Made by a program: the position numbers and the translations under genes | Assembly: GCA_964602865.1 (NCBI GenBank) | Contig: CAZRSX010000003.1 | Coordinates: 1,288 to 65,287 of the forward strand | DNA length: 64,000 bases | Origin: an uncultured Candidatus Saccharibacteria bacterium | GTDB taxonomy: Bacteria > Patescibacteriota > Saccharimonadia > Saccharimonadales > JAGQNJ01 | Direction: 5' to 3' | Shown here: in pieces, positions 1-64,000 of the stretch | Layout of the letters: every line of letters begins with the position of its first letter | Numbering within the stretch: position 1 is the stretch's first letter | The notes under the pieces: model-generated | Told to the model about the DNA's origin: nothing | Database searches by the model: none | Seen by the model: only the letters and a program-made list of their open reading frames with translations

Positions 1-36
1 ACCATTTTACCCTGTTTTTTTACTTTTTTCCAGATT

Positions 37-369
37 CTAGGCCGCTTTTGGCTTTAACCTGCTAACAGCGCTTTCCAGCTCATCAACGCGCTGCACAGTA
101 TTCTCAAGTTTTAAGTCCTTGACACTCAGCTTATCATCAACCTCTTGAATCTTTGCAGAAAGCCGCTCCTCTACGCCATCGATTCTCCTGCCCAAGCGCA
201 ACTCTACATCATCAACCTTCTTGTCGAGCCGCTTTTCTACGGTGTCGATCTTGCCATGCACTTCGGCGAAGCCCTGAGCCGTTTGCAGGGCCAACGCATC
301 CACAGCAGTGTTTACCGAGGTATCTACGATGCCTTTTATTGCCTTCAAGTCGTCTTTGGTTAAACTCAT
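37..369 (-). CDS. small coiled-coil protein made of tandem 11-residue repeats (hypothetical)
   Basis: ORF track gives 37..450. I prefer the internal ATG at 369 (MSLTKDD...). A TATCAT -10 box lies 7 nt upstream, and the long form would overlap the rsmD 3' end. Repeat units KIDTVEKRLDK / KVDDVELRLGR / RIDGVEERLSA / KIQEVDDKLSV are visible. No family recognised. Confidence 0.55.
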   Translation of the reverse strand: MSLTKDDLKAIKGIVDTSVNTAVDALALQTAQGFAEVHGKIDTVEKRLDKKVDDVELRLGRRIDGVEERLSAKIQEVDDKLSVKDLKLENTVQRVDELESAVSRLKPKAA

Positions 370-376
370 TACACTT

Positions 377-382
377 ATGATA
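377..382 (-). promoter_or_regulatory. -10 box TATCAT, 7 nt upstream of the ATG at 369
   Basis: Minus-strand reading: GCGTATCAT-AAGTGTA-ATG. No SD in between. Confidence 0.4.
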
Positions 383-418
383 CGCGCCGGTTGCGGCTGT
401 TTCAAGAGCAATTTAGAC

Positions 419-955
419 CTAGATTTTGCGGTAAAAAACCAGTGTGGCATTGCCGTACGTTTTGTGACGCAGCACGGTCATATCCGGAAGCTCGGGAATT
501 GGTTCACTGCTCGGCCAGGATAAGACGAGCGACCCGCCCGGAGCAACGTGCCGTGATAATTTCTCGATGAGTAATGCCAGCACCGCATCATACGGTGGGT
601 CGCAGATGACGATGTCAAACAGCTTGTCGGTGTTATTGTTTGACCAACCCTTGATATTGCCTTGTATAACCGCAGCTTCTTCGACTAGGCCGAGCGATTC
701 GACACTTTCTTTGATAGTTCGTATGGCGCCCTTATCAAGCTCGATAATAGTTGCTGCGGACGCCCCACGACTGAGCGCTTCAAGCGCAACTGCGCCGCTG
801 CCACCAAATGCATCAAGTGCACTCAAACCTGCAACGTCGCCAAGTATATTAAACACTGCGCCACGAATTTTTTCGCTCATGGGGTGCGTATGGTAACTTT
901 TGGGCGCATTAAACTGCCGACCACCAAGTTTACCGCTGATAATACGCATTTTCAT
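419..955 (-). CDS. rsmD: 16S rRNA (guanine-N2)-methyltransferase RsmD
   Basis: 178 aa. SAM-binding DAFGGSGAVALEALSRG and catalytic DPPY motif (ICDPPYD), the typical RsmD size and layout. GGAGG SD lies 11 nt upstream of the ATG. Confidence 0.85.
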   Translation of the reverse strand: MKMRIISGKLGGRQFNAPKSYHTHPMSEKIRGAVFNILGDVAGLSALDAFGGSGAVALEALSRGASAATIIELDKGAIRTIKESVESLGLVEEAAVIQGNIKGWSNNNTDKLFDIVICDPPYDAVLALLIEKLSRHVAPGGSLVLSWPSSEPIPELPDMTVLRHKTYGNATLVFYRKI

Positions 956-1032
956 CCCGTTAGAGACCTCCAGTCCCGCTAGGAGCTTTTTTTGGCGTAT
1001 ATAGCTTGGCTCTAACGGGATTCATAGGCTTA

Positions 1033-1842
1033 TTATACTCGGTCAGCGTCTTGTAACGCCTTGTACCAAGTGACTGCGATAGTTTTTGAAATAGTCGGGC
1101 CAAGCTTGTGGCGGACGTCATAGACAAGTTTCGTCGACCAGCCGCGCTTGCTAAAGCGGCCGTACATGTCGAGCACCGCGATTTCGCGGGCAGCGCGCTT
1201 GAAATACTCTGCAACACCAATGTCTGACACGAGATCTATGTCTTCCTCAGTCAGAGCGGCCTCTTTCATGCTGAGCGGTGCGATAATGGCCGCCACCCCT
1301 AGCTCAAACATGCTGTGCAGACTTATCAGCCCCTTTGGCCCCCAGACCTTCCAGGTTTTGGTGAGCTTTTCGCGCTTCGTATCGCCGGGTGGAAACCACT
1401 TCTGCTTGACCGTTGTACGGTTTTCGATACCGTGCCCCCAAATCTCTTCCAGCTCCGCCTCGTACGGATAGTGATGCGCCGGGGTCAGCCCGTCAACGAT
1501 GGCGTGGGACAGCCAAGCAGCTTCGAACGCCACCCGCTCTTGGTTGCCGCTTTGTAGCTCCTTTACCAGCGCGTTATAGTGTCCGGTAATCAGTTCAAAA
1601 ATCTGCGAATCATTATCGTCAAACGGGCTGTAGTAGTGCCAAGGCTCGTCTTTGGCCGGACTTTTGCGCTTGATAGCGTCCGGGCCTTTATTGCCCTCAA
1701 AATGAATGATGCGGCGAGCCGAGGGAAAGACATCATCGTCAACACCAAGCCGCTCAAGATGTTTGCGCGCCACGCGGTCGAGTTTTTGGTGTGCGCCGAC
1801 AATGTTGCCCGAGAACGGTGTGAGCGTTGTGCCGCTATACAT
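1033..1842 (-). CDS. hypothetical protein, His-rich motifs (possible metal-dependent hydrolase, phospholipase C / P1-nuclease-like)
   Basis: 269-aa ORF with a GGAG SD 6 nt upstream. Motifs WLSHAIVDGLTPAHH and HYYSP hint at a zinc-hydrolase fold, but I do not recognise a family with certainty. Confidence 0.6.
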   Translation of the reverse strand: MYSGTTLTPFSGNIVGAHQKLDRVARKHLERLGVDDDVFPSARRIIHFEGNKGPDAIKRKSPAKDEPWHYYSPFDDNDSQIFELITGHYNALVKELQSGNQERVAFEAAWLSHAIVDGLTPAHHYPYEAELEEIWGHGIENRTTVKQKWFPPGDTKREKLTKTWKVWGPKGLISLHSMFELGVAAIIAPLSMKEAALTEEDIDLVSDIGVAEYFKRAAREIAVLDMYGRFSKRGWSTKLVYDVRHKLGPTISKTIAVTWYKALQDADRV

Positions 1843-1857
1843 ATGAGACTCCGCCTC

Positions 1858-1892
1858 TGGAAATCGGAAAATGGAAAACGGAAAACGGAAAA
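1858..1892. repeat. five tandem 7-bp units YGGAAAW (TGGAAAT CGGAAAA TGGAAAA CGGAAAA CGGAAAA)
   Basis: Read directly from the sequence. Lies 16-50 nt upstream of the ATG at 1842 (minus strand), between the recG stop and the SD of the 269-aa gene. Confidence 0.9.
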
Positions 1893-1936
1893 TTTGTTAT
1901 TGATAGGTCCGTATTCTTCATTCTTGTTTCAAATTT

Positions 1937-3973
1937 CTAGTTGAGGTGGTTTATTTTTTGTAAGTTTCTGATCCGCTTTTGCAATCCTTCGTATTGTAGC
2001 AGATTTTCAGGTGTTTGGGCAGCCTGGATCGCCGCGTCGCGCGCTTCTTTGATGAGTGCTGTATCTGATAGGGACACCAGGCGGAGGTCTAGATCTCCGT
2101 GCTGGCGGTTGCCGTAAATGGCGCCCGGACCACGCAGCTCCATATCAAGTTCGCTGAGGCGAAACCCATCGGTGCTTTGTTCGATAGCCCGCATACGTTT
2201 ACTTGGCGCGTTTGAGTCGCTCAAAAGCAAGTAGCAATAGCCTTGCTCAGTGCCGCGTCCAACTCGGCCGCGCAACTGGTGCATTTGCGCCAGACCAAAG
2301 CGTTCTGGCGATTCAATCAGCATGATCGTAGCGTTCGGCACATCAACGCCGACTTCAATTACTGTCGTAGCCACCAGAATATCTATTTTGCCGTCCACAA
2401 AGGCCTGCATAATCTTTTGCTTAGCCTCAGCGTTTTGCTTACCGTGCAGCACAGCGATACGTCGCTTTGGAAAGGCCGCACGTATTTCTTCTGCAGCCTC
2501 ATCCACAGATTTTGCCGGCATAAGGTCAGACTGCGAAATAAGCGGGCAGACCACGAACATCTGCTGTTTTTTGCCCAAAAGCTTGTCAATATCCTGATAC
2601 AATTTCTCGCGCTTGGCTGGTGTTACCAGCTTGGTGATAACGGGTTTTCGCTGTTTGGGCTTGTGCCGCAAAATAGAAATATCCAGCTCGCCATAGACGG
2701 TCAGCGCAAGGCTCCGCGGGATAGGGGTGGCCGTCATACTCAACATGTGCGGAAAGCGATTAGCTTTTTTGAGTAAGATTTTGCGCTGGTCGACGCCGAA
2801 ACGGTGCTGTTCGTCAATGATTACCAGAGCAAGTTTTGGCATATCGACTTTTTCTTGTATAAGCGCATGCGTACCAACGATCAGCTGCGCCGAGCCGTCT
2901 TGAATACGTTTGTAGGCCGCTTTTTTCTGCGTCGAGCTCATGCTGCCAACCAGCAATAAAACCCGCTTGTCTTGACCCAAAGGTTTAAGCAGCTCGACCA
3001 ACGTATCGGCGTGCTGTCGGGCCAGCAGTTCGGTCGGCGCCATGAACGCCACTTGCAACGGCGAGGCATGCATGACCATGGCTGCGGCCATAGCGGCGAC
3101 AGCTGTTTTGCCAGAACCGACGTCGCCCTCTAATAATCTGTTCATAGGGTGCGCCTGCTCAATATCCTGATAGATTTCCCAGACCGCGGAGCGCTGCGAA
3201 TCAGTTAGGTCAAATGGTAAATGTTTCACCATAGTCTTTGCCAGCGCCACATCAAACGGAATCGGCAACGCCGCCTCACGCAGGGTTTCTTGCTTCAATA
3301 ACTGTGCTGCCAGTATCAGTTCAAAGACTTCTTCAAAACCCAAACGCCGCTTAGCTCGCGACAAATCATCCAGTGTCTTTGGGAAGTGTATCAGCCGCAA
3401 GGCCTCGCGCTTATCAATCAGCTCGTGTTTCTTTTCTATTTCTGCCGGCAAAGTCGTTTCAATCGATGCGATAGTCTGAAACGCTGTTCTGAGTACTCTG
3501 CGTATTTCTGACGATTTGATCTCCTTGTGCTCGCGGTAGATAGGCACAATCCGCGCCGTATTCACCGGAAAGCTGCTGACCAATTCCATGCTGGGGTTTT
3601 GAATGGCAAACTGTTGGCGTTTCAGCTCCAGCGTGCCGGAAACAAAATAGTCTTCGCCACGCTTGATGGCCCTTTCGCGGTAGGGCTGGTTAAACCAGAC
3701 AATGCGCACGCTCGAAGTTTTGTCACTGGCAACCGCTTCAGTAATATGCAGTCCCCCGCGTATCCAACGACCTTTAACTTGCTTCACCTGCGCTCGAATT
3801 GACACGGTGCCTGGACGAAGTTTATTGATTGGCTGAATATTGGCAAAATCCTGATATTTCTTTGGGTAATACAATAGCAAATCTTCAACTGTAACCACGC
3901 CAAGCTTCTTCAGCTGTTTGGCCAACTCCGGCCCCACACCCTTCAATACTTCAACAGAATCTGTCGGCTTCAC
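1937..3973 (-). CDS. recG: ATP-dependent DNA helicase RecG
   Basis: 678 aa. N-terminal wedge/OB region, Walker A GDVGSGKT, DEQH box (IIDEQHRFG), and C-terminal helicase motifs QLRGRVGRG. GTG start at 3973. Confidence 0.9.
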   Translation of the reverse strand: MKPTDSVEVLKGVGPELAKQLKKLGVVTVEDLLLYYPKKYQDFANIQPINKLRPGTVSIRAQVKQVKGRWIRGGLHITEAVASDKTSSVRIVWFNQPYRERAIKRGEDYFVSGTLELKRQQFAIQNPSMELVSSFPVNTARIVPIYREHKEIKSSEIRRVLRTAFQTIASIETTLPAEIEKKHELIDKREALRLIHFPKTLDDLSRAKRRLGFEEVFELILAAQLLKQETLREAALPIPFDVALAKTMVKHLPFDLTDSQRSAVWEIYQDIEQAHPMNRLLEGDVGSGKTAVAAMAAAMVMHASPLQVAFMAPTELLARQHADTLVELLKPLGQDKRVLLLVGSMSSTQKKAAYKRIQDGSAQLIVGTHALIQEKVDMPKLALVIIDEQHRFGVDQRKILLKKANRFPHMLSMTATPIPRSLALTVYGELDISILRHKPKQRKPVITKLVTPAKREKLYQDIDKLLGKKQQMFVVCPLISQSDLMPAKSVDEAAEEIRAAFPKRRIAVLHGKQNAEAKQKIMQAFVDGKIDILVATTVIEVGVDVPNATIMLIESPERFGLAQMHQLRGRVGRGTEQGYCYLLLSDSNAPSKRMRAIEQSTDGFRLSELDMELRGPGAIYGNRQHGDLDLRLVSLSDTALIKEARDAAIQAAQTPENLLQYEGLQKRIRNLQKINHLN

Positions 3974-3980
3974 AGATTTT

Positions 3981-3986
3981 AGTATA
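3981..3986 (-). promoter_or_regulatory. -10 box TATACT, 7 nt upstream of the recG GTG start
   Basis: Minus strand: GCGTATACT-AAAATCT-GTG. No SD. Confidence 0.45.
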
Positions 3987-4018
3987 CGCTACTTAAAAGC
4001 AGGACTGTTCGGTGTGCA

Positions 4019-4840
4019 CTAGCTGGCTTTTTTGACGAGCAAGAACACGCTCGGGCCAAAATAAGTTTTGGCCAGGGTTGGCTGCAGAAATCGCTCCACC
4101 GACAACATCGCGCTGGCTGGGATGATTTTCTTCAGCGTGGGCGAACGCAAGTTTGACACTGACAGAACTTTTTCAACTTTTAGTCCAGCGTGCGCCAGCT
4201 GTTTGATAACAGTCTTCGGGTTGTGGTTCACAAAGGCGATTTCATCATCTCTCTTGTTCTGTTCGCTTCTGATATCAACCGGATTGGTCGGGAGTTTTTT
4301 GAGCTTCACTGCATGCTTCAACCGATTACGGCCATGAGCATAGTTGGCGATCTCAAGGATAAACACGCCGTCGTCTTTGAGTACGCGGGCAATCTCGCTG
4401 AACTCCAGGCTGGGGTCTGGCAAATGGTGCATGACACGAATCATGGTAATAAGATCGAGCGAATCATCTCTGAAACGCAAATCATCGGCCTGCATCAGTT
4501 GCTGGTCAATCTTGGGATAGTCTTTGAGAAAATCTTTGGCAATGTCCAATTGCTGTTTGCTGGGTTCGGCTAATGTCACCTTGTCGGCGTAGTCCTGCAG
4601 CAACACACACAAACGCCCGTAGCCGCCACCGATATCTGCAGCAGACTTGTAGTGCTTGCCTTTCAGTAGCCGCTTGATAGCAATCTCTTCACTGGCGTGC
4701 TCATAATCGCGGCCTGCCCAGTAGTCGCGGTAGTTATGCTTTGGGTCATTATATTGGTCGGCTTTACGCGATGCGCTTGTTTGCCGACGACTGGAGCCGG
4801 ATGGTTTTTTGGTTCGTGTGTTTGATTTAGATTTTGTCAT
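4019..4840 (-). CDS. class I SAM-dependent methyltransferase with basic N-terminal tail
   Basis: 273 aa. Motif I DIGGGYGR and a downstream acidic loop (LAEPS). Substrate unknown. Confidence 0.8.
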   Translation of the reverse strand: MTKSKSNTRTKKPSGSSRRQTSASRKADQYNDPKHNYRDYWAGRDYEHASEEIAIKRLLKGKHYKSAADIGGGYGRLCVLLQDYADKVTLAEPSKQQLDIAKDFLKDYPKIDQQLMQADDLRFRDDSLDLITMIRVMHHLPDPSLEFSEIARVLKDDGVFILEIANYAHGRNRLKHAVKLKKLPTNPVDIRSEQNKRDDEIAFVNHNPKTVIKQLAHAGLKVEKVLSVSNLRSPTLKKIIPASAMLSVERFLQPTLAKTYFGPSVFLLVKKAS

Positions 4841-4850
4841 ACAAATGATG

Positions 4851-4856
4851 AGTATA
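4851..4856 (-). promoter_or_regulatory. -10 box TATACT, 10 nt upstream of the methyltransferase ATG
   Basis: Minus strand: GTGTATACT-CATCATTTGT-ATG, inside the 22-nt gap after tyrS. Confidence 0.45.
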
Positions 4857-4862
4857 CACTAC

Positions 4863-6110
4863 TTAGCTTTTTAACAATACTTGGGTATTTTTACCACGCC
4901 GGAGCACCGCATAGCCGTGCACAAAGTCGTCTTTGTGGAGCGTCGTTTTATCTGCTGGGGCTTTTTGGCCGTTGATATAAACCGCGCCGCTTTGCACGAA
5001 ACGGCGGGCTTCTGTATTCGAACCAGCAAGACCGCTACTAACCAGTGCTGGAACAAGTTCGATGCCTGGGCCAAAGTGATGCACTGACAACTGCGTTTCC
5101 AGTTTCTTAAAATCCGCTGCAGCGAACTCGGCATATTCGCTCGAACCAAAAATGACTTTCGCGCTCTGCTTTTTGGCCTCTGCCTCACCATGTACCAGCT
5201 TGGTAACCTCAAAGGCAAGTGTCTTTTGCGCCAAACGGCTTGCTTTGTCACGAGTGAACTGCGCCATAATTTCATCAATCTCGGTTTTCGATAGTTCGGT
5301 GTAAATCTTGAGGTAATCTTCGCAACCGTCATCATCAACATTGAGCCAAAACTGGTAAAACTCGTACGGACTCGTTTGCTGAGCGTCCAGCCACACCGCG
5401 CCGTCTTCAGATTTGCCAAACTTCTTACCGGTTGTTTTGTTGATAATAAGCGGTGTTGTCCAGACATGCACCTCTTTACCAGTCTTGCGTCGAATCAAAT
5501 CCACGCCGGCGATACTGTTACCCCACTGATCAGCGCCACTTAATTGCAATGTCACCTCATGTTTTTCAAACAGATGTAAAAAGTCGTAGCCTTGGATTAA
5601 CGAGTAGCTAAACTCCGCATAGCTGATACCGGCGCCATCTTCACCCAGTCGTGACTGTACAAAATCGCGAGCCAGCATCTGACGCATCGGCACATGCTTG
5701 CCCACATCGCGTAAAAATTCCAGATAGTTCATGTCTTTAAACCAGTCGTAGTTATCGACAACTTTAAAGTCTTCACCTTTAAAAATTTGCTTGTACTGCG
5801 TAGTGATTGCAGCTTTATTTTTAGCAATTTCGTCCAAAGTTTTCAGATCGCGCTCTTGTGCTTTACCATCCGGATCACCAATGAGGCCTGTCGCGCCGCC
5901 AACCAATAAAATTGGCTCGTAGCCATGTTTTATAAACACGCGAACCATCATCGCAGCCGCCAGGTTGCCGATTTGCATCGACGGCGCGCTCGGGTCTACA
6001 CCCCAATAAAATGTTCTCGGAGCTTTATCCAGGTCTTTGATGGCCGAGAACGTCGTCTGGTTCACAAACCCGCGCCATTGTAGTTCTTCTGATAAGGTCA
6101 TTTGTTTCAT
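4863..6110 (-). CDS. tyrS: tyrosine--tRNA ligase
   Basis: 415 aa. Class I signature region (PSMQIGN in the HIGH position), KFGKS (KMSKS-type loop), and a C-terminal S4-like domain (RRFVQSGAVYINGQK). AAGGAG SD lies 5 nt upstream. Confidence 0.92.
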   Translation of the reverse strand: MKQMTLSEELQWRGFVNQTTFSAIKDLDKAPRTFYWGVDPSAPSMQIGNLAAAMMVRVFIKHGYEPILLVGGATGLIGDPDGKAQERDLKTLDEIAKNKAAITTQYKQIFKGEDFKVVDNYDWFKDMNYLEFLRDVGKHVPMRQMLARDFVQSRLGEDGAGISYAEFSYSLIQGYDFLHLFEKHEVTLQLSGADQWGNSIAGVDLIRRKTGKEVHVWTTPLIINKTTGKKFGKSEDGAVWLDAQQTSPYEFYQFWLNVDDDGCEDYLKIYTELSKTEIDEIMAQFTRDKASRLAQKTLAFEVTKLVHGEAEAKKQSAKVIFGSSEYAEFAAADFKKLETQLSVHHFGPGIELVPALVSSGLAGSNTEARRFVQSGAVYINGQKAPADKTTLHKDDFVHGYAVLRRGKNTQVLLKS

Positions 6111-6151
6111 AATTACTCCTTATAGAGTACACGAAAAGAGACAATTTCAAA

Positions 6152-6160
6152 ACTATAGCA
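6152..6160 (-). promoter_or_regulatory. extended -10 TGCTATAGT for tyrS (leadered, ~41-nt 5' UTR with AAGGAG SD)
   Basis: Minus strand: GGTTGCTATAGT ... TATAAGGAGTAATT-ATG. Confidence 0.5.
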
Positions 6161-6212
6161 ACCCCAAAGAACAGCATAAGCAATATTGTATTGGCAAGTC
6201 TACTGCTGGGTT

Positions 6213-6221
6213 TGCTATAAT
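6213..6221 (+). promoter_or_regulatory. extended -10 TGCTATAAT for the PBP gene (leadered, GGAG SD at 6241..6244)
   Basis: Plus strand: TTGGCA (6191..6196), 19-nt spacer, then TATAAT. Confidence 0.5.
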
Positions 6222-6256
6222 AAAGTGCACATAAACTTATGGAGTCCGATACATAA

Positions 6257-9199
6257 ATGAGTAGCAAACGTTCCCGCGGGAGCAAAAACCGCTTCACCAC
6301 TCGAAGCGGCAATACATTTAAGGTGCGTCGCAGCTTGTCTGACAGATTCAAAATCCGCAAAGATCAAAAATCACGCCGCAGAGCCGAACGCATGGCCGGC
6401 ATGCCCAAAGGCCGCGTCCAACGGTTTTTCTGGCGGCTACACCCAAAACGACTGAAAGAGTACTGGTTTTCGCGCGACGGCGGCATTATGGCGCTCAAAA
6501 TTATGGGCATCGGCTTTATTGTTGGCTTTATCTTTCTGGTCGGCCTGTTTGCTTACTTCCGCAAGGATTTACCTGATCTTCGTAACATCTCTGGTGACAA
6601 TATAGGCGGCAGTATTCGCTACTATGACCGAACCGGCAAAACCCTGCTCTGGGAAGATTACGACGCCGTGAAACGAATCCCTGTCGAGGATGAACAGATA
6701 TCGCAATACATGAAAGATGCCACCGTGGCACTGGAAGACAAAGAGTTCTTTAATCATGGCGGCTTTGACCCCAAAGGCATCACGCGTGCTGCCTGGGCCA
6801 ACTTCACCGGTGGCACAACCAGCCAAGGCGGCTCGACGATTACCCAGCAGCTGGTCAAGCTGACACAGAACTGGACACAGGAACGCACGTACACCCGTAA
6901 AGTCAAAGAAGTTATTCTTGCGGTTGAGTTAGAGCGAAGTTACTCCAAACAAGAAATCTTAGCTGGCTACCTCAACACCGCGCCGTACGGTGGCATCGAG
7001 TACGGTGTTGAAGCAGCTGCCCGCGGTTATTTTGAAAAAACCGCCAAAGACCTGACGCTAGACGAAGCTGCGTTCCTGACCGCTATCCCACAGTCGCCGC
7101 GTTATTATTCGCCGTACAGTGGTGATTTCGACAAAGGCATGCTGGTAGGTCGGCAGCATTACACGCTCGATCTGATGCAACAACAAGGTATGATTACAGC
7201 CGAAGAGCGGGACGCTGCCAAAAAAGTCGACACCGTCAAGAAAGTCAAGCCGCGCAAACCAAAGTATGACGGCATCCTGGCGCCCTGGTTTGTGTTGACC
7301 GCAAAAGAACAGCTGGAACAAGAAATCCTAAGCGGCGAGACGTCGAACGTCGGCGGCTGGAAAGTTACCACCACGCTCGATATGAAGCTGCAGAAGCTGG
7401 CCGAAGAACAAGTCAATAATGGTATCCGCCAAGTATATAACCAGCGCGGCGACAGCGCTGCATTCGCCGCCGAGGATGTTGAGACCGGCCAAATGGTGGC
7501 GCTGGTTGGCGGCTCTGACTTTGGCAATGAAGAATTTGGGCAGAACAACTATGCTCGCTTGCGGCTGCCACCAGGGTCAAGCTTCAAGCCGTACGACTAT
7601 GCAGCACTGATTGAGGGCACAACGAATCACGGCGCTGGTTCGGTACTGTACGACACGCAAGGACCGCTGGAAGGCTATCCATGCACCAACAAAGCCCGGC
7701 CAAAACAAGGCGGCAACTGTCTCTTTAACTACGACTTCCGCTATCCTGGCCCGCTAACGCTTCGCTACGCACTGGGTGGTTCGCGTAACGTTCCAGCCGT
7801 CAAAGCAATGCTGATCGCCGGTGTCGATAAAACCATCGATACTGCCAATAAATTAGGCTTAAAAAGCGGCTATAAGTGTTACCGTCCGGAGCTGGAAGAT
7901 GTTAACGCCGCTACCTCTGATGACGAACAGTCCTGCTATGCCTCATCGGCCATCGGTGATGGCGCCTACCTCAAGCTCGACGAACACGTCCACGCCCAGG
8001 CCTCGCTATCTCGCGGCGGAAAGTACATCCCGCAAACTTACATCTTGAAGATAGAAGATTCCAATACCAAACCGCTCTGGCAGTGGGAGAAAAAAGACGG
8101 CGAACAAGTCATTCGTGAAGATACCGCCTACATCATCAATGATATTTTGAGTGACGCACGAGCAAGCTATATGTCGCGCAAAAACCATCGGTATGGCAAC
8201 TGGAAGTTTGCGCTCAAAACCGGAACTACTAACGATGCAAAGGACGGATGGCTGACCGGCTATTCAAGTAAATACGCCGCCAGTGTCTGGGTTGGCCATC
8301 ATACGCGCCGTATTGAAATGAGCGGTTTCATGGAGAACATGACGCAACCGATATGGAGTGGGTGGATGCAAGGCGCCCATGAAGGACTAGAGGCCAAAGA
8401 TTGGCCAAAACCAAGCAGCGTACAAACCTTGCCGGCCTATGTTGTCAGAAACCATGTTGGTGTTGCCTCAATCGAACCAAGTCCAACAAACGATTTGTTC
8501 CCGTCGTGGTACAAGAACGACAAGCGAAAATCAAACGAAAAGCGTACCATTGATATCGTATCCAATAAGTTAGCAACTGATTGTACGCCGGAACGTGCTC
8601 GTAAAGAAGTCACTGAAACTGCTGCTAACAGCTTCTCGGGCGATCCGTTCGAAGGCGGCGGTGCAGCCGCTTCGGGTGAAAAAGATGACGTGCACAAATG
8701 TAACGATAAAAAACCAACTATCTCCCTGAGCATCAATGGCAATCAGATAACGGTGACCTACGCCCGCGGAACACATCCGCTGTCCAGCGACAAATTCAAA
8801 GGTACAGTGGCAATATTTGTCGGCGGCAAAGAAGTAAAGACCTACCAGGTCAACAACTCAGGCAGTCAGACCTATACCCATACCGGCTCGCCCGGCGCAG
8901 TCACGGCCACGATTGTCGATAGTGTCTTGTACGATGCAACCGCAAGTGGTGGCTCAATAAGCGCAGCATCTTCCCTGACTATCACGAGCGCCAAACGACA
9001 AGGTTTGAACGCAGTATTTATATGGTCAAACGCCACCGGCAACGTCGGCATATACCGCGAAGACAACGACGCCCTGCTCTGTAGTAGTGGTGGCACAACT
9101 TGCAGTGTCAACAACCTCGGTTTAGCGCCAGTTGGAACGGCCGTTTACGCCCGAGATGCTGAAGGCAATACCTCAAGTCCGGTGACGATTACGAACTAG
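6257..9199 (+). CDS. class A penicillin-binding protein (transglycosylase + transpeptidase) with long C-terminal beta-rich extension
   Basis: 980 aa. Basic cytoplasmic tail plus one TM helix. GT51 motifs EDKEFFNHGGFD and GGSTITQQL. Transpeptidase motifs SSFKP, SRN, KTGTT. About 250 extra C-terminal residues with no motif I recognise. Confidence 0.9.
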   Translation: MSSKRSRGSKNRFTTRSGNTFKVRRSLSDRFKIRKDQKSRRRAERMAGMPKGRVQRFFWRLHPKRLKEYWFSRDGGIMALKIMGIGFIVGFIFLVGLFAYFRKDLPDLRNISGDNIGGSIRYYDRTGKTLLWEDYDAVKRIPVEDEQISQYMKDATVALEDKEFFNHGGFDPKGITRAAWANFTGGTTSQGGSTITQQLVKLTQNWTQERTYTRKVKEVILAVELERSYSKQEILAGYLNTAPYGGIEYGVEAAARGYFEKTAKDLTLDEAAFLTAIPQSPRYYSPYSGDFDKGMLVGRQHYTLDLMQQQGMITAEERDAAKKVDTVKKVKPRKPKYDGILAPWFVLTAKEQLEQEILSGETSNVGGWKVTTTLDMKLQKLAEEQVNNGIRQVYNQRGDSAAFAAEDVETGQMVALVGGSDFGNEEFGQNNYARLRLPPGSSFKPYDYAALIEGTTNHGAGSVLYDTQGPLEGYPCTNKARPKQGGNCLFNYDFRYPGPLTLRYALGGSRNVPAVKAMLIAGVDKTIDTANKLGLKSGYKCYRPELEDVNAATSDDEQSCYASSAIGDGAYLKLDEHVHAQASLSRGGKYIPQTYILKIEDSNTKPLWQWEKKDGEQVIREDTAYIINDILSDARASYMSRKNHRYGNWKFALKTGTTNDAKDGWLTGYSSKYAASVWVGHHTRRIEMSGFMENMTQPIWSGWMQGAHEGLEAKDWPKPSSVQTLPAYVVRNHVGVASIEPSPTNDLFPSWYKNDKRKSNEKRTIDIVSNKLATDCTPERARKEVTETAANSFSGDPFEGGGAAASGEKDDVHKCNDKKPTISLSINGNQITVTYARGTHPLSSDKFKGTVAIFVGGKEVKTYQVNNSGSQTYTHTGSPGAVTATIVDSVLYDATASGGSISAASSLTITSAKRQGLNAVFIWSNATGNVGIYREDNDALLCSSGGTTCSVNNLGLAPVGTAVYARDAEGNTSSPVTITN

Positions 9200-10536
9200 A
9201 TCTCCAGAAAGGTGTTCAGTGCAGTGCGCACGTCTTTAACGGCGACTAGAAAACTGTCTGTTTTGTTATCACGCTGCCGTGGTCCGATAGCCGCATCAAA
9301 ACCAAGTTTTTTCGCTTCTGCAATGCGGCGCTCGGCAAATGGCACGTGCCGAACCTCGCCCGACAAGCCAAGTTCGCCAAATACGACGGCGTTTTTCTTC
9401 AGCTTCATCGCTTTGGCGGCCGAGGCAATCGCCATACATACCGCCAGATCAGCTGCCGGTTCCTGAATACGTATACCGCCGACAATGTTGATATAAATAT
9501 CTTGATCAGACAAATTGAGCTTGGTGCGCCTGTCTAGCATGGCCACGAGTAGATTCAGCCGGTTAAGATCAAAGCCGCTGGCGGCTCGCTTGGGGTATCC
9601 ATAGGCCGTCTTGTTGACCAGTGCTTGCACCTCGACCAAGACTGGCCGAGAACCTTCCATGGTCGCCAGTACGACCGAACCATCGGTAATGTGTCGTTCG
9701 GCGAGCAAGGCTTCGCTGGGGTTTTCGACCACGCGCAAGCCCTCCTCTGCCATCTCAAGTATTGCTACTTCGTTAGTCGAGCCAAAACGGTTCTTGGCAC
9801 TGCGGAGTAGCTTGAACCCGCCGTAGCGCTCGCCTTCGAGCTGCAGCACGGCATCGACGATGTGCTCTAATATCTTTGGGCCAGCAATAGAACCTTCCTT
9901 GGTGACATGCCCTACCAAAATAACCGCTGTTTGCGATTGCTTGGCCGCAGCCAGCAGGAGATGCGTGCAGGTTGTAATCTGGCTGACGCTGCCGGCAGAG
10001 CTGGCAACTGCGCTGCTGCTGACCGTTTGGATTGAATCAACGACCACGAGGTCATACTGTTTACTGGCAATTGAAGCCGCGACATCTTCGGCGCTATTAC
10101 TCGACGCAACCACCAGGTTTTTGTTGCTGGCTTTGAGCCGCTGCGCCCGCATGCCGACCTGGTGCGTTGATTCTTCACCACTGACATACAGCACCGTTTG
10201 TTTGCCTGCAACGTTATTGGCAATTTGTAGCAATAACGTACTCTTGCCAATGCCCGGCTCCCCGGCGAGCAACACCACGCTGCCTGGCACAATGCCGCCG
10301 CCAAAGACACCATCAACGTCAGTGATAGCCGTCAGCATGCGTTTCATGTCTTTCTTGGCCGCTTGGGCGCTGGTTTCTGATTGAAGCGCTGTACCAGCCT
10401 TACTCTTGCCATTTGGCGTCGAGGTAACGATCTCTTCAAGGGTGTTCCATTCGCCGCACGAATAGCACTTACCGGACCACGTCGGACTTTCCGCACCGCA
10501 GTTTTTACACACAAATGCACGTTGTTTTTTTGGCAT
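9196..10536 (-). CDS. radA: DNA repair protein RadA
   Basis: ORF track gives 9196..10587. The start is moved to the ATG at 10536 (MPKKQRAFVCKNCG...), which begins with the RadA zinc ribbon CxxC...CxxC and is preceded by TGCTACACT 9 nt upstream. Walker A GEPGIGKST, KNRFG motif, Lon-like C-terminal domain. Confidence 0.9.
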   Translation of the reverse strand: MPKKQRAFVCKNCGAESPTWSGKCYSCGEWNTLEEIVTSTPNGKSKAGTALQSETSAQAAKKDMKRMLTAITDVDGVFGGGIVPGSVVLLAGEPGIGKSTLLLQIANNVAGKQTVLYVSGEESTHQVGMRAQRLKASNKNLVVASSNSAEDVAASIASKQYDLVVVDSIQTVSSSAVASSAGSVSQITTCTHLLLAAAKQSQTAVILVGHVTKEGSIAGPKILEHIVDAVLQLEGERYGGFKLLRSAKNRFGSTNEVAILEMAEEGLRVVENPSEALLAERHITDGSVVLATMEGSRPVLVEVQALVNKTAYGYPKRAASGFDLNRLNLLVAMLDRRTKLNLSDQDIYINIVGGIRIQEPAADLAVCMAIASAAKAMKLKKNAVVFGELGLSGEVRHVPFAERRIAEAKKLGFDAAIGPRQRDNKTDSFLVAVKDVRTALNTFLEI

Positions 10537-10545
10537 ACTAGCTCT

Positions 10546-10554
10546 AGTGTAGCA
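10546..10554 (-). promoter_or_regulatory. extended -10 TGCTACACT, 9 nt upstream of the radA ATG at 10536
   Basis: Minus strand: TGCTACACT-AGAGCTAGT-ATG. Confidence 0.45.
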
Positions 10555-10558
10555 GAAA

Positions 10559-11542
10559 CTACTCAATCCTTGACGGTGTCGAATCAATCGCTTGCATCAG
10601 ATCTTGCACCTCTACCACGAGCGAATTACGCTGCTTCACAAGCCGGTTGTGCCGCTGGATATCACGCCGCGTGGCGTTAACCAGTGCATTATATTCATTG
10701 ACACTACGATTGTAAGCCTCTACCCGTTGGTTATAGGCAACCACATCGCTAACACGAAGCTGATTAAGCGCTGTTCGTTCAGTCATAAGCCGCCCGTTGC
10801 GCTCGCCCAGCAAAGCCTGATTAAATTCAATCTCGATCTTGAGCGCCGTAAGCTGTTTGTCAATTTGCTGCACCCTGTTTTGACGTGAACTAAATTCCGC
10901 TTCGTAGGTTTCTGATAGAGTCACAACTGCTGATCGGTCGGCAAAGTAGCGAGCATAGTACGTTTCAAGCTCGCCTGGTAATTTTCTGACCTCCGTTCCG
11001 AGTATAGAATGAAGCTCGTTCGGCACTGACGCGGGATTATTATCCTGATACTGGGCCACCGTGTCTTTGATGCGCTGATTGTCTAACGTTTTATAGGTGT
11101 TCACGAGCAATGTATTAATCCGTTCGCGTTCGCTTGCGTCCAAACGATCATAAGCCGCATGGAGCATTTCATGAGCGGCAGTCACTTCTCGTATACCTTT
11201 GAGGCGCTTATCTGTCACGTCGAACACAAAGATATTGCCCGAAACAACCAATCCGGAACGACTCACATAACAGCCTAAGATAATCGAGAATTCCTCGATG
11301 TGACAGTTCTGATTAAACGTCTCCGCGTCGGTCACCGCCGGATGCGTGGCGTAGAAAATATGCTGCGCCTCATCGGTCATCGTGGTGATCTCGGCTAGAG
11401 CCGAGACTTCCGCGCTGGGAGCATAATCACGGAGCCGCCACCAGTCGTAGACAGGCTGGCGGAAAAATACGGTCGCCGTAACCGCCAGCACCATGCTGAC
11501 AAAAAACAGGCCGCTGATGATTCGTTTGGAATTAAAACGCAT
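10559..11542 (-). CDS. membrane-anchored protein with HExxH metallopeptidase-like motif and C-terminal coiled coil (hypothetical)
   Basis: 327 aa. N-terminal TM helix (GLFFVSMVLAVTATVFF). HEMLH within VTAAHEMLHAAYDRL. The last ~120 aa are heptad-rich (Q/N/R/L). No family confidently recognised. Confidence 0.7.
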   Translation of the reverse strand: MRFNSKRIISGLFFVSMVLAVTATVFFRQPVYDWWRLRDYAPSAEVSALAEITTMTDEAQHIFYATHPAVTDAETFNQNCHIEEFSIILGCYVSRSGLVVSGNIFVFDVTDKRLKGIREVTAAHEMLHAAYDRLDASERERINTLLVNTYKTLDNQRIKDTVAQYQDNNPASVPNELHSILGTEVRKLPGELETYYARYFADRSAVVTLSETYEAEFSSRQNRVQQIDKQLTALKIEIEFNQALLGERNGRLMTERTALNQLRVSDVVAYNQRVEAYNRSVNEYNALVNATRRDIQRHNRLVKQRNSLVVEVQDLMQAIDSTPSRIE

Positions 11543-11552
11543 ATACCTCTAC

Positions 11553-11558
11553 AGTATA
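11553..11558 (-). promoter_or_regulatory. -10 box TATACT, 10 nt upstream of the ATG of the HExxH protein gene
   Basis: Minus strand: TTCGTATACT-GTAGAGGTAT-ATG. The same TATACTGTAG string occurs before gatC. Confidence 0.45.
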
Positions 11559-11589
11559 CGAAAGTTTTGTCGTACGGGCTACCGGCTAG

Positions 11590-14082
11590 CTATTCGTGGC
11601 TTGCGGCGTATTCGAGCTGCTGTTTCTTGGAGTTGACGGTCAGTATATCTCCTTTTTTGTACGTCTCGTGCAAAAGCTCTGCGGCAATGTGGTCTTCTAG
11701 CGTATCTTGCAGCAGACGCCGCATCGGCCGCACCCCGTTCATAGGATCATAGCCATGCTCAAGCATGTAGTCCTTGGCTTTCTGTGTCAGCTTTATGGTA
11801 ATACCGTGCTTAATCAGCCGTTCTTGCAGCTCCTTGACCTGGAGGTCTAGAATCTTCATAACGTTCGGCTTAGTGAGTGCGTGGAACACAATCATCTTAT
11901 CGATACGATTGATAAGCTCCGGCCGCATCATTTTTTTGAGCTCTTCAAGCACTTTGTCTTTGTTGGCTTCGTGCAGTTTTTCTAGATCATCAAAGTCTTT
12001 GCGGTCGTCAGCGCTGAAGCCCAGCGAGACTTCTTTTTGGAGTTTTTCAGCACCAATGTTACTTGTCATGATGACAATCGTGTTAGTGAAATCGATTTTG
12101 CGGCCTTTGGCATCAGTCAGGCAGCCGTCTTCTAAAATCTGCAGGAGCATGTTAAATACGTCTGGGTGGGCTTTTTCGATCTCGTCGAACAATACCAAAC
12201 TATACGGCTGACGGCGAATTTTGTCAGTCAGTTGACCGCTATCCTCGTAGCCGACATACCCGGCCGGAGCACCCACCAGTCGTGCAACCGTGTGCCGCTC
12301 ACCGAGCTCGCTCATGTCGATTTTGACGAGACTATCTTCACTCCCAAAGAACTCTCGTGCTAGTACCCGGGCCAGTTCAGTCTTGCCAACACCAGTCGGA
12401 CCAAGAAAGATAAACGAACCGATTGGCCGCTTGCCGCTGCTCACACCCGATCGATTACGGCGGATCGCTTTGGCGACAGCCTCAATGGCTTCAGTCTGGC
12501 CAACCACATACTTGCTCAGCGTCTTTTCAAGATTGATAAGATATTTTGCCTCTGAGCGTATGACTTTTTTTGTTGGTACCCCTGTCATACGGGCCACTGT
12601 TTCGGCGACATCGTCACTATTCATGGCGATAGGCTTGGCCTGCTTTTCAGTCGCCTGCAATTTCTTGAGCTCGTCGTGAATCTGGCTGATTCGCTGCTTA
12701 TACCGAGCAGCTTTTTCGTAGTCGCTCGTATCGGCAGCTTCTTCCATCTGGACATTGACCAGCTTGAGTTCTTTCTGGAGTTTGCGCACCTCAGGCGGTG
12801 TGCGACCCTTATCAAGCCGTAGATGGGCAGCCGTTTCGTCCAAGAGATCAATAGCCTTGTCTGGCATGAATCGGTCGTTCACATAGCGTTTGGCAAAGGC
12901 AACAGTATCCTCAACAACCTCATCGCTGATGGTTACCCCATGAAATTCTTCGTAGTGCCTCCGTAACCCTTTGAGGATAGCTGTGGTCTCGGGTACGGTG
13001 GTCTCGGGTACCTGAATTGGTTGTAAGCGACGTTCCAGGGCGGCATCTTTTTCGATGTGTTTGGTGTACTCGGTGGTGGTGGTTGCGCCAATCATCTGGA
13101 TTTTGCGGCGGGCCAAAGCTGGTTTTAAGATGTTGCCGGCATCCATGGCGCCTTCGGCCGCCCCGGCGCCTACGATCAGATGCAGCTCATCGATAAAAAT
13201 AATATTGTTCTTGTCGCGTTCCAACTCAGCCATGACCTTTTTCAACCGATCCTCGAATTCACCGCGATACTTTGTGCCGGCAATCATACCGGCAAGATCC
13301 AGCATGATGATGCGCTTATCGAGCAAACTATCCGGCACTTCTTCGTTCACAATACGCTGTGCTAGTCCTTCAACGATTGCCGTTTTACCCACACCAGGCT
13401 CACCAATAAGCACTGGGTTGTTTTTGGTTCGACGGTTCAGTACGGTAATAACTCGTCGTACCTGGGCGTCGCGGCCTACGACTGGGTCAAGCTTGCCCTC
13501 GCGTGCTTGTGCTGTCAGGTCGGTGCCGAAAAAATCTAGGGCTGTTTTGCGCGCCTTCTTAACGCGTCGTTTGGCAGCAGTGCCACCAGCGCCGGTACTA
13601 CCGCTGTCTTCAAATTGTTGACGGTTAAGGAATTGCTCCAGCTCGCTATTGACTGCGTCGACATTGACATTCATATCCCGCAGTAATGTCGTGGCTCGTG
13701 CATTCTTTTGGCTCAAAATACTGTACAAGATGTGTTCTGTCCCACAGTAATCCTGGCCGAAATCCTGGGCAATGTCGTAAGCCATCTTGAGCGTCAGTTT
13801 AGCCGTTTCAGACAAGCCCTTACCACCCATATTCATAACGAGTGTTTTTGGCGTCAAATTCAGGGCTAAACGTGCTCGATCAAGTGTAATCCCGGCACCC
13901 TCAAGTATTTTGGCTCCCATAGAGCTCTGCTGCGCCAGAACACCGAGCAATAAGTGCTCTGTGCCCACGTACGGACTGCCGCTGGTGCGCGCAATCGTAT
14001 CTGCATGGCGTAAACTATGCAGCGCATTATCAGTTAAGTGGTTCAAAAAATCTTGTAAGTCGTCTGAGCTTGGTATCATCAT
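11590..14082 (-). CDS. clpC: ATP-dependent Clp protease ATP-binding subunit ClpC
   Basis: 830 aa. Duplicated Clp_N repeats, two AAA+ modules (GEPGVGKT and GPTGVGKT), and a UVR-like linker ([18 protein letters not shown]). Confidence 0.9.
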
Positions 14083-14131
14083 AGCGCTTATTTCCTACCC
14101 TCCAGCGATGTTTGTTATCTATCGCTCCTTC

Positions 14132-14160
14132 ATAATATGCAAGAAATTAGCACTCGTCAA
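14132..14160 (-). promoter_or_regulatory. clpC promoter: -35 TTGACG, 17-nt spacer, -10 TATTAT
   Basis: Minus strand: TTGACG-AGTGCTAATTTCTTGCA-TATTAT. A ~43-nt leader with a GGAGGG/AGGAAA SD precedes the ATG at 14082. The -35 lies inside the CIRCE spacer. Confidence 0.6.
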
Positions 14161-14173
14161 GTCCGAGTGCTAA
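14147..14173. promoter_or_regulatory. perfect CIRCE element (HrcA operator) TTAGCACTC-N9-GAGTGCTAA
   Basis: Plus strand reads TTAGCACTC GTCAAGTCC GAGTGCTAA. Both 9-bp arms match the published CIRCE consensus exactly with the canonical 9-nt spacer. Confidence 0.85.
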
Positions 14174-14235
14174 TTTACGTTTCGGGGCAACCTTGATCTG
14201 CCAGTGCGTTTAGCAGGCCAAGGCGTTGCGTCAGG

Positions 14236-15426
14236 TTACTCACCGTGTTGCTCGATGGCGTCGAGCAGTGAACTTTCGAGTTCTGATTTTTTCTTGAGCT
14301 TCTGTACTGGTTTTTTGACCTCTTCGGCAGGAGCTGCGTCTGCACCGCTATGAGGCTCCGCTGCTTTCGCATCATCGCTCGGCTGTTCTTTACGGCCCTC
14401 TATATCAAGTTCATAGCCAGTTAACTTGCTTGCTAAACGAACGTTTTGGCCGCCTCGGCCAATGGCGATGCTCAACTGGTCTTCCGGCACCCGCACAACG
14501 GCCCTCTTGTTCTTTTCGTCAAGCTCGACCGTATCAACTTTTGTTGGACTCAATGCATTGATGATGTAGGTCTTGGAATCCTCGTCCCACACGATAATGT
14601 CGATTTTTTCTTGCTCACCAATCTCGCTCATGACCGCATTGACGCGGGTACCATGGCCGCCGACAAAGGTGCCAACCGGATCAACACCAGGCACAGTGCT
14701 GGCAACTGCTAGCTTGGTGCGCACGCCAGCTTCGCGGGCAATGTCTTTGATAACGACGGCGTCATTTTCCATCTCTGGCACTTCACCGCGGAACAGCCAG
14801 TCAACAAACTCGGTGTTACCGCGCGATACCACCAGCTGCGGACCACGAACACCGCGCTCCACGTCTTTGAGGTAGACCTTAAGCCGCTGGCCCGGATAAT
14901 AATGTTCACCCTGGATCTGTTCGCTGCCCGGCATAATGGCCTGGGCTTTACCCAGATCAACCCGCACCATGCGGCCGTCAACACGCGCCACAATGCCGTT
15001 GATAACGGTACCGATTTTGTCTTCGTATTCGGTCAAAATGTTTTCGCGTTCTGCTTCGCGCAGACGCTGCAAGATAACTTGCTTGGCTGTCTGGGCGGCA
15101 ACGCGGCCAAAGTTCTCGACTTTTTCGTGCACTTCAATAATGTCGCCAACTTTGGCATTTTTTTTCATAGCGCCGGCATCTTTGAGTGAAATCTCGGCTT
15201 TGTCATCAGTAACCGTCTCAACAACTTCTTTGCTGATATAGGCGTCAACATCGCCGTTGTTGAGGTTCATGGTCACACGCACTTCTTGCTCGCGGTCACC
15301 GTAGTCGCGGCGATAGGCCGCCGCCAGAGCCTGCTCAACAATCTCTTGGACTGTTTCTTCTGGTAAGTTTTTTTCTTCGGCGATGGTTCTAACAGCCAAA
15401 GCCAGTTGTTTCATATCTAAATCCAT
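14236..15426 (-). CDS. nusA: transcription termination/antitermination factor NusA
   Basis: 396 aa. N-terminal RNAP-binding domain, S1 domain (GTVINGIVARVDGRMVRVDLG), KH domains (GxxGxxV: AIGRGGQNVRLAS). AAGGA SD upstream. Confidence 0.9.
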   Translation of the reverse strand: MDLDMKQLALAVRTIAEEKNLPEETVQEIVEQALAAAYRRDYGDREQEVRVTMNLNNGDVDAYISKEVVETVTDDKAEISLKDAGAMKKNAKVGDIIEVHEKVENFGRVAAQTAKQVILQRLREAERENILTEYEDKIGTVINGIVARVDGRMVRVDLGKAQAIMPGSEQIQGEHYYPGQRLKVYLKDVERGVRGPQLVVSRGNTEFVDWLFRGEVPEMENDAVVIKDIAREAGVRTKLAVASTVPGVDPVGTFVGGHGTRVNAVMSEIGEQEKIDIIVWDEDSKTYIINALSPTKVDTVELDEKNKRAVVRVPEDQLSIAIGRGGQNVRLASKLTGYELDIEGRKEQPSDDAKAAEPHSGADAAPAEEVKKPVQKLKKKSELESSLLDAIEQHGE

Positions 15427-15557
15427 ATGTTTTCCTTTCGTTAATTTGCATATTCACAATGACGTACATGAGTAGACTGTGAATGAAAAATCCGACCTGC
15501 CGGCCGGATCATTACACACTATCTATTGTACACAAGCCTGTCCTATAAATCAAGCCG

Positions 15558-15566
15558 TGGTAGAAT
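15558..15566 (+). promoter_or_regulatory. extended -10 TGGTAGAAT, 8 nt upstream of the pepN ATG at 15575
   Basis: Plus strand: CGTGGTAGAAT-ACCTTCTA-ATG. No SD. Confidence 0.5.
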
Positions 15567-15574
15567 ACCTTCTA

Positions 15575-18130
15575 ATGAGTAAAACAGCCAAACGATTATA
15601 TGAAGGCTTCCAGCCGGAGCACTATGATGTGTCGTTTACGTTCGACACCGCTGCTATGACATTTTCTGGTACGGTTGTTATCAAAGGCAAAAAAGTCGGA
15701 CGGCCATCCAAAAGAATCACCTTGCATCAACGTGCCCTAGACGTCACCAAAGCTCATATCACCAAGCACGACAAGAAAGGCGACACTGCTATCACGCCCT
15801 CTCGCCTGAACCAACACCACAAACTCGAAGAGGTCCGTATCCACGCCGACTCACTGCTCTACCCGGGCAACTATACGATCGCTGTCGATTTTCAAGGCGC
15901 CATCACCGATGCGATGGTCGGCATCTACCCCTGCTACTTCGAGCATAAGGGCCAAAAGAAATTCCTCATCGCGACGCAGTTTGAGAGCCACCACGCCCGC
16001 GCCGCTTTCCCCTGCATTGACGAGCCTGAAGCCAAAGCTACTTTCACACTCACGCTGCAGACGCCAAAAGATGACGTCGTGCTGTCGAACACCAATCCTG
16101 AAAGCGAAAAAGTATCCGATGCAATCAAAACGACAACCTTTGCGCGCTCGCCACGCATGTCGACGTATTTACTGGCGTTTGTCTTTGGCGACATGCACTC
16201 GGTCGAAGCAAAAACCAAAGACGGCACGCTGGTGCGCTCATGGGCCAGCGTGGCGCAGCCTAAAAAACTGCTCCAGTATTCGGTTGACGAAGCCGTCAAG
16301 GTGCTTGGCTTTTTTAGCGAGTATTTTCAAACGCCGTACCCGCTCGAAAAATGCGACCAAGTTGCCTTGCCGGATTTTGACGCCGGCGCTATGGAAAACT
16401 GGGGCTTGATCACCTACCGCGAAGTTGCCCTTTTGGCTGATCCAGATAACCGTTCCATCACCAGCGAACAGTATGTTTCGTTAGTTGTCGCACACGAGTT
16501 ATCACATCAGTGGTTTGGCAATTTGGTTACCATGAAATGGTGGGATGACCTCTGGCTGAATGAAAGTTTTGCCAGCATTATGGAGCACGTCGCGCTCAAT
16601 AACCTGCACCCGGACTGGCAACAATGGGAAACCTACGCCAGTAGTGATGTTCTGGCAGCCACCTCGCGCGATATCTACAAAGACATCCAGCCGGTCGGTG
16701 TTGAAGTAACTGATCCGGAAATTATCGAAACCTTGTTCGACCCCGGCATTGTCTACGCCAAAGGCGGCCGCCTCATAAAAATGCTGCGCGAGTACATTGG
16801 TGACGATGCCTTCCGCAAGGGTCTCAAAACCTACTTTGAAGCATTCGCCTACAAAAACGCTACCCGTGATGATCTCTGGCGGCACCTGGGAAAAGCCAGC
16901 GGCAAAGATATTCACGGGCTCATGACACCATGGCTGACTCAACCCGGTATGCCGCTCCTGTCGGTGGCGCGATCAGGCGACATGGTCACGCTCACCCAGG
17001 AACGCTACGTGCTTGATGGCGGCAACGACGACACGCGCTGGCCAATCCCATTACTGGCCGGGCGATCTGTCGAGCCAGAAATTATTACTGAAGCATCGAC
17101 CACGCTACAGCAAAAAAACTTCGTACGCTTCAATCAAAACGCCAGCGGCCACTATTTAGTGCGCTACCAGGACAAAGCTGCCCAGACCAAACTACAAGAA
17201 GCTTTTAGCACACAAACCATGCCGGCCGAGGCCCGTATTGATCTGGTTAATACGCTGTACATGCTGGCTCGCCGCGGTGATACGCCGTTAACTGATGCGC
17301 TGCGGCTCATCAGTCAGGCCGAGAACGAGCCGCGTGATAGTGTCTGGTCGCTCATACTGCGTACACTCGGTGCCGCAACCCAACTGACCGAGGGCGACAA
17401 AACTGCCGAAACAGCCCTCAAACACCTCAAAGTTGGGCTCGCCACCAAACAATACCAAAAACTCGGCTGGGACGACGATGCGGCTGACGACCCGAACACC
17501 AAGCAACTGCGCCACACCATGATTGCACTCATGGTGGGTGGCGAGAACCAGCAAGCTATTCAAGAAGCGCTGACACGCTACCAACCAGATACGCTTGAGG
17601 ACATCTCAGCGGAACTTCGCAGTACCATTCTTGGCGCAGCAGTTCGTTTTGGCGACGCCGAGGCTATCGACACGCTGCTGGCTGCCTATCCAAAGGCCTC
17701 GGCAGAACTGCAGCTCGATATCACCTCAGCTGTACTCAGCACGCGTCAGCCTGCCCAAGGCCAAAAGATTCTCGCGACAGCCCTGGGTAAAAGCGGCTTC
17801 GTTCGGCCACAAGACGTCATGCGCTGGCTGGCAATCAGCCTTCGCAACCACCACATTCGCGATGTCGCCTGGCAATTTATGGAAGACAACTGGGCATGGG
17901 TAGAGCAAACTATTGGCCAAGGCAAATCATTTGACTATGTGCCCACCTACGCGGCGGCAGTTATCAGCACACCGGACTGGCAAAAAAAGTACACGCTGTT
18001 TTTCGAACCAAAACTCGAACAGAAGATTCTACGGCACAATATCATTCTGGGACTCGCCGATATCAAAGCTCGTGTGGCTTGGCGTGGTCGCGACGAAGCC
18101 GCCATCAAAACCTGGCTCAAGAGCCTATAA
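15575..18130 (+). CDS. pepN: M1-family aminopeptidase N
   Basis: ORF track starts at a GTG at 15479. I prefer the ATG at 15575 (MSKTAKRLYEG...) with TGGTAGAAT 8 nt upstream. GAMENWG exopeptidase motif and HELSHQWFGN...WLNESFA zinc site. Confidence 0.88.
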   Translation: MSKTAKRLYEGFQPEHYDVSFTFDTAAMTFSGTVVIKGKKVGRPSKRITLHQRALDVTKAHITKHDKKGDTAITPSRLNQHHKLEEVRIHADSLLYPGNYTIAVDFQGAITDAMVGIYPCYFEHKGQKKFLIATQFESHHARAAFPCIDEPEAKATFTLTLQTPKDDVVLSNTNPESEKVSDAIKTTTFARSPRMSTYLLAFVFGDMHSVEAKTKDGTLVRSWASVAQPKKLLQYSVDEAVKVLGFFSEYFQTPYPLEKCDQVALPDFDAGAMENWGLITYREVALLADPDNRSITSEQYVSLVVAHELSHQWFGNLVTMKWWDDLWLNESFASIMEHVALNNLHPDWQQWETYASSDVLAATSRDIYKDIQPVGVEVTDPEIIETLFDPGIVYAKGGRLIKMLREYIGDDAFRKGLKTYFEAFAYKNATRDDLWRHLGKASGKDIHGLMTPWLTQPGMPLLSVARSGDMVTLTQERYVLDGGNDDTRWPIPLLAGRSVEPEIITEASTTLQQKNFVRFNQNASGHYLVRYQDKAAQTKLQEAFSTQTMPAEARIDLVNTLYMLARRGDTPLTDALRLISQAENEPRDSVWSLILRTLGAATQLTEGDKTAETALKHLKVGLATKQYQKLGWDDDAADDPNTKQLRHTMIALMVGGENQQAIQEALTRYQPDTLEDISAELRSTILGAAVRFGDAEAIDTLLAAYPKASAELQLDITSAVLSTRQPAQGQKILATALGKSGFVRPQDVMRWLAISLRNHHIRDVAWQFMEDNWAWVEQTIGQGKSFDYVPTYAAAVISTPDWQKKYTLFFEPKLEQKILRHNIILGLADIKARVAWRGRDEAAIKTWLKSL

Positions 18131-19358
18131 ATTCCGGGTTAATCTCCAGCACCGGCTCGACTTCTTGGTTCATCAAAAAACCGCCAAAAGATTGTACCGT
18201 GCGATAGGTGCCATACGATATACCATTTTCGCACTCATCGTTCGTGCCCGGCACAATCATATCAATATAGGCTTCTCGAGTGCCGGCTATACCGGCCCCA
18301 TACACCCCGATTGGCGCGTCGCACCAATGCCATTGCGGCTTGGAAGTATCATTATAATTATTGATTGAGGCTGTGCTCATACCCACAACCGCACCATGCT
18401 GGTCGACCACCACGCCGCCGCTAGCGCCGAAACGAATCTCGTCTTCTTCCTGGCCGGGTATCACGTCACCAATGACAGTCCCAAACAGCGGATCGATGCT
18501 GCTTGGACCGGTATAAATCACCTGGTAGATAGCCGGATTGCCTGTTTCGTGATTATCCTGAAAGTTCATCAGCAAAAGCGGCTCTCCAATCCTCAGCGGA
18601 AACGCTGCTTGATCGCGTACCGGCAACGCCCGATCCGAAAAATCGGCTTGATAACATACCTCTACTTTAGCAACGTCTTCGCTCAGACGGGCTTTTTCTT
18701 CGATGCTCAAACCTTCTTGTTTCCACGGATCATTAAAGGCGTAGGTGTAATAATCAAACTCTAGCGGTGTACCGTCATTGAGCTCGATCACAAGATCTTC
18801 TGGTGCAACCTCGTCCAATACGTGGCCGGCAGTCATCAGTTGCGGCGAGCCGGTCGGCGTCCGCACCAAAAACCCTGACCCCAGGCTAAACGTTTCATCT
18901 TCACTGCTTCGCGCTTGCAGATGGGCGACGGCTGAGCTGACATGTTTAATTACTTCTGGCGTCGGCGGTGCAATTGCTTCCGGTTGTAGTTCAATAACCG
19001 TATCGAGCAGCGTATTCGTCAGAAGCAGCTCGCCTGGCTGCTTCACCACCACCGGCAAACCTTCAAAATACTGCGCTAAACTCTCGCTCAGAGCCTCATT
19101 TGTCAGTATCGGCACGGCGTGGCTTGTTATAGAATCCCCAGTAGGCCCATCATAAAAATGCCCGTTTTCACCATACAGACCCTCAGGCCACTCTTGGCAA
19201 ATAGGATTGTCTGCACTTCTTGGCTCCACCATTTCCAGTGGTGTTGTCTCCCTGTTATACCCCTGTTCAGCCTCTGGCGAGCCACCAGAAGCACAGCTGG
19301 CCAGCAAACTGGCCGTAACAAGGGCGGGGGCAACGATTCCACCTCGGTGACGTATCAT
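18117..19358 (-). CDS. secreted trypsin-like (S1/chymotrypsin-fold) serine protease lipoprotein
   Basis: ORF track starts at a GTG at 19379. The ATG at 19358 gives MIRHRGGIVAPALVTASLLASC, a signal peptide with lipobox LLAS|C. TGGTATAAT lies 9 nt upstream. Catalytic-type motifs TAGHVLDE (His) and GASGGVVVD (Ser). Confidence 0.75.
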   Translation of the reverse strand: MIRHRGGIVAPALVTASLLASCASGGSPEAEQGYNRETTPLEMVEPRSADNPICQEWPEGLYGENGHFYDGPTGDSITSHAVPILTNEALSESLAQYFEGLPVVVKQPGELLLTNTLLDTVIELQPEAIAPPTPEVIKHVSSAVAHLQARSSEDETFSLGSGFLVRTPTGSPQLMTAGHVLDEVAPEDLVIELNDGTPLEFDYYTYAFNDPWKQEGLSIEEKARLSEDVAKVEVCYQADFSDRALPVRDQAAFPLRIGEPLLLMNFQDNHETGNPAIYQVIYTGPSSIDPLFGTVIGDVIPGQEEDEIRFGASGGVVVDQHGAVVGMSTASINNYNDTSKPQWHWCDAPIGVYGAGIAGTREAYIDMIVPGTNDECENGISYGTYRTVQSFGGFLMNQEVEPVLEINPEFIGS

Positions 19359-19367
19359 TATCTTCTT

Positions 19368-19376
19368 ATTATACCA
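19368..19376 (-). promoter_or_regulatory. extended -10 TGGTATAAT, 9 nt upstream of the protease ATG at 19358
   Basis: Minus strand: GTGTGGTATAAT-AAGAAGATA-ATG. Confidence 0.55.
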
Positions 19377-19382
19377 CACATG

Positions 19383-19721
19383 TCAAATTATTTCAATATG
19401 CTCGCTGATTTCCAGCGCTGGCCCTGCTACTTCAATAGCCGACAAATAGTAATCGCCTGGCCAGTCGTGAGTATGTACCCAAAACTCGGCCGCAAATTTC
19501 ATTTGCTTGAGCTTTTTGGGCGTGATGTATTCCAAGCCACTGCCCCAGGTACTGTCAGCCCGATATTTTACCTCTACAAAGTAGATGCACTTGGCCTTCT
19601 CGGCTACGATGTCAATCTCGCACCAGCGCGTTCGCCAATTCTGCTGCAGGATTTTGAAGCCTTTGCTGCTGAGATATTCGGCTGCCGCGTTCTCCGCCGC
19701 CCGGCCTGTGCTCGTCGTCAT
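19383..19721 (-). CDS. yraN: YraN-family (UPF0102) endonuclease-like protein
   Basis: 112 aa. GRAAENAAAEYLSSKGFKILQQNWR...EIDIVA...FVEVKYR matches the YraN signature. 4-nt ATGA overlap with rnhB, the conserved gene pair. Confidence 0.8.
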   Translation of the reverse strand: MTTSTGRAAENAAAEYLSSKGFKILQQNWRTRWCEIDIVAEKAKCIYFVEVKYRADSTWGSGLEYITPKKLKQMKFAAEFWVHTHDWPGDYYLSAIEVAGPALEISEHIEII

Positions 19722-20275
19722 AAAAAGGCTTGTATTGGTTTATATGATGTTCGGTGCAGTTGGCAGGCGCCAAGTTTTTCGAGTGCAGTGATGTGGGCTT
19801 TGGTGCCGTAGCCGACGTGAGCTTCGAAGCCATACCCGGGGAATGCTGCCGCCAGGCGCGCCATGTGATTATCGCGCGTCACTTTGGCGTAAATACTGGC
19901 TGCGCTGACAATCGGATGCAAACGGTCTGCTTTTATGACGCACTGTACGTTGGTGAACGCGCCATCACAGTAGTTGATGTGCCCGTCCATAATGATGTCA
20001 TCGGTTGTGGTGACTCGCAAAGCACGGAGCGCTCTGGACACGCCCAGTTTCATGGCGGCAGTCAGACCGGCGTGGTCGATTTCGGCTGGCTCTACCCAAC
20101 CTTCGCCGAACTGAAAGTTAGAAGTTAGATTATAAAATATAGCTTCACGTTGCTTCTTCGTAAGCAGTTTTGAGTCAGTAAGTCCGTTTGGTAACGCGCC
20201 CGTTTGCCGGGCAGCGACGACGAGCAAAGGCCCTGCCCAACAGCCTCGCCCAACTTCATCTATCCCAATAAGCAT
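19718..20275 (-). CDS. rnhB: ribonuclease HII
   Basis: 185 aa. IGIDEVGRGCWAGPL active-site motif, DSKLL, and a C-terminal H..GYG region. Confidence 0.9.
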   Translation of the reverse strand: MLIGIDEVGRGCWAGPLLVVAARQTGALPNGLTDSKLLTKKQREAIFYNLTSNFQFGEGWVEPAEIDHAGLTAAMKLGVSRALRALRVTTTDDIIMDGHINYCDGAFTNVQCVIKADRLHPIVSAASIYAKVTRDNHMARLAAAFPGYGFEAHVGYGTKAHITALEKLGACQLHRTSYKPIQAFL

Positions 20276-20284
20276 TACCCTGTT

Positions 20285-20293
20285 AGCATAACA
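20285..20293 (-). promoter_or_regulatory. extended -10 TGTTATGCT, 9 nt upstream of the rnhB ATG
   Basis: Minus strand: GATGTTATGCT-AACAGGGTA-ATG. Confidence 0.35.
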
Positions 20294-20350
20294 TCTTTAG
20301 GCCTTGATATCATTACAATTGTGCCCGTTGCTTTATTTCGTATTTTGATG

Positions 20351-20356
20351 TATAAT
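20351..20356 (+). promoter_or_regulatory. -10 box TATAAT, 7 nt upstream of the ATG at 20364
   Basis: Plus strand: GATGTATAAT-AGTTGTT-ATG. Confidence 0.5.
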
Positions 20357-20363
20357 AGTTGTT

Positions 20364-20774
20364 ATGAGTGAATTTATGAGTCGTCCTGTCCGAAATACCG
20401 TCCTATCGGGCGGACTACTGCTTGCAGCCTTGGGCTGTGGCAACACTACAGAGTCAAATGAGTTCGTACCAACCTCAGCCAGAATAACAACACTGAGCGA
20501 GGAATATAAAGCTGATGGGAGTGTATGGCCAATAATGTGCGAAGGGCCGGCAGATCGTTACGTTGAAGCAACGAACGGCGACACATTACTAACACTGGCA
20601 GCCGAGCACACCATATTCGTACAACCTGCCGCTATTGGCCAGCGAAATATCCCTCTAGAAGTCTACGTACAGGCTGTAGCAGACATGAACGAGCTTGCGG
20701 ACCCGGACACTATCTTTGTCGGTCACGACTACTTTATGCCAACAATCTGCCAACCGCAGACAATAGAGCGATAG
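20364..20774 (+). CDS. hypothetical lipoprotein (possible degenerate LysM-like C-terminus)
   Basis: 136 aa. Signal peptide with lipobox LAALGC. TATAAT lies 7 nt before the ATG. GDTLLTLAAEH ... NELADPDTIFVGHDYFMP loosely resembles LysM. Confidence 0.6.
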   Translation: MSEFMSRPVRNTVLSGGLLLAALGCGNTTESNEFVPTSARITTLSEEYKADGSVWPIMCEGPADRYVEATNGDTLLTLAAEHTIFVQPAAIGQRNIPLEVYVQAVADMNELADPDTIFVGHDYFMPTICQPQTIER

Positions 20775-20785
20775 TTGTTATAGCA

Positions 20786-20813
20786 CAAAAAATCGCTCGT
20801 TATGAGCGGTTTT
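20786..20813. terminator. bidirectional intrinsic terminator between convergent genes
   Basis: AAAAAA-TCGCTC-GTTAT-GAGCGG-TTTT. A 6-bp stem (one G-U pair) flanked by an A-run and a T-run. Lies between the 20774 (+) stop and the rplS (-) stop. Confidence 0.6.
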
Positions 20814-20852
20814 AAATTTCCAGTTTTACCAGCGTACGAGCGAACTAGTTGG

Positions 20853-21383
20853 CTAGGCAGCCTTGTCTGCTTCTTTGTGACGGGCTGCAACTTCGGCAGC
20901 CTTGGCTTCTAGTTTGGCGTCTTCTTCGGCCTTTTTAGCTGCCTCGGCTTCGTGCTTCGCCTCAGCTTGATCGTGCAGTTTTTCTTCTTCGGCTTCGGCC
21001 TTTTCGTCGTGGACTGCGTTGACGGCTTCTTTATCAAAATCGACCCCTGTCATACGGGCAGACTTGCCGGTACGCTTGCGCATATAACTTAGGTAGTTAC
21101 GACGGACTTTGCTTCGTTTGACCACTTCTACTTTGAGCACCAGTGGCGAATGTAGCAGGTATGATTTCTCGACACCGATGCCGCTGGTAACCCGGCGAAC
21201 GGTAATTCGCGCCGTGTGGCTGTTCTTGCGGTCCGTGCGAATAACTAAGCCCTCGAACACCTGGACACGTTCTTTGCTGCCCTCTTTAATTTTCTGGTGT
21301 ACACGAACCGTATCACCAGAGCGGACATCAACCACTGCTGACTTCTTGAAAGAATCGTTTATTTTTTGCATGACTGTTTGCAT
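20853..21383 (-). CDS. rplS: 50S ribosomal protein L19 with ~60-aa Glu/Ala/Lys-rich C-terminal extension
   Basis: Core RSGDTVRVHQKIKEGSKERVQVFEGLVI...GIGVEKSYLLHSPLV...VRRNYLSYMR is canonical L19. The tail AEAEEEKLHDQAEAKHEAEAAKKAEEDAKLEAKAAE is extra. Confidence 0.92.
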   Translation of the reverse strand: MQTVMQKINDSFKKSAVVDVRSGDTVRVHQKIKEGSKERVQVFEGLVIRTDRKNSHTARITVRRVTSGIGVEKSYLLHSPLVLKVEVVKRSKVRRNYLSYMRKRTGKSARMTGVDFDKEAVNAVHDEKAEAEEEKLHDQAEAKHEAEAAKKAEEDAKLEAKAAEVAARHKEADKAA

Positions 21384-21391
21384 AAGACTTT

Positions 21392-21420
21392 ATCCTACAC
21401 GATTTAACAGGTTATTGCAA
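21392..21420 (-). promoter_or_regulatory. rplS promoter: TTGCAA-17-TAGGAT, -10 box 8 nt upstream of the ATG
   Basis: Minus strand: TTGCAA-TAACCTGTTAAATCGTG-TAGGAT-AAAGTCTT-ATG. Confidence 0.55.
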
Positions 21421-21435
21421 TAGCTTTGTTCCCTG

Positions 21436-21696
21436 TTAGTTTATAAATCTGCCAAGTTCCGAATTCCAGATTGCACCGTCTGGGATGTGCCGTTGTGGCA
21501 CCTCAGGAACACTCCGCAAGTGTGGTGTCTCACGACCTGGTCCAAACGGCGGAATGCCCATGTCGGCAGCACGTTTTCGGAGTTTATCCGGATTATAATC
21601 TCCGGCATGCTCCAGCCATTCGGCTCCCAAACTAACAAATTCTTGACCGCTCTTTGGATATTCAGGGCTCGGTAACCCTTCTATGCTATTCGTCAT
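21436..21696 (-). CDS. hypothetical protein (86 aa)
   Basis: ORF with its own TATAAT (21728..21733) and an AAGGAA SD. No recognisable motifs. Confidence 0.5.
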   Translation of the reverse strand: MTNSIEGLPSPEYPKSGQEFVSLGAEWLEHAGDYNPDKLRKRAADMGIPPFGPGRETPHLRSVPEVPQRHIPDGAIWNSELGRFIN

Positions 21697-21727
21697 CTTA
21701 TTCCTTTATTTTTAACAACAGCCCTCA

Positions 21728-21733
21728 ATTATA
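21728..21733 (-). promoter_or_regulatory. -10 box TATAAT for the 86-aa gene (leadered, AAGGAA SD)
   Basis: Minus strand: GCGTATAAT ... AAAGGAATAAG-ATG. Back-to-back with the malic enzyme -10 box. Confidence 0.45.
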
Positions 21734-21739
21734 CGCGAA

Positions 21740-21748
21740 TGGTATGAT
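21740..21748 (+). promoter_or_regulatory. extended -10 TGGTATGAT abutting the malic enzyme start codons (21749 / 21755)
   Basis: Plus strand: AATGGTATGAT-ATGTAC-ATGACA. Confidence 0.5.
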
Positions 21749-22921
21749 ATGTACATGACAAATTTTGGCGACGCAGCACTCAAAAAACACCAGGAGCTTC
21801 GAGGCAAAATCTCACTCCAGCTCAAAGACGATTTAGATAGCAAAGACAAGCTCAGCACCTACTACACGCCAGGGGTCGCAGCCGTATCCTCGCACGTTGC
21901 TAAGCACCCCGAACAAACGCGTGACTACACCTGGACCAACAATAACGTCGCGGTGGTCAGCGACGGTTCGGCCGTGCTCGGCCTGGGCAACATCGGCCCC
22001 GAGGGCGCCCTGCCGGTCATGGAAGGCAAAGCCATGTTGTTCAAACATTTTGCCGATATCGACGCCGTGCCGATTGTGCTTGATGTGCATTCGGCAGACG
22101 AAATTGTCGCGACAGTCAAAGCCCTAGCGCCAAGCTTTGGTGGCATCAACCTCGAAGACATTGCCGCACCACTCTGTTTTGAGGTCGAAGAACGACTCAA
22201 AGCCGAACTGGACATACCCGTCTTTCACGATGACCAACACGGCACCGCGATTGTGGTGCTGGCCGGGCTGCTCAACGCTTGCAAGGTCACAGGACGTGAA
22301 CTCCGCTATTGTCACATCGTCATTATCGGAGCAGGTGCTGCCGGCGTCGCCATTGCTAAGTTATTGCGAACATATGTCGACCGTCTAGCGGTAGACGGCA
22401 AAGGTACTGGCCCGTCTATGTTTGCTTTTGATAGAAAAGGCATCATTCACCATGACCGCGCTAATCTTAATGAATCAAAGAGACGACTGCTGGAGTTTAC
22501 CAATTTGTCCAATAGCAAAGACTCCCTAGAGGAAGTGACGCGTAATGCTGATGTTATTATCGGTGTTTCTGGTCCAAACACCATCGCACCAGACATAATA
22601 AAAAGCATGGCGAAAGATCCGATTATTTTTGCCATGGCCAATCCTGAGCCGGAAATTATGCCCGACAAGGCCAAAGCCGCCGGCGCAGCCATTGTCGCCA
22701 CTGGGCGCAGCGATTTTCCCAACCAAGTCAATAACGCCCTGGCCTTCCCGGGCATTTTCCGTGGGGCGTTGGATAACCGCGTGAGCAAAATTACCGACGA
22801 GCACAAAATCGCTGCCGCCGAAGCTATCGCTGCTTTAGTTGAAAACCCCACGCCTGACGAAATCATCCCAAGCGTCCTCGACCCCCGCCTCGTCCCGGAA
22901 GTCGCCAAGGTGATCAAATAG
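21749..22921 (+). CDS. NAD(P)-dependent malic enzyme (short form)
   Basis: 390 aa. LSTYYTPGVAAVS, DGSAVLGLGNIG, FHDDQHGTA and GAGAAG dinucleotide motifs. The real start may be the second ATG at 21755, because the -10 box TATGAT ends at 21748. Confidence 0.88.
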   Translation: MYMTNFGDAALKKHQELRGKISLQLKDDLDSKDKLSTYYTPGVAAVSSHVAKHPEQTRDYTWTNNNVAVVSDGSAVLGLGNIGPEGALPVMEGKAMLFKHFADIDAVPIVLDVHSADEIVATVKALAPSFGGINLEDIAAPLCFEVEERLKAELDIPVFHDDQHGTAIVVLAGLLNACKVTGRELRYCHIVIIGAGAAGVAIAKLLRTYVDRLAVDGKGTGPSMFAFDRKGIIHHDRANLNESKRRLLEFTNLSNSKDSLEEVTRNADVIIGVSGPNTIAPDIIKSMAKDPIIFAMANPEPEIMPDKAKAAGAAIVATGRSDFPNQVNNALAFPGIFRGALDNRVSKITDEHKIAAAEAIAALVENPTPDEIIPSVLDPRLVPEVAKVIK

Positions 22922-22985
22922 CAACCCAGTAAAATTCTGTAAGCATAACTGGCATCAAATGTCATTTTGGTGTTTTATAGTCTGT

Positions 22986-23381
22986 ATGCCTGAACAAGAA
23001 TATATTAACAACGGTTTTCGTCCAAGCCTCAGCAGGCATATACGGCGTGATCATCCTACTCATCGAGAAATGCTAGATCAACTTGGCATGACAGATCTTG
23101 CAACACCGGCGCCTTCACTTCATCAGCGCAAGGTGGCTTACTGGTCGAGCTCGCCAAATAAGCATGGCGAGATCGGCATTTTAGCGGTTTCAGTACACTG
23201 GCGCGGTGCCATTTCCGAGAGGTCATTGTGGCATTTTGGCTGGACCACGCAGGATGAACTCCTTCAAGCTCCGTCAGAGCCAATTGTCTGCGTTGAGGCA
23301 GCCGAGTATCACACTCCAGGGCCACACTTTGGGCTTCAGGCCTTGTTCAGCGCCGTCGTCCCAGTCCAGGAACAACTCTAA
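22986..23381 (+). CDS. hypothetical protein (weakly supported ORF)
   Basis: ORF track gives 22959..23381. The ATG at 22986 follows TATAGT (22976..22981). No motifs, and an 89-aa ORF overlaps it on the opposite strand. Could be non-coding. Confidence 0.3.
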   Translation: MPEQEYINNGFRPSLSRHIRRDHPTHREMLDQLGMTDLATPAPSLHQRKVAYWSSSPNKHGEIGILAVSVHWRGAISERSLWHFGWTTQDELLQAPSEPIVCVEAAEYHTPGPHFGLQALFSAVVPVQEQL

Positions 23382-23621
23382 TCAAAACTAATATTGGAGC
23401 TTAATCACAAATAACCGCACATGCAAGCACAAGCAGCATAACCCAAGCCCCATAAGTTCGTTCATCCTAGGCTTCCTCTTGACATACTATCTTAAACTTT
23501 GGCCACTACCTATACATGGAAGACAAGTTATATGCACTTGAAAAAGCAAGAAGTGTGATTGCTTCCGTACAAGACCTCACACCAGAACGACACCATTTCC
23601 CTAAAACATAGAGTTTTGGGG

Positions 23622-25226
23622 CTAACCAATAACCCTGTAAATTTCCTCTAGCGTCGTCTCGCCATTCAATACCTTGAGTATGCCATTCTGTAACATGGTG
23701 CTCATGCCACTAGCGATAGCTGCTTTTTCTATATCGTCTGTCGTGGTGGCCGTGTTACCGCCCTGAAGGAGTTTCATAATTTCGCCGCTCATCAAAAACT
23801 GTTCACGTAAGGCAATCTGCCCGCGGTAGCCGTATGGGTTGTCCGCTGAGCTGCCTGGTTTGTAGAGTTTGATGCCGTCAAGTGCCGGTTTCTGGAAGCT
23901 GACTGGGAACGTGTCGACTACTTTTTTGATAACCGCTAACTCTTCGGGCGATGGGTCGTAAGCTTGTTTGCTCGTGTCGTCCAGCTTGCGCACCAAACGC
24001 TGCGCCATCACCAAGCGAATCGCCGACACAAACAGCGGGTTCTGACCGATGACGTCCATGAGACGCGTCAGCGCCGCTGCGGCCGAGCTGGCGTGAAAGG
24101 TCGACAAGACCAAATGACCGGTCAGCGAAGCTTGCAACGCTGTTTTGGCTGTATCCATATCCCGAATCTCGCCCACCATGACCACGTCAGGGTCAAGCCG
24201 AAGCACCGCCCGCAGCTTATCGGCAAAGTTTTTCTCGTCGCCAGTTTTGGAGGTCACCGAGATTTGGGTAATGCCTCCGAATTGGTACTCGACCGGATCC
24301 TCGATGGTAATAATCTTGCGTTCCTCGCTGTTGAGCGAATTAAGCATCGAGTAGAGCGTGGTCGTTTTACCCGAACCAGTCGGGCCAACTGCTAGGACCA
24401 GACCGCTGGGCTTAGCAATAATGTCGTCGACTACTTTTCGATGGGCTGGTTCAAGCCCAAGCTTATCGAGCACGTACATGTCCTGGCTCATATTAAACAG
24501 CCGCATCACGATGTCCATGCCATGGATGGCCGGCACTGTCTCGAGTCGCAAGTTCACATCCACTTCGCTGTTATCGGCCATGCGCACTCGCTGGGCGATA
24601 TGGCCTTGCTGGGCAGCTTCGTCAGAGGTAGAAACATTACCCGCACTGGCAATTGCCGATGTCAAGATACGATTTTTCTCTGGTGTGATACGCGCAATCG
24701 GGTGCAAGACGCCGTCGATACGAAAGCGGATCCGCACATGGTCACGCTGATTTTCGATATGAATATCCGAGGCGCCCAATTTGTGGGCCTGTTGTACCAA
24801 ATAGGCAAGCATATCATTAGCCCGCACCTGTTCGAGTGTGGCCGAAACTTTCTGAATCAGCTCGTCAGTACCAGCATTGGTTATCTCAATATCTTGATAG
24901 ACGACTTGTTTTGGCGGGTCGTACAGCCGCATGTACTCGCGAAAGCCGGCGTCAGAAATCAGCGAAAACGTCAGCCGCTGGTCCAAAAAGCGCTGACGCA
25001 AGTTCGACATAGTCTGCTGGGATGTCGTATTGGTAATACCGAACGTGACATTACTGCGATCGGCTGTAATAGGAATGACTTTGAGACTATATAACTCTGG
25101 CACGCTCAAGATATCTTTGTATAAAGCCTTGTCGGTGATTTGGGCAGTATCAACATACGGCAACCCCAGGATGCGGGCACGCTTCTGTACTGCCTGTTCT
25201 TCGTCGCGTCGGGCATCATCACTCAT
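23622..25226 (-). CDS. pilB: type IV pilus assembly ATPase PilB (GspE/PulE family)
   Basis: 534 aa. Walker A GPTGSGKTTTLYS, Asp box, Walker B (VVMVGEIRD), His box (TGHLVLSTFH). Confidence 0.88.
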   Translation of the reverse strand: MSDDARRDEEQAVQKRARILGLPYVDTAQITDKALYKDILSVPELYSLKVIPITADRSNVTFGITNTTSQQTMSNLRQRFLDQRLTFSLISDAGFREYMRLYDPPKQVVYQDIEITNAGTDELIQKVSATLEQVRANDMLAYLVQQAHKLGASDIHIENQRDHVRIRFRIDGVLHPIARITPEKNRILTSAIASAGNVSTSDEAAQQGHIAQRVRMADNSEVDVNLRLETVPAIHGMDIVMRLFNMSQDMYVLDKLGLEPAHRKVVDDIIAKPSGLVLAVGPTGSGKTTTLYSMLNSLNSEERKIITIEDPVEYQFGGITQISVTSKTGDEKNFADKLRAVLRLDPDVVMVGEIRDMDTAKTALQASLTGHLVLSTFHASSAAAALTRLMDVIGQNPLFVSAIRLVMAQRLVRKLDDTSKQAYDPSPEELAVIKKVVDTFPVSFQKPALDGIKLYKPGSSADNPYGYRGQIALREQFLMSGEIMKLLQGGNTATTTDDIEKAAIASGMSTMLQNGILKVLNGETTLEEIYRVIG

Positions 25227-25323
25227 CGGAAAGAATACCCCCAGTTGTTTTGTTTGTGGTCATATAGGTTCTATTATAAGCATAATCGTCACAAATACCA
25301 CTGTTTTTGGTGACAACAAACAG

Positions 25324-25332
25324 TGGTATAGT
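25324..25332 (+). promoter_or_regulatory. extended -10 TGGTATAGT, 9 nt upstream of the SpoU methyltransferase ATG at 25342
   Basis: Plus strand: CAGTGGTATAGT-GCATCAGTG-ATG. Confidence 0.55.
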
Positions 25333-25341
25333 GCATCAGTG

Positions 25342-25842
25342 ATGAGAAAAATTGTTGTGATTGCCCACGATATACGCAGCGCCCACAATGTCGGTGCATT
25401 GTTTCGAACAGCTGAAGGGCTCGGCGTGCAAAAAGTATACTGCACCGGCTACACACCGTATCCCATAACACCCGACGATGAACGTTTGCCGCACCTGGCG
25501 CGCAAAATCGACAATCAGATACAAAAAACCGCTCTTGGAGCGCAAACATCGCTGCGTTGGGAGCACAGCAGCGATGTCATAACACTCATAGCCAATCTCA
25601 AGGACAAGGGCTATGAAGTCATCGGACTGGAACAGCACAAAAAGAGCATGCCGCTCAATAAATACGAACCGCCGAAAAAACTGGCCATCTTGCTTGGACG
25701 TGAGGTGGAAGGTATCGATAAAGAGCTCCTTGAGCTATGCGACGATATCGTTGTAATCCCGATGTTTGGCAAAAAAGAATCTTTTAACGTCGTTGAGGCC
25801 GCTACCATGGCGCTTTACCACTGCCGCTTTTTTGAACTTTGA
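25342..25842 (+). CDS. SpoU/TrmH-family RNA 2'-O-methyltransferase
   Basis: ORF track starts at 25030, inside the pilB antisense. The ATG at 25342 (MRKIVVIAHDIRSAHNVGALFRTAEGLGV) is the family-typical N-terminus, with TGGTATAGT 9 nt upstream. C-terminal motifs LLGREVEGI and ESFNVVEA. Confidence 0.85.
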   Translation: MRKIVVIAHDIRSAHNVGALFRTAEGLGVQKVYCTGYTPYPITPDDERLPHLARKIDNQIQKTALGAQTSLRWEHSSDVITLIANLKDKGYEVIGLEQHKKSMPLNKYEPPKKLAILLGREVEGIDKELLELCDDIVVIPMFGKKESFNVVEAATMALYHCRFFEL

Positions 25843-25861
25843 AAAACCATAAGAACTGTCG

Positions 25862-25867
25862 TACAAT
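25862..25867 (+). promoter_or_regulatory. -10 box TACAAT, 6 nt upstream of the ATG at 25874
   Basis: Plus strand: CGTACAAT-ATAGCT-ATG. Confidence 0.45.
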
Positions 25868-25873
25868 ATAGCT

Positions 25874-26794
25874 ATGCCGACTTCGAAGGCGCATAAAACA
25901 CGACATCACTCGAACTTGCGCCCAAAACACAAACATACAAAAAAATACCTCCAGCCGTACTGGCCGTATTTGCCGCTATTGACTATCCTCATTATGATTG
26001 TCAGCTTCTTGCAGCCGTGGCGCAGCAGTCTGGTAGGTCCGCAGGTTTTGCCGTACGCGACTGATGTAACCATGACGACACTGCTCAACAAAACAAACGA
26101 GGAGCGCACAAGGGCTGGCAAAGACGAGCTGGCGCTTAACAACAAGCTCAGCAATGCGGCTCAGGCCAAAGCCAAAGACATGGTGACGCGAAATTATTGG
26201 TCACACAACACGCCTGATGGCCAAGCGCCGTGGATATTTGTAACGCAGGTCGGCTACGACTATCAAAAAGCTGGCGAAAACCTAGCCTACGGGTTTTTGT
26301 CGAGCCAGCAAGTGGTAACCGGGTGGATGAATAGCGCCTCGCACCGCGCCAATATTCTTGATGAACACTACAAAGAAGTCGGATTTGGTGTCGCCGATAG
26401 CGCAAACTTCGACAACAATGGTCCGTCGACCGTCGTCGTGGCAATGTATGCCAGTCCGCTTGACTCGCCGCCACTACCAGCCGCAAGCGAACAAACCACG
26501 CCGGCCGTCGCGTCATTTAGCTCGCTGTCTGGCACGGCGCAGACACCCAGTCCGCAAACGATTAGTCGTATCCAAGCCCTGACAAGCGGCTGGGCACCCT
26601 GGGCACCGTATTTCGTTGGTATGATTATCGGCGCCGCGCTCTGTTACTTGGCTATCAAACACACTATCAGCATTAAGCGCGCATTTCGCAAAGGCGAACG
26701 CTTTGTGGTTCACCATCCGTTGTTTGACGTAACCCTAGTAGCGCTGATCGTCCTGGGACTGGTAGTAATTCAGCGCGTTGGAACAATTCTGTAG
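25874..26794 (+). CDS. CAP/SCP (PR-1, YkwD-like) domain membrane protein
   Basis: 306 aa. N-terminal TM, a CAP domain (NEERTRAGKDELALNNKLSNAAQAKAKDM...WSHNTP...GENLAYGF...GWMNSASHRANIL...VGFGV), a Pro/Ser/Thr linker, and two C-terminal TM helices. Confidence 0.8.
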   Translation: MPTSKAHKTRHHSNLRPKHKHTKKYLQPYWPYLPLLTILIMIVSFLQPWRSSLVGPQVLPYATDVTMTTLLNKTNEERTRAGKDELALNNKLSNAAQAKAKDMVTRNYWSHNTPDGQAPWIFVTQVGYDYQKAGENLAYGFLSSQQVVTGWMNSASHRANILDEHYKEVGFGVADSANFDNNGPSTVVVAMYASPLDSPPLPAASEQTTPAVASFSSLSGTAQTPSPQTISRIQALTSGWAPWAPYFVGMIIGAALCYLAIKHTISIKRAFRKGERFVVHHPLFDVTLVALIVLGLVVIQRVGTIL

Positions 26795-29700
26795 CTACTG
26801 GATTTTGACATTTGTTTTACCAGCAAGCTGCTCAAGCTGCTGTAGAACGGTTTTGTCGCTATTGATACGAACTGGTAGTTTGATAGCTTGCTTTTCGCTG
26901 TCCGGACCAACCACCAGCACAATCTCTACGTCGCCCGGGCTGGCATCGACAATGCTTTTGACGCCCGTCAGGAGCTGCTGATCACGTGAGTCGGTAACAC
27001 GAACGTAGACCCTCTGCGGGACGACCCGAGCTGGTGCCGTTGCTTTTTTGGTACCGCTTGTTTTTGGGGTGGTAGGTTTTTTACCAGTCGGCTGGTAGGC
27101 TTGCGCCTGTTCAAGCGTTATCTCACGAGCGTCATCAACCATCAGCTTGCCCTCAGTCGCTGTTTCGCCGTTTTTGTCCCGATGCGAGACCTTACCCTTG
27201 ACCAGCACCACTCTGTCGCGCTCCCAGATGCCGAGTGTTTGTTGATAGACACTCGGGAACAGTACGAGTTCCCGCTCATCTTTGTCGTCAGCGAGTTTCA
27301 CGAAGGCCATTTTTTGGCCGTTTTTGGTGGTAATCTCACGAGTATCAATTATGACACCGCCGGTGTTCACAGTGCGATTATCATACTCGATTGCAACATA
27401 CGAAAGCGGCAGCGCTTTTTCTTCCAAAATAGCCTTGAATGCGTGCAAGGGATGCTGCGACAGATACAGCCCCAGGAGTTCGCGCTCCCATTGCAACTGC
27501 TCGCGCAGGGGTATTTCGGGGCCTGGCTCAAGTTTGAGCTTGACCGTTGTCTGCACGTCGCCAGCTAATTCGCCAAACAGGTCGGTTTGGCCGCTGGCCA
27601 GTTGTTTCTGGAGCTTACTGGCGTAGGCAATCAGAACATCGACGTTATGCAGCAACGTCGTCCGCTCCTCAAACCGGTCAAAAGCCCCGGATTTAATCAA
27701 ACTTTCGACTGTTTTTCGGTTGACAATCCGCGAGTTTACTTTGGCGAGAAAATCTTCAATGTCTGCAAACGATCCGCTCTCTGCCCGCGCTCGCAGTATG
27801 TCCTCAACAGCGCCGGTGCCGACGTTCTTGACCGCCGACATGCCGTATCGAATTTGCTCTTTACCTGGTACGACGGCAAACTCCACGAATGATTCGTTGA
27901 CATCGGGCGGCAACACTTCAATTCCCATGTGTTGGCATTCGTTGATTTCAATTGCCAGCCTATCAGTATCATCAAAATCGCTGGTCATCAGCGCTGCCAT
28001 AAACGCTGCCGGGTAGTGGGCTTTGAGATAAGCCGTTTGATAGGCAATCAGCGCATAGCACGCGGCGTGTGATTTGTTGAAACAATAGGCTGCAAAGTCT
28101 TCCAGCTGCTTCCAGAGTTGTTCCATGAGTGTCCTATCCGCACCGACGGTCTGAATTGCCCCATCAATAAAATCGCCTTTGAGCTTTTTCATGACTTCCG
28201 GAATTTTCTTGCCGATGGCTTTTCTCAAGGTGTCAGATTGCCCGCCGGTAAAGCCGCACATCTCCTTACTAATCTGCATCACCTGCTCTTGGTAGACGAT
28301 CACGCCGTAGGTGGTTTTCAGCGCCGGCTCCATCGCCGGATGCAGGTACTCAACACTCTTCTCGCCATGCTTGCGGGCGATAAAATCTTCAATCCATTGC
28401 ATCGGCCCGGGGCGATACAGCGCAACCATAGCCACGATGTCTTCAAATACCGTTGGTTTGAGTTCGCGCAAATAGCGTTTCATACCGGCAGATTCAAACT
28501 GAAATACGCCAGTGGTATTGCCCTGTTGGAATAGCTCAAACGTCTTTGTATCATCAAGCGGAATAGTGTTAATGCCTATATCTTGGTCGTAGACTTTTTT
28601 GACAATGCGAAGTGCGTTTTTGATAATGGTCAGATTAGACAGGCCCAGAAAGTCCATTTTGAGTAGCCCGAGGTCCTCAATGGGGTTCATCGAGTACTGC
28701 GTCGCCACAACGCCTTTTTGGGCCATTTCAAGCGGTACGAACCTCACAATGTCGTCCGGGGCAATCACCACGCCGGCGGCATGCACACCGTGATTACGGA
28801 TCGTACCCTCTAAACGTGTTGCCAGGTCAAACACGCGCTTGGCGTCCTCGTTCGATTCGTACTCTCGCTTCAAGTCTACGTCCTGTTGGAGCGAGGTTTC
28901 CAGTGGAATGTGCCGGCCCTGGACTGGCGGCGGGATCATCTTTGCCAAACGGTCAGCGTCAGCGTAGGGCACCTGCAAGACCCGTGCGACATCGCGCACG
29001 GCGTTGCGGGCCGCCATCGTACCAAACGTCACAATATTTGCTACCCGATCATCGCCGTATTTTTGCACGCAGTACTGAATAACTTCGTCGCGGCGGGTGT
29101 CCTGGATGTCTATGTCAATATCTGGCATTGAGATACGATCCGGGTTCAAAAATCGCTCAAACAGCAGGTCATATTTGAGCGGGTCAAGCTCGGTAATCTT
29201 CAGCGCAAAAGCAATAATTGAGCCCGCCGCCGACCCGCGCCCCGGACCAAAGACAATGCCGTTGTCTTTGCCCCAGTTAATAAAGTCAGAGATAATCAAA
29301 AAATAGCCGTTGAAGCCCATGTTTTCGATAATCTCAAGTTCGTACTTTGCGCGATCGAGTACAGCCTCTGGGATATGCTTCTTGGCTTCCTGCACAGTCA
29401 TTTTTTTTGCCGCTGTTTCGCTTTTTTTGCCATAGCGCCAGACCAAACCCTGGTACACAAGCTCCTGTAGATAGCTCTTTTCATTTTTGCCTTTTGGCAC
29501 GGGAAATTTCGGAATCAGAATTTTGCCCAATTCAATCTGCACCATGCACCGATCAGCAATTGCTCTTGTGTTCGTGATCGCCTCGGGGTGGTCAGCACTC
29601 CAGCGCTCAATCAGTTCTTGCGGATCGGCAACGTGCAGTTCAAACTCTTTGAGGCTCATGCGTTTTTCGTCGCTCAAAAACGAACCGGTTTGGACACAGA

Positions 29701-30433
29701 GCAAGATTTCGTGGGCTTCCTGGTCTTCGTGTTTCAGGTAGTGCGCATCGGACGTCAGTACGCACGGGATAGCAAGCTCTTTACCCAACTTAAATAGTTG
29801 CTTGTTGACTGCGACCTGCTCGTCCCATTTGCTCGGGTGGTTTGGATGGCCATGGTCTTGGACTTCAAGATAGTAGCGGTCGCCAAAGACCGACTTATAC
29901 CAGCTGGCAATCTTCTTGGCTTGGTCATACTGATTATTGCGCAAGCTATCGCCGACTTCACCACCAATACAACCGCTTAACACAATTAGTCCCTCGTTGT
30001 ATTTCTCGAGCAAATCGTGATCAATGCGCGGCTTGTAATATAGCCCGTTCAGGTTGGCAATGGTACTCAGCCGCATGAGATTTTGATAGCCCGTTTCATT
30101 CATGGCCAGCAAGATCAAATGGAAGTTCGGCTTGTCCTTGCCCGGCTCTTTGTCGGTGTGCTGCCGGGCGGCGACGTAGGTTTCCATGCCAATGACTGGC
30201 TTGATATTCTCGCTCGCCGCTGTTTTATAGAATTCTATCACGCCAGACAACGTACCGTGGTCGGTTATGGCTACCGCCTCCATGCCGGTCGTTTTTACCA
30301 TATCAATCAGTTTTGGTATCTTAGTTAGGCCATCGAGCAGGCTGTACTGCGTGTGGTTATGCAAATGCACAAAGTCTTTGGGCAAAATCTTTGCCCCGGT
30401 CGCTTTTGCTTGTTGCTTTTTTCCCTCACTCAT
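26795..30433 (-). CDS. dnaE: DNA polymerase III alpha subunit
   Basis: 1212 aa. PHP domain FVHLHNHTQYSLLDG, palm/fingers motifs (PDIDIDI, GLLKMDFLGL), and a C-terminal OB fold. Confidence 0.93.
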   Translation of the reverse strand: MSEGKKQQAKATGAKILPKDFVHLHNHTQYSLLDGLTKIPKLIDMVKTTGMEAVAITDHGTLSGVIEFYKTAASENIKPVIGMETYVAARQHTDKEPGKDKPNFHLILLAMNETGYQNLMRLSTIANLNGLYYKPRIDHDLLEKYNEGLIVLSGCIGGEVGDSLRNNQYDQAKKIASWYKSVFGDRYYLEVQDHGHPNHPSKWDEQVAVNKQLFKLGKELAIPCVLTSDAHYLKHEDQEAHEILLCVQTGSFLSDEKRMSLKEFELHVADPQELIERWSADHPEAITNTRAIADRCMVQIELGKILIPKFPVPKGKNEKSYLQELVYQGLVWRYGKKSETAAKKMTVQEAKKHIPEAVLDRAKYELEIIENMGFNGYFLIISDFINWGKDNGIVFGPGRGSAAGSIIAFALKITELDPLKYDLLFERFLNPDRISMPDIDIDIQDTRRDEVIQYCVQKYGDDRVANIVTFGTMAARNAVRDVARVLQVPYADADRLAKMIPPPVQGRHIPLETSLQQDVDLKREYESNEDAKRVFDLATRLEGTIRNHGVHAAGVVIAPDDIVRFVPLEMAQKGVVATQYSMNPIEDLGLLKMDFLGLSNLTIIKNALRIVKKVYDQDIGINTIPLDDTKTFELFQQGNTTGVFQFESAGMKRYLRELKPTVFEDIVAMVALYRPGPMQWIEDFIARKHGEKSVEYLHPAMEPALKTTYGVIVYQEQVMQISKEMCGFTGGQSDTLRKAIGKKIPEVMKKLKGDFIDGAIQTVGADRTLMEQLWKQLEDFAAYCFNKSHAACYALIAYQTAYLKAHYPAAFMAALMTSDFDDTDRLAIEINECQHMGIEVLPPDVNESFVEFAVVPGKEQIRYGMSAVKNVGTGAVEDILRARAESGSFADIEDFLAKVNSRIVNRKTVESLIKSGAFDRFEERTTLLHNVDVLIAYASKLQKQLASGQTDLFGELAGDVQTTVKLKLEPGPEIPLREQLQWERELLGLYLSQHPLHAFKAILEEKALPLSYVAIEYDNRTVNTGGVIIDTREITTKNGQKMAFVKLADDKDERELVLFPSVYQQTLGIWERDRVVLVKGKVSHRDKNGETATEGKLMVDDAREITLEQAQAYQPTGKKPTTPKTSGTKKATAPARVVPQRVYVRVTDSRDQQLLTGVKSIVDASPGDVEIVLVVGPDSEKQAIKLPVRINSDKTVLQQLEQLAGKTNVKIQ

Positions 30434-30444
30434 CAGTACTACTC

Positions 30445-30450
30445 ATTATA
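30445..30450 (-). promoter_or_regulatory. -10 box TATAAT, 11 nt upstream of the dnaE ATG
   Basis: Minus strand: TTTTATAAT-GAGTAGTACTG-ATG, immediately after the ytxH terminator. Confidence 0.5.
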
Positions 30451-30482
30451 AAAGAAAACAGCCGGCCGCGCGCTGGCTGTTT
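30451..30482 (-). terminator. rho-independent terminator after the YtxH/DUF948 genes
   Basis: Minus strand: AAACAGCC-AGCGCGCGGCC-GGCTGTTT followed by TCTTTT. GC-rich stem, with further pairing possible in the loop. Confidence 0.65.
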
Positions 30483-30504
30483 GTAGTGGAATTTACCGTT
30501 TTGG

Positions 30505-30912
30505 TTATGATTTTTTGAGATACTTTGCCAGGTAATCTTTAGCTTTGGTAGCTTCAGCTATAGCTTTTCTAAGTTCTGGCTCATCAGTCTCACCGCTCTT
30601 GATGGCGCTAATGACTTCTTTTATTTTTTGCTTGGCTTCTTTAGCGGACGCAAGCGCTGCATCAAGTTCCTTTTTTGCCGTTGCACTCTTGTCTTTGGCC
30701 AAGGCCGTTCCCTTGTCAATCAGCTCGCTCAGCTCGTTGTTGAGACTTTTGAGCTTCTTTTCAGCTTCGCGGTAAACTTTGCTTGCTGTATCTTTTACAT
30801 CTTGCCTCGTTTCTTTGCCGCTTTTTGGAGCGGTCAAAATACCGGTGATAAAGCCGGCAACAGCACCAACCAAGGCGCCAATTACAAGTTTCTTGTTACC
30901 ATCTTTGCTCAT
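30505..30912 (-). CDS. YtxH-domain protein
   Basis: 135 aa. GALVGAVAGFITGILTAPKSGKETRQDVKD is the YtxH signature, followed by a long helical K/E-rich region. Confidence 0.8.
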   Translation of the reverse strand: MSKDGNKKLVIGALVGAVAGFITGILTAPKSGKETRQDVKDTASKVYREAEKKLKSLNNELSELIDKGTALAKDKSATAKKELDAALASAKEAKQKIKEVISAIKSGETDEPELRKAIAEATKAKDYLAKYLKKS

Positions 30913-30914
30913 AG

Positions 30915-31172
30915 CTATCTCCTCTTTTTCGTCTGATTCGTTACTGCGCTCACAATATTGCTAATCAGTCCGGTAATTGCGACCGGTCCGGCTGCTTTCT
31001 TAAAAAAACTGCTCACCGACTCCACGTCATCAACGATTTCTTCAGCCTTGTCGACCACCTTTCGTACCTGGCCAGTCAGCTTTACAAGCGCAACCACCAA
31101 AATAATGCTCGCCACAAGCAACACTGCAAGTGCAACGGACAAAATAATGACTAGTATTTCAAATGCATCCAT
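30915..31172 (-). CDS. DUF948-like small membrane protein
   Basis: 85 aa. One N-terminal TM followed by an amphipathic helix (VRKVVDKAEEIVDDVESV). Typically paired with YtxH genes. Confidence 0.7.
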   Translation of the reverse strand: MDAFEILVIILSVALAVLLVASIILVVALVKLTGQVRKVVDKAEEIVDDVESVSSFFKKAAGPVAITGLISNIVSAVTNQTKKRR

Positions 31173-31182
31173 AGGCTCTATT

Positions 31183-32070
31183 CTACTCCTCTTTCAAACG
31201 TTTCTCAAGATACCGCCGAAATGGCGCACCGATTTTCGGGTGCACCAGCGCCGTATCAACCAGCGCCTCTAGGTAGCCAGCCTTGCTGCCGGTGTCATGA
31301 TAGATACCCATAACGTCGCAGCAGTACACCGTATCCTGCTGTGCGAGACGATTGACCGCTTCTGACAACTCGACTTCGCCGCGGGTGCTAACTTTTTCTT
31401 CGGCCAGTATCGGTATAATATCCGGCGTCAATAAATAGCCGCCAACGGAGGCGATATCGGACGGCGTATCTTGTTCGCCTGGCTTTTCAACCAGTTCATC
31501 AACTTCGTAGGCTTGGTCCGATAGTTTCTTTCCCGGTCGTATCATGCCGTATTTATCAGCGTCGCTCGTTGGTACGCGGTGTGCCGAAATGACTGATTTG
31601 CCAGTTTGCTCGTACACTGCAAGTAATTGTTTGGCCCGAGGCACGTGACTTCTGAAAAAATCATCAGCAAAAAAGACAAAAAACGGTTCGTTGTTCAAGA
31701 TGTGAGCTGCATTCAACACCGGGCGGGCATTGCCGCTGGGCAGTCCTTTTTGCCGCAAATACACAAAGTTGGCCAGCTCAGCAATGTCTTTTATTTGGGC
31801 AGCTTCTTTAGCTTTGCCTTTGCGCTTGAGTTCTTGCTCCAGCTCGACCGCTCGGTCGAAATGATCTTCAATGGCCCGCTTGGTGGCACCGGTCACAATG
31901 ATAATATCGGTCACTCCAGCCGCAACCGCCTCTTCGACAATGAGCTGAATGACCGGCTTGTCGATAATCGGCAGCATTTCTTTGGGCATGGCTTTGGTCT
32001 GCGGTGAAAACCGCGTTCCCAACCCCGCTGCGGCGATCACTGCTTTTCGAACGGGTTTGGGACGATCCAT
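31183..32070 (-). CDS. galU: UTP--glucose-1-phosphate uridylyltransferase
   Basis: 295 aa. AVIAAAGLGTRFSPQTKAMPKEMLPIIDKPVIQ signature and a VEKP motif (LVEKPGEQ). Confidence 0.9.
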   Translation of the reverse strand: MDRPKPVRKAVIAAAGLGTRFSPQTKAMPKEMLPIIDKPVIQLIVEEAVAAGVTDIIIVTGATKRAIEDHFDRAVELEQELKRKGKAKEAAQIKDIAELANFVYLRQKGLPSGNARPVLNAAHILNNEPFFVFFADDFFRSHVPRAKQLLAVYEQTGKSVISAHRVPTSDADKYGMIRPGKKLSDQAYEVDELVEKPGEQDTPSDIASVGGYLLTPDIIPILAEEKVSTRGEVELSEAVNRLAQQDTVYCCDVMGIYHDTGSKAGYLEALVDTALVHPKIGAPFRRYLEKRLKEE

Positions 32071-32077
32071 CGTAGAT

Positions 32078-32086
32078 ATTCTATCA
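32078..32086 (-). promoter_or_regulatory. extended -10 TGATAGAAT, 7 nt upstream of the galU ATG
   Basis: Minus strand: GCGTGATAGAAT-ATCTACG-ATG. Confidence 0.5.
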
Positions 32087-32138
32087 CGCCCCTGGTTTTA
32101 GAACCCAAAATCGTGCTCATCTGTCACTCCTTCACTTA

Positions 32139-32147
32139 TGCTATAAT
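32139..32147 (+). promoter_or_regulatory. extended -10 TGCTATAAT, 11 nt upstream of the GT2 ATG
   Basis: Plus strand: TTATGCTATAAT-CCGTTATAATT-ATG. A second TATAAT sits at 32152..32157. Confidence 0.5.
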
Positions 32148-32158
32148 CCGTTATAATT

Positions 32159-33127
32159 ATGAGGAAGCAGAATAGAGTACTCCTATCAGTGGTGTCGCCT
32201 GTCTACAACGAGGAACGAGGAATTTTACAGTTCTACGACTCACTTCATGCTGTCCTCCGTAAATCATTTGGAGAAGGTTTTGAAATGATTTTCGTAGACG
32301 ATGGGAGCACAGACAAAACACCGGCTATACTTGGGGGCATTGCTCGCAAGAACAAGCTTGTTCGGTTCGTTTGTCTGTCGCGAAATTTTGGTAAAGAAAA
32401 TGCTTTATCGGCAGGCATTGCCCACGCCCAAGGTAAAGCAATCCTGCTTATTGACTCAGACGGACAACACCCCGTGGAATATATTCCACGGTTCATCTCA
32501 GCATGGCAAGACGGCGCAAAAGTTGTCGTCGGTATCCGGGACACGAAACACGCGGGAGCTTTTAAAAAGCTTGCCTCAGAGCTTTTCTACCACGCGCTAA
32601 ACTTTTTTTCAGATCAAAAAACGGTGCCAGGCTCAACTGATTTTCGCCTCATAGATAGTTCCGTACGAGAAGCGTTTCTTGAACTTAGAGAGAGCGATCG
32701 TGTTACGCGCGAGTTGATAGACTGGCTTGGTTTTGAACGTGCATATATACACTACCAAGAAAACCCCCGAAAGCATGGCCAGCCAACGTATACATTCCGG
32801 AAATTACTCCATCTCGCTCTTAATAACATCATTGCGTCCGGCTCAGGGTTACTCAACCTCATTCTGTATTTTGGTCTTACCACAGCCACACTTTCTTTTC
32901 TTCTCGGAATAGCTGTATTCCTACAACAGATAGTATTAGGTGATCCGCTTAACTGGAATTTTACCGGAACCGCAATGTTGGGAATAATGACAGTATTTTT
33001 GGTCAGCATACTCCTGGTTGCCATCGGAACACTTGCAATGTTCATCGGGAACATATACAACCAATCAAGAGGTAGGCCACTTTATGTAGTGGATCATGAG
33101 AAGTGCGTAAATACAACAGATTCATGA
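32159..33127 (+). CDS. GT2 polyprenyl-phosphate glycosyltransferase (GtrB/ArnC/DPM1-like)
   Basis: 322 aa. SVVSPVYNEE, FVDDGSTD, DSDGQHP (DxD) motifs and two C-terminal TM helices, the layout of bactoprenol-phosphate sugar transferases. Confidence 0.88.
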   Translation: MRKQNRVLLSVVSPVYNEERGILQFYDSLHAVLRKSFGEGFEMIFVDDGSTDKTPAILGGIARKNKLVRFVCLSRNFGKENALSAGIAHAQGKAILLIDSDGQHPVEYIPRFISAWQDGAKVVVGIRDTKHAGAFKKLASELFYHALNFFSDQKTVPGSTDFRLIDSSVREAFLELRESDRVTRELIDWLGFERAYIHYQENPRKHGQPTYTFRKLLHLALNNIIASGSGLLNLILYFGLTTATLSFLLGIAVFLQQIVLGDPLNWNFTGTAMLGIMTVFLVSILLVAIGTLAMFIGNIYNQSRGRPLYVVDHEKCVNTTDS

Positions 33128-33528
33128 AAATAGCCAGATACAGGCGCCCTGCTCTATATCTTATTGCGGGCACCATCTCGTATATAACCGAAATGGTATT
33201 TCTTGTTGTTTGTCGAGATACATTTCAAGTTGATGCTGTTACTGCTGTAGCCATCAGTTTTTGGATTGGGACAGTTATCGCCTTTCTACTGCAAAAATTT
33301 ATTGTTTTTAGAAATAGTGAGCTGAACTTCAAATCTTTACTAAAACAAATTGGCGGATACGGAGCACTGTTACTGTGGAATTACGCATTTACTATAGGCT
33401 TAACCGTGCTATTAGATCAGCGTCTTCACGTCGTGTATATACGTACGCTAGCAATCGTTATGATCGTATGCTGGAATTATCTGCTATATCGCTCGATATT
33501 TAGACAAAAAGAGAAGTTAATCGTATGA
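33124..33528 (+). CDS. GtrA-family membrane protein (putative lipid-linked sugar translocase)
   Basis: The ATG at 33124 overlaps the GT2 stop (ATGA). About 134 aa with 4 predicted TM helices. Conserved N-terminus YLIAGTISYITEMVFLVV. Confidence 0.8.
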   Translation: MKIARYRRPALYLIAGTISYITEMVFLVVCRDTFQVDAVTAVAISFWIGTVIAFLLQKFIVFRNSELNFKSLLKQIGGYGALLLWNYAFTIGLTVLLDQRLHVVYIRTLAIVMIVCWNYLLYRSIFRQKEKLIV

Positions 33529-35123
33529 AGAACTTGTACGGAAGCATTATGAACAAAATGATAGCAAACGTCAGACTATTGTCTCTTATTTCTGGATGCA
33601 TACTTGTGACATTCTGGACATTCCTTCGTTTTTTTCGCTTTAATCTCAACTTTGACCTTGTTGGCCAGCTTGGACTAGCCCAACAGTGGCTAACCGTTAC
33701 TCCGGAAGGCGCAATGATTGGGCCAACGAACTACCTCATTAAGCTATTTTTTGTTTACATACCAACCGTTACCACTCCAGGTTCACCCCTGTTGAAGTTA
33801 GTGTTTATAACCGTTGTTATAAATGTTGCAACCTATATTCTCAGTGTAATTCTACTCGAAAAACTATGGCAGGAACTAACTGACAGACGGCCGCCAAAAG
33901 TGTTTTACCTTGCGGTAATCTGGCTTTCTTTATTGGCTGGTTCAATCTATTGGGTACAATTTTCAAACTCTCGAAACCTTGAGGTTGTTGGCGGTTTATT
34001 AGCATTCCTTTTCGGTCTACGCCTCTTGCATAGCAAATCAAAAAAATTACTTCTGTTGTTTGTTTTGTTTTTAAGCATACTGTTTTTTGCTGATCCACTA
34101 CAAATTTATATGACCATCGTACCCCTACTAATCGTCTGTTTTGTATTCAAATTTTTACGTGTTGATAAAACTATCCATTGGAACTCGGTAGGCAAAGTGT
34201 CCATAGGTGTGCTGGCAGGCCTCGTATTGTCACAACTTTGGCTGCATTGCGCTAAATCTATCCTTGGAATTCGTTTCATAGAAGCAACGACACAACCCCT
34301 CTCCTTTAATTCTGTTATGCACGGAGCGAAACTTGTACCTCGTAGTATGATTCATGTGTTTTTTGGAGGAATAGAATTAGGCAAACCGGTTGGCGTTCTT
34401 AACATACTTATTGTGGGGACCATACTATCGTTCGCATTATTCTATCTTTTTAAGAAACAAATAGTCTGGCGCCAAAAACTGACCATAGCAATCGTAACTG
34501 TAGCAATAGTTAATGTGTCAGTGTATGTACTGAGTGGCCAGTCCGCTATCAGCGGAACATCGCGTTACCTTATCATGCTTGCCCCTTTCTACGCGCTCTT
34601 GATGACTGAGGTACTCCGAATACGTCACAAATCACAAAAATCGCTAATTATTTTTATTGTTGTGGCAGCAGGTATCAACACCCTCTCGCTTTCATACGCC
34701 TTCCTTAGAACATGGGATGCAAACTTTCAAGTCAACAATCACCTATACGCAGTTGAGTCATACTTAAGAGATAAGCAGTACAGCTATGGTTATGCAAGTA
34801 TGGACACGAGCATGCCAGTAAATTATCTTTCAAATCAAAAAGCAAAGTTGTTAGCCTTAGAGTGTTTACCAAACAACTCTGTTAGACAACACTACCTGTT
34901 TTTTGACAGAGCATTTGCGGATAGTCTCACTATGGGTATTGAGGATGACGCAGTCGTCCCTATAGTTCTCGATGGGAGCACAATAGGCAACCACCCCTGG
35001 ACATGTAAAGAAAGTAACCTCAAGAAACAGCTAGGAGAACCCATAAAAATTGAGCGCCTATCCGATCACAGTATAGTACTCATCTATAAGCATTCTGATA
35101 TACAGAGTAGGGTACCCCAATAA
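33525..35123 (+). CDS. polytopic membrane protein, GT-C-like (GtrC/ArnT/PMT-type) putative glycosyltransferase
   Basis: 532 aa. ATGA overlap with the GtrA-like gene. About 11-13 hydrophobic segments followed by a ~130-aa soluble C-terminal domain. Function inferred from position in the Gtr-like trio, not from a motif. Confidence 0.65.
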   Translation: MKNLYGSIMNKMIANVRLLSLISGCILVTFWTFLRFFRFNLNFDLVGQLGLAQQWLTVTPEGAMIGPTNYLIKLFFVYIPTVTTPGSPLLKLVFITVVINVATYILSVILLEKLWQELTDRRPPKVFYLAVIWLSLLAGSIYWVQFSNSRNLEVVGGLLAFLFGLRLLHSKSKKLLLLFVLFLSILFFADPLQIYMTIVPLLIVCFVFKFLRVDKTIHWNSVGKVSIGVLAGLVLSQLWLHCAKSILGIRFIEATTQPLSFNSVMHGAKLVPRSMIHVFFGGIELGKPVGVLNILIVGTILSFALFYLFKKQIVWRQKLTIAIVTVAIVNVSVYVLSGQSAISGTSRYLIMLAPFYALLMTEVLRIRHKSQKSLIIFIVVAAGINTLSLSYAFLRTWDANFQVNNHLYAVESYLRDKQYSYGYASMDTSMPVNYLSNQKAKLLALECLPNNSVRQHYLFFDRAFADSLTMGIEDDAVVPIVLDGSTIGNHPWTCKESNLKKQLGEPIKIERLSDHSIVLIYKHSDIQSRVPQ

Positions 35124-35157
35124 TTAACACTGCCCTTAGTGTAATTTGCCAGATGCT

Positions 35158-36615
35158 TTACACACCGAGGTGTTTTTTGATCAGTTTTTGGGCCAGGCCG
35201 GGGTTGGCTTTGCCTTTCGACTCTTTCATAACCTGGCCAACCAAAAAACCAATGGCTTTTTGTTCACCATTTTTAACGTCCTGGGCCGCTTTTTGATTGT
35301 CATGCAACACTTGCTCGACTATTTTTTCAATTTCGCCCTCGTCGGAGACTTGCAGTAGATCGTGCTCTTTGGCGATCGTTAGCGGATCACCACCTTCGGT
35401 TACGAGCACCGACAAGACCGTCTTCGCGCCGGTCGAGCTGATTTCGTGCCTATCGGCCATCGTTGCAAGTTGTATCAGCGACGTGCTCTCAAGTTTTACT
35501 GACTCCCAGGTTAGTTTATTCTCTCCCACGAGCGCCTGAACCTCGGTAGCTAGCCAATTAGCAATGCGCTTGGCTGTTAGCTTTTCGCATGAATCGATAA
35601 CGGTGAGCATCAGCATGCCAGCCGACACTGCGTCGACGATTGTCCGGACAGCAGAATCGTCTAAGCCCAGCGTACCCAGCTTGTCTCGTAGTTGCGCCGG
35701 CATCGGCGGCATGGCTTTTTTTACAGCCGCGATGGACGCCTCGTCCAAGACGACGGGTGGAATATCCGGTTCTGGCATGTAACGGTAGTCATGTGCCTCT
35801 TCTTTGCCGCGCTGTGACATTGTTTTTTGCTTGGCGTCGTCCCAACCACGTGTTTCTTGAACAATGACCTCACCTTTTTCGAGGAGCTCAATCTGGCGCT
35901 TTATTTCAAACTCGACGGCCTTTTCAACGCTCTTAAAGGAGTTGAGGTTTTTGGTTTCAGTACGCGTGCCGAGTTCACCGTCTTTGCTGACCGAGACATT
36001 CACATCAAAACGCATATTGCCGTGATACAAATCCACGTCTGAGACATCCGCGTATTTCATGAGCAAATACAACTCTTTGGCGTAGGCTTTGGCTTCAGCT
36101 GCAGTGTGCATATCTGGCTCAGACACGATCTCGAGCAACGGTGTGCCAACGCGGTTTAGATCGACCAAGCTGTAGTCGGCGCCGCTTGGATGACTTGACT
36201 TGCCGGCATCGGCCTCAAGATGCGCCCGGGTGATACCAATCTGCTTGGTTACACCATCAATCTCAATAGTGACCTGGCCACCAAGAATAATCGGCTGATA
36301 CAGCTGGGTAATCTGGTAGCCGAGTGGCAGATCCGGATAAAAATAATGCTTGCGATCAAAGGTACTCAATTTTTGCGGCTTGGTGCCGAGTGCAAAAGCT
36401 GCCCGTGAAGCAAGCTCAATAGCCTTTTCGTTTAATACCGGCAAAGCGCCGGGCATACCAAGGCATATGTGGCTAATTAAAGTATTTGGTGCCACACCAC
36501 GCGCATCGTTGCCAACACCGGCAAACAACTTGGTTTTTGATTTGAGCTGTACATGACACTCAATACCAATCGTTGGCAGATACCCCTCAACCAAGTAGCG
36601 TGCTGTGTCACTCAT
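35158..36615 (-). CDS. gatB: Asp/Glu-tRNA amidotransferase subunit B
   Basis: 485 aa. N-terminus YLPTIGIECHVQL, LNRVGTPLLEIVSEPD, and a C-terminal GatB/YqeY domain (IGFLVGQVMKESKGKANP). Confidence 0.93.
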   Translation of the reverse strand: MSDTARYLVEGYLPTIGIECHVQLKSKTKLFAGVGNDARGVAPNTLISHICLGMPGALPVLNEKAIELASRAAFALGTKPQKLSTFDRKHYFYPDLPLGYQITQLYQPIILGGQVTIEIDGVTKQIGITRAHLEADAGKSSHPSGADYSLVDLNRVGTPLLEIVSEPDMHTAAEAKAYAKELYLLMKYADVSDVDLYHGNMRFDVNVSVSKDGELGTRTETKNLNSFKSVEKAVEFEIKRQIELLEKGEVIVQETRGWDDAKQKTMSQRGKEEAHDYRYMPEPDIPPVVLDEASIAAVKKAMPPMPAQLRDKLGTLGLDDSAVRTIVDAVSAGMLMLTVIDSCEKLTAKRIANWLATEVQALVGENKLTWESVKLESTSLIQLATMADRHEISSTGAKTVLSVLVTEGGDPLTIAKEHDLLQVSDEGEIEKIVEQVLHDNQKAAQDVKNGEQKAIGFLVGQVMKESKGKANPGLAQKLIKKHLGV

Positions 36616-37031
36616 AGTGCATTCAGGTCCTTCAACGCTTGGCCGAAGCCTAGAAGCGCATCTTTGACGTCTTTTTCTTTGAGGCGAACCTCAGGATTCT
36701 CTTCCACTTTGCGTGTGAGCTTATGGCCAAACCAAACGGCATCATTGTCGCTGAAACTACGCTGGGCCGACACCAGCCGTTCGCCGGTGTTCTTGCCCTT
36801 GAAACCTTTTTTGATCAGCGCTTTATCGAGAAGCTGGTCGGCTGCGACGAGTGCTTCTGGCCAGGTGGCTTTATCTTTGCAGTATTTTTGTAGCTCAAGC
36901 CATTGTTTTTTGAATTTTGTCTTCTTGACTTTCATAGGAGCACGCCGCCACAACAGCTTTGCTGCAACCGTCACAATCGTCAGCACAACGATGCCTGCTC
37001 CGAGTAGTGCTATTTTTTCTTCTGGACTCAT
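36612..37031 (-). CDS. hypothetical single-pass membrane protein embedded in the gatCAB operon
   Basis: 139 aa. N-terminal TM (IALLGAGIVVLTIVTVAA), then a basic stretch and a helical soluble domain. 4-nt overlaps with both the gatA stop and the gatB start. Confidence 0.65.
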   Translation of the reverse strand: MSPEEKIALLGAGIVVLTIVTVAAKLLWRRAPMKVKKTKFKKQWLELQKYCKDKATWPEALVAADQLLDKALIKKGFKGKNTGERLVSAQRSFSDNDAVWFGHKLTRKVEENPEVRLKEKDVKDALLGFGQALKDLNAL

Positions 37032-38452
37032 TGCAATATCCTTTCTGTTTGGCGGGCAAATCCGAGCAGCGCGCGGTCGTGGTGCTGCGCCGCCATGAGC
37101 TGGAGGCCAACCGGCAACCCATTTGATTCGCCAGCCGGCACACTGACCGCCGGTATCCCAACTAAGTTTGCAGCGACCGTCATAATGTCTGTCAGATACA
37201 TCTGCAGAGGGTCTTCGTTATTCTGGCCAATTTTAAAAGCAGTCGTTGGCGCTGTCGGACCAAGCAAAAAATCCACGCCCTCAAATACTGTATTGAATTC
37301 ATTGATGAGTTTAGTCCGTACAGTCTGAGCCTTTTTATAGTACGCATCGTAATAGCCGCTGCTCAATACATACGTCCCAATCATAATCCGCCGTTTGGCT
37401 TCGCGGCCAAAACCATTACTTCGCGATAGCTCGTAACTTTCGTCAAGATTTGTAGCATTTTTATCACTGTAGCCAAAGCGTTGGCCGTCATAGCGGCTGA
37501 GATTACTACTGACTTCTGCAGGACAAATCACATAGTAGCAAGCAAGTGCGAGATCGATCGACGGCACGCTGACCTCTTTGACGGTAACCCCGGCTTTTTT
37601 CAGTGCATCAATTGCCATCTCGAGTTGTTTTCGAACACCAGCGTCGAGTCCTTCAGTCAAATATTCTGTAATAACTCCGACTGTTTTCCCTTTTAGCGTG
37701 TCGTCCAGCTCGGTGTACGGCGTATGGTCGCGCTCTATCGTCGTACCATCAAGCGGGTCGCGACCACTCATGACATCAAGTACGACTGCCGCATCTTCAA
37801 TATTCATCGTCAGCGGTCCGATCACGTCAGTGCTACTTGCCATAGCAATCACACCGCTTCGCGAGACAAGTCCATAGGTCGGCTTGTAGCCAACTGCGCC
37901 ACAGAAACTTGCCGGCAGACGGATAGAGCCGCCAGTGTCCGTCCCGAGTGCGAACGGCGCCATACCAAGCACGACGCTTGCCGCCGAGCCGCCAGAGGAT
38001 CCACCTGGCACGCGGGTTTTATCATGTGGGTTTTTTGTCGTAAAAAAATCGCTATTCTCAGTGGAGCTACCATGTGCAAAGGCATCGAGGTTGGCCTTGG
38101 CGACACAAATCGCCCCTTCAGCTTCCAGACGTTCAACAGCAGTAGCTTGGTACGGCGCATCAAAGCCTTTGAGGATATTGCTGGCGGCCGTTGTATCAGC
38201 ACCAAACACCAAAAAATTGTCTTTAGCGATAAATGGTACGCCAGCCAGTCGGCCAGGTGATTCGCCATTTTTTATCTGTTCGTCTACGTCCTTCGCTCGC
38301 GCTCGCGCGCGTTTCTCGGTGGTGGCAATAATCGCCTGATAATCGCTGCCAGCTTTGATAGCTGCCAGTGCCTGCTCGACAAGCTCAGCCGCGGTCTGCT
38401 TACCAGCCTGTACGTCTCGAACAATTTCCTTAATCGACGGCCACGTTTTCAT
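37028..38452 (-). CDS. gatA: Glu-tRNA(Gln) amidotransferase subunit A
   Basis: 474 aa. Amidase signature GGSSGGSAASV and GTDTGGSIRLPASFCG. Confidence 0.93.
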   Translation of the reverse strand: MKTWPSIKEIVRDVQAGKQTAAELVEQALAAIKAGSDYQAIIATTEKRARARAKDVDEQIKNGESPGRLAGVPFIAKDNFLVFGADTTAASNILKGFDAPYQATAVERLEAEGAICVAKANLDAFAHGSSTENSDFFTTKNPHDKTRVPGGSSGGSAASVVLGMAPFALGTDTGGSIRLPASFCGAVGYKPTYGLVSRSGVIAMASSTDVIGPLTMNIEDAAVVLDVMSGRDPLDGTTIERDHTPYTELDDTLKGKTVGVITEYLTEGLDAGVRKQLEMAIDALKKAGVTVKEVSVPSIDLALACYYVICPAEVSSNLSRYDGQRFGYSDKNATNLDESYELSRSNGFGREAKRRIMIGTYVLSSGYYDAYYKKAQTVRTKLINEFNTVFEGVDFLLGPTAPTTAFKIGQNNEDPLQMYLTDIMTVAANLVGIPAVSVPAGESNGLPVGLQLMAAQHHDRALLGFARQTERILQ

Positions 38453-38455
38453 AAA

Positions 38456-38749
38456 TTATCCGAGTACTCGCTTGACTTTTATCTGATGTTTTTCAGTCGC
38501 CGGTGCATTCTTCAGCAGATCGTCCGGCTTAGCCTGATAGTCGATAACCTCATCTTCGCGCATAACATTGGTCAGTCCCGTCACTTGTGAAGTCGGCTCC
38601 AAGCCTGTTGTATCAACTTTGGATAACTGCTCGACGTACTCAAGAATCGCTGATAGTTCATCAGGAAAACGCAGCAGCTCTTCTTCGGTGAGCTGCAACT
38701 TGGCTAATCGAGCCAATTTTAAGACATCTTGGGGTGTTAACTTCGCCAT
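38456..38749 (-). CDS. gatC: Asp/Glu-tRNA amidotransferase subunit C
   Basis: 97 aa. LARLAKLQLTEEELLRFPDELSAILEYVEQL is typical of GatC. Confidence 0.88.
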   Translation of the reverse strand: MAKLTPQDVLKLARLAKLQLTEEELLRFPDELSAILEYVEQLSKVDTTGLEPTSQVTGLTNVMREDEVIDYQAKPDDLLKNAPATEKHQIKVKRVLG

Positions 38750-38759
38750 TTGTTCCTAC

Positions 38760-38768
38760 AGTATACCA
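38760..38768 (-). promoter_or_regulatory. extended -10 TGGTATACT, 10 nt upstream of the gatC ATG
   Basis: Minus strand: CTTGGTATACT-GTAGGAACAA-ATG. Confidence 0.5.
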
Positions 38769-38847
38769 AGAGTTCTAAGAAATTTCTTTGTCTTTCTGCG
38801 AAAACGTTATATCATAAGAATAAGCATTGTAAAGCTAGGAAATAAAT

Positions 38848-39939
38848 ATGGCTTCAGTTGTGCCACTCCCAACAGGAAGAATGCCCGAGAACCCTGAGGT
38901 TTGGGCTGGCTCAGAAGTCGCTCCGGTTACTGAACTACACCCCCGTGAAAATGGGGGTGTTTTTTTACCTCCAGTTTTGCCTAGCTATGACACAGTCGTT
39001 GATACTTCATATCGAAAAACACTTAAAACAACCAGGCATGCCGGGATTGGAACAACGTGGGTGGAAGAGTGGCGCATGGATGATGGTACACGCTACCAAA
39101 TTTTAATTGGCGAACCCGACAAACCAGGTATAGATATTCCCGTTATTAAGGACACCGCGCTCGGGACACAGGTAGAAGGCTTTAACGAAGACGTTGCTCG
39201 CCTACTTATGAAACTTCACTTTCCCGTTATCGTCAAAGGTCCTGAGATTGGTAGCTCTATTCCACTTTCTCATAGTGCGCATAATACTCACCAGGTCATG
39301 GATCGCGCAGAGGAAATTGGATTTTTTAGACCAAAAGTTGCCGCAGTAGAAGGTTACTCCCGAGGAGCAATGATAGGATTTGGCACGAATTCGTACGCAC
39401 CTGAGAATGGCCGGCACATAATTTATTCTAACCTTACAGATCCTTGTGTAGAACATGAAATCAAAGTTAGTAGAGAGCAACTTGAAGATCTACGTGAGCA
39501 CGGTCCTACAGAAGTGTTCACAGCAGCCTTACAGCTGGGCAACCTAGTTCTGCACCCCATAAGAGCCTGGCACTACAGGAAAACTGTAGATCTATCCATT
39601 GACGGAGCTCTGCAGTTTTACCGAACAGCTCTACCCGTGTTTAGTGGAGAAGCTGGGCGGCTCTGCAATGCAATGCCACAAGATACCAGAGCTACGGTTG
39701 GCTTCTTTCAGAATAGTATAGGCAATAACGAGAGTGAATACGTTGAAGTTCTAGAGACCTACTATCCAAATATCGTAATTAAACGCACTCACGGCGGTCA
39801 CTTAACTGGTATTGACGAGCAAATATTAGCCAACGTCGCCACCCGTTTTTCTGGGTTAGGAACACAACTGAGAGAAGGCGTAGAGCCAGCCGATATTGAC
39901 TACTCCCTCGTCCATCAACAAAAACCAAAAGCGGCCTAA
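38848..39939 (+). CDS. hypothetical protein, possible alpha/beta-hydrolase fold
   Basis: 363 aa. A nucleophile-elbow-like GYSRG ([13 protein letters not shown]) and a late His (THGGHL). No signal peptide. AGGA SD upstream. GC slightly below that of its neighbours. Confidence 0.6.
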
Positions 39940-41897
39940 ATTTTACTCTTGATTTCTTCAATAAGGTCGCGTAGATCGGCTGCTTTTTCAAATTCCAGGT
40001 TGGCAGCCGCCAGATCCATCTGGCTGGTCAGATCACGAATCAGCAAGCCATACTCGTCTTTTGGTATTTTCTTGAGATCAAGTTTTGGCGCATCCTTTTT
40101 CGTGCTGCGCGGCAAGGTGCTTTCTTCGATTTTCTTGGCAATCCCGGCTGGCGTGATACCGTGCGCTTTGTTGTACGCCTCCTGAACCTGGCGACGGCGA
40201 TTGGTTTCATCAATAGCTCGCTTCATACTACCGGTTACACGATCGGCATACATAATAACCCGACCTTCGAGGTGGCGAGCCGCCCGGCCGATAGTCTGGA
40301 TCAGCGCTGATTCGCTTCTTAAGAACCCTTCTTTGTCGGCGTCCAAAATAGCGACCAAGCTTACCTCTGGTAAATCCAGGCCTTCGCGCAGTAGGTTTAT
40401 CCCCACCAACACATCGTACGTTCCTAAGCGGAGCTCACGCAAGATGTCTGAGCGTTCCAGGGTATCAATATCGCTATGCAGGTACGTTACTTTTATGTTT
40501 ATCTCGCGCAAATATTCAGTGAGATCTTCGGCCATTCGCTTGGTCAGGGTTGTTACTAAGACACGCTGGCGCTTGTCAACCGTGTCTTTTATCTCGTTGA
40601 CTAGGTCATCGATCTGCTTGTTGATTGGTCGTATTTCAATCTGCGGATCAAGCAGACCCGTCGGCCGGATAACTTGTTCTGCTGGTTTTGGACTGCGGGA
40701 TAATTCGTATTCACCCGGCGTGGCGCTGACATAGACAACCTTATTGACGTGACGCTCAAACTCGCTGAAAGTCAGCGGACGGTTGTCCAGGGCACTTGGC
40801 AAGCGAAAGCCGTGCTCCACCAGCACCTCCTTGCGCGCACGGTCGCCGTTGTACATGCCGCGGAGCTGCGGAATAGTCATGTGCGATTCATCAATAAACA
40901 TCAGGAAGTCATCCGGATAGTAATCAAGCAGCGTGGCGGGCTGTTCGCCTGGCTCACGGTTGGTGAGATAACGCGAGTAGTTTTCGATACCCTTCACAAA
41001 GCCGGTTTCTTCGAGCATCTCCAGGTCAAACTTAGTACGCTGTTGCAAGCGCTGCGCTTCCAGCAGTTGTCCGTGTTTATTAAAGTAGCCCAGTCGATCC
41101 TCCAGTTCATGCTGGATACTGCCAAGCGCTACCTTGAGCTTATCGTAGGGCGTGACATAGTGACTGCCCGGGAAAATTTGGACTTCATCTTTTTTCTGCA
41201 GTATTTCTCCGGTCAACGGATCGAGTTTGGCAATTCGTTCAACTTCGTCGCCGAAAAACTCAATACGATAGGCGATTTCTTCACCGGCCGGAAATACATC
41301 AACAACATCGCCGCGCACCCGGAAGGTGCTGCGATGAAAGTCAATATCGTTGCGCTGGTATTGGATGTCAGTCAGCTGCCGCAAAAATTTATCGCGTAGT
41401 TTGCGTTCGCCGGTTTTTACTTTGATAGACAGTCCGCCGTAGTCTTCGACCGAACCGATACCATAAATACAGCTCACACTCGCCACAATCAAGACGTCGC
41501 GGCGCGTCAGCAATGCGTCAGTCGCGGCGTGACGCAAGCGGTCGATTTCTTCGTTAATCTGGCTGTCTTTTTCGATGTACGTGTCGCTTTGTGCGATATA
41601 CGCCTCTGGCTGATAGTAGTCAAAGTAGCTCACAAAATAATGCACCGCGTTATTGGGGAAGAATTGCTTGAATTCGTTATACAGCTGTGCTGCCAGCGTT
41701 TTGTTGTGACTGAGTACCAATGTTGGTTTTTGTTGACGGGCCACAATATTGGCCATCGTAAACGTCTTGCCCGAACCAGTTACACCAAGCAAGGTTTGCT
41801 CCTTGGTGTTTTTGGTGAGGCCGTTGTTCAAGGCCGCGATTGCCGACGGCTGATCGCCCGTTGGTTTATAGTCTGATTTTAGTTCAAACTTCGCCAT
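39936..41897 (-). CDS. uvrB: excinuclease ABC subunit B
   Basis: 653 aa. GVTGSGKT Walker A, DESH box (FIDESHMT), beta-hairpin region, and a C-terminal UVR domain ([13 protein letters not shown]). Confidence 0.93.
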
Positions 41898-41903
41898 CCC
41901 TCC

Positions 41904-41912
41904 ATTGTAGCA
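41904..41912 (-). promoter_or_regulatory. extended -10 TGCTACAAT, 6 nt upstream of the uvrB ATG
   Basis: Minus strand: CTTGCTACAAT-GGAGGG-ATG, inside the 21-nt gap after the pilin-like gene. Confidence 0.45.
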
Positions 41913-41918
41913 AGAGAA

Positions 41919-42611
41919 TCAATTCTTGAGTTGCAGGGAATTCAGGATTGTAACCATATCCTTGAAGCTCTGGGTCTGCTGCATCGCCTCAATGTCAGTA
42001 AAATTAACGTCTTGCAGCAAACTATCACCTTGCTTGATCTCCACGATAATAGAAGCGTCAACGCCGCTGACGACAGCGCCGGACAGTGTTGTGGCATTGC
42101 CGGTCGCGATACCCTCCCCAGTGACTACTTTTATTGCATTCGCCCGTCCATCACGGTCGCTAGCCCCATAAACGCCTTCTGTAAAAATCACAAACGTATT
42201 CGGAGCATGCTCGTTGTGCAGCGCTACTGCAGCAAAGACCGGATTTTGCGCAGGCATACTAGACGCCTGCAGACCGACGATGCGTATCTGCAGCTGTGTT
42301 TTATCGTCAATCTCAAGTGGTAGCAAATCGAGTGGACCGGTGATAAGAATTTGCTTTATTCCCTCAAGATTTGGATTATCATCTCGTTGAACCGTCCAGG
42401 TTGACGGGTACCGGAAGTTTGCCACGTCATCATCGTACGTTTTGATTTCTGTCTGTTTACTCTCTTCATTACGCTGGCTGGTGTCTGGCTGTGTTTGGTT
42501 GACTTGCTGACTATACACCCACCAGCCCACGCCGGCAACCAGGCCGATGATTATTACTATAAGCAAGACCTCTACAACAGTGAAGCCTCTGGAGTTAAGT
42601 CGCTTTTGCAT
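41919..42611 (-). CDS. prepilin-type N-terminal cleavage/methylation domain protein (type IV pilin-like)
   Basis: 230 aa. MQKRLNSRG|FTVVEVLLIVIIIGLV carries the class III signal (G/FTxxE). Variable globular C-terminus. Own TGCTATATT promoter and AAAGGAAA SD. Confidence 0.8.
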   Translation of the reverse strand: MQKRLNSRGFTVVEVLLIVIIIGLVAGVGWWVYSQQVNQTQPDTSQRNEESKQTEIKTYDDDVANFRYPSTWTVQRDDNPNLEGIKQILITGPLDLLPLEIDDKTQLQIRIVGLQASSMPAQNPVFAAVALHNEHAPNTFVIFTEGVYGASDRDGRANAIKVVTGEGIATGNATTLSGAVVSGVDASIIVEIKQGDSLLQDVNFTDIEAMQQTQSFKDMVTILNSLQLKN

Positions 42612-42652
42612 ATGTTTCCTTTCCGGTTATGTTTATTGCCAATATAGCATCG

Positions 42653-43327
42653 CTAACCGCGCTTTTTCTTGGTTTTGTTTTCGACGAACCAGAACTGATC
42701 TCGATTTTCATATTGATTTAAGATATCCTGATACGCATTCTCAAGAATCGTCTCGACTTTCTCTACCAGCGCAGCCGGATCTGTGTCATACACGACTAAA
42801 CTGCGATGCGGCGCCTCGAGCAGCTCCATAAGCTGCGGGATAATATCTGCGGCACCACCAGAACCGAGCAAAATACCACAGGGTTTGCCGGCTTCGAGTG
42901 CCGAAATAAACTCGTGCAGACTCCCAAAGCGGCCACCAACCGTGATGACCGCGTCGCTTGATTGCACTAAGTACAGATCCCGGCCAACATATTGCAGACC
43001 GGTAAAGTTAATAAAATCAAAATACTCAAACGGCAAGCGGTATTTGCGCAAATGTTCGCGCAGACTACCGGCCGGCGAAAAGCCCACGCTCATGCCGCCG
43101 GCCTTCTTGGCACCTTTGGCAGCATAAAACGGCAAGCCAACCGTAGCTCCTGTTGTCAAAATATGCCCGTGCTTGGCAATCTCGTAGCCAAGTTGCAGGG
43201 CTTCGTCGGCCGAATCTTCAACCGTTGCACCAGCCGCTGCACCAGATACACAGATGGTGAAGCGTAGCTGATGTTTATGCTTCTTGCCATTTGAAGGTTT
43301 CGGGTCTGGCTGGAACAGATAACTCAT
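42653..43327 (-). CDS. TIGR00725 / LOG-like (SLOG superfamily) Rossmann protein
   Basis: 224 aa. ICVSGAAAG ... TTGATVGLP ... VITVGGRFGSLHEF resembles the LOG/TIGR00725 GGxGT..E nucleotide-binding pattern. Start overlaps the stop of the upstream unknown gene. Confidence 0.7.
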   Translation of the reverse strand: MSYLFQPDPKPSNGKKHKHQLRFTICVSGAAAGATVEDSADEALQLGYEIAKHGHILTTGATVGLPFYAAKGAKKAGGMSVGFSPAGSLREHLRKYRLPFEYFDFINFTGLQYVGRDLYLVQSSDAVITVGGRFGSLHEFISALEAGKPCGILLGSGGAADIIPQLMELLEAPHRSLVVYDTDPAALVEKVETILENAYQDILNQYENRDQFWFVENKTKKKRG

Positions 43328-44580
43328 ACGCCGGGCTCCAGTTTTTCGGGCGCAATCATATCGTTATCAAGTTGTTCGAGTATTTGCTCTTCCAGTACTG
43401 TTTCGCCCATGTAGCGTATAAAGATTTCATTCCATAGCGACTCGCGGAAATGATAGACATAGCGCTTTGCAAACGGCTCTTCGTTCGAGTAGGCGAACGC
43501 CACGTCCATGAGGTTGAAGGCCACGGGATCTACCCGGACGCGAATCGGCCGGGCAATATAATCCAAGTCACGCCAAAACTCGAGCTCCGGATCGAGCTCG
43601 TACAGCGCATCTTCAGCACGTCGCCAGTGCAGATCTTCCGGCTGCACATGCGGCTGGAATGCTTCCGGGTGGGATTTATCTTTATGCCGCCCCAAATATT
43701 GTTGTATCACTCGCCAATGGACGTTTTGCCCAGCCATCACTGCTGCGTTGCTGGGGTCAGCGTTAATCGTATCAACTACTTCTGCACCAAAACGCGGGCG
43801 GGTTGATTTCAGTTTAAAAAACGCGCTGTAAAGCCGGATCTCATTGATGTAGTGGAACAATAGCGACATAGTTTTGAGCGGCAAGCCGCGCATACGTTCG
43901 CGGCGCATCGGCAGCACCACAATCACGCCCAGCTCTTTGGTATGCGTGACGTTGTGGAGTTTTTTCTTGGTGAAATCATCGGACAAATCCACCCATTTGT
44001 CATGATCCATCTCAATAATTGAGATATTCCGCTCCTCAAAATCAGTCGCCTTGACATGCTTGAGCAGTTTGTTGTATTTGCTGAGCCAGTCAGCCCCTTC
44101 GGAAAACCGAAGCGCTGTATACAGCTCGTCAAATGGCTCGTGCTTGAGCATACTGTCAATGGAGCGATAGCCGAGATGCTTCATCATTGCGGTTGGCGGC
44201 ATTTGTTTGAGCAGTTTCTTAGCAACAGAGCGTTTCAGCACCCAGCACCGTTTCGGCACCTTGGACTCCTTGACGACTTTGACCATGGCTGGCACCTGCT
44301 CGCGGATAACGTCGTTGCTCTCGTCTAGCTTCAAGAGCTGCTTGGTAATGCGCTTATTGTCGCGTGCAACGCGATTTTCGAGCGCATAGTACAGCTCCTG
44401 GGACGACGTATCGTTTGGGTCAAGCCCCAGCTCTTTGGTTTTGAGCTGGACTTTGCCAATGATCTCCGCCGACAACCGTACATCGACGCCTGGCCTACCG
44501 CTCTCTCTTTCAAGCTGTTGCAAGGCCAATGAAAATAACGGCTCCTCAGCAAGCAATAGCTCTGATAACATTCTGTTCAT
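43324..44580 (-). CDS. hypothetical protein (418 aa), partner of the SLOG-like gene
   Basis: Long ORF with no TM or signal peptide and no motif I recognise. TGGTAAAGT box 9 nt upstream of the ATG. 4-nt overlap with the downstream SLOG-like gene. Confidence 0.7.
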   Translation of the reverse strand: MNRMLSELLLAEEPLFSLALQQLERESGRPGVDVRLSAEIIGKVQLKTKELGLDPNDTSSQELYYALENRVARDNKRITKQLLKLDESNDVIREQVPAMVKVVKESKVPKRCWVLKRSVAKKLLKQMPPTAMMKHLGYRSIDSMLKHEPFDELYTALRFSEGADWLSKYNKLLKHVKATDFEERNISIIEMDHDKWVDLSDDFTKKKLHNVTHTKELGVIVVLPMRRERMRGLPLKTMSLLFHYINEIRLYSAFFKLKSTRPRFGAEVVDTINADPSNAAVMAGQNVHWRVIQQYLGRHKDKSHPEAFQPHVQPEDLHWRRAEDALYELDPELEFWRDLDYIARPIRVRVDPVAFNLMDVAFAYSNEEPFAKRYVYHFRESLWNEIFIRYMGETVLEEQILEQLDNDMIAPEKLEPGV

Positions 44581-44589
44581 CTTACCTCA

Positions 44590-44598
44590 ACTTTACCA
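44590..44598 (-). promoter_or_regulatory. extended -10 TGGTAAAGT, 9 nt upstream of the ATG of the 418-aa unknown gene
   Basis: Minus strand: TTATGGTAAAGT-TGAGGTAAG-ATG. Confidence 0.45.
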
Positions 44599-44693
44599 TA
44601 AGCGTTACCGCTCGCCAAAACCCCGACTTGCACTCATTTTGTGACGGCCGTCCAATTTTTGATGTATGTTTTGTAGGGTTTACGAGAGGAAAG

Positions 44694-45656
44694 TTAGAGG
44701 TTGGTGACTTCAATTGGCATGGTGTGAACATGGTCTCGCTGACGTAGTATGCCGGTTTTGGCGCCAATCTTACTGACAACACTGGTTGAATTAGCGCTAG
44801 CATAGGTCAACGCCTGCTCTATAGAGTGGCCCTCGGCTATCCGCGTTACAAACCCACTGGTAAACGCGTCGCCGGCGCCCAAACGATCAACCACTGCAAC
44901 ATCTTCGTACATGCCAGCTGCGAACATATGCACGCCGTCGCTTGCAAACGAGCCGTTCGGCCCGTCAGTGAGCAGCACCAGATCGACATGCTTATTTGCT
45001 TTTTGTAGTATTTCTCGTGTCGTTTTGCCGTCAAATAGTTCAGCCATCTCCTCGCGGTTACAGCTTAATATATCAAAATCATCAAGCAATGCTTTAAATT
45101 GCCGTATATGTTCAAGCTCGCCTTTGCCTGGATTGATGGCGATTTTAATTTTGTGCGCCTTGGCATACGAAACGGCAGTTTTCAGCGCTGCAATATCACC
45201 GGAAAGCGAACTAATGTAAAGCCAGTCTGCTTTGCTATCATGAAAATCTTTCTCCTGAAGATCATAGCTTTTTGACGCACCGCGGTAGGTCAACACCGTG
45301 CGCTCGCCATTTGGGGCCAGTAAAATTGCAGAGTAACCAGTGCCTTCTTTGACAGCATATTTTACCAGGCTGGTATCGATGCCTTCCTCGTGTAGCATAC
45401 CCAGCACAATTTTGCCCGGCTCGTCTTTGCCGATACGACCAATGTACTGCGTATGTAATCCGGCTCGGGCAAACGTCACAGCTGCGTTGGTCGCCCCGCC
45501 GCCCACACTAATGTCGACTGCCTCAATTTCGTTTTTACTGCCCAGCGTAAACTCTTGGACATATTCTTTGCCTTCTTTTTGCGCCGTAAAAATCTCGCCT
45601 TGCAAAAACACGTCTTGTACCGCAGCACCGAGACACAGTATCCGCACGTTCTTCAT
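44694..45656 (-). CDS. PfkB-family sugar/sugar-phosphate kinase
   Basis: 320 aa. GGGATNAAVTFARAG and DRLGAGDAF (ribokinase/PfkB signatures 1 and 2). Substrate not determinable. Confidence 0.85.
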   Translation of the reverse strand: MKNVRILCLGAAVQDVFLQGEIFTAQKEGKEYVQEFTLGSKNEIEAVDISVGGGATNAAVTFARAGLHTQYIGRIGKDEPGKIVLGMLHEEGIDTSLVKYAVKEGTGYSAILLAPNGERTVLTYRGASKSYDLQEKDFHDSKADWLYISSLSGDIAALKTAVSYAKAHKIKIAINPGKGELEHIRQFKALLDDFDILSCNREEMAELFDGKTTREILQKANKHVDLVLLTDGPNGSFASDGVHMFAAGMYEDVAVVDRLGAGDAFTSGFVTRIAEGHSIEQALTYASANSTSVVSKIGAKTGILRQRDHVHTMPIEVTNL

Positions 45657-45659
45657 GGT

Positions 45660-46574
45660 CTAGTCCGGCCTCGCCTTGCCAGCAGCCTGAAACATATCGA
45701 TTTTGCTCTCAACAACTTTCTGGACTTCGCCTATAACCGTACCCATCAGTTTGATAACTGCATATTCGTCTTTGTTTTCGCGCAAGACTTTTTCGAGCGT
45801 GCGACGGTAGGCTATCCGCATGTCAGAGTTAATATTGATTTTGCTAACACCAATTTTTACCGCTCCTTGAAAAAAATGTCCCGGCGTGCCGCTGCCGCCA
45901 TGTAGACTGATGTTGCAATCAATCGCCTCGCGAATTTGTCGGAGTAGCTCAAGATCCAGTTGTTTCGGTACCGGGTACTTGCCGTGCAAATTACCAACCG
46001 CGGCCGCAAAGGTATCGATACCCGTGGCATCGACAAAGGCTTTGGCGGCCTCGGGCGTACTAAAGGTTTTACGGATTTCTTCGTAATCAAACGCCTTTTT
46101 GAATAAATTTGAGCCGCCGCCAAAATAATGGGGTTCACTCTCAACCAGGGCGCCGGTTTCTTTGGCGGCCTCAACGACTTTTTTGGTCGCAGTAATAATT
46201 TCTTTGTCCGTTGCCTCGTGATTGGCCTGCGAGACATCAATGTGAATAAACTCAAACCCGGCTTTGATGCCTTCGATGGCGTCTGTAACGCTTGGGCTGT
46301 GATCGAGATTAATGAACATCTCAATATCATATTGCTCTTTGTAGTTGTCAACCAGATCGCGAATATTTTCAGCCCCCAGCATATCGACTTCGCCCTTACT
46401 CAGTTCAACCATGACCGGTGCGTCTTTAGCTTTTGCTGCACGAGCTACCGCAATCAGCGTTTCTTGGTTGTCAAGATTAAACGCACCGACTGCGAATTTT
46501 TGGCGCCGAGCTCGCTCCATGAGACGACGGGCTTTTTTGCTGTTTTCTCTCATCTGGGTCAATGATATCGGCAT
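45660..46574 (-). CDS. fba: class II fructose-bisphosphate aldolase
   Basis: ORF track starts at a GTG at 46595. I prefer the ATG at 46574 (MPISLTQ...) with a GGAAGGAA SD, 2 nt after the tkt stop. FAVGAFN, DHS, LHGGSG motifs. Confidence 0.9.
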   Translation of the reverse strand: MPISLTQMRENSKKARRLMERARRQKFAVGAFNLDNQETLIAVARAAKAKDAPVMVELSKGEVDMLGAENIRDLVDNYKEQYDIEMFINLDHSPSVTDAIEGIKAGFEFIHIDVSQANHEATDKEIITATKKVVEAAKETGALVESEPHYFGGGSNLFKKAFDYEEIRKTFSTPEAAKAFVDATGIDTFAAAVGNLHGKYPVPKQLDLELLRQIREAIDCNISLHGGSGTPGHFFQGAVKIGVSKININSDMRIAYRRTLEKVLRENKDEYAVIKLMGTVIGEVQKVVESKIDMFQAAGKARPD

Positions 46575-46576
46575 GG

Positions 46577-47554
46577 TTAGCGTTCCTTCCCGCACAGTTC
46601 ATGGGCTGCAATGGCAATGTGCTTCGACGTCAAGCCAAAGTGCTCCATGAGCTCATCCGGGTGGCCGGATTCGCCAAAACGATCTTTGACACCAATGCGA
46701 CGCATTGGCACTGGGTAATGTTCGCTTAAGAGTTCGGCGACTGCCCCGCCCAAACCGCCGGTAATTTGATGCTCTTCAGCAGTGACAACCTTGCCGGTCT
46801 TCCTGACACTTTGTAGAATCGTCACTGCGTCAAGCGGCTTAATGGTTGGGCAATGAATAACTTCGGCATCAATACCGTCTTTGTACAGGCTGTCGGCCGC
46901 CAGCAATGCATGATAAGTCATGGTGCCTGTGGCAATGATGGTCACGTCGTTGCCTTTATCGTAAACATAGGCCTTGCCAATCGCAAATGGGGTTTGCTTT
47001 GTGGTAATAACCGGCGTTGCTTCGCGCGCCAAGCGCATGTAGTTGGGCCGCTCATCGTCAGCCATCGCCATGGTCATCTTTTCGGCTTCAACCGAATCAC
47101 AGGGCGCCAGCACCACCATGTTGGGTAGCGCCCGCATGATAGCGATATCTTCCAGCATTTGGTGCGTTGCTCCGTCTAGTCCAACCGATACACCCGCATG
47201 CGAGCCGATAATTTTAACTGGTTGGTCATTCAAGCAAATGGTTGTGCGGATTTGTTCCCAGTTACGCCCCGGACTAAACGCTGCGTAACTGCTCACAAAC
47301 GGTATCTTGCCTTGCGCTGCCAACCCAGAACCAACCGTGACCAAGTTTTGCTCGGCCACACCGATTTCTACATATCGCTCTGGGAATTTCTCGGCAAATA
47401 AATGCATCTGGGTTGACTCGGTAAGGTCGGCGCAAGCTGCAACAATCTGCTCACTATCCTCGCCAGCGGCCAGCAAACCAACGCCAAAGCCTTTGCGAGT
47501 TGGCTCCTTGAGCACATCTTTGCTCGTATAGTCGGCAAGGTGCATATCACTCAT
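46577..47554 (-). CDS. transketolase, C-terminal (pyrimidine-binding) subunit
   Basis: 325 aa. FGVGLL...IGVAEQN...GATHQ motifs. Split-gene form. Confidence 0.9.
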   Translation of the reverse strand: MSDMHLADYTSKDVLKEPTRKGFGVGLLAAGEDSEQIVAACADLTESTQMHLFAEKFPERYVEIGVAEQNLVTVGSGLAAQGKIPFVSSYAAFSPGRNWEQIRTTICLNDQPVKIIGSHAGVSVGLDGATHQMLEDIAIMRALPNMVVLAPCDSVEAEKMTMAMADDERPNYMRLAREATPVITTKQTPFAIGKAYVYDKGNDVTIIATGTMTYHALLAADSLYKDGIDAEVIHCPTIKPLDAVTILQSVRKTGKVVTAEEHQITGGLGGAVAELLSEHYPVPMRRIGVKDRFGESGHPDELMEHFGLTSKHIAIAAHELCGKER

Positions 47555-48410
47555 GCTCGCTCCTTATTTTGCCACGTAAAGTTCTCAGTTCTTTGAGCGC
47601 CTCAAGCTCTTGCTTATGATCTGGCGGTTTACCATGCCAGCGATAGTCATATTCCATAAAATCCACGCCCTTGCCTGGTACCGTATGCGCAATAATCATG
47701 ACCGGCTTTGAGACCACTGCGCGAGCCATGGCACAGGCGTCAATAAAGGCCTCGATGTTGTTGCCGTCTATATCAATTACATGCCAGCCAAAAGCTTCCC
47801 ATTTGGCGTGCAAGTCTTCCAGCGGCATGACTGTTTCGGTTGGCCCATCAATTTGAATATTGTTACGGTCGGTGATGGCGATGACGTTGCTCAGTTTGTA
47901 CTTGCTGGCCAGCATAGCCGCTTCCCAGACGTTGCCTTCATTTTGCTCGCCGTCGCCCATGATGACATAAATCCAACGGTGCATATCTTTGTTCATGCGC
48001 ATAGCCAAGCTCATGCCGCAGGCTTGGCTGAGGCCACAACCCAACGGGCCGCTGGTGTTTTCTAGTCCCGGTAACTTGGTGCGTTCCGGGTGGCCTTGCA
48101 AGCGCGAACCAAACTGGCGAAGGGTCAACAGCTCTTTTTTATCAAAATAGCCGGCATGCGCCATTGTCGCGTACTGCACCGGCACGCAGTGCCCGTTGCT
48201 CAAAAGCAAAATATCGCGCTCGTCCCAATCCGGTTTATGCGGATTGTGCTTGAGGATATCGAAATACAGCGCCGCGAAGATGTCGGCTAAACCTAGCGGG
48301 CCAGCGGAGTGGCCGCTACCAGCGTGTTCCAGCATCTTGATGATATCCTGCCGAATATCATTGGCAATCAGCTCTAGCTCCTCAAGGGTGTATGTCTTGT
48401 TTGTACTCAT
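47547..48410 (-). CDS. transketolase, N-terminal (TPP-binding) subunit
   Basis: 287 aa. SGHSAGPLG, GDGEQNEG (TPP motif GDG..NEG). 8-nt overlap with the C-terminal subunit gene. Confidence 0.9.
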   Translation of the reverse strand: MSTNKTYTLEELELIANDIRQDIIKMLEHAGSGHSAGPLGLADIFAALYFDILKHNPHKPDWDERDILLLSNGHCVPVQYATMAHAGYFDKKELLTLRQFGSRLQGHPERTKLPGLENTSGPLGCGLSQACGMSLAMRMNKDMHRWIYVIMGDGEQNEGNVWEAAMLASKYKLSNVIAITDRNNIQIDGPTETVMPLEDLHAKWEAFGWHVIDIDGNNIEAFIDACAMARAVVSKPVMIIAHTVPGKGVDFMEYDYRWHGKPPDHKQELEALKELRTLRGKIRSEHE

Positions 48411-48422
48411 AGTGCTTATGCT

Positions 48423-49052
48423 CTAGTGTAGCAAATTTTGTAGCTCTTCGAAACGGGCCTTGGGGTCATCGGCCCGCTGAATAAAGCCGCCGACGTTAAG
48501 CACGTTGACGCCGGCTTTGGCAATCTCAGCAGCGTTGTCAGCATCAATTCCGCCATCCCAGCCTATCTCGACCGATGGCTTGAGGCGGCGAATGTGTTTA
48601 ATTTTGTGCAGCAGTTGTGTATTTGCCGTGCCGCCAAACCGGCCCAGGTCACCGCTAAAAATCAGTACGTGATCAACGTGTTTTATGGCTTTTTTGAGAG
48701 TCCGCGGAGATGTTTCTGGGAGCAGCGCCACGCCGATTTTTATACCATGCTTATGCAGCTTGTCTGCGAGCAGCTTAAAGTTGCCCTCGGCTTCAGCATG
48801 CACAATCACCAGGTGCGGCTTGAGTGCAATCAGCTCCCTAGCCTCCATGCCCGGCATGGCGTGCATGATATGCAGATCAACCGTTATGCCGTCAGGCAGC
48901 CAGGCGGTGTCAAGCGGTATGGTTTTGGATTTTGCAAAGACACCGTCCGTAAAGTCCAAATGTATCCGCCGAGCAAACCCTTGCACGCGCTCTATCTGCT
49001 CACGGTATTGGTGCGCATTCTCAGCCAGCACTGTCGGGCAAATCGTCGCCAT
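48423..49052 (-). CDS. rpe: ribulose-phosphate 3-epimerase-like protein
   Basis: ORF track extends to 49205. The ATG at 49052 (MATICPTVLAEN...) follows the stop of the upstream small ORF by 2 nt. Motifs IHLDFTDG, HIMH and GWDGGI fit the Rpe TIM barrel, though the sequence is divergent. Confidence 0.78.
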   Translation of the reverse strand: MATICPTVLAENAHQYREQIERVQGFARRIHLDFTDGVFAKSKTIPLDTAWLPDGITVDLHIMHAMPGMEARELIALKPHLVIVHAEAEGNFKLLADKLHKHGIKIGVALLPETSPRTLKKAIKHVDHVLIFSGDLGRFGGTANTQLLHKIKHIRRLKPSVEIGWDGGIDADNAAEIAKAGVNVLNVGGFIQRADDPKARFEELQNLLH

Positions 49053-49054
49053 CG

Positions 49055-49330
49055 TCAGCGTTTCTTTCGGCGATTTTTTGTTTCTTTGCGGTGCACCAGG
49101 GTCACAAACAATACGCTGCCGCAGACGAGGGCCGGAAAGAAGAACGCCAGCACAATCGGAAAAGCCATGGTGCAGCCTTCCTGAATCTCTCGTCCAGGCG
49201 TGCAATTCGTCGGCCCACCGCCCCCATAGACAACCACCAGCATCACTGCGTAAATACCAGCTGTCAGTAGCAAAATACGAGCAACTTCTTTTCGGGTCTG
49301 TTTTCTTTTTCGTGCGGGTCGCCGTGCCAT
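49055..49330 (-). CDS. hypothetical small two-TM membrane protein inside the sugar-phosphate operon
   Basis: 91 aa. Basic N- and C-termini (RRPARKRKQTRK / RKETKNRRKKR) flank two hydrophobic helices. It fits exactly between the rpiB stop (49335) and the rpe start (49052). Confidence 0.5.
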   Translation of the reverse strand: MARRPARKRKQTRKEVARILLLTAGIYAVMLVVVYGGGGPTNCTPGREIQEGCTMAFPIVLAFFFPALVCGSVLFVTLVHRKETKNRRKKR

Positions 49331-49334
49331 AGTT

Positions 49335-49778
49335 TTATCCTAGCTCGTCCAGCTGTCGTATCCGACGCTGAAAGCGCGCCGCACCGGCAAACGGCGTGGC
49401 CAGCCAGACGTCGACCAGATGCTTAATTGTTTTTTTATCAGTAATTTCACTCGCCGGCAGGCAGAGCACATTGGCGTCGTCATCATTGCGCGAACTCTTG
49501 GCTTCAGACTCATTCCAAACCAAGCTGGCACGAATACCCTTGAAACGATTGGCGGCAATGCACACGCCTTGGCCACTGCCACATAGCAATATGCCCGCAG
49601 AATCCTGGTGCGCCAACACGTTGCTGGCAACCCGCGCGCCGTACATCGGGAAATCGTCATTTGGGTCAAGTTGTTGATTGCCCACATCTTCGACCTCATG
49701 ACCGGCGCTTTTCAAATACTGCTCAAGCATTTCTTTGAGCTCGTAGCCGTTATGGTCCGCACCTAAAAATATCTTCAT
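49335..49778 (-). CDS. rpiB: ribose-5-phosphate isomerase B
   Basis: ORF track extends to 49832, overlapping gap. The ATG at 49778 gives MKIFLGADHNGYELKE..., the canonical RpiB/LacAB start. CGSGQG motif. Confidence 0.88.
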   Translation of the reverse strand: MKIFLGADHNGYELKEMLEQYLKSAGHEVEDVGNQQLDPNDDFPMYGARVASNVLAHQDSAGILLCGSGQGVCIAANRFKGIRASLVWNESEAKSSRNDDDANVLCLPASEITDKKTIKHLVDVWLATPFAGAARFQRRIRQLDELG

Positions 49779-49788
49779 GAGTAATACC

Positions 49789-50805
49789 TTAGTGTTTATG
49801 CAGCGCTTTACCAACATCAGCGACCAGCTCAACCAAACGATTGCTGTAGCCCCACTCGTTGTCGTACCAGGCCACTACTTTGACCATGTTGCCACCTACT
49901 ACCTTCGTCAGTGATAGATCGACAATCGACGAATGGCTATTACCGATAAAGTCACTGCTGACCAACTGTTCTTCGGTCACATCCAAGATCCCCTGGTAAT
50001 ATGGCTGTTTGGCGGCCTTTTTGAATACCTCGTTCACTGCTTCGACCGTGGTATTCTTTTTGACCAAAAAGGTAAAGTCGCTCAGAGATACAACCGGCGT
50101 CGGCACACGCACCGACAGACCGTCAAAGATACCGTCAAACTGCGGCAAGACTTCTTTAGTGGCAATTGCCGCGCCCGTAGTTGTGGGTACGATATTTTCA
50201 GCGGCACTCCGTGCCTCGCGTAAGTCTTTGGCCGGGGCGTCCTGCAAACGCTGGCTGGCGGTATAGCTATGTATTGTCGTCATCATGGCCTTTTCGACAC
50301 CAAAGGCTTGGTCCATGACGTCAGCTGGCGGCACAATACAGTTGGTTGTGCACGAACCGTTGCTGATGATATCGCTGGCTGTGTCTACCTTGTCGTCGTT
50401 GACACCCAGCACAATGGTGGTTGCACCTTGGCCTTTGGCCGGGGCGCTGATGACCACTTTTTTCGCGCCCGCGTCAATGTGCGCTTTCGCTTTTGCCGGG
50501 TCAACAAATAAGCCAGTCGACTCAATTACCACGTCGACCTCTTGGGTACGCCAGGGCAAGGCAGCGGGGTCTTTCTCGGCAGTTACTTTTATCTTGTGGC
50601 TGCCGACAACCAGGTGATCGCTATCGAATCCGACCTTTTTTTCATACCAGCCATAGTTGGTGTCGTGCTTGAGCAAATGAGCCAGCGTTTTTGTGTCGGT
50701 CAGGTCATTGATCGCCACGATTTCGATATCGCTGCGATCAAACGCTATCTTAAATGCATTGCGTCCAATCCTACCAAATCCGTTTATCGCCACCCGTGTT
50801 TTCAT
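49789..50805 (-). CDS. gap: type I glyceraldehyde-3-phosphate dehydrogenase
   Basis: 338 aa. INGFGRIGR and the active site SCTTNC, plus WYDNEWGYS. Confidence 0.93.
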   Translation of the reverse strand: MKTRVAINGFGRIGRNAFKIAFDRSDIEIVAINDLTDTKTLAHLLKHDTNYGWYEKKVGFDSDHLVVGSHKIKVTAEKDPAALPWRTQEVDVVIESTGLFVDPAKAKAHIDAGAKKVVISAPAKGQGATTIVLGVNDDKVDTASDIISNGSCTTNCIVPPADVMDQAFGVEKAMMTTIHSYTASQRLQDAPAKDLREARSAAENIVPTTTGAAIATKEVLPQFDGIFDGLSVRVPTPVVSLSDFTFLVKKNTTVEAVNEVFKKAAKQPYYQGILDVTEEQLVSSDFIGNSHSSIVDLSLTKVVGGNMVKVVAWYDNEWGYSNRLVELVADVGKALHKH

Positions 50806-50835
50806 TTTTAAAAATACCCCTTTTATTCAAGAGGT

Positions 50836-50844
50836 ATTGTAGCA
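50836..50844 (-). promoter_or_regulatory. extended -10 TGCTACAAT for the gap-led sugar-phosphate operon (leadered)
   Basis: Minus strand: TTATGCTACAAT-ACCTCTTGAATAAAAGGGGTATTTTTAAAA-ATG. Confidence 0.5.
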
Positions 50845-50867
50845 TAAGCGGCTATGAAATCTATAGC

Positions 50868-51194
50868 CTAGCTTGCTACTTGCTGGAGGCGCGCATCAGA
50901 CTCGGCGATAACAGCCTGACGAATTGCATGGAACTCACTGCGATCTCGACAAGGAAACGCACTCGGATCAAACAGTTCAGAGCCGGCGACTACACCAAAA
51001 CTACCCAGGAGTCTTGTGATATCGCCTGCCCGCCATGGCATCGCTGCGAGTTTAAGTTCGTCGGTTCGTTCATCACGCTGGCAGTGTCCAACAAAAAACT
51101 CCGCCAAATCGGTTGCATGACTGATGTATTGACGATGGTCATGTTGTTCAAAGGTAAGTTGTTCTGGTGTTACAAGATCAGAAAACGTAGTCAT
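50868..51194 (-). CDS. hypothetical protein (108 aa)
   Basis: ORF preceded by a near-consensus promoter, TTGACA-18-TGATATAAT, 6 nt before the ATG. No recognisable domain. Confidence 0.55.
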   Translation of the reverse strand: MTTFSDLVTPEQLTFEQHDHRQYISHATDLAEFFVGHCQRDERTDELKLAAMPWRAGDITRLLGSFGVVAGSELFDPSAFPCRDRSEFHAIRQAVIAESDARLQQVAS

Positions 51195-51200
51195 CTTTTC

Positions 51201-51230
51201 ATTATATCATAGTTATCTATAGTTTGTCAA
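51201..51230 (-). promoter_or_regulatory. near-consensus promoter TTGACA-18-TGATATAAT, -10 box 6 nt upstream of the ATG at 51194
   Basis: Minus strand: TTGACA-AACTATAGATAACTATGA-TATAAT-GAAAAG-ATG. Confidence 0.6.
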
Positions 51231-51233
51231 GTT

Positions 51234-51668
51234 TTACTGCTTGAGCGACGGCGTGTCATCGAGGATACGGTTGTCATGCAAATGCTGGAGCAAATCGCGC
51301 TGCAGCGGATACTCAAACAGAGCAATCGCCTTATCCAGCGCAACCCATTTATACTGGTCGTGCTCAAAACTCAAGGTCACTGTCTGTACGTCAGTCCGCA
51401 CTGCATAAAACAGCCAGATAACGTTTAAAGCTTCTTTGACCGCCGTGTGCGTATAGACCAGTTCAAGATGATCTGCAGCAACCGTCAGCCCTGTTTCCTC
51501 TAATACCTCGCGAGTGGTTGCGGTTGCAAACTGTTCGCCGTCCTCGACCATGCCGCCCGGCAAGTCCCACTGCAACGGACGGCGCGGTGCGGTCTTACTG
51601 CGCCGCACAATTAAAAGCTCGTTGTCGCTATTCAGTACGATTGCCTTGCCGAGAACTCGCGTTTTCAT
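51234..51668 (-). CDS. NUDIX hydrolase
   Basis: 144 aa. Nudix box GGMVEDGEQFATATTREVLEETGL. Confidence 0.85.
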   Translation of the reverse strand: MKTRVLGKAIVLNSDNELLIVRRSKTAPRRPLQWDLPGGMVEDGEQFATATTREVLEETGLTVAADHLELVYTHTAVKEALNVIWLFYAVRTDVQTVTLSFEHDQYKWVALDKAIALFEYPLQRDLLQHLHDNRILDDTPSLKQ

Positions 51669-52444
51669 GAGTTTGCCAACAACTCCTGTAGCCTATCATG
51701 CACGTCCGGATTAGCGGCGATAAAGCTCAAGTTACGATAATCATACGTATCGCTGCCGATATTAGCGACCTTGCCGCCTGCTTCTTGCACCAATAGGGCA
51801 CCTGGGGCGAAATCCCATGTATAGCCATAGCCGTTCAGTGCCACGCGACCTTCCATTTTACCAGCAGCCACGCTTGAGTGGCCAAATCCAGAAGCTAGAA
51901 AATTAAAAAATCCGTAGATTTCATCGCGCACGCTGGCCCATTTCTCTAAATTGGCAGGGTCATCAGCATGTGTTTCAAACTCGAGTACGGCTCGCTTCAT
52001 CGGGACATCACTCACTTGCAGTGCTTCGCCGTTGCAGTACGCGCCATTACCTTTTATGGCTGTGTACCGCTCGTTGCTGGCAAACATATCTATGATACTT
52101 AAAACCGGTTCGTGCTGAGCAATCAGCGTCACCATAGTACTGCAAAAGGGCAGCCCTCGTACAAAATGCTCTGTCCCGTCTATCGGGTCAACCAGCCAGA
52201 ACGTGTCGCCCACCTCTTTCAAGCCACTCTCTTCTCCGACAAATGGAATGCTATCATCAAATGCGGCTAACGACTCACGTAGCTGAGTCTCGATTTTATG
52301 ATCCCACTCAGTGACGACAGTATTGTCGCGCTTTACCGTGTGGTCCTTTCTTCCGTAGGCGGCCAGCAAGTCTGGCCTGATGGCATCAAGCACCCCTGTT
52401 ACCGCACCCTGTGCTGCTCGCAGGTAGTCTTTTTCGAAGCTCAT
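51665..52444 (-). CDS. inositol monophosphatase / FBPase-family phosphatase
   Basis: 259 aa. EESG, WLVDPIDGT and a WDxAAG-like motif (WDFAPGAL). Confidence 0.85.
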   Translation of the reverse strand: MSFEKDYLRAAQGAVTGVLDAIRPDLLAAYGRKDHTVKRDNTVVTEWDHKIETQLRESLAAFDDSIPFVGEESGLKEVGDTFWLVDPIDGTEHFVRGLPFCSTMVTLIAQHEPVLSIIDMFASNERYTAIKGNGAYCNGEALQVSDVPMKRAVLEFETHADDPANLEKWASVRDEIYGFFNFLASGFGHSSVAAGKMEGRVALNGYGYTWDFAPGALLVQEAGGKVANIGSDTYDYRNLSFIAANPDVHDRLQELLANS

Positions 52445-52989
52445 TTTTTTGCTCGGGCGATGGAGTCTTCGATGACTTTTTTGGCTTCATCCGGGCCGCC
52501 CCAGCCCTTCAACACGGCGCTGACGCCCTTCCAATCTTTTTTCCAGTCTTTGTAATGGCTATAGAAATGTTCGATGTTCTTTTTAAACGCTTCGCCAAGA
52601 TCATCAAGCGTTTTGATGTGGTCTTTACTGATATCATCAGCTGGTACGCAGATAAGTTTCTCGTCCATCTCGCCGTCGTCTTCAAAATGGAGTACACCAA
52701 CAGGACGCGCCGGAATAACCACGCCGTGTGGCAACGATTCGTCAATTACAATCAGTGCGTCAAGCGGATCACCATCGTCGCATAGCGTATCCGGTACATA
52801 GCCGTAGTCTGTCGGGTAACCCAAGAGAGTCCCGTTGACGCGATCAAGGAACAGTCGCCCGGTTTTTTTATCAACTTCGATTTTATTGCGTGAACCCTTT
52901 TGAATCTCAATAATCACATTGACTGCATTTGGGGCGTCATCGCCATAGCTTACATCTGCCACTTGTGTTCTCCTTTTACTTCGGTTCAA
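52441..52989 (-). CDS. ppa: inorganic pyrophosphatase (family I)
   Basis: 182 aa. IEIQKGSRNKIEVD, DGDPLDALV. The annotated start is a TTG with a GGTAGGG SD. A GTG at 52962 is an alternative. Confidence 0.9.
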   Translation of the reverse strand: MNRSKRRTQVADVSYGDDAPNAVNVIIEIQKGSRNKIEVDKKTGRLFLDRVNGTLLGYPTDYGYVPDTLCDDGDPLDALIVIDESLPHGVVIPARPVGVLHFEDDGEMDEKLICVPADDISKDHIKTLDDLGEAFKKNIEHFYSHYKDWKKDWKGVSAVLKGWGGPDEAKKVIEDSIARAKK

Positions 52990-53074
52990 TTGTACCCTAC
53001 CTTACCAAAAACCCACAAACAAAATCTCGAGAAGCTCGTTCCAAGCATACTATTGATAAATAATTTATATTAAT

Positions 53075-54253
53075 ATGAAGGCTTTCGCCCCTGGCTATGA
53101 TCCGAGACTTATTACGGAACGTGGAGAAGTATACACTGCCCTCCGTAATCACATCAGCGAATCCGGGCTGACACCGATAGAGGCTACTGCTGTTGATGAG
53201 GCAGGCTCAACCCGACTTGAACAAGCCATGACATTTATGGCTAGTGGCCTTTTGTATCACGTTATCGACCCGAGCTTTATTCCTCCCGAGGGCTACCTGA
53301 GTGAGTATGCCATGGCCTACCCCCGTGGAGAAGAGGAAGTTATCGACGGCATTCGCTATCCGCTGTTTGGCGATCCTCTGATTGGCCATGACTATCATCT
53401 TGCCTCAGAAAAGTTCAAAGCCATGCCGGCTATCACGTTTGCGTACGACATTCGTGAGGCTGGCGGACTGCACTTGCGCGGCATTGACCGAATGCTGGTT
53501 ACGGTTACACAAAAAGTCACTAACACTAAGCCAAGTGCCGTTATCAACGAGATTCCTGAGGAGTTTAGTCTTATCTATCCGTCTGCCGGTGATGTTGATA
53601 AAAAAGCTGGCCGCGCTACCAGAGAAGGCTACAAACGAACCGCACGAGCAAACCACATTCCTGTTATTTATGATGGCCTCTACAGGCCCCGCGTGACGGC
53701 ACCAATACGACGCCGGAATGATTTTGTAAACATGCAAAACCTGGTCGGCGGCCTATTTGGAGAAGGCTTGGTGTTTGCGCCTGAAGGAATAAGCCAGGAA
53801 GCCTTTTTGAGCTACCAATCACTGTTGAGGGTTTTGAGCGCCAAGAATCTTGCCCGCTATAAAGTACCCGAACCAGAGTTTGCCCGTCTTATTGACTTTA
53901 GCCTCGAGCCAAGCAACGACGGCCTGCTGCGGAATACTGCGAGCGTATTACAGCGCAAAAATATCTGGCAACATAACAACGAGCAGGTTACCGTTGCCAA
54001 CCTCGACAGTATGGTTCTGCCGCTCCCGGAAGATTATGCCGACCTTGACGCTGTTGTCGTCCGGCTACTGCAAAAAATTGTCAAAGTAGACATCCAAAAA
54101 GACAAGGATCACCATCTCCTTTCCAGACAAAGTTTAGACCCGAATGGGGCTGGTGAGCTTTCCGCTGCAATGCCTGAAGATATGCGCCGTGTCATGCAAG
54201 GTTCTGCTACGATGCTTACCCGAGCATTTGGTAACCGGCCAAAACGACGCTAG
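53075..54253 (+). CDS. hypothetical protein (392 aa, cytosolic, orphan)
   Basis: Long ORF in an AT-rich promoter context. No TM or signal peptide and no recognisable motif. Confidence 0.65.
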   Translation: MKAFAPGYDPRLITERGEVYTALRNHISESGLTPIEATAVDEAGSTRLEQAMTFMASGLLYHVIDPSFIPPEGYLSEYAMAYPRGEEEVIDGIRYPLFGDPLIGHDYHLASEKFKAMPAITFAYDIREAGGLHLRGIDRMLVTVTQKVTNTKPSAVINEIPEEFSLIYPSAGDVDKKAGRATREGYKRTARANHIPVIYDGLYRPRVTAPIRRRNDFVNMQNLVGGLFGEGLVFAPEGISQEAFLSYQSLLRVLSAKNLARYKVPEPEFARLIDFSLEPSNDGLLRNTASVLQRKNIWQHNNEQVTVANLDSMVLPLPEDYADLDAVVVRLLQKIVKVDIQKDKDHHLLSRQSLDPNGAGELSAAMPEDMRRVMQGSATMLTRAFGNRPKRR

Positions 54254-55188
54254 GCCACCCTTTCTTCGGTTTCGAGATATTCGCGGATACGGAGCGCTGC
54301 GGTTGCGCCCTCGCCAACAGCCGTGGCAATCTGCATGGTAGCGCCACTTCTGACGTCGCCGGCAGCAAAAACGCCCGGCACAGCCGTTTCGAGCTGTTCA
54401 TTGGCTTTGACAAAGCCGACGTCATCAAGCTGTACAATTCCGTCTTTTAGGAAAGCCGTGTTTGGCTTCAGCCCCACAAACACAAAGACGCCATCAGTCG
54501 GAAATTCAACTTTTTTGCCATCGTGCGTACCAATTACTTTAGTGACCTTGCCACCTTCGCCGACAATTTCATCGGTCGTCGTCCCAAGGTGCACGGTTAT
54601 TTTGTCATGCTTCTCGAGTTCTTTTATCAGCACATCTGAGGCTTTGATCGTACTGCGTACTAACAGATCAATATGCGTGGCAAACCGTGTCAAAAACAGC
54701 GCCTCTTGCACCGCCGAGTTACCGCCGCCAACTACGACAAGTTTTTTGTCGCGGTAAAACGCGCCGTCGCAGGTCGCACAGTAGTGCACGCCGCGGCCAT
54801 AAAATTCTTCTTCGCCGGGCACGCCAATTTTTTTGTAATCACAACCCGTCGCAATCAAGACAGCCCGAGCCTGCACGTCGCCATCGGTGGTGCTGAGCGT
54901 TTTGATACCGCCTTTTTCGCTAATGCCCAGCACTTCGCCCAAGCGAATATCGGCGCCAAACCGTTCGGCCTGTTTGCGCAGCTCTTCGGATAATTCCAGT
55001 CCGGCAATGCCCTTTGAAAAGCCCGGATAGTTATCAACCCAATCAGTAATGGCCGCCAGTCCCCCAACGACGCCTTTCTCAAACAAAATCGTTGGAATGT
55101 CTTCGCGCGTCGTATACACCGCCGCCGCTAACGCCGCCGGCCCCGCGCCCACCACCACTAAGTCATGTACCTTGTCTGTCTTACCCAT
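54250..55188 (-). CDS. trxB: thioredoxin-disulfide reductase
   Basis: 312 aa. FAD motif VVVGAGPAALAAAVY, redox-active CATCDG, NADPH motif VVGGGNSAVQEA. Confidence 0.92.
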   Translation of the reverse strand: MGKTDKVHDLVVVGAGPAALAAAVYTTREDIPTILFEKGVVGGLAAITDWVDNYPGFSKGIAGLELSEELRKQAERFGADIRLGEVLGISEKGGIKTLSTTDGDVQARAVLIATGCDYKKIGVPGEEEFYGRGVHYCATCDGAFYRDKKLVVVGGGNSAVQEALFLTRFATHIDLLVRSTIKASDVLIKELEKHDKITVHLGTTTDEIVGEGGKVTKVIGTHDGKKVEFPTDGVFVFVGLKPNTAFLKDGIVQLDDVGFVKANEQLETAVPGVFAAGDVRSGATMQIATAVGEGATAALRIREYLETEERVA

Positions 55189-55217
55189 AGAACCCTATTA
55201 TACGTGGCAAGCGGTGG

Positions 55218-56231
55218 TTATGAAAGAGCCGGAAGCGGTTTTTGCAGTGCGGGCTTTTGCCCAATAATTTCGGCTATTTCTCTATCAACCGTCGCTCTGG
55301 TCTCTTCGGGGACATATGTCACGTACACAATGTCCATAAGATGCGTATAGTGCTTAAAGAGCTCAATGATGTCAACCGAACTGGCCTCGGTTCCTGAAGT
55401 TACGAGATTATTTCGGTAGTCGATAACCGTCTTCATACCTCTGTAGGATATTTTCTCGCCATTAAAGTTATCTCTGGTCTGGATTATAACCGGAGCCTGA
55501 AAGGCCAGCTCAAGTTTTGCATCGCCGCGGAGCGCCCAGGCTCGATAGCCTAGCGGGTCGCTGCGATAGTCCGGAATATCCTTGTCTAGAGAAGGGCGCC
55601 AAATCCGGCCATCTAGGCTATAACTGCGCGACACCTGGTGCGCCAACGGCCAACGGAATCCTTCGTCATCGGGATCCGGGTGTTTGTCGGTGACAATCCG
55701 CTCGGTAATACCCATGTCTTCCGGAAAATACGTTGGGTCTCCAAGGAACCTTTCAAACGGCTTACCAGGTTCTACGAACTTATGATCAATATCTTTTTCA
55801 AAGATAGCTTCGGCATTCATGCCAATAGCTTTACCGCCAAAACCGAGCTGCACTTGGTGCACCCTCGTGGCTTTTTCTGGCAGACCCTTGGGTGTTTCGA
55901 GAGGACTCTCAATTGGTTCAATCGCGACCAGTTCCCGCAACGGAATGACGGATCCATCCTTCAGCACCAGTCTGTTTTGCCTGTGTTCTCCCAGGATATC
56001 CTGCGAAATAGGATCTGCTTGATATTTTATCTTCTTGACTCCACCAGCGTCCTCAATCCGCTCCAAGGTAGTACGGCGATGTTCCTGGTAGATCGCAAAG
56101 CCCTTGTAGTAGGTACCAAGCATGAAATCATATAAACTGTCCCGCATGCCGCGCATGGCTTCTTCGTGCGCCCATTGATTGGATTCCTCAAGCAAATCTT
56201 CTGGAGGTGGAGGGAGTAACACTTCTTGCAT
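55218..56231 (-). CDS. hypothetical protein (337 aa, cysteine-free) between redoxin and trxB
   Basis: Long ORF, same strand, 29 nt upstream of trxB and 84 nt downstream of the redoxin gene. No Cys, no TM, no recognisable motif. Confidence 0.65.
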   Translation of the reverse strand: MQEVLLPPPPEDLLEESNQWAHEEAMRGMRDSLYDFMLGTYYKGFAIYQEHRRTTLERIEDAGGVKKIKYQADPISQDILGEHRQNRLVLKDGSVIPLRELVAIEPIESPLETPKGLPEKATRVHQVQLGFGGKAIGMNAEAIFEKDIDHKFVEPGKPFERFLGDPTYFPEDMGITERIVTDKHPDPDDEGFRWPLAHQVSRSYSLDGRIWRPSLDKDIPDYRSDPLGYRAWALRGDAKLELAFQAPVIIQTRDNFNGEKISYRGMKTVIDYRNNLVTSGTEASSVDIIELFKHYTHLMDIVYVTYVPEETRATVDREIAEIIGQKPALQKPLPALS

Positions 56232-56315
56232 ACAGCCAGTTATAACACGTTCTCAATATTACACCAAGCATGAGCAATTAAGGCCTGGTGCTGCTAAGGC
56301 GTACGAAGAAAAGTT

Positions 56316-56573
56316 CTATGCTAAAGCGGGGGCGAGCTGGGCAAGATTGTATCCAACCACCACTCGCTTGCTGTCGTCATGGTTTGTGACGACTGTTACC
56401 GGCACGGTCAAGGCACCAGAAAGCTCCAATGCTTCTTGCTGGCGGTCAGGGTTTTCGTCCAAGTTCACTTCGTTATAGCCCACGCCTTTTGACTGCAACC
56501 ATCGCTTGACCATAACGCAGTATGCGCAGGTATTGGTGGTGTAGATTGTGATGTCTTTGGCGTTTTTCCCCAT
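56316..56573 (-). CDS. glutaredoxin-like / NrdH-type redoxin
   Basis: ORF track extends to 56618. The ATG at 56573 (MGKNAKDITIYTTNTCAYCVMVKRWL...) has a GAGGGG SD. CxxC is CAYC. TVPV and a VVGY-type C-terminal motif indicate a thioredoxin fold. Confidence 0.8.
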   Translation of the reverse strand: MGKNAKDITIYTTNTCAYCVMVKRWLQSKGVGYNEVNLDENPDRQQEALELSGALTVPVTVVTNHDDSKRVVVGYNLAQLAPALA

Positions 56574-56701
56574 AAATGATTCCCCTCTTGCTCGGAACTT
56601 TTGAGGGCTTTGAAGCACATTTCCGGGAAACGAAAATGCAGTTTTGGCCCTAAAAGTTCTTTGTTTTTGATGTTTACTTTAATGTTCTATCTGTTACCGT
56701 T

Positions 56702-56750
56702 CTAGTATATATAGTGCTTGTGCTTTCGTCAATACCCCCATATGTTGTGT
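56702..56750. promoter_or_regulatory. two imperfect AT-rich palindromes resembling tandem NrdR boxes
   Basis: Minus strand: ACACAACATATGGGGG (56750..56735) and GCACTATATATACTAG (56717..56702). Each matches 12 of 16 positions of acaCwAtATaTwGtgt by my count. Start-to-start spacing is 33 bp. The second overlaps the spacer and -10 box. Confidence 0.3.
56704..56732 (-). promoter_or_regulatory. promoter TTGACG-17-TATACT for the redoxin-unknown-trxB unit (~120-nt leader)
   Basis: Minus strand: TTGACG-AAAGCACAAGCACTATA-TATACT. Confidence 0.55.
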
Positions 56751-56769
56751 TTTTTGCACAAATTGTCAT

Positions 56770-57300
56770 TTATTGGACGGCGATGAGTTCGACATCAAAG
56801 ACCAGTGCCGAGTTCGGTGGAATATCCGGACTTGGCGACTGAGCGCCGTACGCCAGTTCGGCCGGAATAATCAATCGACGGGTACCCCCGACCTTCATGC
56901 CAGGAATACCCTCGCCCCAACCTTTGATAACTTGTTCGAGCCCAAACGTAGCAGTTTGGCCGCTGTCTTTGGAGCTTTCAAAAATAGTGCCGTCTTTAGC
57001 CAAGGCGCCGGTGTAGTGTACGGTGACGGTCGCGCCTGCTTGTGCTTCATCGCCCGTACCGTCAACCAGATCAATCTTCTGTAGCTCGCTCACGTCTGCA
57101 ATTGGGTCAAAGTTAGCAAGTTTGGTACCGGCCGAGCTCTGTCCGTTTTGATTGCTGCTGTCCATAGTGGCTGCCTCCTGATTACTGCTATTACTGTCTT
57201 GGAACATGGTCCATAGTACCATTCCGGTAAACGCAAGTGTGCTCAACAAAAACATACCTGCTGCCACCAGTGCGAACGCTCTATCTCGTTTTCGTGCCAT
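56770..57300 (-). CDS. FKBP-type peptidyl-prolyl cis-trans isomerase, membrane-anchored
   Basis: 176 aa. N-terminal TM, then VTVHYTGALAKDGTIFESS...VIKGWGEGIPGMKVGGTRRLIIPAELAYG. Confidence 0.88.
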   Translation of the reverse strand: MARKRDRAFALVAAGMFLLSTLAFTGMVLWTMFQDSNSSNQEAATMDSSNQNGQSSAGTKLANFDPIADVSELQKIDLVDGTGDEAQAGATVTVHYTGALAKDGTIFESSKDSGQTATFGLEQVIKGWGEGIPGMKVGGTRRLIIPAELAYGAQSPSPDIPPNSALVFDVELIAVQ

Positions 57301-57323
57301 ATACTCCCTTTGTTTGTCGTTTT

Positions 57324-57329
57324 AGTATA
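57324..57329 (-). promoter_or_regulatory. -10 box TATACT for the FKBP gene (23-nt leader, AAGGGAG SD)
   Basis: Minus strand: TAGGCTATACT-AAAACGACAAACAAAGGGAGTAT-ATG. Confidence 0.45.
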
Positions 57330-57381
57330 GCCTATCCGGCTGTTGCCGTGTAAAGAGCCAAATATACAACATGTTTTGCAT

Positions 57382-57412
57382 AAAAAAAGACCGCCCGGTT
57401 TTGAGCGGTCTT
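57382..57412 (-). terminator. rho-independent terminator after the Pro-rich small ORF
   Basis: Minus strand: AAGACCGC-TCAAAACCGG-GCGGTCTT followed by TTTTTAT (with the stem's own terminal TT this gives the TTTTTTT run). An 8-bp stem, 24 nt after the stop codon. Confidence 0.75.
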
Positions 57413-57435
57413 TCCAAGTCAGTCAAACTCGGTTC

Positions 57436-57660
57436 TTACACTGCAGCAGGCGCTGCTGGGTCAGAAGGTGCTGCAGGATCTGCAGGTGCTTCTGGTGCCG
57501 GCACTTCAGGGGCTGGCGCCTCTGGAGCCGGTGCAACAGGCGGTACGCCTGGGTCTACTGGAGCAGGAGCCCCAACGCCGGGATCAGCGGGTGCGCCGAC
57601 ACCTGGGTCGACCGGTACCGGATTGTCTTGTTGTGGTGCTGGATTTGTATTGTCGTCCAT
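57436..57660 (-). CDS. small acidic Pro/Ala/Glu/Val repeat protein (74 aa, hypothetical)
   Basis: Has its own TTGCCA-17-TATAAT promoter, an AAGGAA SD, and a rho-independent terminator directly downstream. Repeats DPGVGAPA x2 and (A/V)PAPE x3. The opposite-strand ORF lacks such signals. Confidence 0.55.
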   Translation of the reverse strand: MDDNTNPAPQQDNPVPVDPGVGAPADPGVGAPAPVDPGVPPVAPAPEAPAPEVPAPEAPADPAAPSDPAAPAAV

Positions 57661-57698
57661 CTGGTTTCCTTGTTTATGTTTATGAAATAACGCTTTCT

Positions 57699-57727
57699 AT
57701 TATAGCGCGTTTTGGCGTGCCTGGCAA
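57699..57727 (-). promoter_or_regulatory. promoter TTGCCA-17-TATAAT for the Pro-rich small ORF
   Basis: Minus strand: TTGCCA-GGCACGCCAAAACGCGC-TATAAT. A ~35-nt leader ends in AAGGAAACCAG-ATG. Confidence 0.6.
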
Positions 57728-57732
57728 GACTC

Positions 57733-58290
57733 TTATGCTTTTTTACTATTTGACAACAGTGTCCAGAGAAAGCCGGCCACCAAAAACAGCAGTGCGCTAT
57801 AAAATGCTACCTCGCCATATAGCTCTACTTTGTAGGCCTGACCGGGGTTGAGATAGAAATAACGGACGCACACAAACGAGTACAGCGCGACGCTAATGGC
57901 CGCTGTTGCAAACAAGGCTGCTCGCGACAGGAGCGCTGTAGCGACGATAATTGGTATGACGTAGAGTAGCACGCTCTTGCTGGCGATGCCGCGCTGCGCA
58001 TACACCATGTAGGTTGCGATGGCCAGATCACTGGCAATAAGCGCATATACCAGCCCTTGGTATTGCAGCGTACTCTTTGTAGTCGTTCGCGAAGCATACC
58101 AAACAAGCGCGCTCACAACGACCAGTCCGGCTGCAGCCGCCCAGCGCCCCATGATAATATCTGGCGTGATGAGATTCCAGGCGTCAAATAAAATCGTGGA
58201 TACAATAAAGATAGCGGCGTAGACAAAATGCAGGCGCGACATACGCAGCACATGTATTTGGAGCCAGGCGTTGAGTGATGGTTTTGACAT
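57733..58290 (-). CDS. hypothetical polytopic membrane protein (about 6 TM)
   Basis: 185 aa, almost entirely hydrophobic helices. No motif recognised. Confidence 0.65.
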   Translation of the reverse strand: MSKPSLNAWLQIHVLRMSRLHFVYAAIFIVSTILFDAWNLITPDIIMGRWAAAAGLVVVSALVWYASRTTTKSTLQYQGLVYALIASDLAIATYMVYAQRGIASKSVLLYVIPIIVATALLSRAALFATAAISVALYSFVCVRYFYLNPGQAYKVELYGEVAFYSALLFLVAGFLWTLLSNSKKA

Positions 58291-58342
58291 GCTCCAATGG
58301 TACTACAAGCCCAGCGTGTAATGCTAGTGCTCGGCTATGCTG

Positions 58343-59551
58343 CTAGCCAATAATCTGATACAAAATGAGTCCGGCTGAGCTGAGCACGCCCAGTATCGGC
58401 ACAAACTTTGGCACGGTGACGTGATTGTGGCTTTTGTCGGCATGCATTTTGATTTTTATCAGTGACAGATTAACCAACACAAAGATACTGAGCACCAGCA
58501 GACTGGTAAGTTTGGCCAGCGATACCAGCGGCAACAAAATGGTGCCGGCGATCATAATCGCCACGACTACTACTGTCGCAAACACTGGTGTTTTAGTCTG
58601 GCCGTTCACGTCGGCGAATCGTTTATCAACCCAGCCCTGACGAGCCAGGCCGTACAAAATTCGAGACCCCATGATGACCTGAACTATCACGCCATTGACT
58701 GCGGCAATAACACCAATCGAACTAATAACAATTGCGTTGCCGGCGCCCGCGGCACCGTATACCATCGCCAGCGGTGCTGAACTGGTCGCCAACTCATTTG
58801 GATCAACCAATGTTGTAGCAACAATTACAACAGCCAGGTACAGCACGGTCGCCACAATCAGCGAGATCAGAATCGCCAGCGGCATGGTGCGCCGCGGATT
58901 TTTGACTTCTTCGGATACGTTCACCATGTCCTCAAAGCCAATAAAGGCATAAAACGCCAGGAACGCGCCGGCCATGACACCGGCCCAGCCAACCGACGGA
59001 TCGATATGCAGCACCGTGCCAACGTCCGCGCTGGCAAATGCGCTGCGACCAACCCAGATGATGATTACCAGACCTAGTACTTCGAGGCACGTGAGCACCG
59101 CCGCAAATATTGCCGATTCACCGATGCCTTTGGCCGCAAGCAGGCCAATAAAAATAAGCAGACCGACACTTGCAACAAGCGTTGGTACGCCAATGATCGA
59201 GTCCAAGTAGCCGGCAAAACCTTGCGCCAGTGCCGCCGCCGAAGCCACGCCGCTGGCCACCATAGCCAGACCAATCAAAATCGACAACCAGCGCCGCCCA
59301 AACGCCTTGTGCAAATACACCGACACGCTGGCGCTGACCGGATACCGGCTGGCCAATTCCATGTATGAGAGCGCCGTCAGGGCTGCGATTGCCATCGCAA
59401 TCAGAAACGCCAACGCCGCACTACTGCCAGCGCTGCCGGCGACTTTGCCCACCAGCACATAAATACCAGCGCCCAAGATGTTGCCCAGTCCATACAGCGT
59501 GACGAGCGGCAACGACAGACTACGTTTGAGGCGTTTACTACGGCGAGCCAT
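58343..59551 (-). CDS. APC-superfamily amino acid permease
   Basis: 402 aa with about 11-12 TM. N-terminal LVTLYGLGNILGAGIYVLVG is typical of the APC family. Confidence 0.85.
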   Translation of the reverse strand: MARRSKRLKRSLSLPLVTLYGLGNILGAGIYVLVGKVAGSAGSSAALAFLIAMAIAALTALSYMELASRYPVSASVSVYLHKAFGRRWLSILIGLAMVASGVASAAALAQGFAGYLDSIIGVPTLVASVGLLIFIGLLAAKGIGESAIFAAVLTCLEVLGLVIIIWVGRSAFASADVGTVLHIDPSVGWAGVMAGAFLAFYAFIGFEDMVNVSEEVKNPRRTMPLAILISLIVATVLYLAVVIVATTLVDPNELATSSAPLAMVYGAAGAGNAIVISSIGVIAAVNGVIVQVIMGSRILYGLARQGWVDKRFADVNGQTKTPVFATVVVVAIMIAGTILLPLVSLAKLTSLLVLSIFVLVNLSLIKIKMHADKSHNHVTVPKFVPILGVLSSAGLILYQIIG

Positions 59552-59587
59552 TGGCTCTTATGATAGCATAAGCGTGATGGTTTCGAT

Positions 59588-62107
59588 TTAGATTCTGCTG
59601 GCTTGCAATGTCTTTTTGGCAGCCGCAGCAATGCTATCCAGCAGCTTGTTAGTTTCGTCAGTCGTCAGCGTACGCTCGTAATGCGTCAGCGTGATGCGCA
59701 GACTGATGTGTTTATGCGTGGCGTCTTTGTCGGATTGGTAGATATCAACTGGCGTGACTATATATTGATAGCCGTGGTTTTTCTCGGCGTCTGCGAGCGT
59801 TGTTTGAACCGTGTCAAACAACTGTTTGTAGGTGGTGGTTTTGGCAAGCTTAAAGGTAATATCCTGCTCAGTCGATGGGAAGCGTGACAGTGGCTGATAC
59901 CTTTGCGAACGAGCTAGTGTGGCAAGCCGCGCGATGTCCAGCTCGAACCCGGCGGTAAAGCGCGGCAATTTGAGGTTTTGGCGCACTTCTGCACGCAGTT
60001 CGCCAATTTCACCAATAAATTCGCCGTCTTTGGTTTTGATAAGCGCCGAGCGCTTTTTCTCAAACGGCGCAATTGCCGCCTGGGCGACCGCCTGCTTCGG
60101 ACTATAATGTTCGGCTGGCTCGAAAACACTTTCGATACCTAAGCGTAAGAGCAAATGCTGCACATATTTTTGCGCTTGGTAGTACGGTGCGCCGTTATAG
60201 GCTTTTGCCGCTTTGTCACTTGCGGCGAATACAAACGCCAGTCGCTGGTCTTCAATCGGCAGTTTTTCTTTGTCGACAAAGCCTTTGACATGCACCGGAT
60301 TCATCTCAAACAATGCAAACTCGTTGTGCCCTGCCTTGATGTTGGGGTGGATTTTCTCCAGCAGGCTCGGCAGCAGGCTCGTGCGGTAATACTGCAAATC
60401 AGGCGACAAGGCATTACTGAGCTGATAAGCGTCGTCCGGGTTTTGGCCAACTTTTTTCATGAGGTTGCCGTGCACAAAGCTGTAGGTCAACACTTCGTTG
60501 GCACCACTGTTGCTGAGTACGGCGCGAATGCGTTTTTTGACGTCTCGCAAGGCATTGTTCGGCGATGGCTCGACGCTGCGCATCGGTAATTCCAGCGGCA
60601 GGTGGTCATAACCATACAAACGGCCGACTTCTTCAACAATGTCTTCGGCAATCTCGATATCCGTTCGCCAAAACGGCGCGCTCACTGACAACGCGTCGTT
60701 AGTATGCTCAACATGAAACTCAACATTTTTGAGAAGCCTCGTAATGTCTGTACTGCTCAGCGCCAGACCCAGGCGCTCATTGATGAAACTCGGCGTTACT
60801 GCAACTGGCGGCCAGTAGTTTTTGGCGTGCTCCGGGCTGGTATCAACAATCTCACCGGCCACTTCAGCGCTGGCGTGCTTTTGCAGCATACCGGCCGCAT
60901 ACGACAGCACGATGTCGTTTTGCATCGGGCTTTGGCCTTTGTTGAAGCGCGTCACCGCGTCGGTAAACAGCCCGTGCGCCATGCTGGTTTTACGGATACT
61001 GTACATGTCAAAATTGGCACACTCCAAGATAATGTTCGTCGTATCAGCGTCAACTTCAGTGTCCGTGCCGCCCATGATACCGCCCACGCCAATGAGCCTG
61101 GTGCTGCTGGCAATCATCATGGCGTCACCACGCGGCTCAATCGTTTTGCCGTTCAGTAGTGCTATTTTTTCGTTCTTGGCTGGCTTTCGCACCACAATGG
61201 TGGCATGCTTGGCACTATCCTGAGCCGCCACTTTATCGTAATCATAGGCGTGCAACGGCTGCGCGGTCAGCACCATCACGAAGTTCGTGATATCCACCAC
61301 GTTGTTGATGGATTTTATGCCCACACGCGTCAGGTAACTCTGCATGGTAATCGGCGACTTGGTGACTTTGACACCACTCATCGGCACCGCCATAAAACGC
61401 GGCACTAGTTTTGGTATGTCGTTTTTGACCGTGAGCTTGAGGGCTGTGTCGCCTTTTTTGAGCTTGTCAAAGCCCTGCGCGTACCAATCGGGCGAGGTAA
61501 ACTTCACCTGGCTGATGCCGGCGATTTCACGCGCCACGCCCAAGATGCCGAAGCAGTCCGGGCGATGGGTAAACATCTTGTTTTCAACCTCAATAATATA
61601 GTCGTCCAGGTCATACACGTCGGCAAGCGGCGTGCCGGGTTTTGCCGGTTTGTCCAAGATTAAAATGCCGTCGTGGTCGTCATTGATCGCCAGTTCTTTG
61701 CCGCTGGCCAGCATGCCGTTACTATCCACGCCGCGAAGCGGTCGCACGTCCAGCCTGAACTGCTCGCCGTCAAAGGTACTTGGCACAATCGCGCCGGGCG
61801 GTATCCAGGCCACCGTGATGCCGGCTCGCACATTTGGCGCCCCGCAAACCACCTGCACCAAGCCTTTGCTATCGCGTTTGACCTTTTTGTTAGCACCGCC
61901 GTCATCAATTTTGCAGACGTTCAGCTTGTCGGCGTTGGGGTGTTTTGTGCACGAGACAACTTTGGCTACCGTTACGTCTTTGTAGCGTTCACCCAAGCTT
62001 ATAACTTCTTCAACTTCTCCCAGTTGCGCGCCAATTTTTTTCACCAATTCGTCAACAGAAACCTTGACGCTCGTAAATTCCCTCACCCAATTCAAACTAA
62101 TTTTCAT
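59588..62107 (-). CDS. pheT: phenylalanine--tRNA ligase beta subunit
   Basis: 839 aa. N-terminal tRNA-binding OB domain (MKISLNWVREF...HPNADKL), B3/4, B5 and FDX-ACB-like C-terminal regions. Confidence 0.92.
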   Translation of the reverse strand: MKISLNWVREFTSVKVSVDELVKKIGAQLGEVEEVISLGERYKDVTVAKVVSCTKHPNADKLNVCKIDDGGANKKVKRDSKGLVQVVCGAPNVRAGITVAWIPPGAIVPSTFDGEQFRLDVRPLRGVDSNGMLASGKELAINDDHDGILILDKPAKPGTPLADVYDLDDYIIEVENKMFTHRPDCFGILGVAREIAGISQVKFTSPDWYAQGFDKLKKGDTALKLTVKNDIPKLVPRFMAVPMSGVKVTKSPITMQSYLTRVGIKSINNVVDITNFVMVLTAQPLHAYDYDKVAAQDSAKHATIVVRKPAKNEKIALLNGKTIEPRGDAMMIASSTRLIGVGGIMGGTDTEVDADTTNIILECANFDMYSIRKTSMAHGLFTDAVTRFNKGQSPMQNDIVLSYAAGMLQKHASAEVAGEIVDTSPEHAKNYWPPVAVTPSFINERLGLALSSTDITRLLKNVEFHVEHTNDALSVSAPFWRTDIEIAEDIVEEVGRLYGYDHLPLELPMRSVEPSPNNALRDVKKRIRAVLSNSGANEVLTYSFVHGNLMKKVGQNPDDAYQLSNALSPDLQYYRTSLLPSLLEKIHPNIKAGHNEFALFEMNPVHVKGFVDKEKLPIEDQRLAFVFAASDKAAKAYNGAPYYQAQKYVQHLLLRLGIESVFEPAEHYSPKQAVAQAAIAPFEKKRSALIKTKDGEFIGEIGELRAEVRQNLKLPRFTAGFELDIARLATLARSQRYQPLSRFPSTEQDITFKLAKTTTYKQLFDTVQTTLADAEKNHGYQYIVTPVDIYQSDKDATHKHISLRITLTHYERTLTTDETNKLLDSIAAAAKKTLQASRI

Positions 62108-62832
62108 TTTAGTGTAAATCCTCCATCAACAGCTAAGACCTGCCCAGTTATAAATGAAGCATCCTCCGATAATAAGAAAGTGATCGCGGAAGCAATCTCT
62201 TCTGGTTTGCCCAAGCGCTTGATAATCGACAGATCTGTTGTCCAGCTTGGATCTTCCCCGGTGCTTTTTGTGAGTGGCGTATCAATCAAACCGGGTGCAA
62301 TTGCGTTGACACGCACTAGCGGATCTTTGTATTTGCGTGCGAACGACTTAGTGAGCGATATAATACCGGCTTTTGTAGCAGAATAGATAACTCCATAAGG
62401 CTCGCCAATAATACCGTCCACCGAAGTAAGCACGACAATAGCACCGTCTTTTGATGAGTCTTGTATAAGCCCACCTATAGTTTTAAGTGTGTGGAAGGTC
62501 CCCTTAAGGTTAACATCGATAGTACGGTTGATGTTTTCGTCACTAATATCGTCAATACCCGCAGGCAATGGCAACACTCCTGCATTAGCAACCAGACAAT
62601 CAAGCTTGCCAAATTCCCCATGAATAAATTCTTTTAGGTCGTCCACTGTCTGCTTGTTTGCAATATCGGCCGCGAAGAAACGAACTCGTGATTTATCTTC
62701 AAATTTATCTACGATATTTTTGTCGCTATCATTTGGTGAGTTGAGAACAACTGCCATACCGGCATCATATAAACGTTGAGCGGCCGCCAAACCTATGCCA
62801 CTTGTTGAACCAGTTACAACTGCGATTTTCAT
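62104..62832 (-). CDS. short-chain dehydrogenase/reductase (SDR)
   Basis: 242 aa. TGSTSGIG cofactor motif, NAG, and YSATKAG catalytic motif. The stop overlaps the pheT start (ATGA). Lower GC than pheT. Confidence 0.88.
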   Translation of the reverse strand: MKIAVVTGSTSGIGLAAAQRLYDAGMAVVLNSPNDSDKNIVDKFEDKSRVRFFAADIANKQTVDDLKEFIHGEFGKLDCLVANAGVLPLPAGIDDISDENINRTIDVNLKGTFHTLKTIGGLIQDSSKDGAIVVLTSVDGIIGEPYGVIYSATKAGIISLTKSFARKYKDPLVRVNAIAPGLIDTPLTKSTGEDPSWTTDLSIIKRLGKPEEIASAITFLLSEDASFITGQVLAVDGGFTLK

Positions 62833-62854
62833 TTGGACCTCCTCAACGATGTGA

Positions 62855-63583
62855 TCATTTCTTTTTCCTTATCTGGAATAGTAGATTATCACACTCAATC
62901 TGTGCTGTAGATATCGCTGCAATCATCCGCTCTGGTTCAACAACGTGAAGACCAGGTTTTCTAATGGGGTCTGCGACCAGAAAGTTTCCTTTTTCATCGT
63001 ATCCGTAAATAACCACGCTATGATTCCATGTTCTGCCATTGATATCATCTTTGACGGACTTTTTTTCATCAAAATTACTAGTACGGCCGCGACCATATAA
63101 TGTATTGAAGCAAAGGCATGGTAATACTGGGCCTTCTGCCAATAATTCATAGAGGAGTTTGGTATTAACGGCGGGCTGAATATAAAGTTCTCCATCTGCT
63201 TTCAAGAAATCAATGTATGCTTGTGCATACGCAACTGTCCATACCTTTTCTAGGGCAGGAACAATCCATCCGTCCTTACGAGCTTTCAGTCGTTCACATA
63301 GTTTTTCTTTTGACAACTCTGCCCAGGATTGATCAATAACTTGACAATCGAATGTGTAAAGTGCGACATCGTAGCCAAGTGAAATGCACCAAGTAGCCAT
63401 TTGTTGGTTGATTGTACCGAATGGTTCACCGTCTTCGCTGTAAACCTGAGGCACCTTGCTTGATATTTCATCAACAGAAATATCCTCATTGTAGTAGTCC
63501 AGCATCATACTTAAAGCAGTGGGGCTACAAGTTGTGTTTGTAGGCTGATACTGGTGTTTTATTTTGTACTGAACGCTTTTCAT
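62855..63583 (-). CDS. peptidase C39-like (papain-fold cysteine peptidase) domain protein
   Basis: ORF track starts at a GTG at 63592. The ATG at 63583 has a GAGGTGG SD. Q-x5-C (QPTNTTCSPTALSMML) and a distal His (WNHSVVIYGYDEKGNFLVADP) match the C39-like Gln/Cys/His arrangement. Confidence 0.65.
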   Translation of the reverse strand: MKSVQYKIKHQYQPTNTTCSPTALSMMLDYYNEDISVDEISSKVPQVYSEDGEPFGTINQQMATWCISLGYDVALYTFDCQVIDQSWAELSKEKLCERLKARKDGWIVPALEKVWTVAYAQAYIDFLKADGELYIQPAVNTKLLYELLAEGPVLPCLCFNTLYGRGRTSNFDEKKSVKDDINGRTWNHSVVIYGYDEKGNFLVADPIRKPGLHVVEPERMIAAISTAQIECDNLLFQIRKKK

Positions 63584-63598
63584 GCAAACCACCTCAAA

Positions 63599-64000
63599 CT
63601 AATTTTCATTGTTTATCCACTCCGCAATCTTTTGATAATAATCCTTGAGCTGCTCTTCTGTCACGTCGCTTTCATTAAATCCATGTTTGAAACCAGGGGC
63701 TTCCCACGTATCCGCCCCGAAGGCATCCGCAAACGGCTTGGTCGCAACAGGCGGGCACACCGTATCAAACTCGTGCGTCACAACCAGCGCCCGGCCATTT
63801 ACAGAATCGGCGTGCGTAAAAAGCCAGTGGTCAACATAGCTCTGAGGGTTGTTGCGGTATTCTCTAGAATGAGCATCTTTTATATCTCCAATTTTGGTAT
63901 ACAGCGTTTCTTCTGGATAGCTTGCCGGCACCCGGAAAATTATATGTTGGAACGACCGAAATTTTGTCAGATATGCCGCATGAAATCCACCATAACTTGT
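63599..64000 (-). CDS. alpha/beta hydrolase, 5'-truncated by the window edge
   Basis: The reading frame stays open upstream of the listed GTG to the window end. My translation of 63932..64000 gives ...TSYGGFHAAYLTKFRSFQHIIFR, containing a GxSxG-type nucleophile elbow (SYGG). A late His sits in GFKHGF. Confidence 0.65.
   Translation of the reverse strand, partial: TSYGGFHAAYLTKFRSFQHIIFRVPASYPEETLYTKIGDIKDAHSREYRNNPQSYVDHWLFTHADSVNGRALVVTHEFDTVCPPVATKPFADAFGADTWEAPGFKHGFNESDVTEEQLKDYYQKIAEWINNEN

Follow-up and report, generated by a model that had tools for sequence, protein, structure and literature searches.

Which regulator governs the Clp unfoldase in Candidatus Saccharibacteria? In well-studied systems, the operator CIRCE and its repressor HrcA control the groESL and dnaK operons, and clpC is under CtsR in Firmicutes and under ClgR in Actinobacteria. 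In the 64-kb stretch of Saccharibacteria DNA analyzed here (the window), a palindrome of the CIRCE type is found between nusA and clpC. A sequence-only reading of this DNA had placed an HrcA operator over the clpC promoter and had proposed that the HrcA regulon was rewired to include the Clp unfoldase. In the Candidate Phyla Radiation (CPR), regulation of transcription is almost unexplored; for the Saccharibacteria, in which genetic work has only recently become possible, a textbook operator allows a clear regulon prediction that can be tested.

A CIRCE element overlaps the predicted clpC promoter

The region of 153 nt between the co-directional genes nusA and clpC contains the sequence TTAGCACTCGTCAAGTCCGAGTGCTAA (Table 1), which agrees with the CIRCE consensus TTAGCACTC-N9-GAGTGCTAA at all 18 specified positions; the perfect match claimed from the sequence alone was thus borne out. 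The plus strand reads TTAGCACTC-GTCAAGTCC-GAGTGCTAA and the clpC strand TTAGCACTC-GGACTTGAC-GAGTGCTAA, with exactly 9 nt between the two 9-bp arms. No second copy with up to three mismatches was present in the window, and a scan for weaker elements returned as next best only the sites at 4677 and 37810, with four and five mismatches, respectively. By base composition, about 9e-7 perfect elements are expected per 64-kb window, and 0.05 matches with up to three mismatches are expected in shuffled sequence.

A consensus promoter scan of positions 13700 to 14700 detected a single promoter-like site, matching 10 of 12 consensus positions and consisting of the same hexamers, TTGACG and TATTAT 17 nt apart, that the sequence-only reading had picked out. 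CIRCE overlaps this site, which is the only sigma-70-like promoter predicted upstream of clpC. Judged by the promoter geometry, CIRCE would span approximately -48 to -22, with its dyad center on the -35 hexamer, and the clpC transcript would carry a leader of about 43 nt. The element is located between the two genes as described, albeit at distances of 64 nt to the clpC ATG (14082) and 62 nt to the stop codon of nusA (14236-14238), each one nucleotide less than the 65 and 63 nt given before. An Rfam scan of the window gave no match. Six pairs of a small hairpin at the predicted 5' end of the leader are kept in four close relatives (the window, L001, L201, and L204) with no covariation, and this hairpin may contribute to 5'-end stabilization.

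TABLE 1 Features of the clpC region in the window (plain positions) and at related loci (positions preceded by the locus)
Feature	Position	Strand	Description and basis
CIRCE operator	14147..14173		Arms 14147-14155 and 14165-14173; 9-nt spacer 14156-14164; dyad center 14160; perfect consensus match
clpC -35 hexamer TTGACG	14155..14160	-	In CIRCE spacer plus first base of downstream arm; promoter scan
clpC -10 hexamer TATTAT	14132..14137	-	17 nt past -35; promoter scan
Predicted clpC transcription start	14125..14126	-	6-7 nt past -10; from promoter geometry
Small hairpin AGCGAT-N11-ATCGCT	14104..14126	-	Predicted 5' end of clpC leader; followed by purine-rich GGAGGG/AGGAAA ribosome-binding region
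13-bp interrupted hairpin	14190..14224	-	Directly past nusA stop, no U tract; RNA fold of 14120-14240, z = -3.3
clpC-type AAA+ unfoldase gene, 830 aa	11590..14082	-	Pfam/NCBIfam domains, LGF loop, UVR motif
327-aa gene	10559..11542	-	Hydrophobic N-terminal TM segment, HEMLH (HExxH) motif, long coiled-coil-like C terminus
radA	9196..10587	-	TIGR00416 above cutoff; overlaps preceding 327-aa ORF by 29 nt
nusA	14236..15426	-	TIGR01953 above cutoff; upstream neighbor of clpC, same strand
Start codon 6-9 nt past -10	L003:9950-10010, L004:4500-4560, L005:9960-10020, L206:2951-3003, L207:2956-3003, L182:11213-11260; also L153, L195, L149		clpC or clpP
Tandem CIRCE at dnaK	L123:2960-3031, L188:1309-1381, L208:9460-9532, L210:13224-13300; also L145, L147, L176		Two elements upstream of dnaK
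Short hrcA genes	L158, L178, L155, L123, L147, L176, L151, L208, L210		See also proteins P0121-P0240

The downstream gene encodes a ClpC-type unfoldase

Pfam domains of the protein encoded downstream comprise two Clp_N repeats, AAA, AAA_lid_9, UVR (438-469), AAA_2, and D2-small. As is characteristic of the ClpC subfamily of class I Clp/Hsp100 ATPases, the middle domain is short and holds the UVR motif, and a ClpP-docking loop of the (I/L/V)GF type is found as LGF. No NCBIfam equivalog scored above its cutoff, the ClpB model aligned in two pieces, and close homologs carry the name ClpC at JGI. On the basis of the domain set and the LGF loop, we therefore classify this protein as a ClpC-type, ClpP-partnering unfoldase.

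The 327-aa protein encoded by the next gene had no Pfam or NCBIfam match; its sequence features would fit a membrane metalloprotease that shares its regulation with ClpC. Its gene is probably co-transcribed with clpC, and radA is probably the last gene of a clpC-hyp-radA operon. This gene order is kept in the window, L001, L002, L108, L201, and L204 to L207. In L003, the homolog of the 327-aa gene is situated about 8 kb downstream of clpC; in both L003 and L004, clpP sits between this homolog and radA, and L005 is without the 327-aa gene.

The element is conserved upstream of clpC in Saccharibacteria

In a one-genome-per-species GTDB collection, the nearest relatives of the window ClpC were found in five Candidatus Saccharibacteria (TM7) MAGs at 48-72% identity, and the remaining matches, at 43-48% identity, all belonged to other phyla, which assigns the window to Saccharibacteria. 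When the 80 clpC loci from this ClpC-similarity search were scanned for CIRCE with up to three mismatches, the element was detected directly upstream of clpC at 5/5 Saccharibacteria loci versus 0/75 loci of other phyla. Four further loci (L201, L204, L206, and L207), which were fetched via ClpC homologs of 77-87% identity with CIRCE left out of consideration, all have the element upstream of clpC with zero to three mismatches. The same holds for all 10 distinct Saccharibacteria clpC loci (the window, L001 to L005, and these four), a set chosen by ClpC similarity alone that covers 46-100% identity, with values between loci down to about 46%. The proposed conservation in relatives was thereby confirmed, with 10/10 in Saccharibacteria versus 0/75 in the other phyla. 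A set of 14 loci combines these 10 unbiased loci with four from a metagenome scan for the CIRCE pattern, and the latter four are not independent tests.

In an element-anchored alignment, the CIRCE arms are invariant or symmetrically altered in all relatives, and the flanking DNA is unalignable. L002 and L207 share a change in both arms to TTGGCA...TGCCAA, which is the symmetry expected of a palindrome bound by a dimer. The promoter hexamers follow the element as well: TTGnnn occurs within the 9-nt spacer in 14/14 Saccharibacteria clpC loci, with TAnnnT 16-18 nt further on. The usual starting point of the -35 hexamer is the first spacer base (+0); L002 (+2) and the window and L206 (both +4) deviate from it, and wherever the hexamer shifts within the spacer, the -10 hexamer shifts by an equal amount. 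Such coupled shifts are good grounds to regard both hexamers as genuine promoter elements and the operator as wrapped around the -35 hexamer.

Association of CIRCE is with clpC and not with nusA. The end of nusA is 1 kb upstream in L001, L207 has a 168-aa ORF between nusA and CIRCE-clpC, and in L003 and L004 no nusA homolog was detected upstream of CIRCE-clpC.

In many Saccharibacteria, the start codon of clpC or clpP is only 6-9 nt past the -10 hexamer (Table 1), implying leaderless mRNAs. The window and its closest relatives differ from these loci by their leader of about 43 nt.

Saccharibacteria possess a short HrcA

A Pfam scan of essentially all ORFs of at least 180 aa did not find hrcA in the 64-kb window; from its relatives, we infer that this genome has the gene. 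The complete Southlakia epibionticum ML1 genome encodes HrcA as SEML1_0720 (729 nt, K03705, PF01628 and PF03444), which precedes grpE and dnaK, and nusA-clpC-hyp-radA correspond to SEML1_0513 to SEML1_0510 in the same order as in the window (PMC10633639 supplements). At the level of the phylum, the hrcA gene on which the proposed control depends is thus present, including in a complete genome with the nusA-clpC-hyp-radA arrangement. Tn-seq of S. epibionticum classified hrcA (SEML1_0720) as essential and clpC (SEML1_0512) and clpP (SEML1_0493) as non-essential (PMC10633639 supplementary table), a pattern that would fit toxicity of the derepressed regulon.

When metagenomes were scanned for CIRCE elements whose spacer starts with TTG, 121 sites at 120 loci were obtained. 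At many of these loci, a short hrcA (217-245 aa) scoring above the Pfam HrcA threshold is located directly downstream, and the winged helix of the L158 protein matches that of T. maritima HrcA (1STZ, E = 3e-16, residues 8-84). Searching with an HrcA profile built from seven short HrcA proteins of the metagenome loci gave at least 8000 scored candidates, all with E<=1e-20 and typically 232-257 aa long, some of which carry the NCBI labels Candidatus Saccharibacteria or Candidatus Microsaccharimonas. A tblastn search with a B. subtilis HrcA query had no match at any locus; a CtsR query, as a positive control, did match.

Saccharibacteria HrcA comprises about 235 aa versus about 340 aa in studied HrcAs. 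The winged helix is retained, but of the 215 positions in the C-terminal Pfam HrcA domain just the final ~110 are left. The protein is thus shorter than the canonical one by roughly 100 residues, and its sensing mechanism may therefore differ. Other groups of short HrcA proteins (L087, L114, and L126 types, about 30% identical) are encoded behind the same CIRCE/-35 cassette and may belong to other CPR lineages.

The same cassette precedes further stress genes

At the labeled Saccharibacteria loci (L208 and L210), hrcA-grpE is preceded by a CIRCE with an internal TTGACA, and two tandem CIRCEs are found upstream of dnaK. The tandem elements are spaced about 46-50 nt apart, the first around the -35 hexamer and the second just past the -10 hexamer and the start site. 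Each of hrcA, dnaK, and dnaJ has its own CIRCE, with up to four elements within about 12 kb. The cassette also precedes dnaJ in L128 and L147.

For clpP, it is likewise located upstream in L003 (a Saccharibacteria MAG of GTDB that was retrieved via ClpC), L146, and L182. In L004, clpP follows the 327-aa gene after 30 nt and is probably part of the clpC operon. The clpP evidence is unbiased for L003 and L004 (2/2, where control in L004 would run via the clpC operon), and L146 and L182 were picked by the CIRCE pattern.

Among the pattern sites, a correctly spaced -10 hexamer was present at dnaK (9/9), dnaJ (5/5), clpC (4/4), clpP (2/2), and short hrcA (15/19), as opposed to long hrcA (1/10) and groES (1/8). 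From this distribution we conclude that the cassette goes with loci encoding short HrcA.

On two metagenome contigs, the cassette was seen in front of a ClpB-like gene without the N-terminal domain (L113, CIRCE at 1554-1580, minus strand) and in front of an Hsp20 gene (L143, 898-924).

Signatures of other clp regulators are absent

The region between nusA and clpC was searched with consensus motifs for CtsR, ClgR (C. glutamicum), HAIR, and sigma-32. No CtsR box (RGTCAAANANRGTCAAA) was detected in this region with up to three mismatches or anywhere in the window with up to one mismatch, and none at any other Saccharibacteria clpC locus. A ClgR-like site was not found in the intergenic region with up to two mismatches, nor were HAIR or sigma-32-like motifs. 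As a positive control, CtsR boxes were recovered at 18 Firmicutes clpC loci of the same data set. In agreement, tblastn with CtsR located ctsR upstream of clpC at 20 Firmicutes loci and matched no Saccharibacteria locus; the gene upstream of clpC in the window is nusA, not ctsR, and the annotation tables of S. epibionticum do not mention ctsR. The observation of the sequence-only reading that no CtsR-type repeat is visible here therefore stands, and it extends to the regulator gene, with box and ctsR missing here and both found at Firmicutes loci.

Proposed control of clpC by HrcA and alternative explanations

We estimate at roughly 85% the probability that the palindrome is a working CIRCE operator through which HrcA would repress clpC, with repression relieved under proteotoxic stress. 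An HrcA dimer on the palindrome would cover approximately -48 to -22 and deny RNA polymerase access to the clpC promoter, so that expression of clpC, and probably also of the co-directional 327-aa gene and of radA, would stay low. Unfolded proteins would titrate GroEL/ES, HrcA would become inactive, and the clpC promoter would open, as would those of hrcA-grpE, dnaK, dnaJ, and clpP, which bear the same cassette in Saccharibacteria. Binding of HrcA at this site, repression by that binding, and control of HrcA by GroEL as in Bacillus are steps that we infer, and all evidence for HrcA control of clpC is comparative. On this comparative evidence, the operator over the clpC promoter and the inclusion of the Clp unfoldase in the HrcA regulon are supported, and the evolutionary direction contained in the word "rewired" stays conjectural. 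The full-text literature yielded no HrcA-binding, transcription-start, or heat-shock expression data for any Saccharibacterium. In the TM7x transcriptome, stable symbiosis was accompanied by a joint increase of a Clp ATPase and clpP, and the Clp genes did not shift with other stress genes between infection stages.

Control by HrcA might be partial or conditional, in the sense that HrcA binds CIRCE but clpC is expressed mostly by read-through from nusA or under a second regulator and is not a true heat-shock gene. We consider this unlikely. The space between the co-directional genes contains no canonical terminator, and read-through could provide HrcA-independent clpC expression; the contrast of essential hrcA with non-essential clpC and clpP in S. 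epibionticum is compatible with such a situation, as are the Clp genes of TM7x, which are out of step with other stress genes across infection stages. However, the promoter embedded in CIRCE is strong by its consensus match (10/12 positions), and it is kept in all relatives, including those without a co-directional upstream gene.

A main role of the inverted repeat as an RNA hairpin for termination or stabilization of the nusA transcript, with an incidental or secondary CIRCE match, appears improbable. Transcribed into RNA, CIRCE can fold into a stem of 12 bp that closes a loop of 7 nt and is followed by UCUUGCAUAUUAU; the -10 region comes next, which gives several relatives a U-rich tail (TTTGTTATTAT). 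Yet in the window only 4/9 pairs of the CIRCE stem are G-C, the loop measures 7-9 nt, and the tail UUUCUUGC offers only UUUCUU, which falls short of an intrinsic terminator with its G+C-rich stem, short loop, and immediately adjoining run of five or more U, and a scan of 13700-14700 called no intrinsic terminator, at CIRCE or elsewhere in this interval. Moreover, the element is found at clpC with nusA distant, separated by an ORF, or undetected upstream, and it also precedes clpP, hrcA, dnaK, and dnaJ at other loci. The suggestion that the CIRCE hairpin doubles as a weak nusA terminator was therefore not upheld. Its arms are conserved base for base and not by compensatory change, which indicates recognition by a protein. 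A separate hairpin immediately after the nusA stop codon (14190-14224), likewise not called by the terminator scan, may be a better candidate than CIRCE for a nusA 3'-end structure. Minor attenuation of read-through by the CIRCE hairpin is possible, but this is not what the element is conserved for.

That a regulator other than HrcA, sharing the CIRCE sequence, recognizes the site is very improbable. Saccharibacteria HrcA is truncated relative to studied HrcAs and its recognition of the site is a prediction, but its winged-helix DNA-binding domain is conserved, as seen in the match to 1STZ, hrcA itself has this site in front of it, just as the autoregulated hrcA operons of classical systems do, and the sequence equals the pan-bacterial CIRCE consensus at every specified position. 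A chance palindrome without function, for which its single copy in the window might speak, is refuted by its conservation at clpC in 10/10 loci, down to about 46% ClpC identity, and by the minute number expected per window, leaving this explanation a negligible probability.

Beyond control of clpC by HrcA at this locus, we favor by a narrow balance a wider role of the short HrcA (about 235 aa) as the single master regulator of the entire protein quality-control network in Saccharibacteria and possibly more of the CPR. It would cover dnaK, dnaJ, grpE, and hsp20 as well as the complete ClpC-ClpP protease through a portable cassette with the -35 hexamer in the CIRCE spacer, often driving leaderless mRNAs, and would fill the place that CtsR, ClgR, or sigma-32 has in other bacteria. 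If true, this could explain why hrcA is essential and clpC and clpP are non-essential in S. epibionticum.

Relation to known regulatory systems

Saccharibacteria share with classical HrcA-CIRCE systems the operator consensus TTAGCACTC-N9-GAGTGCTAA, the repressor family (PF03444 winged helix and PF01628), and an autoregulated hrcA beside grpE. They differ in the target, which is clpC and, in relatives, also clpP, in an HrcA that is about 100 residues shorter, and in the position of the operator, which is centered on the -35 hexamer and upstream of the transcript, whereas CIRCE of B. subtilis sits between the start site and the start codon. The logic of GroEL titration (Mogk et al. 1997, as cited in PMC7737663) is expected to be the same. 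Published surveys describe groESL as the one HrcA regulon member that is constant and place clp genes under sigma-32 (PMC545781), CtsR, or ClgR.

By analogy, the closest precedent is the HrcA regulon of Mycoplasma pneumoniae and other Mollicutes, which includes dnaK, dnaJ, groESL, clpB, lon, pepA, and pip (PMC7737663). M. pneumoniae is also genome-reduced, HrcA is the heat-shock regulator described there, and its regulon includes an AAA+ protease and a disaggregase (PMC7737663). Nevertheless, Lon and ClpB are the targets in that unrelated phylum versus ClpC and ClpP in Saccharibacteria, and neither the cassette with the -35 hexamer in the spacer nor a short HrcA is described for it. The finding in Saccharibacteria hints that the ClpCP protease came under HrcA through genome reduction, in parallel with Mycoplasma and its HrcA targets Lon and ClpB.

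With the CtsR regulon of Firmicutes (ctsR-mcsA-mcsB-clpC, clpP, and clpE), Saccharibacteria have in common the regulated genes, the clpC...radA neighborhood, and the logic of a heat-labile repressor acting on a promoter of the housekeeping sigma factor, but CtsR and its operator are unrelated to HrcA and CIRCE. ClgR of Actinobacteria has the same target genes (clpC and clpP1P2) but is an activator and uses a different motif. The Clp protease of Saccharibacteria is probably controlled by the chaperone repressor HrcA rather than by the regulators employed in other bacteria.

Nothing relevant on HrcA or CIRCE in Saccharibacteria, Patescibacteria, or CPR was found in our literature searches. What is new here is the target gene clpC and the phylum; the operator and repressor are those of the classical HrcA-CIRCE system, and no new type of mechanism is involved. 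Lineage-specific features are the short HrcA and the cassette with the -35 hexamer in the spacer. This CIRCE with its internal -35 hexamer is a compact conserved module by which Saccharibacteria promoters are defined and that might be used as a tool for stress-inducible expression.

Flanking genes of the window

The G+C content of the window is about 50%. An M1-family aminopeptidase gene (pepN-like, 15479-18130, plus strand) diverges from nusA over 52 nt (15427-15478). CIRCE is absent from these 52 nt, and the divergent pepN-like/nusA layout is kept in L001, L002, L005, L108, and L201.

The left end of the window (419-6110) is syntenic with L182 (839-5934), sharing tyrS, a methyltransferase gene, and recG at 50-60% identity and a 178-aa gene. 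In L182, the CIRCE-clpP unit (11213-11841) is located about 5 kb beyond this syntenic block, so that clpP of the source genome may lie just outside the left edge of the window.
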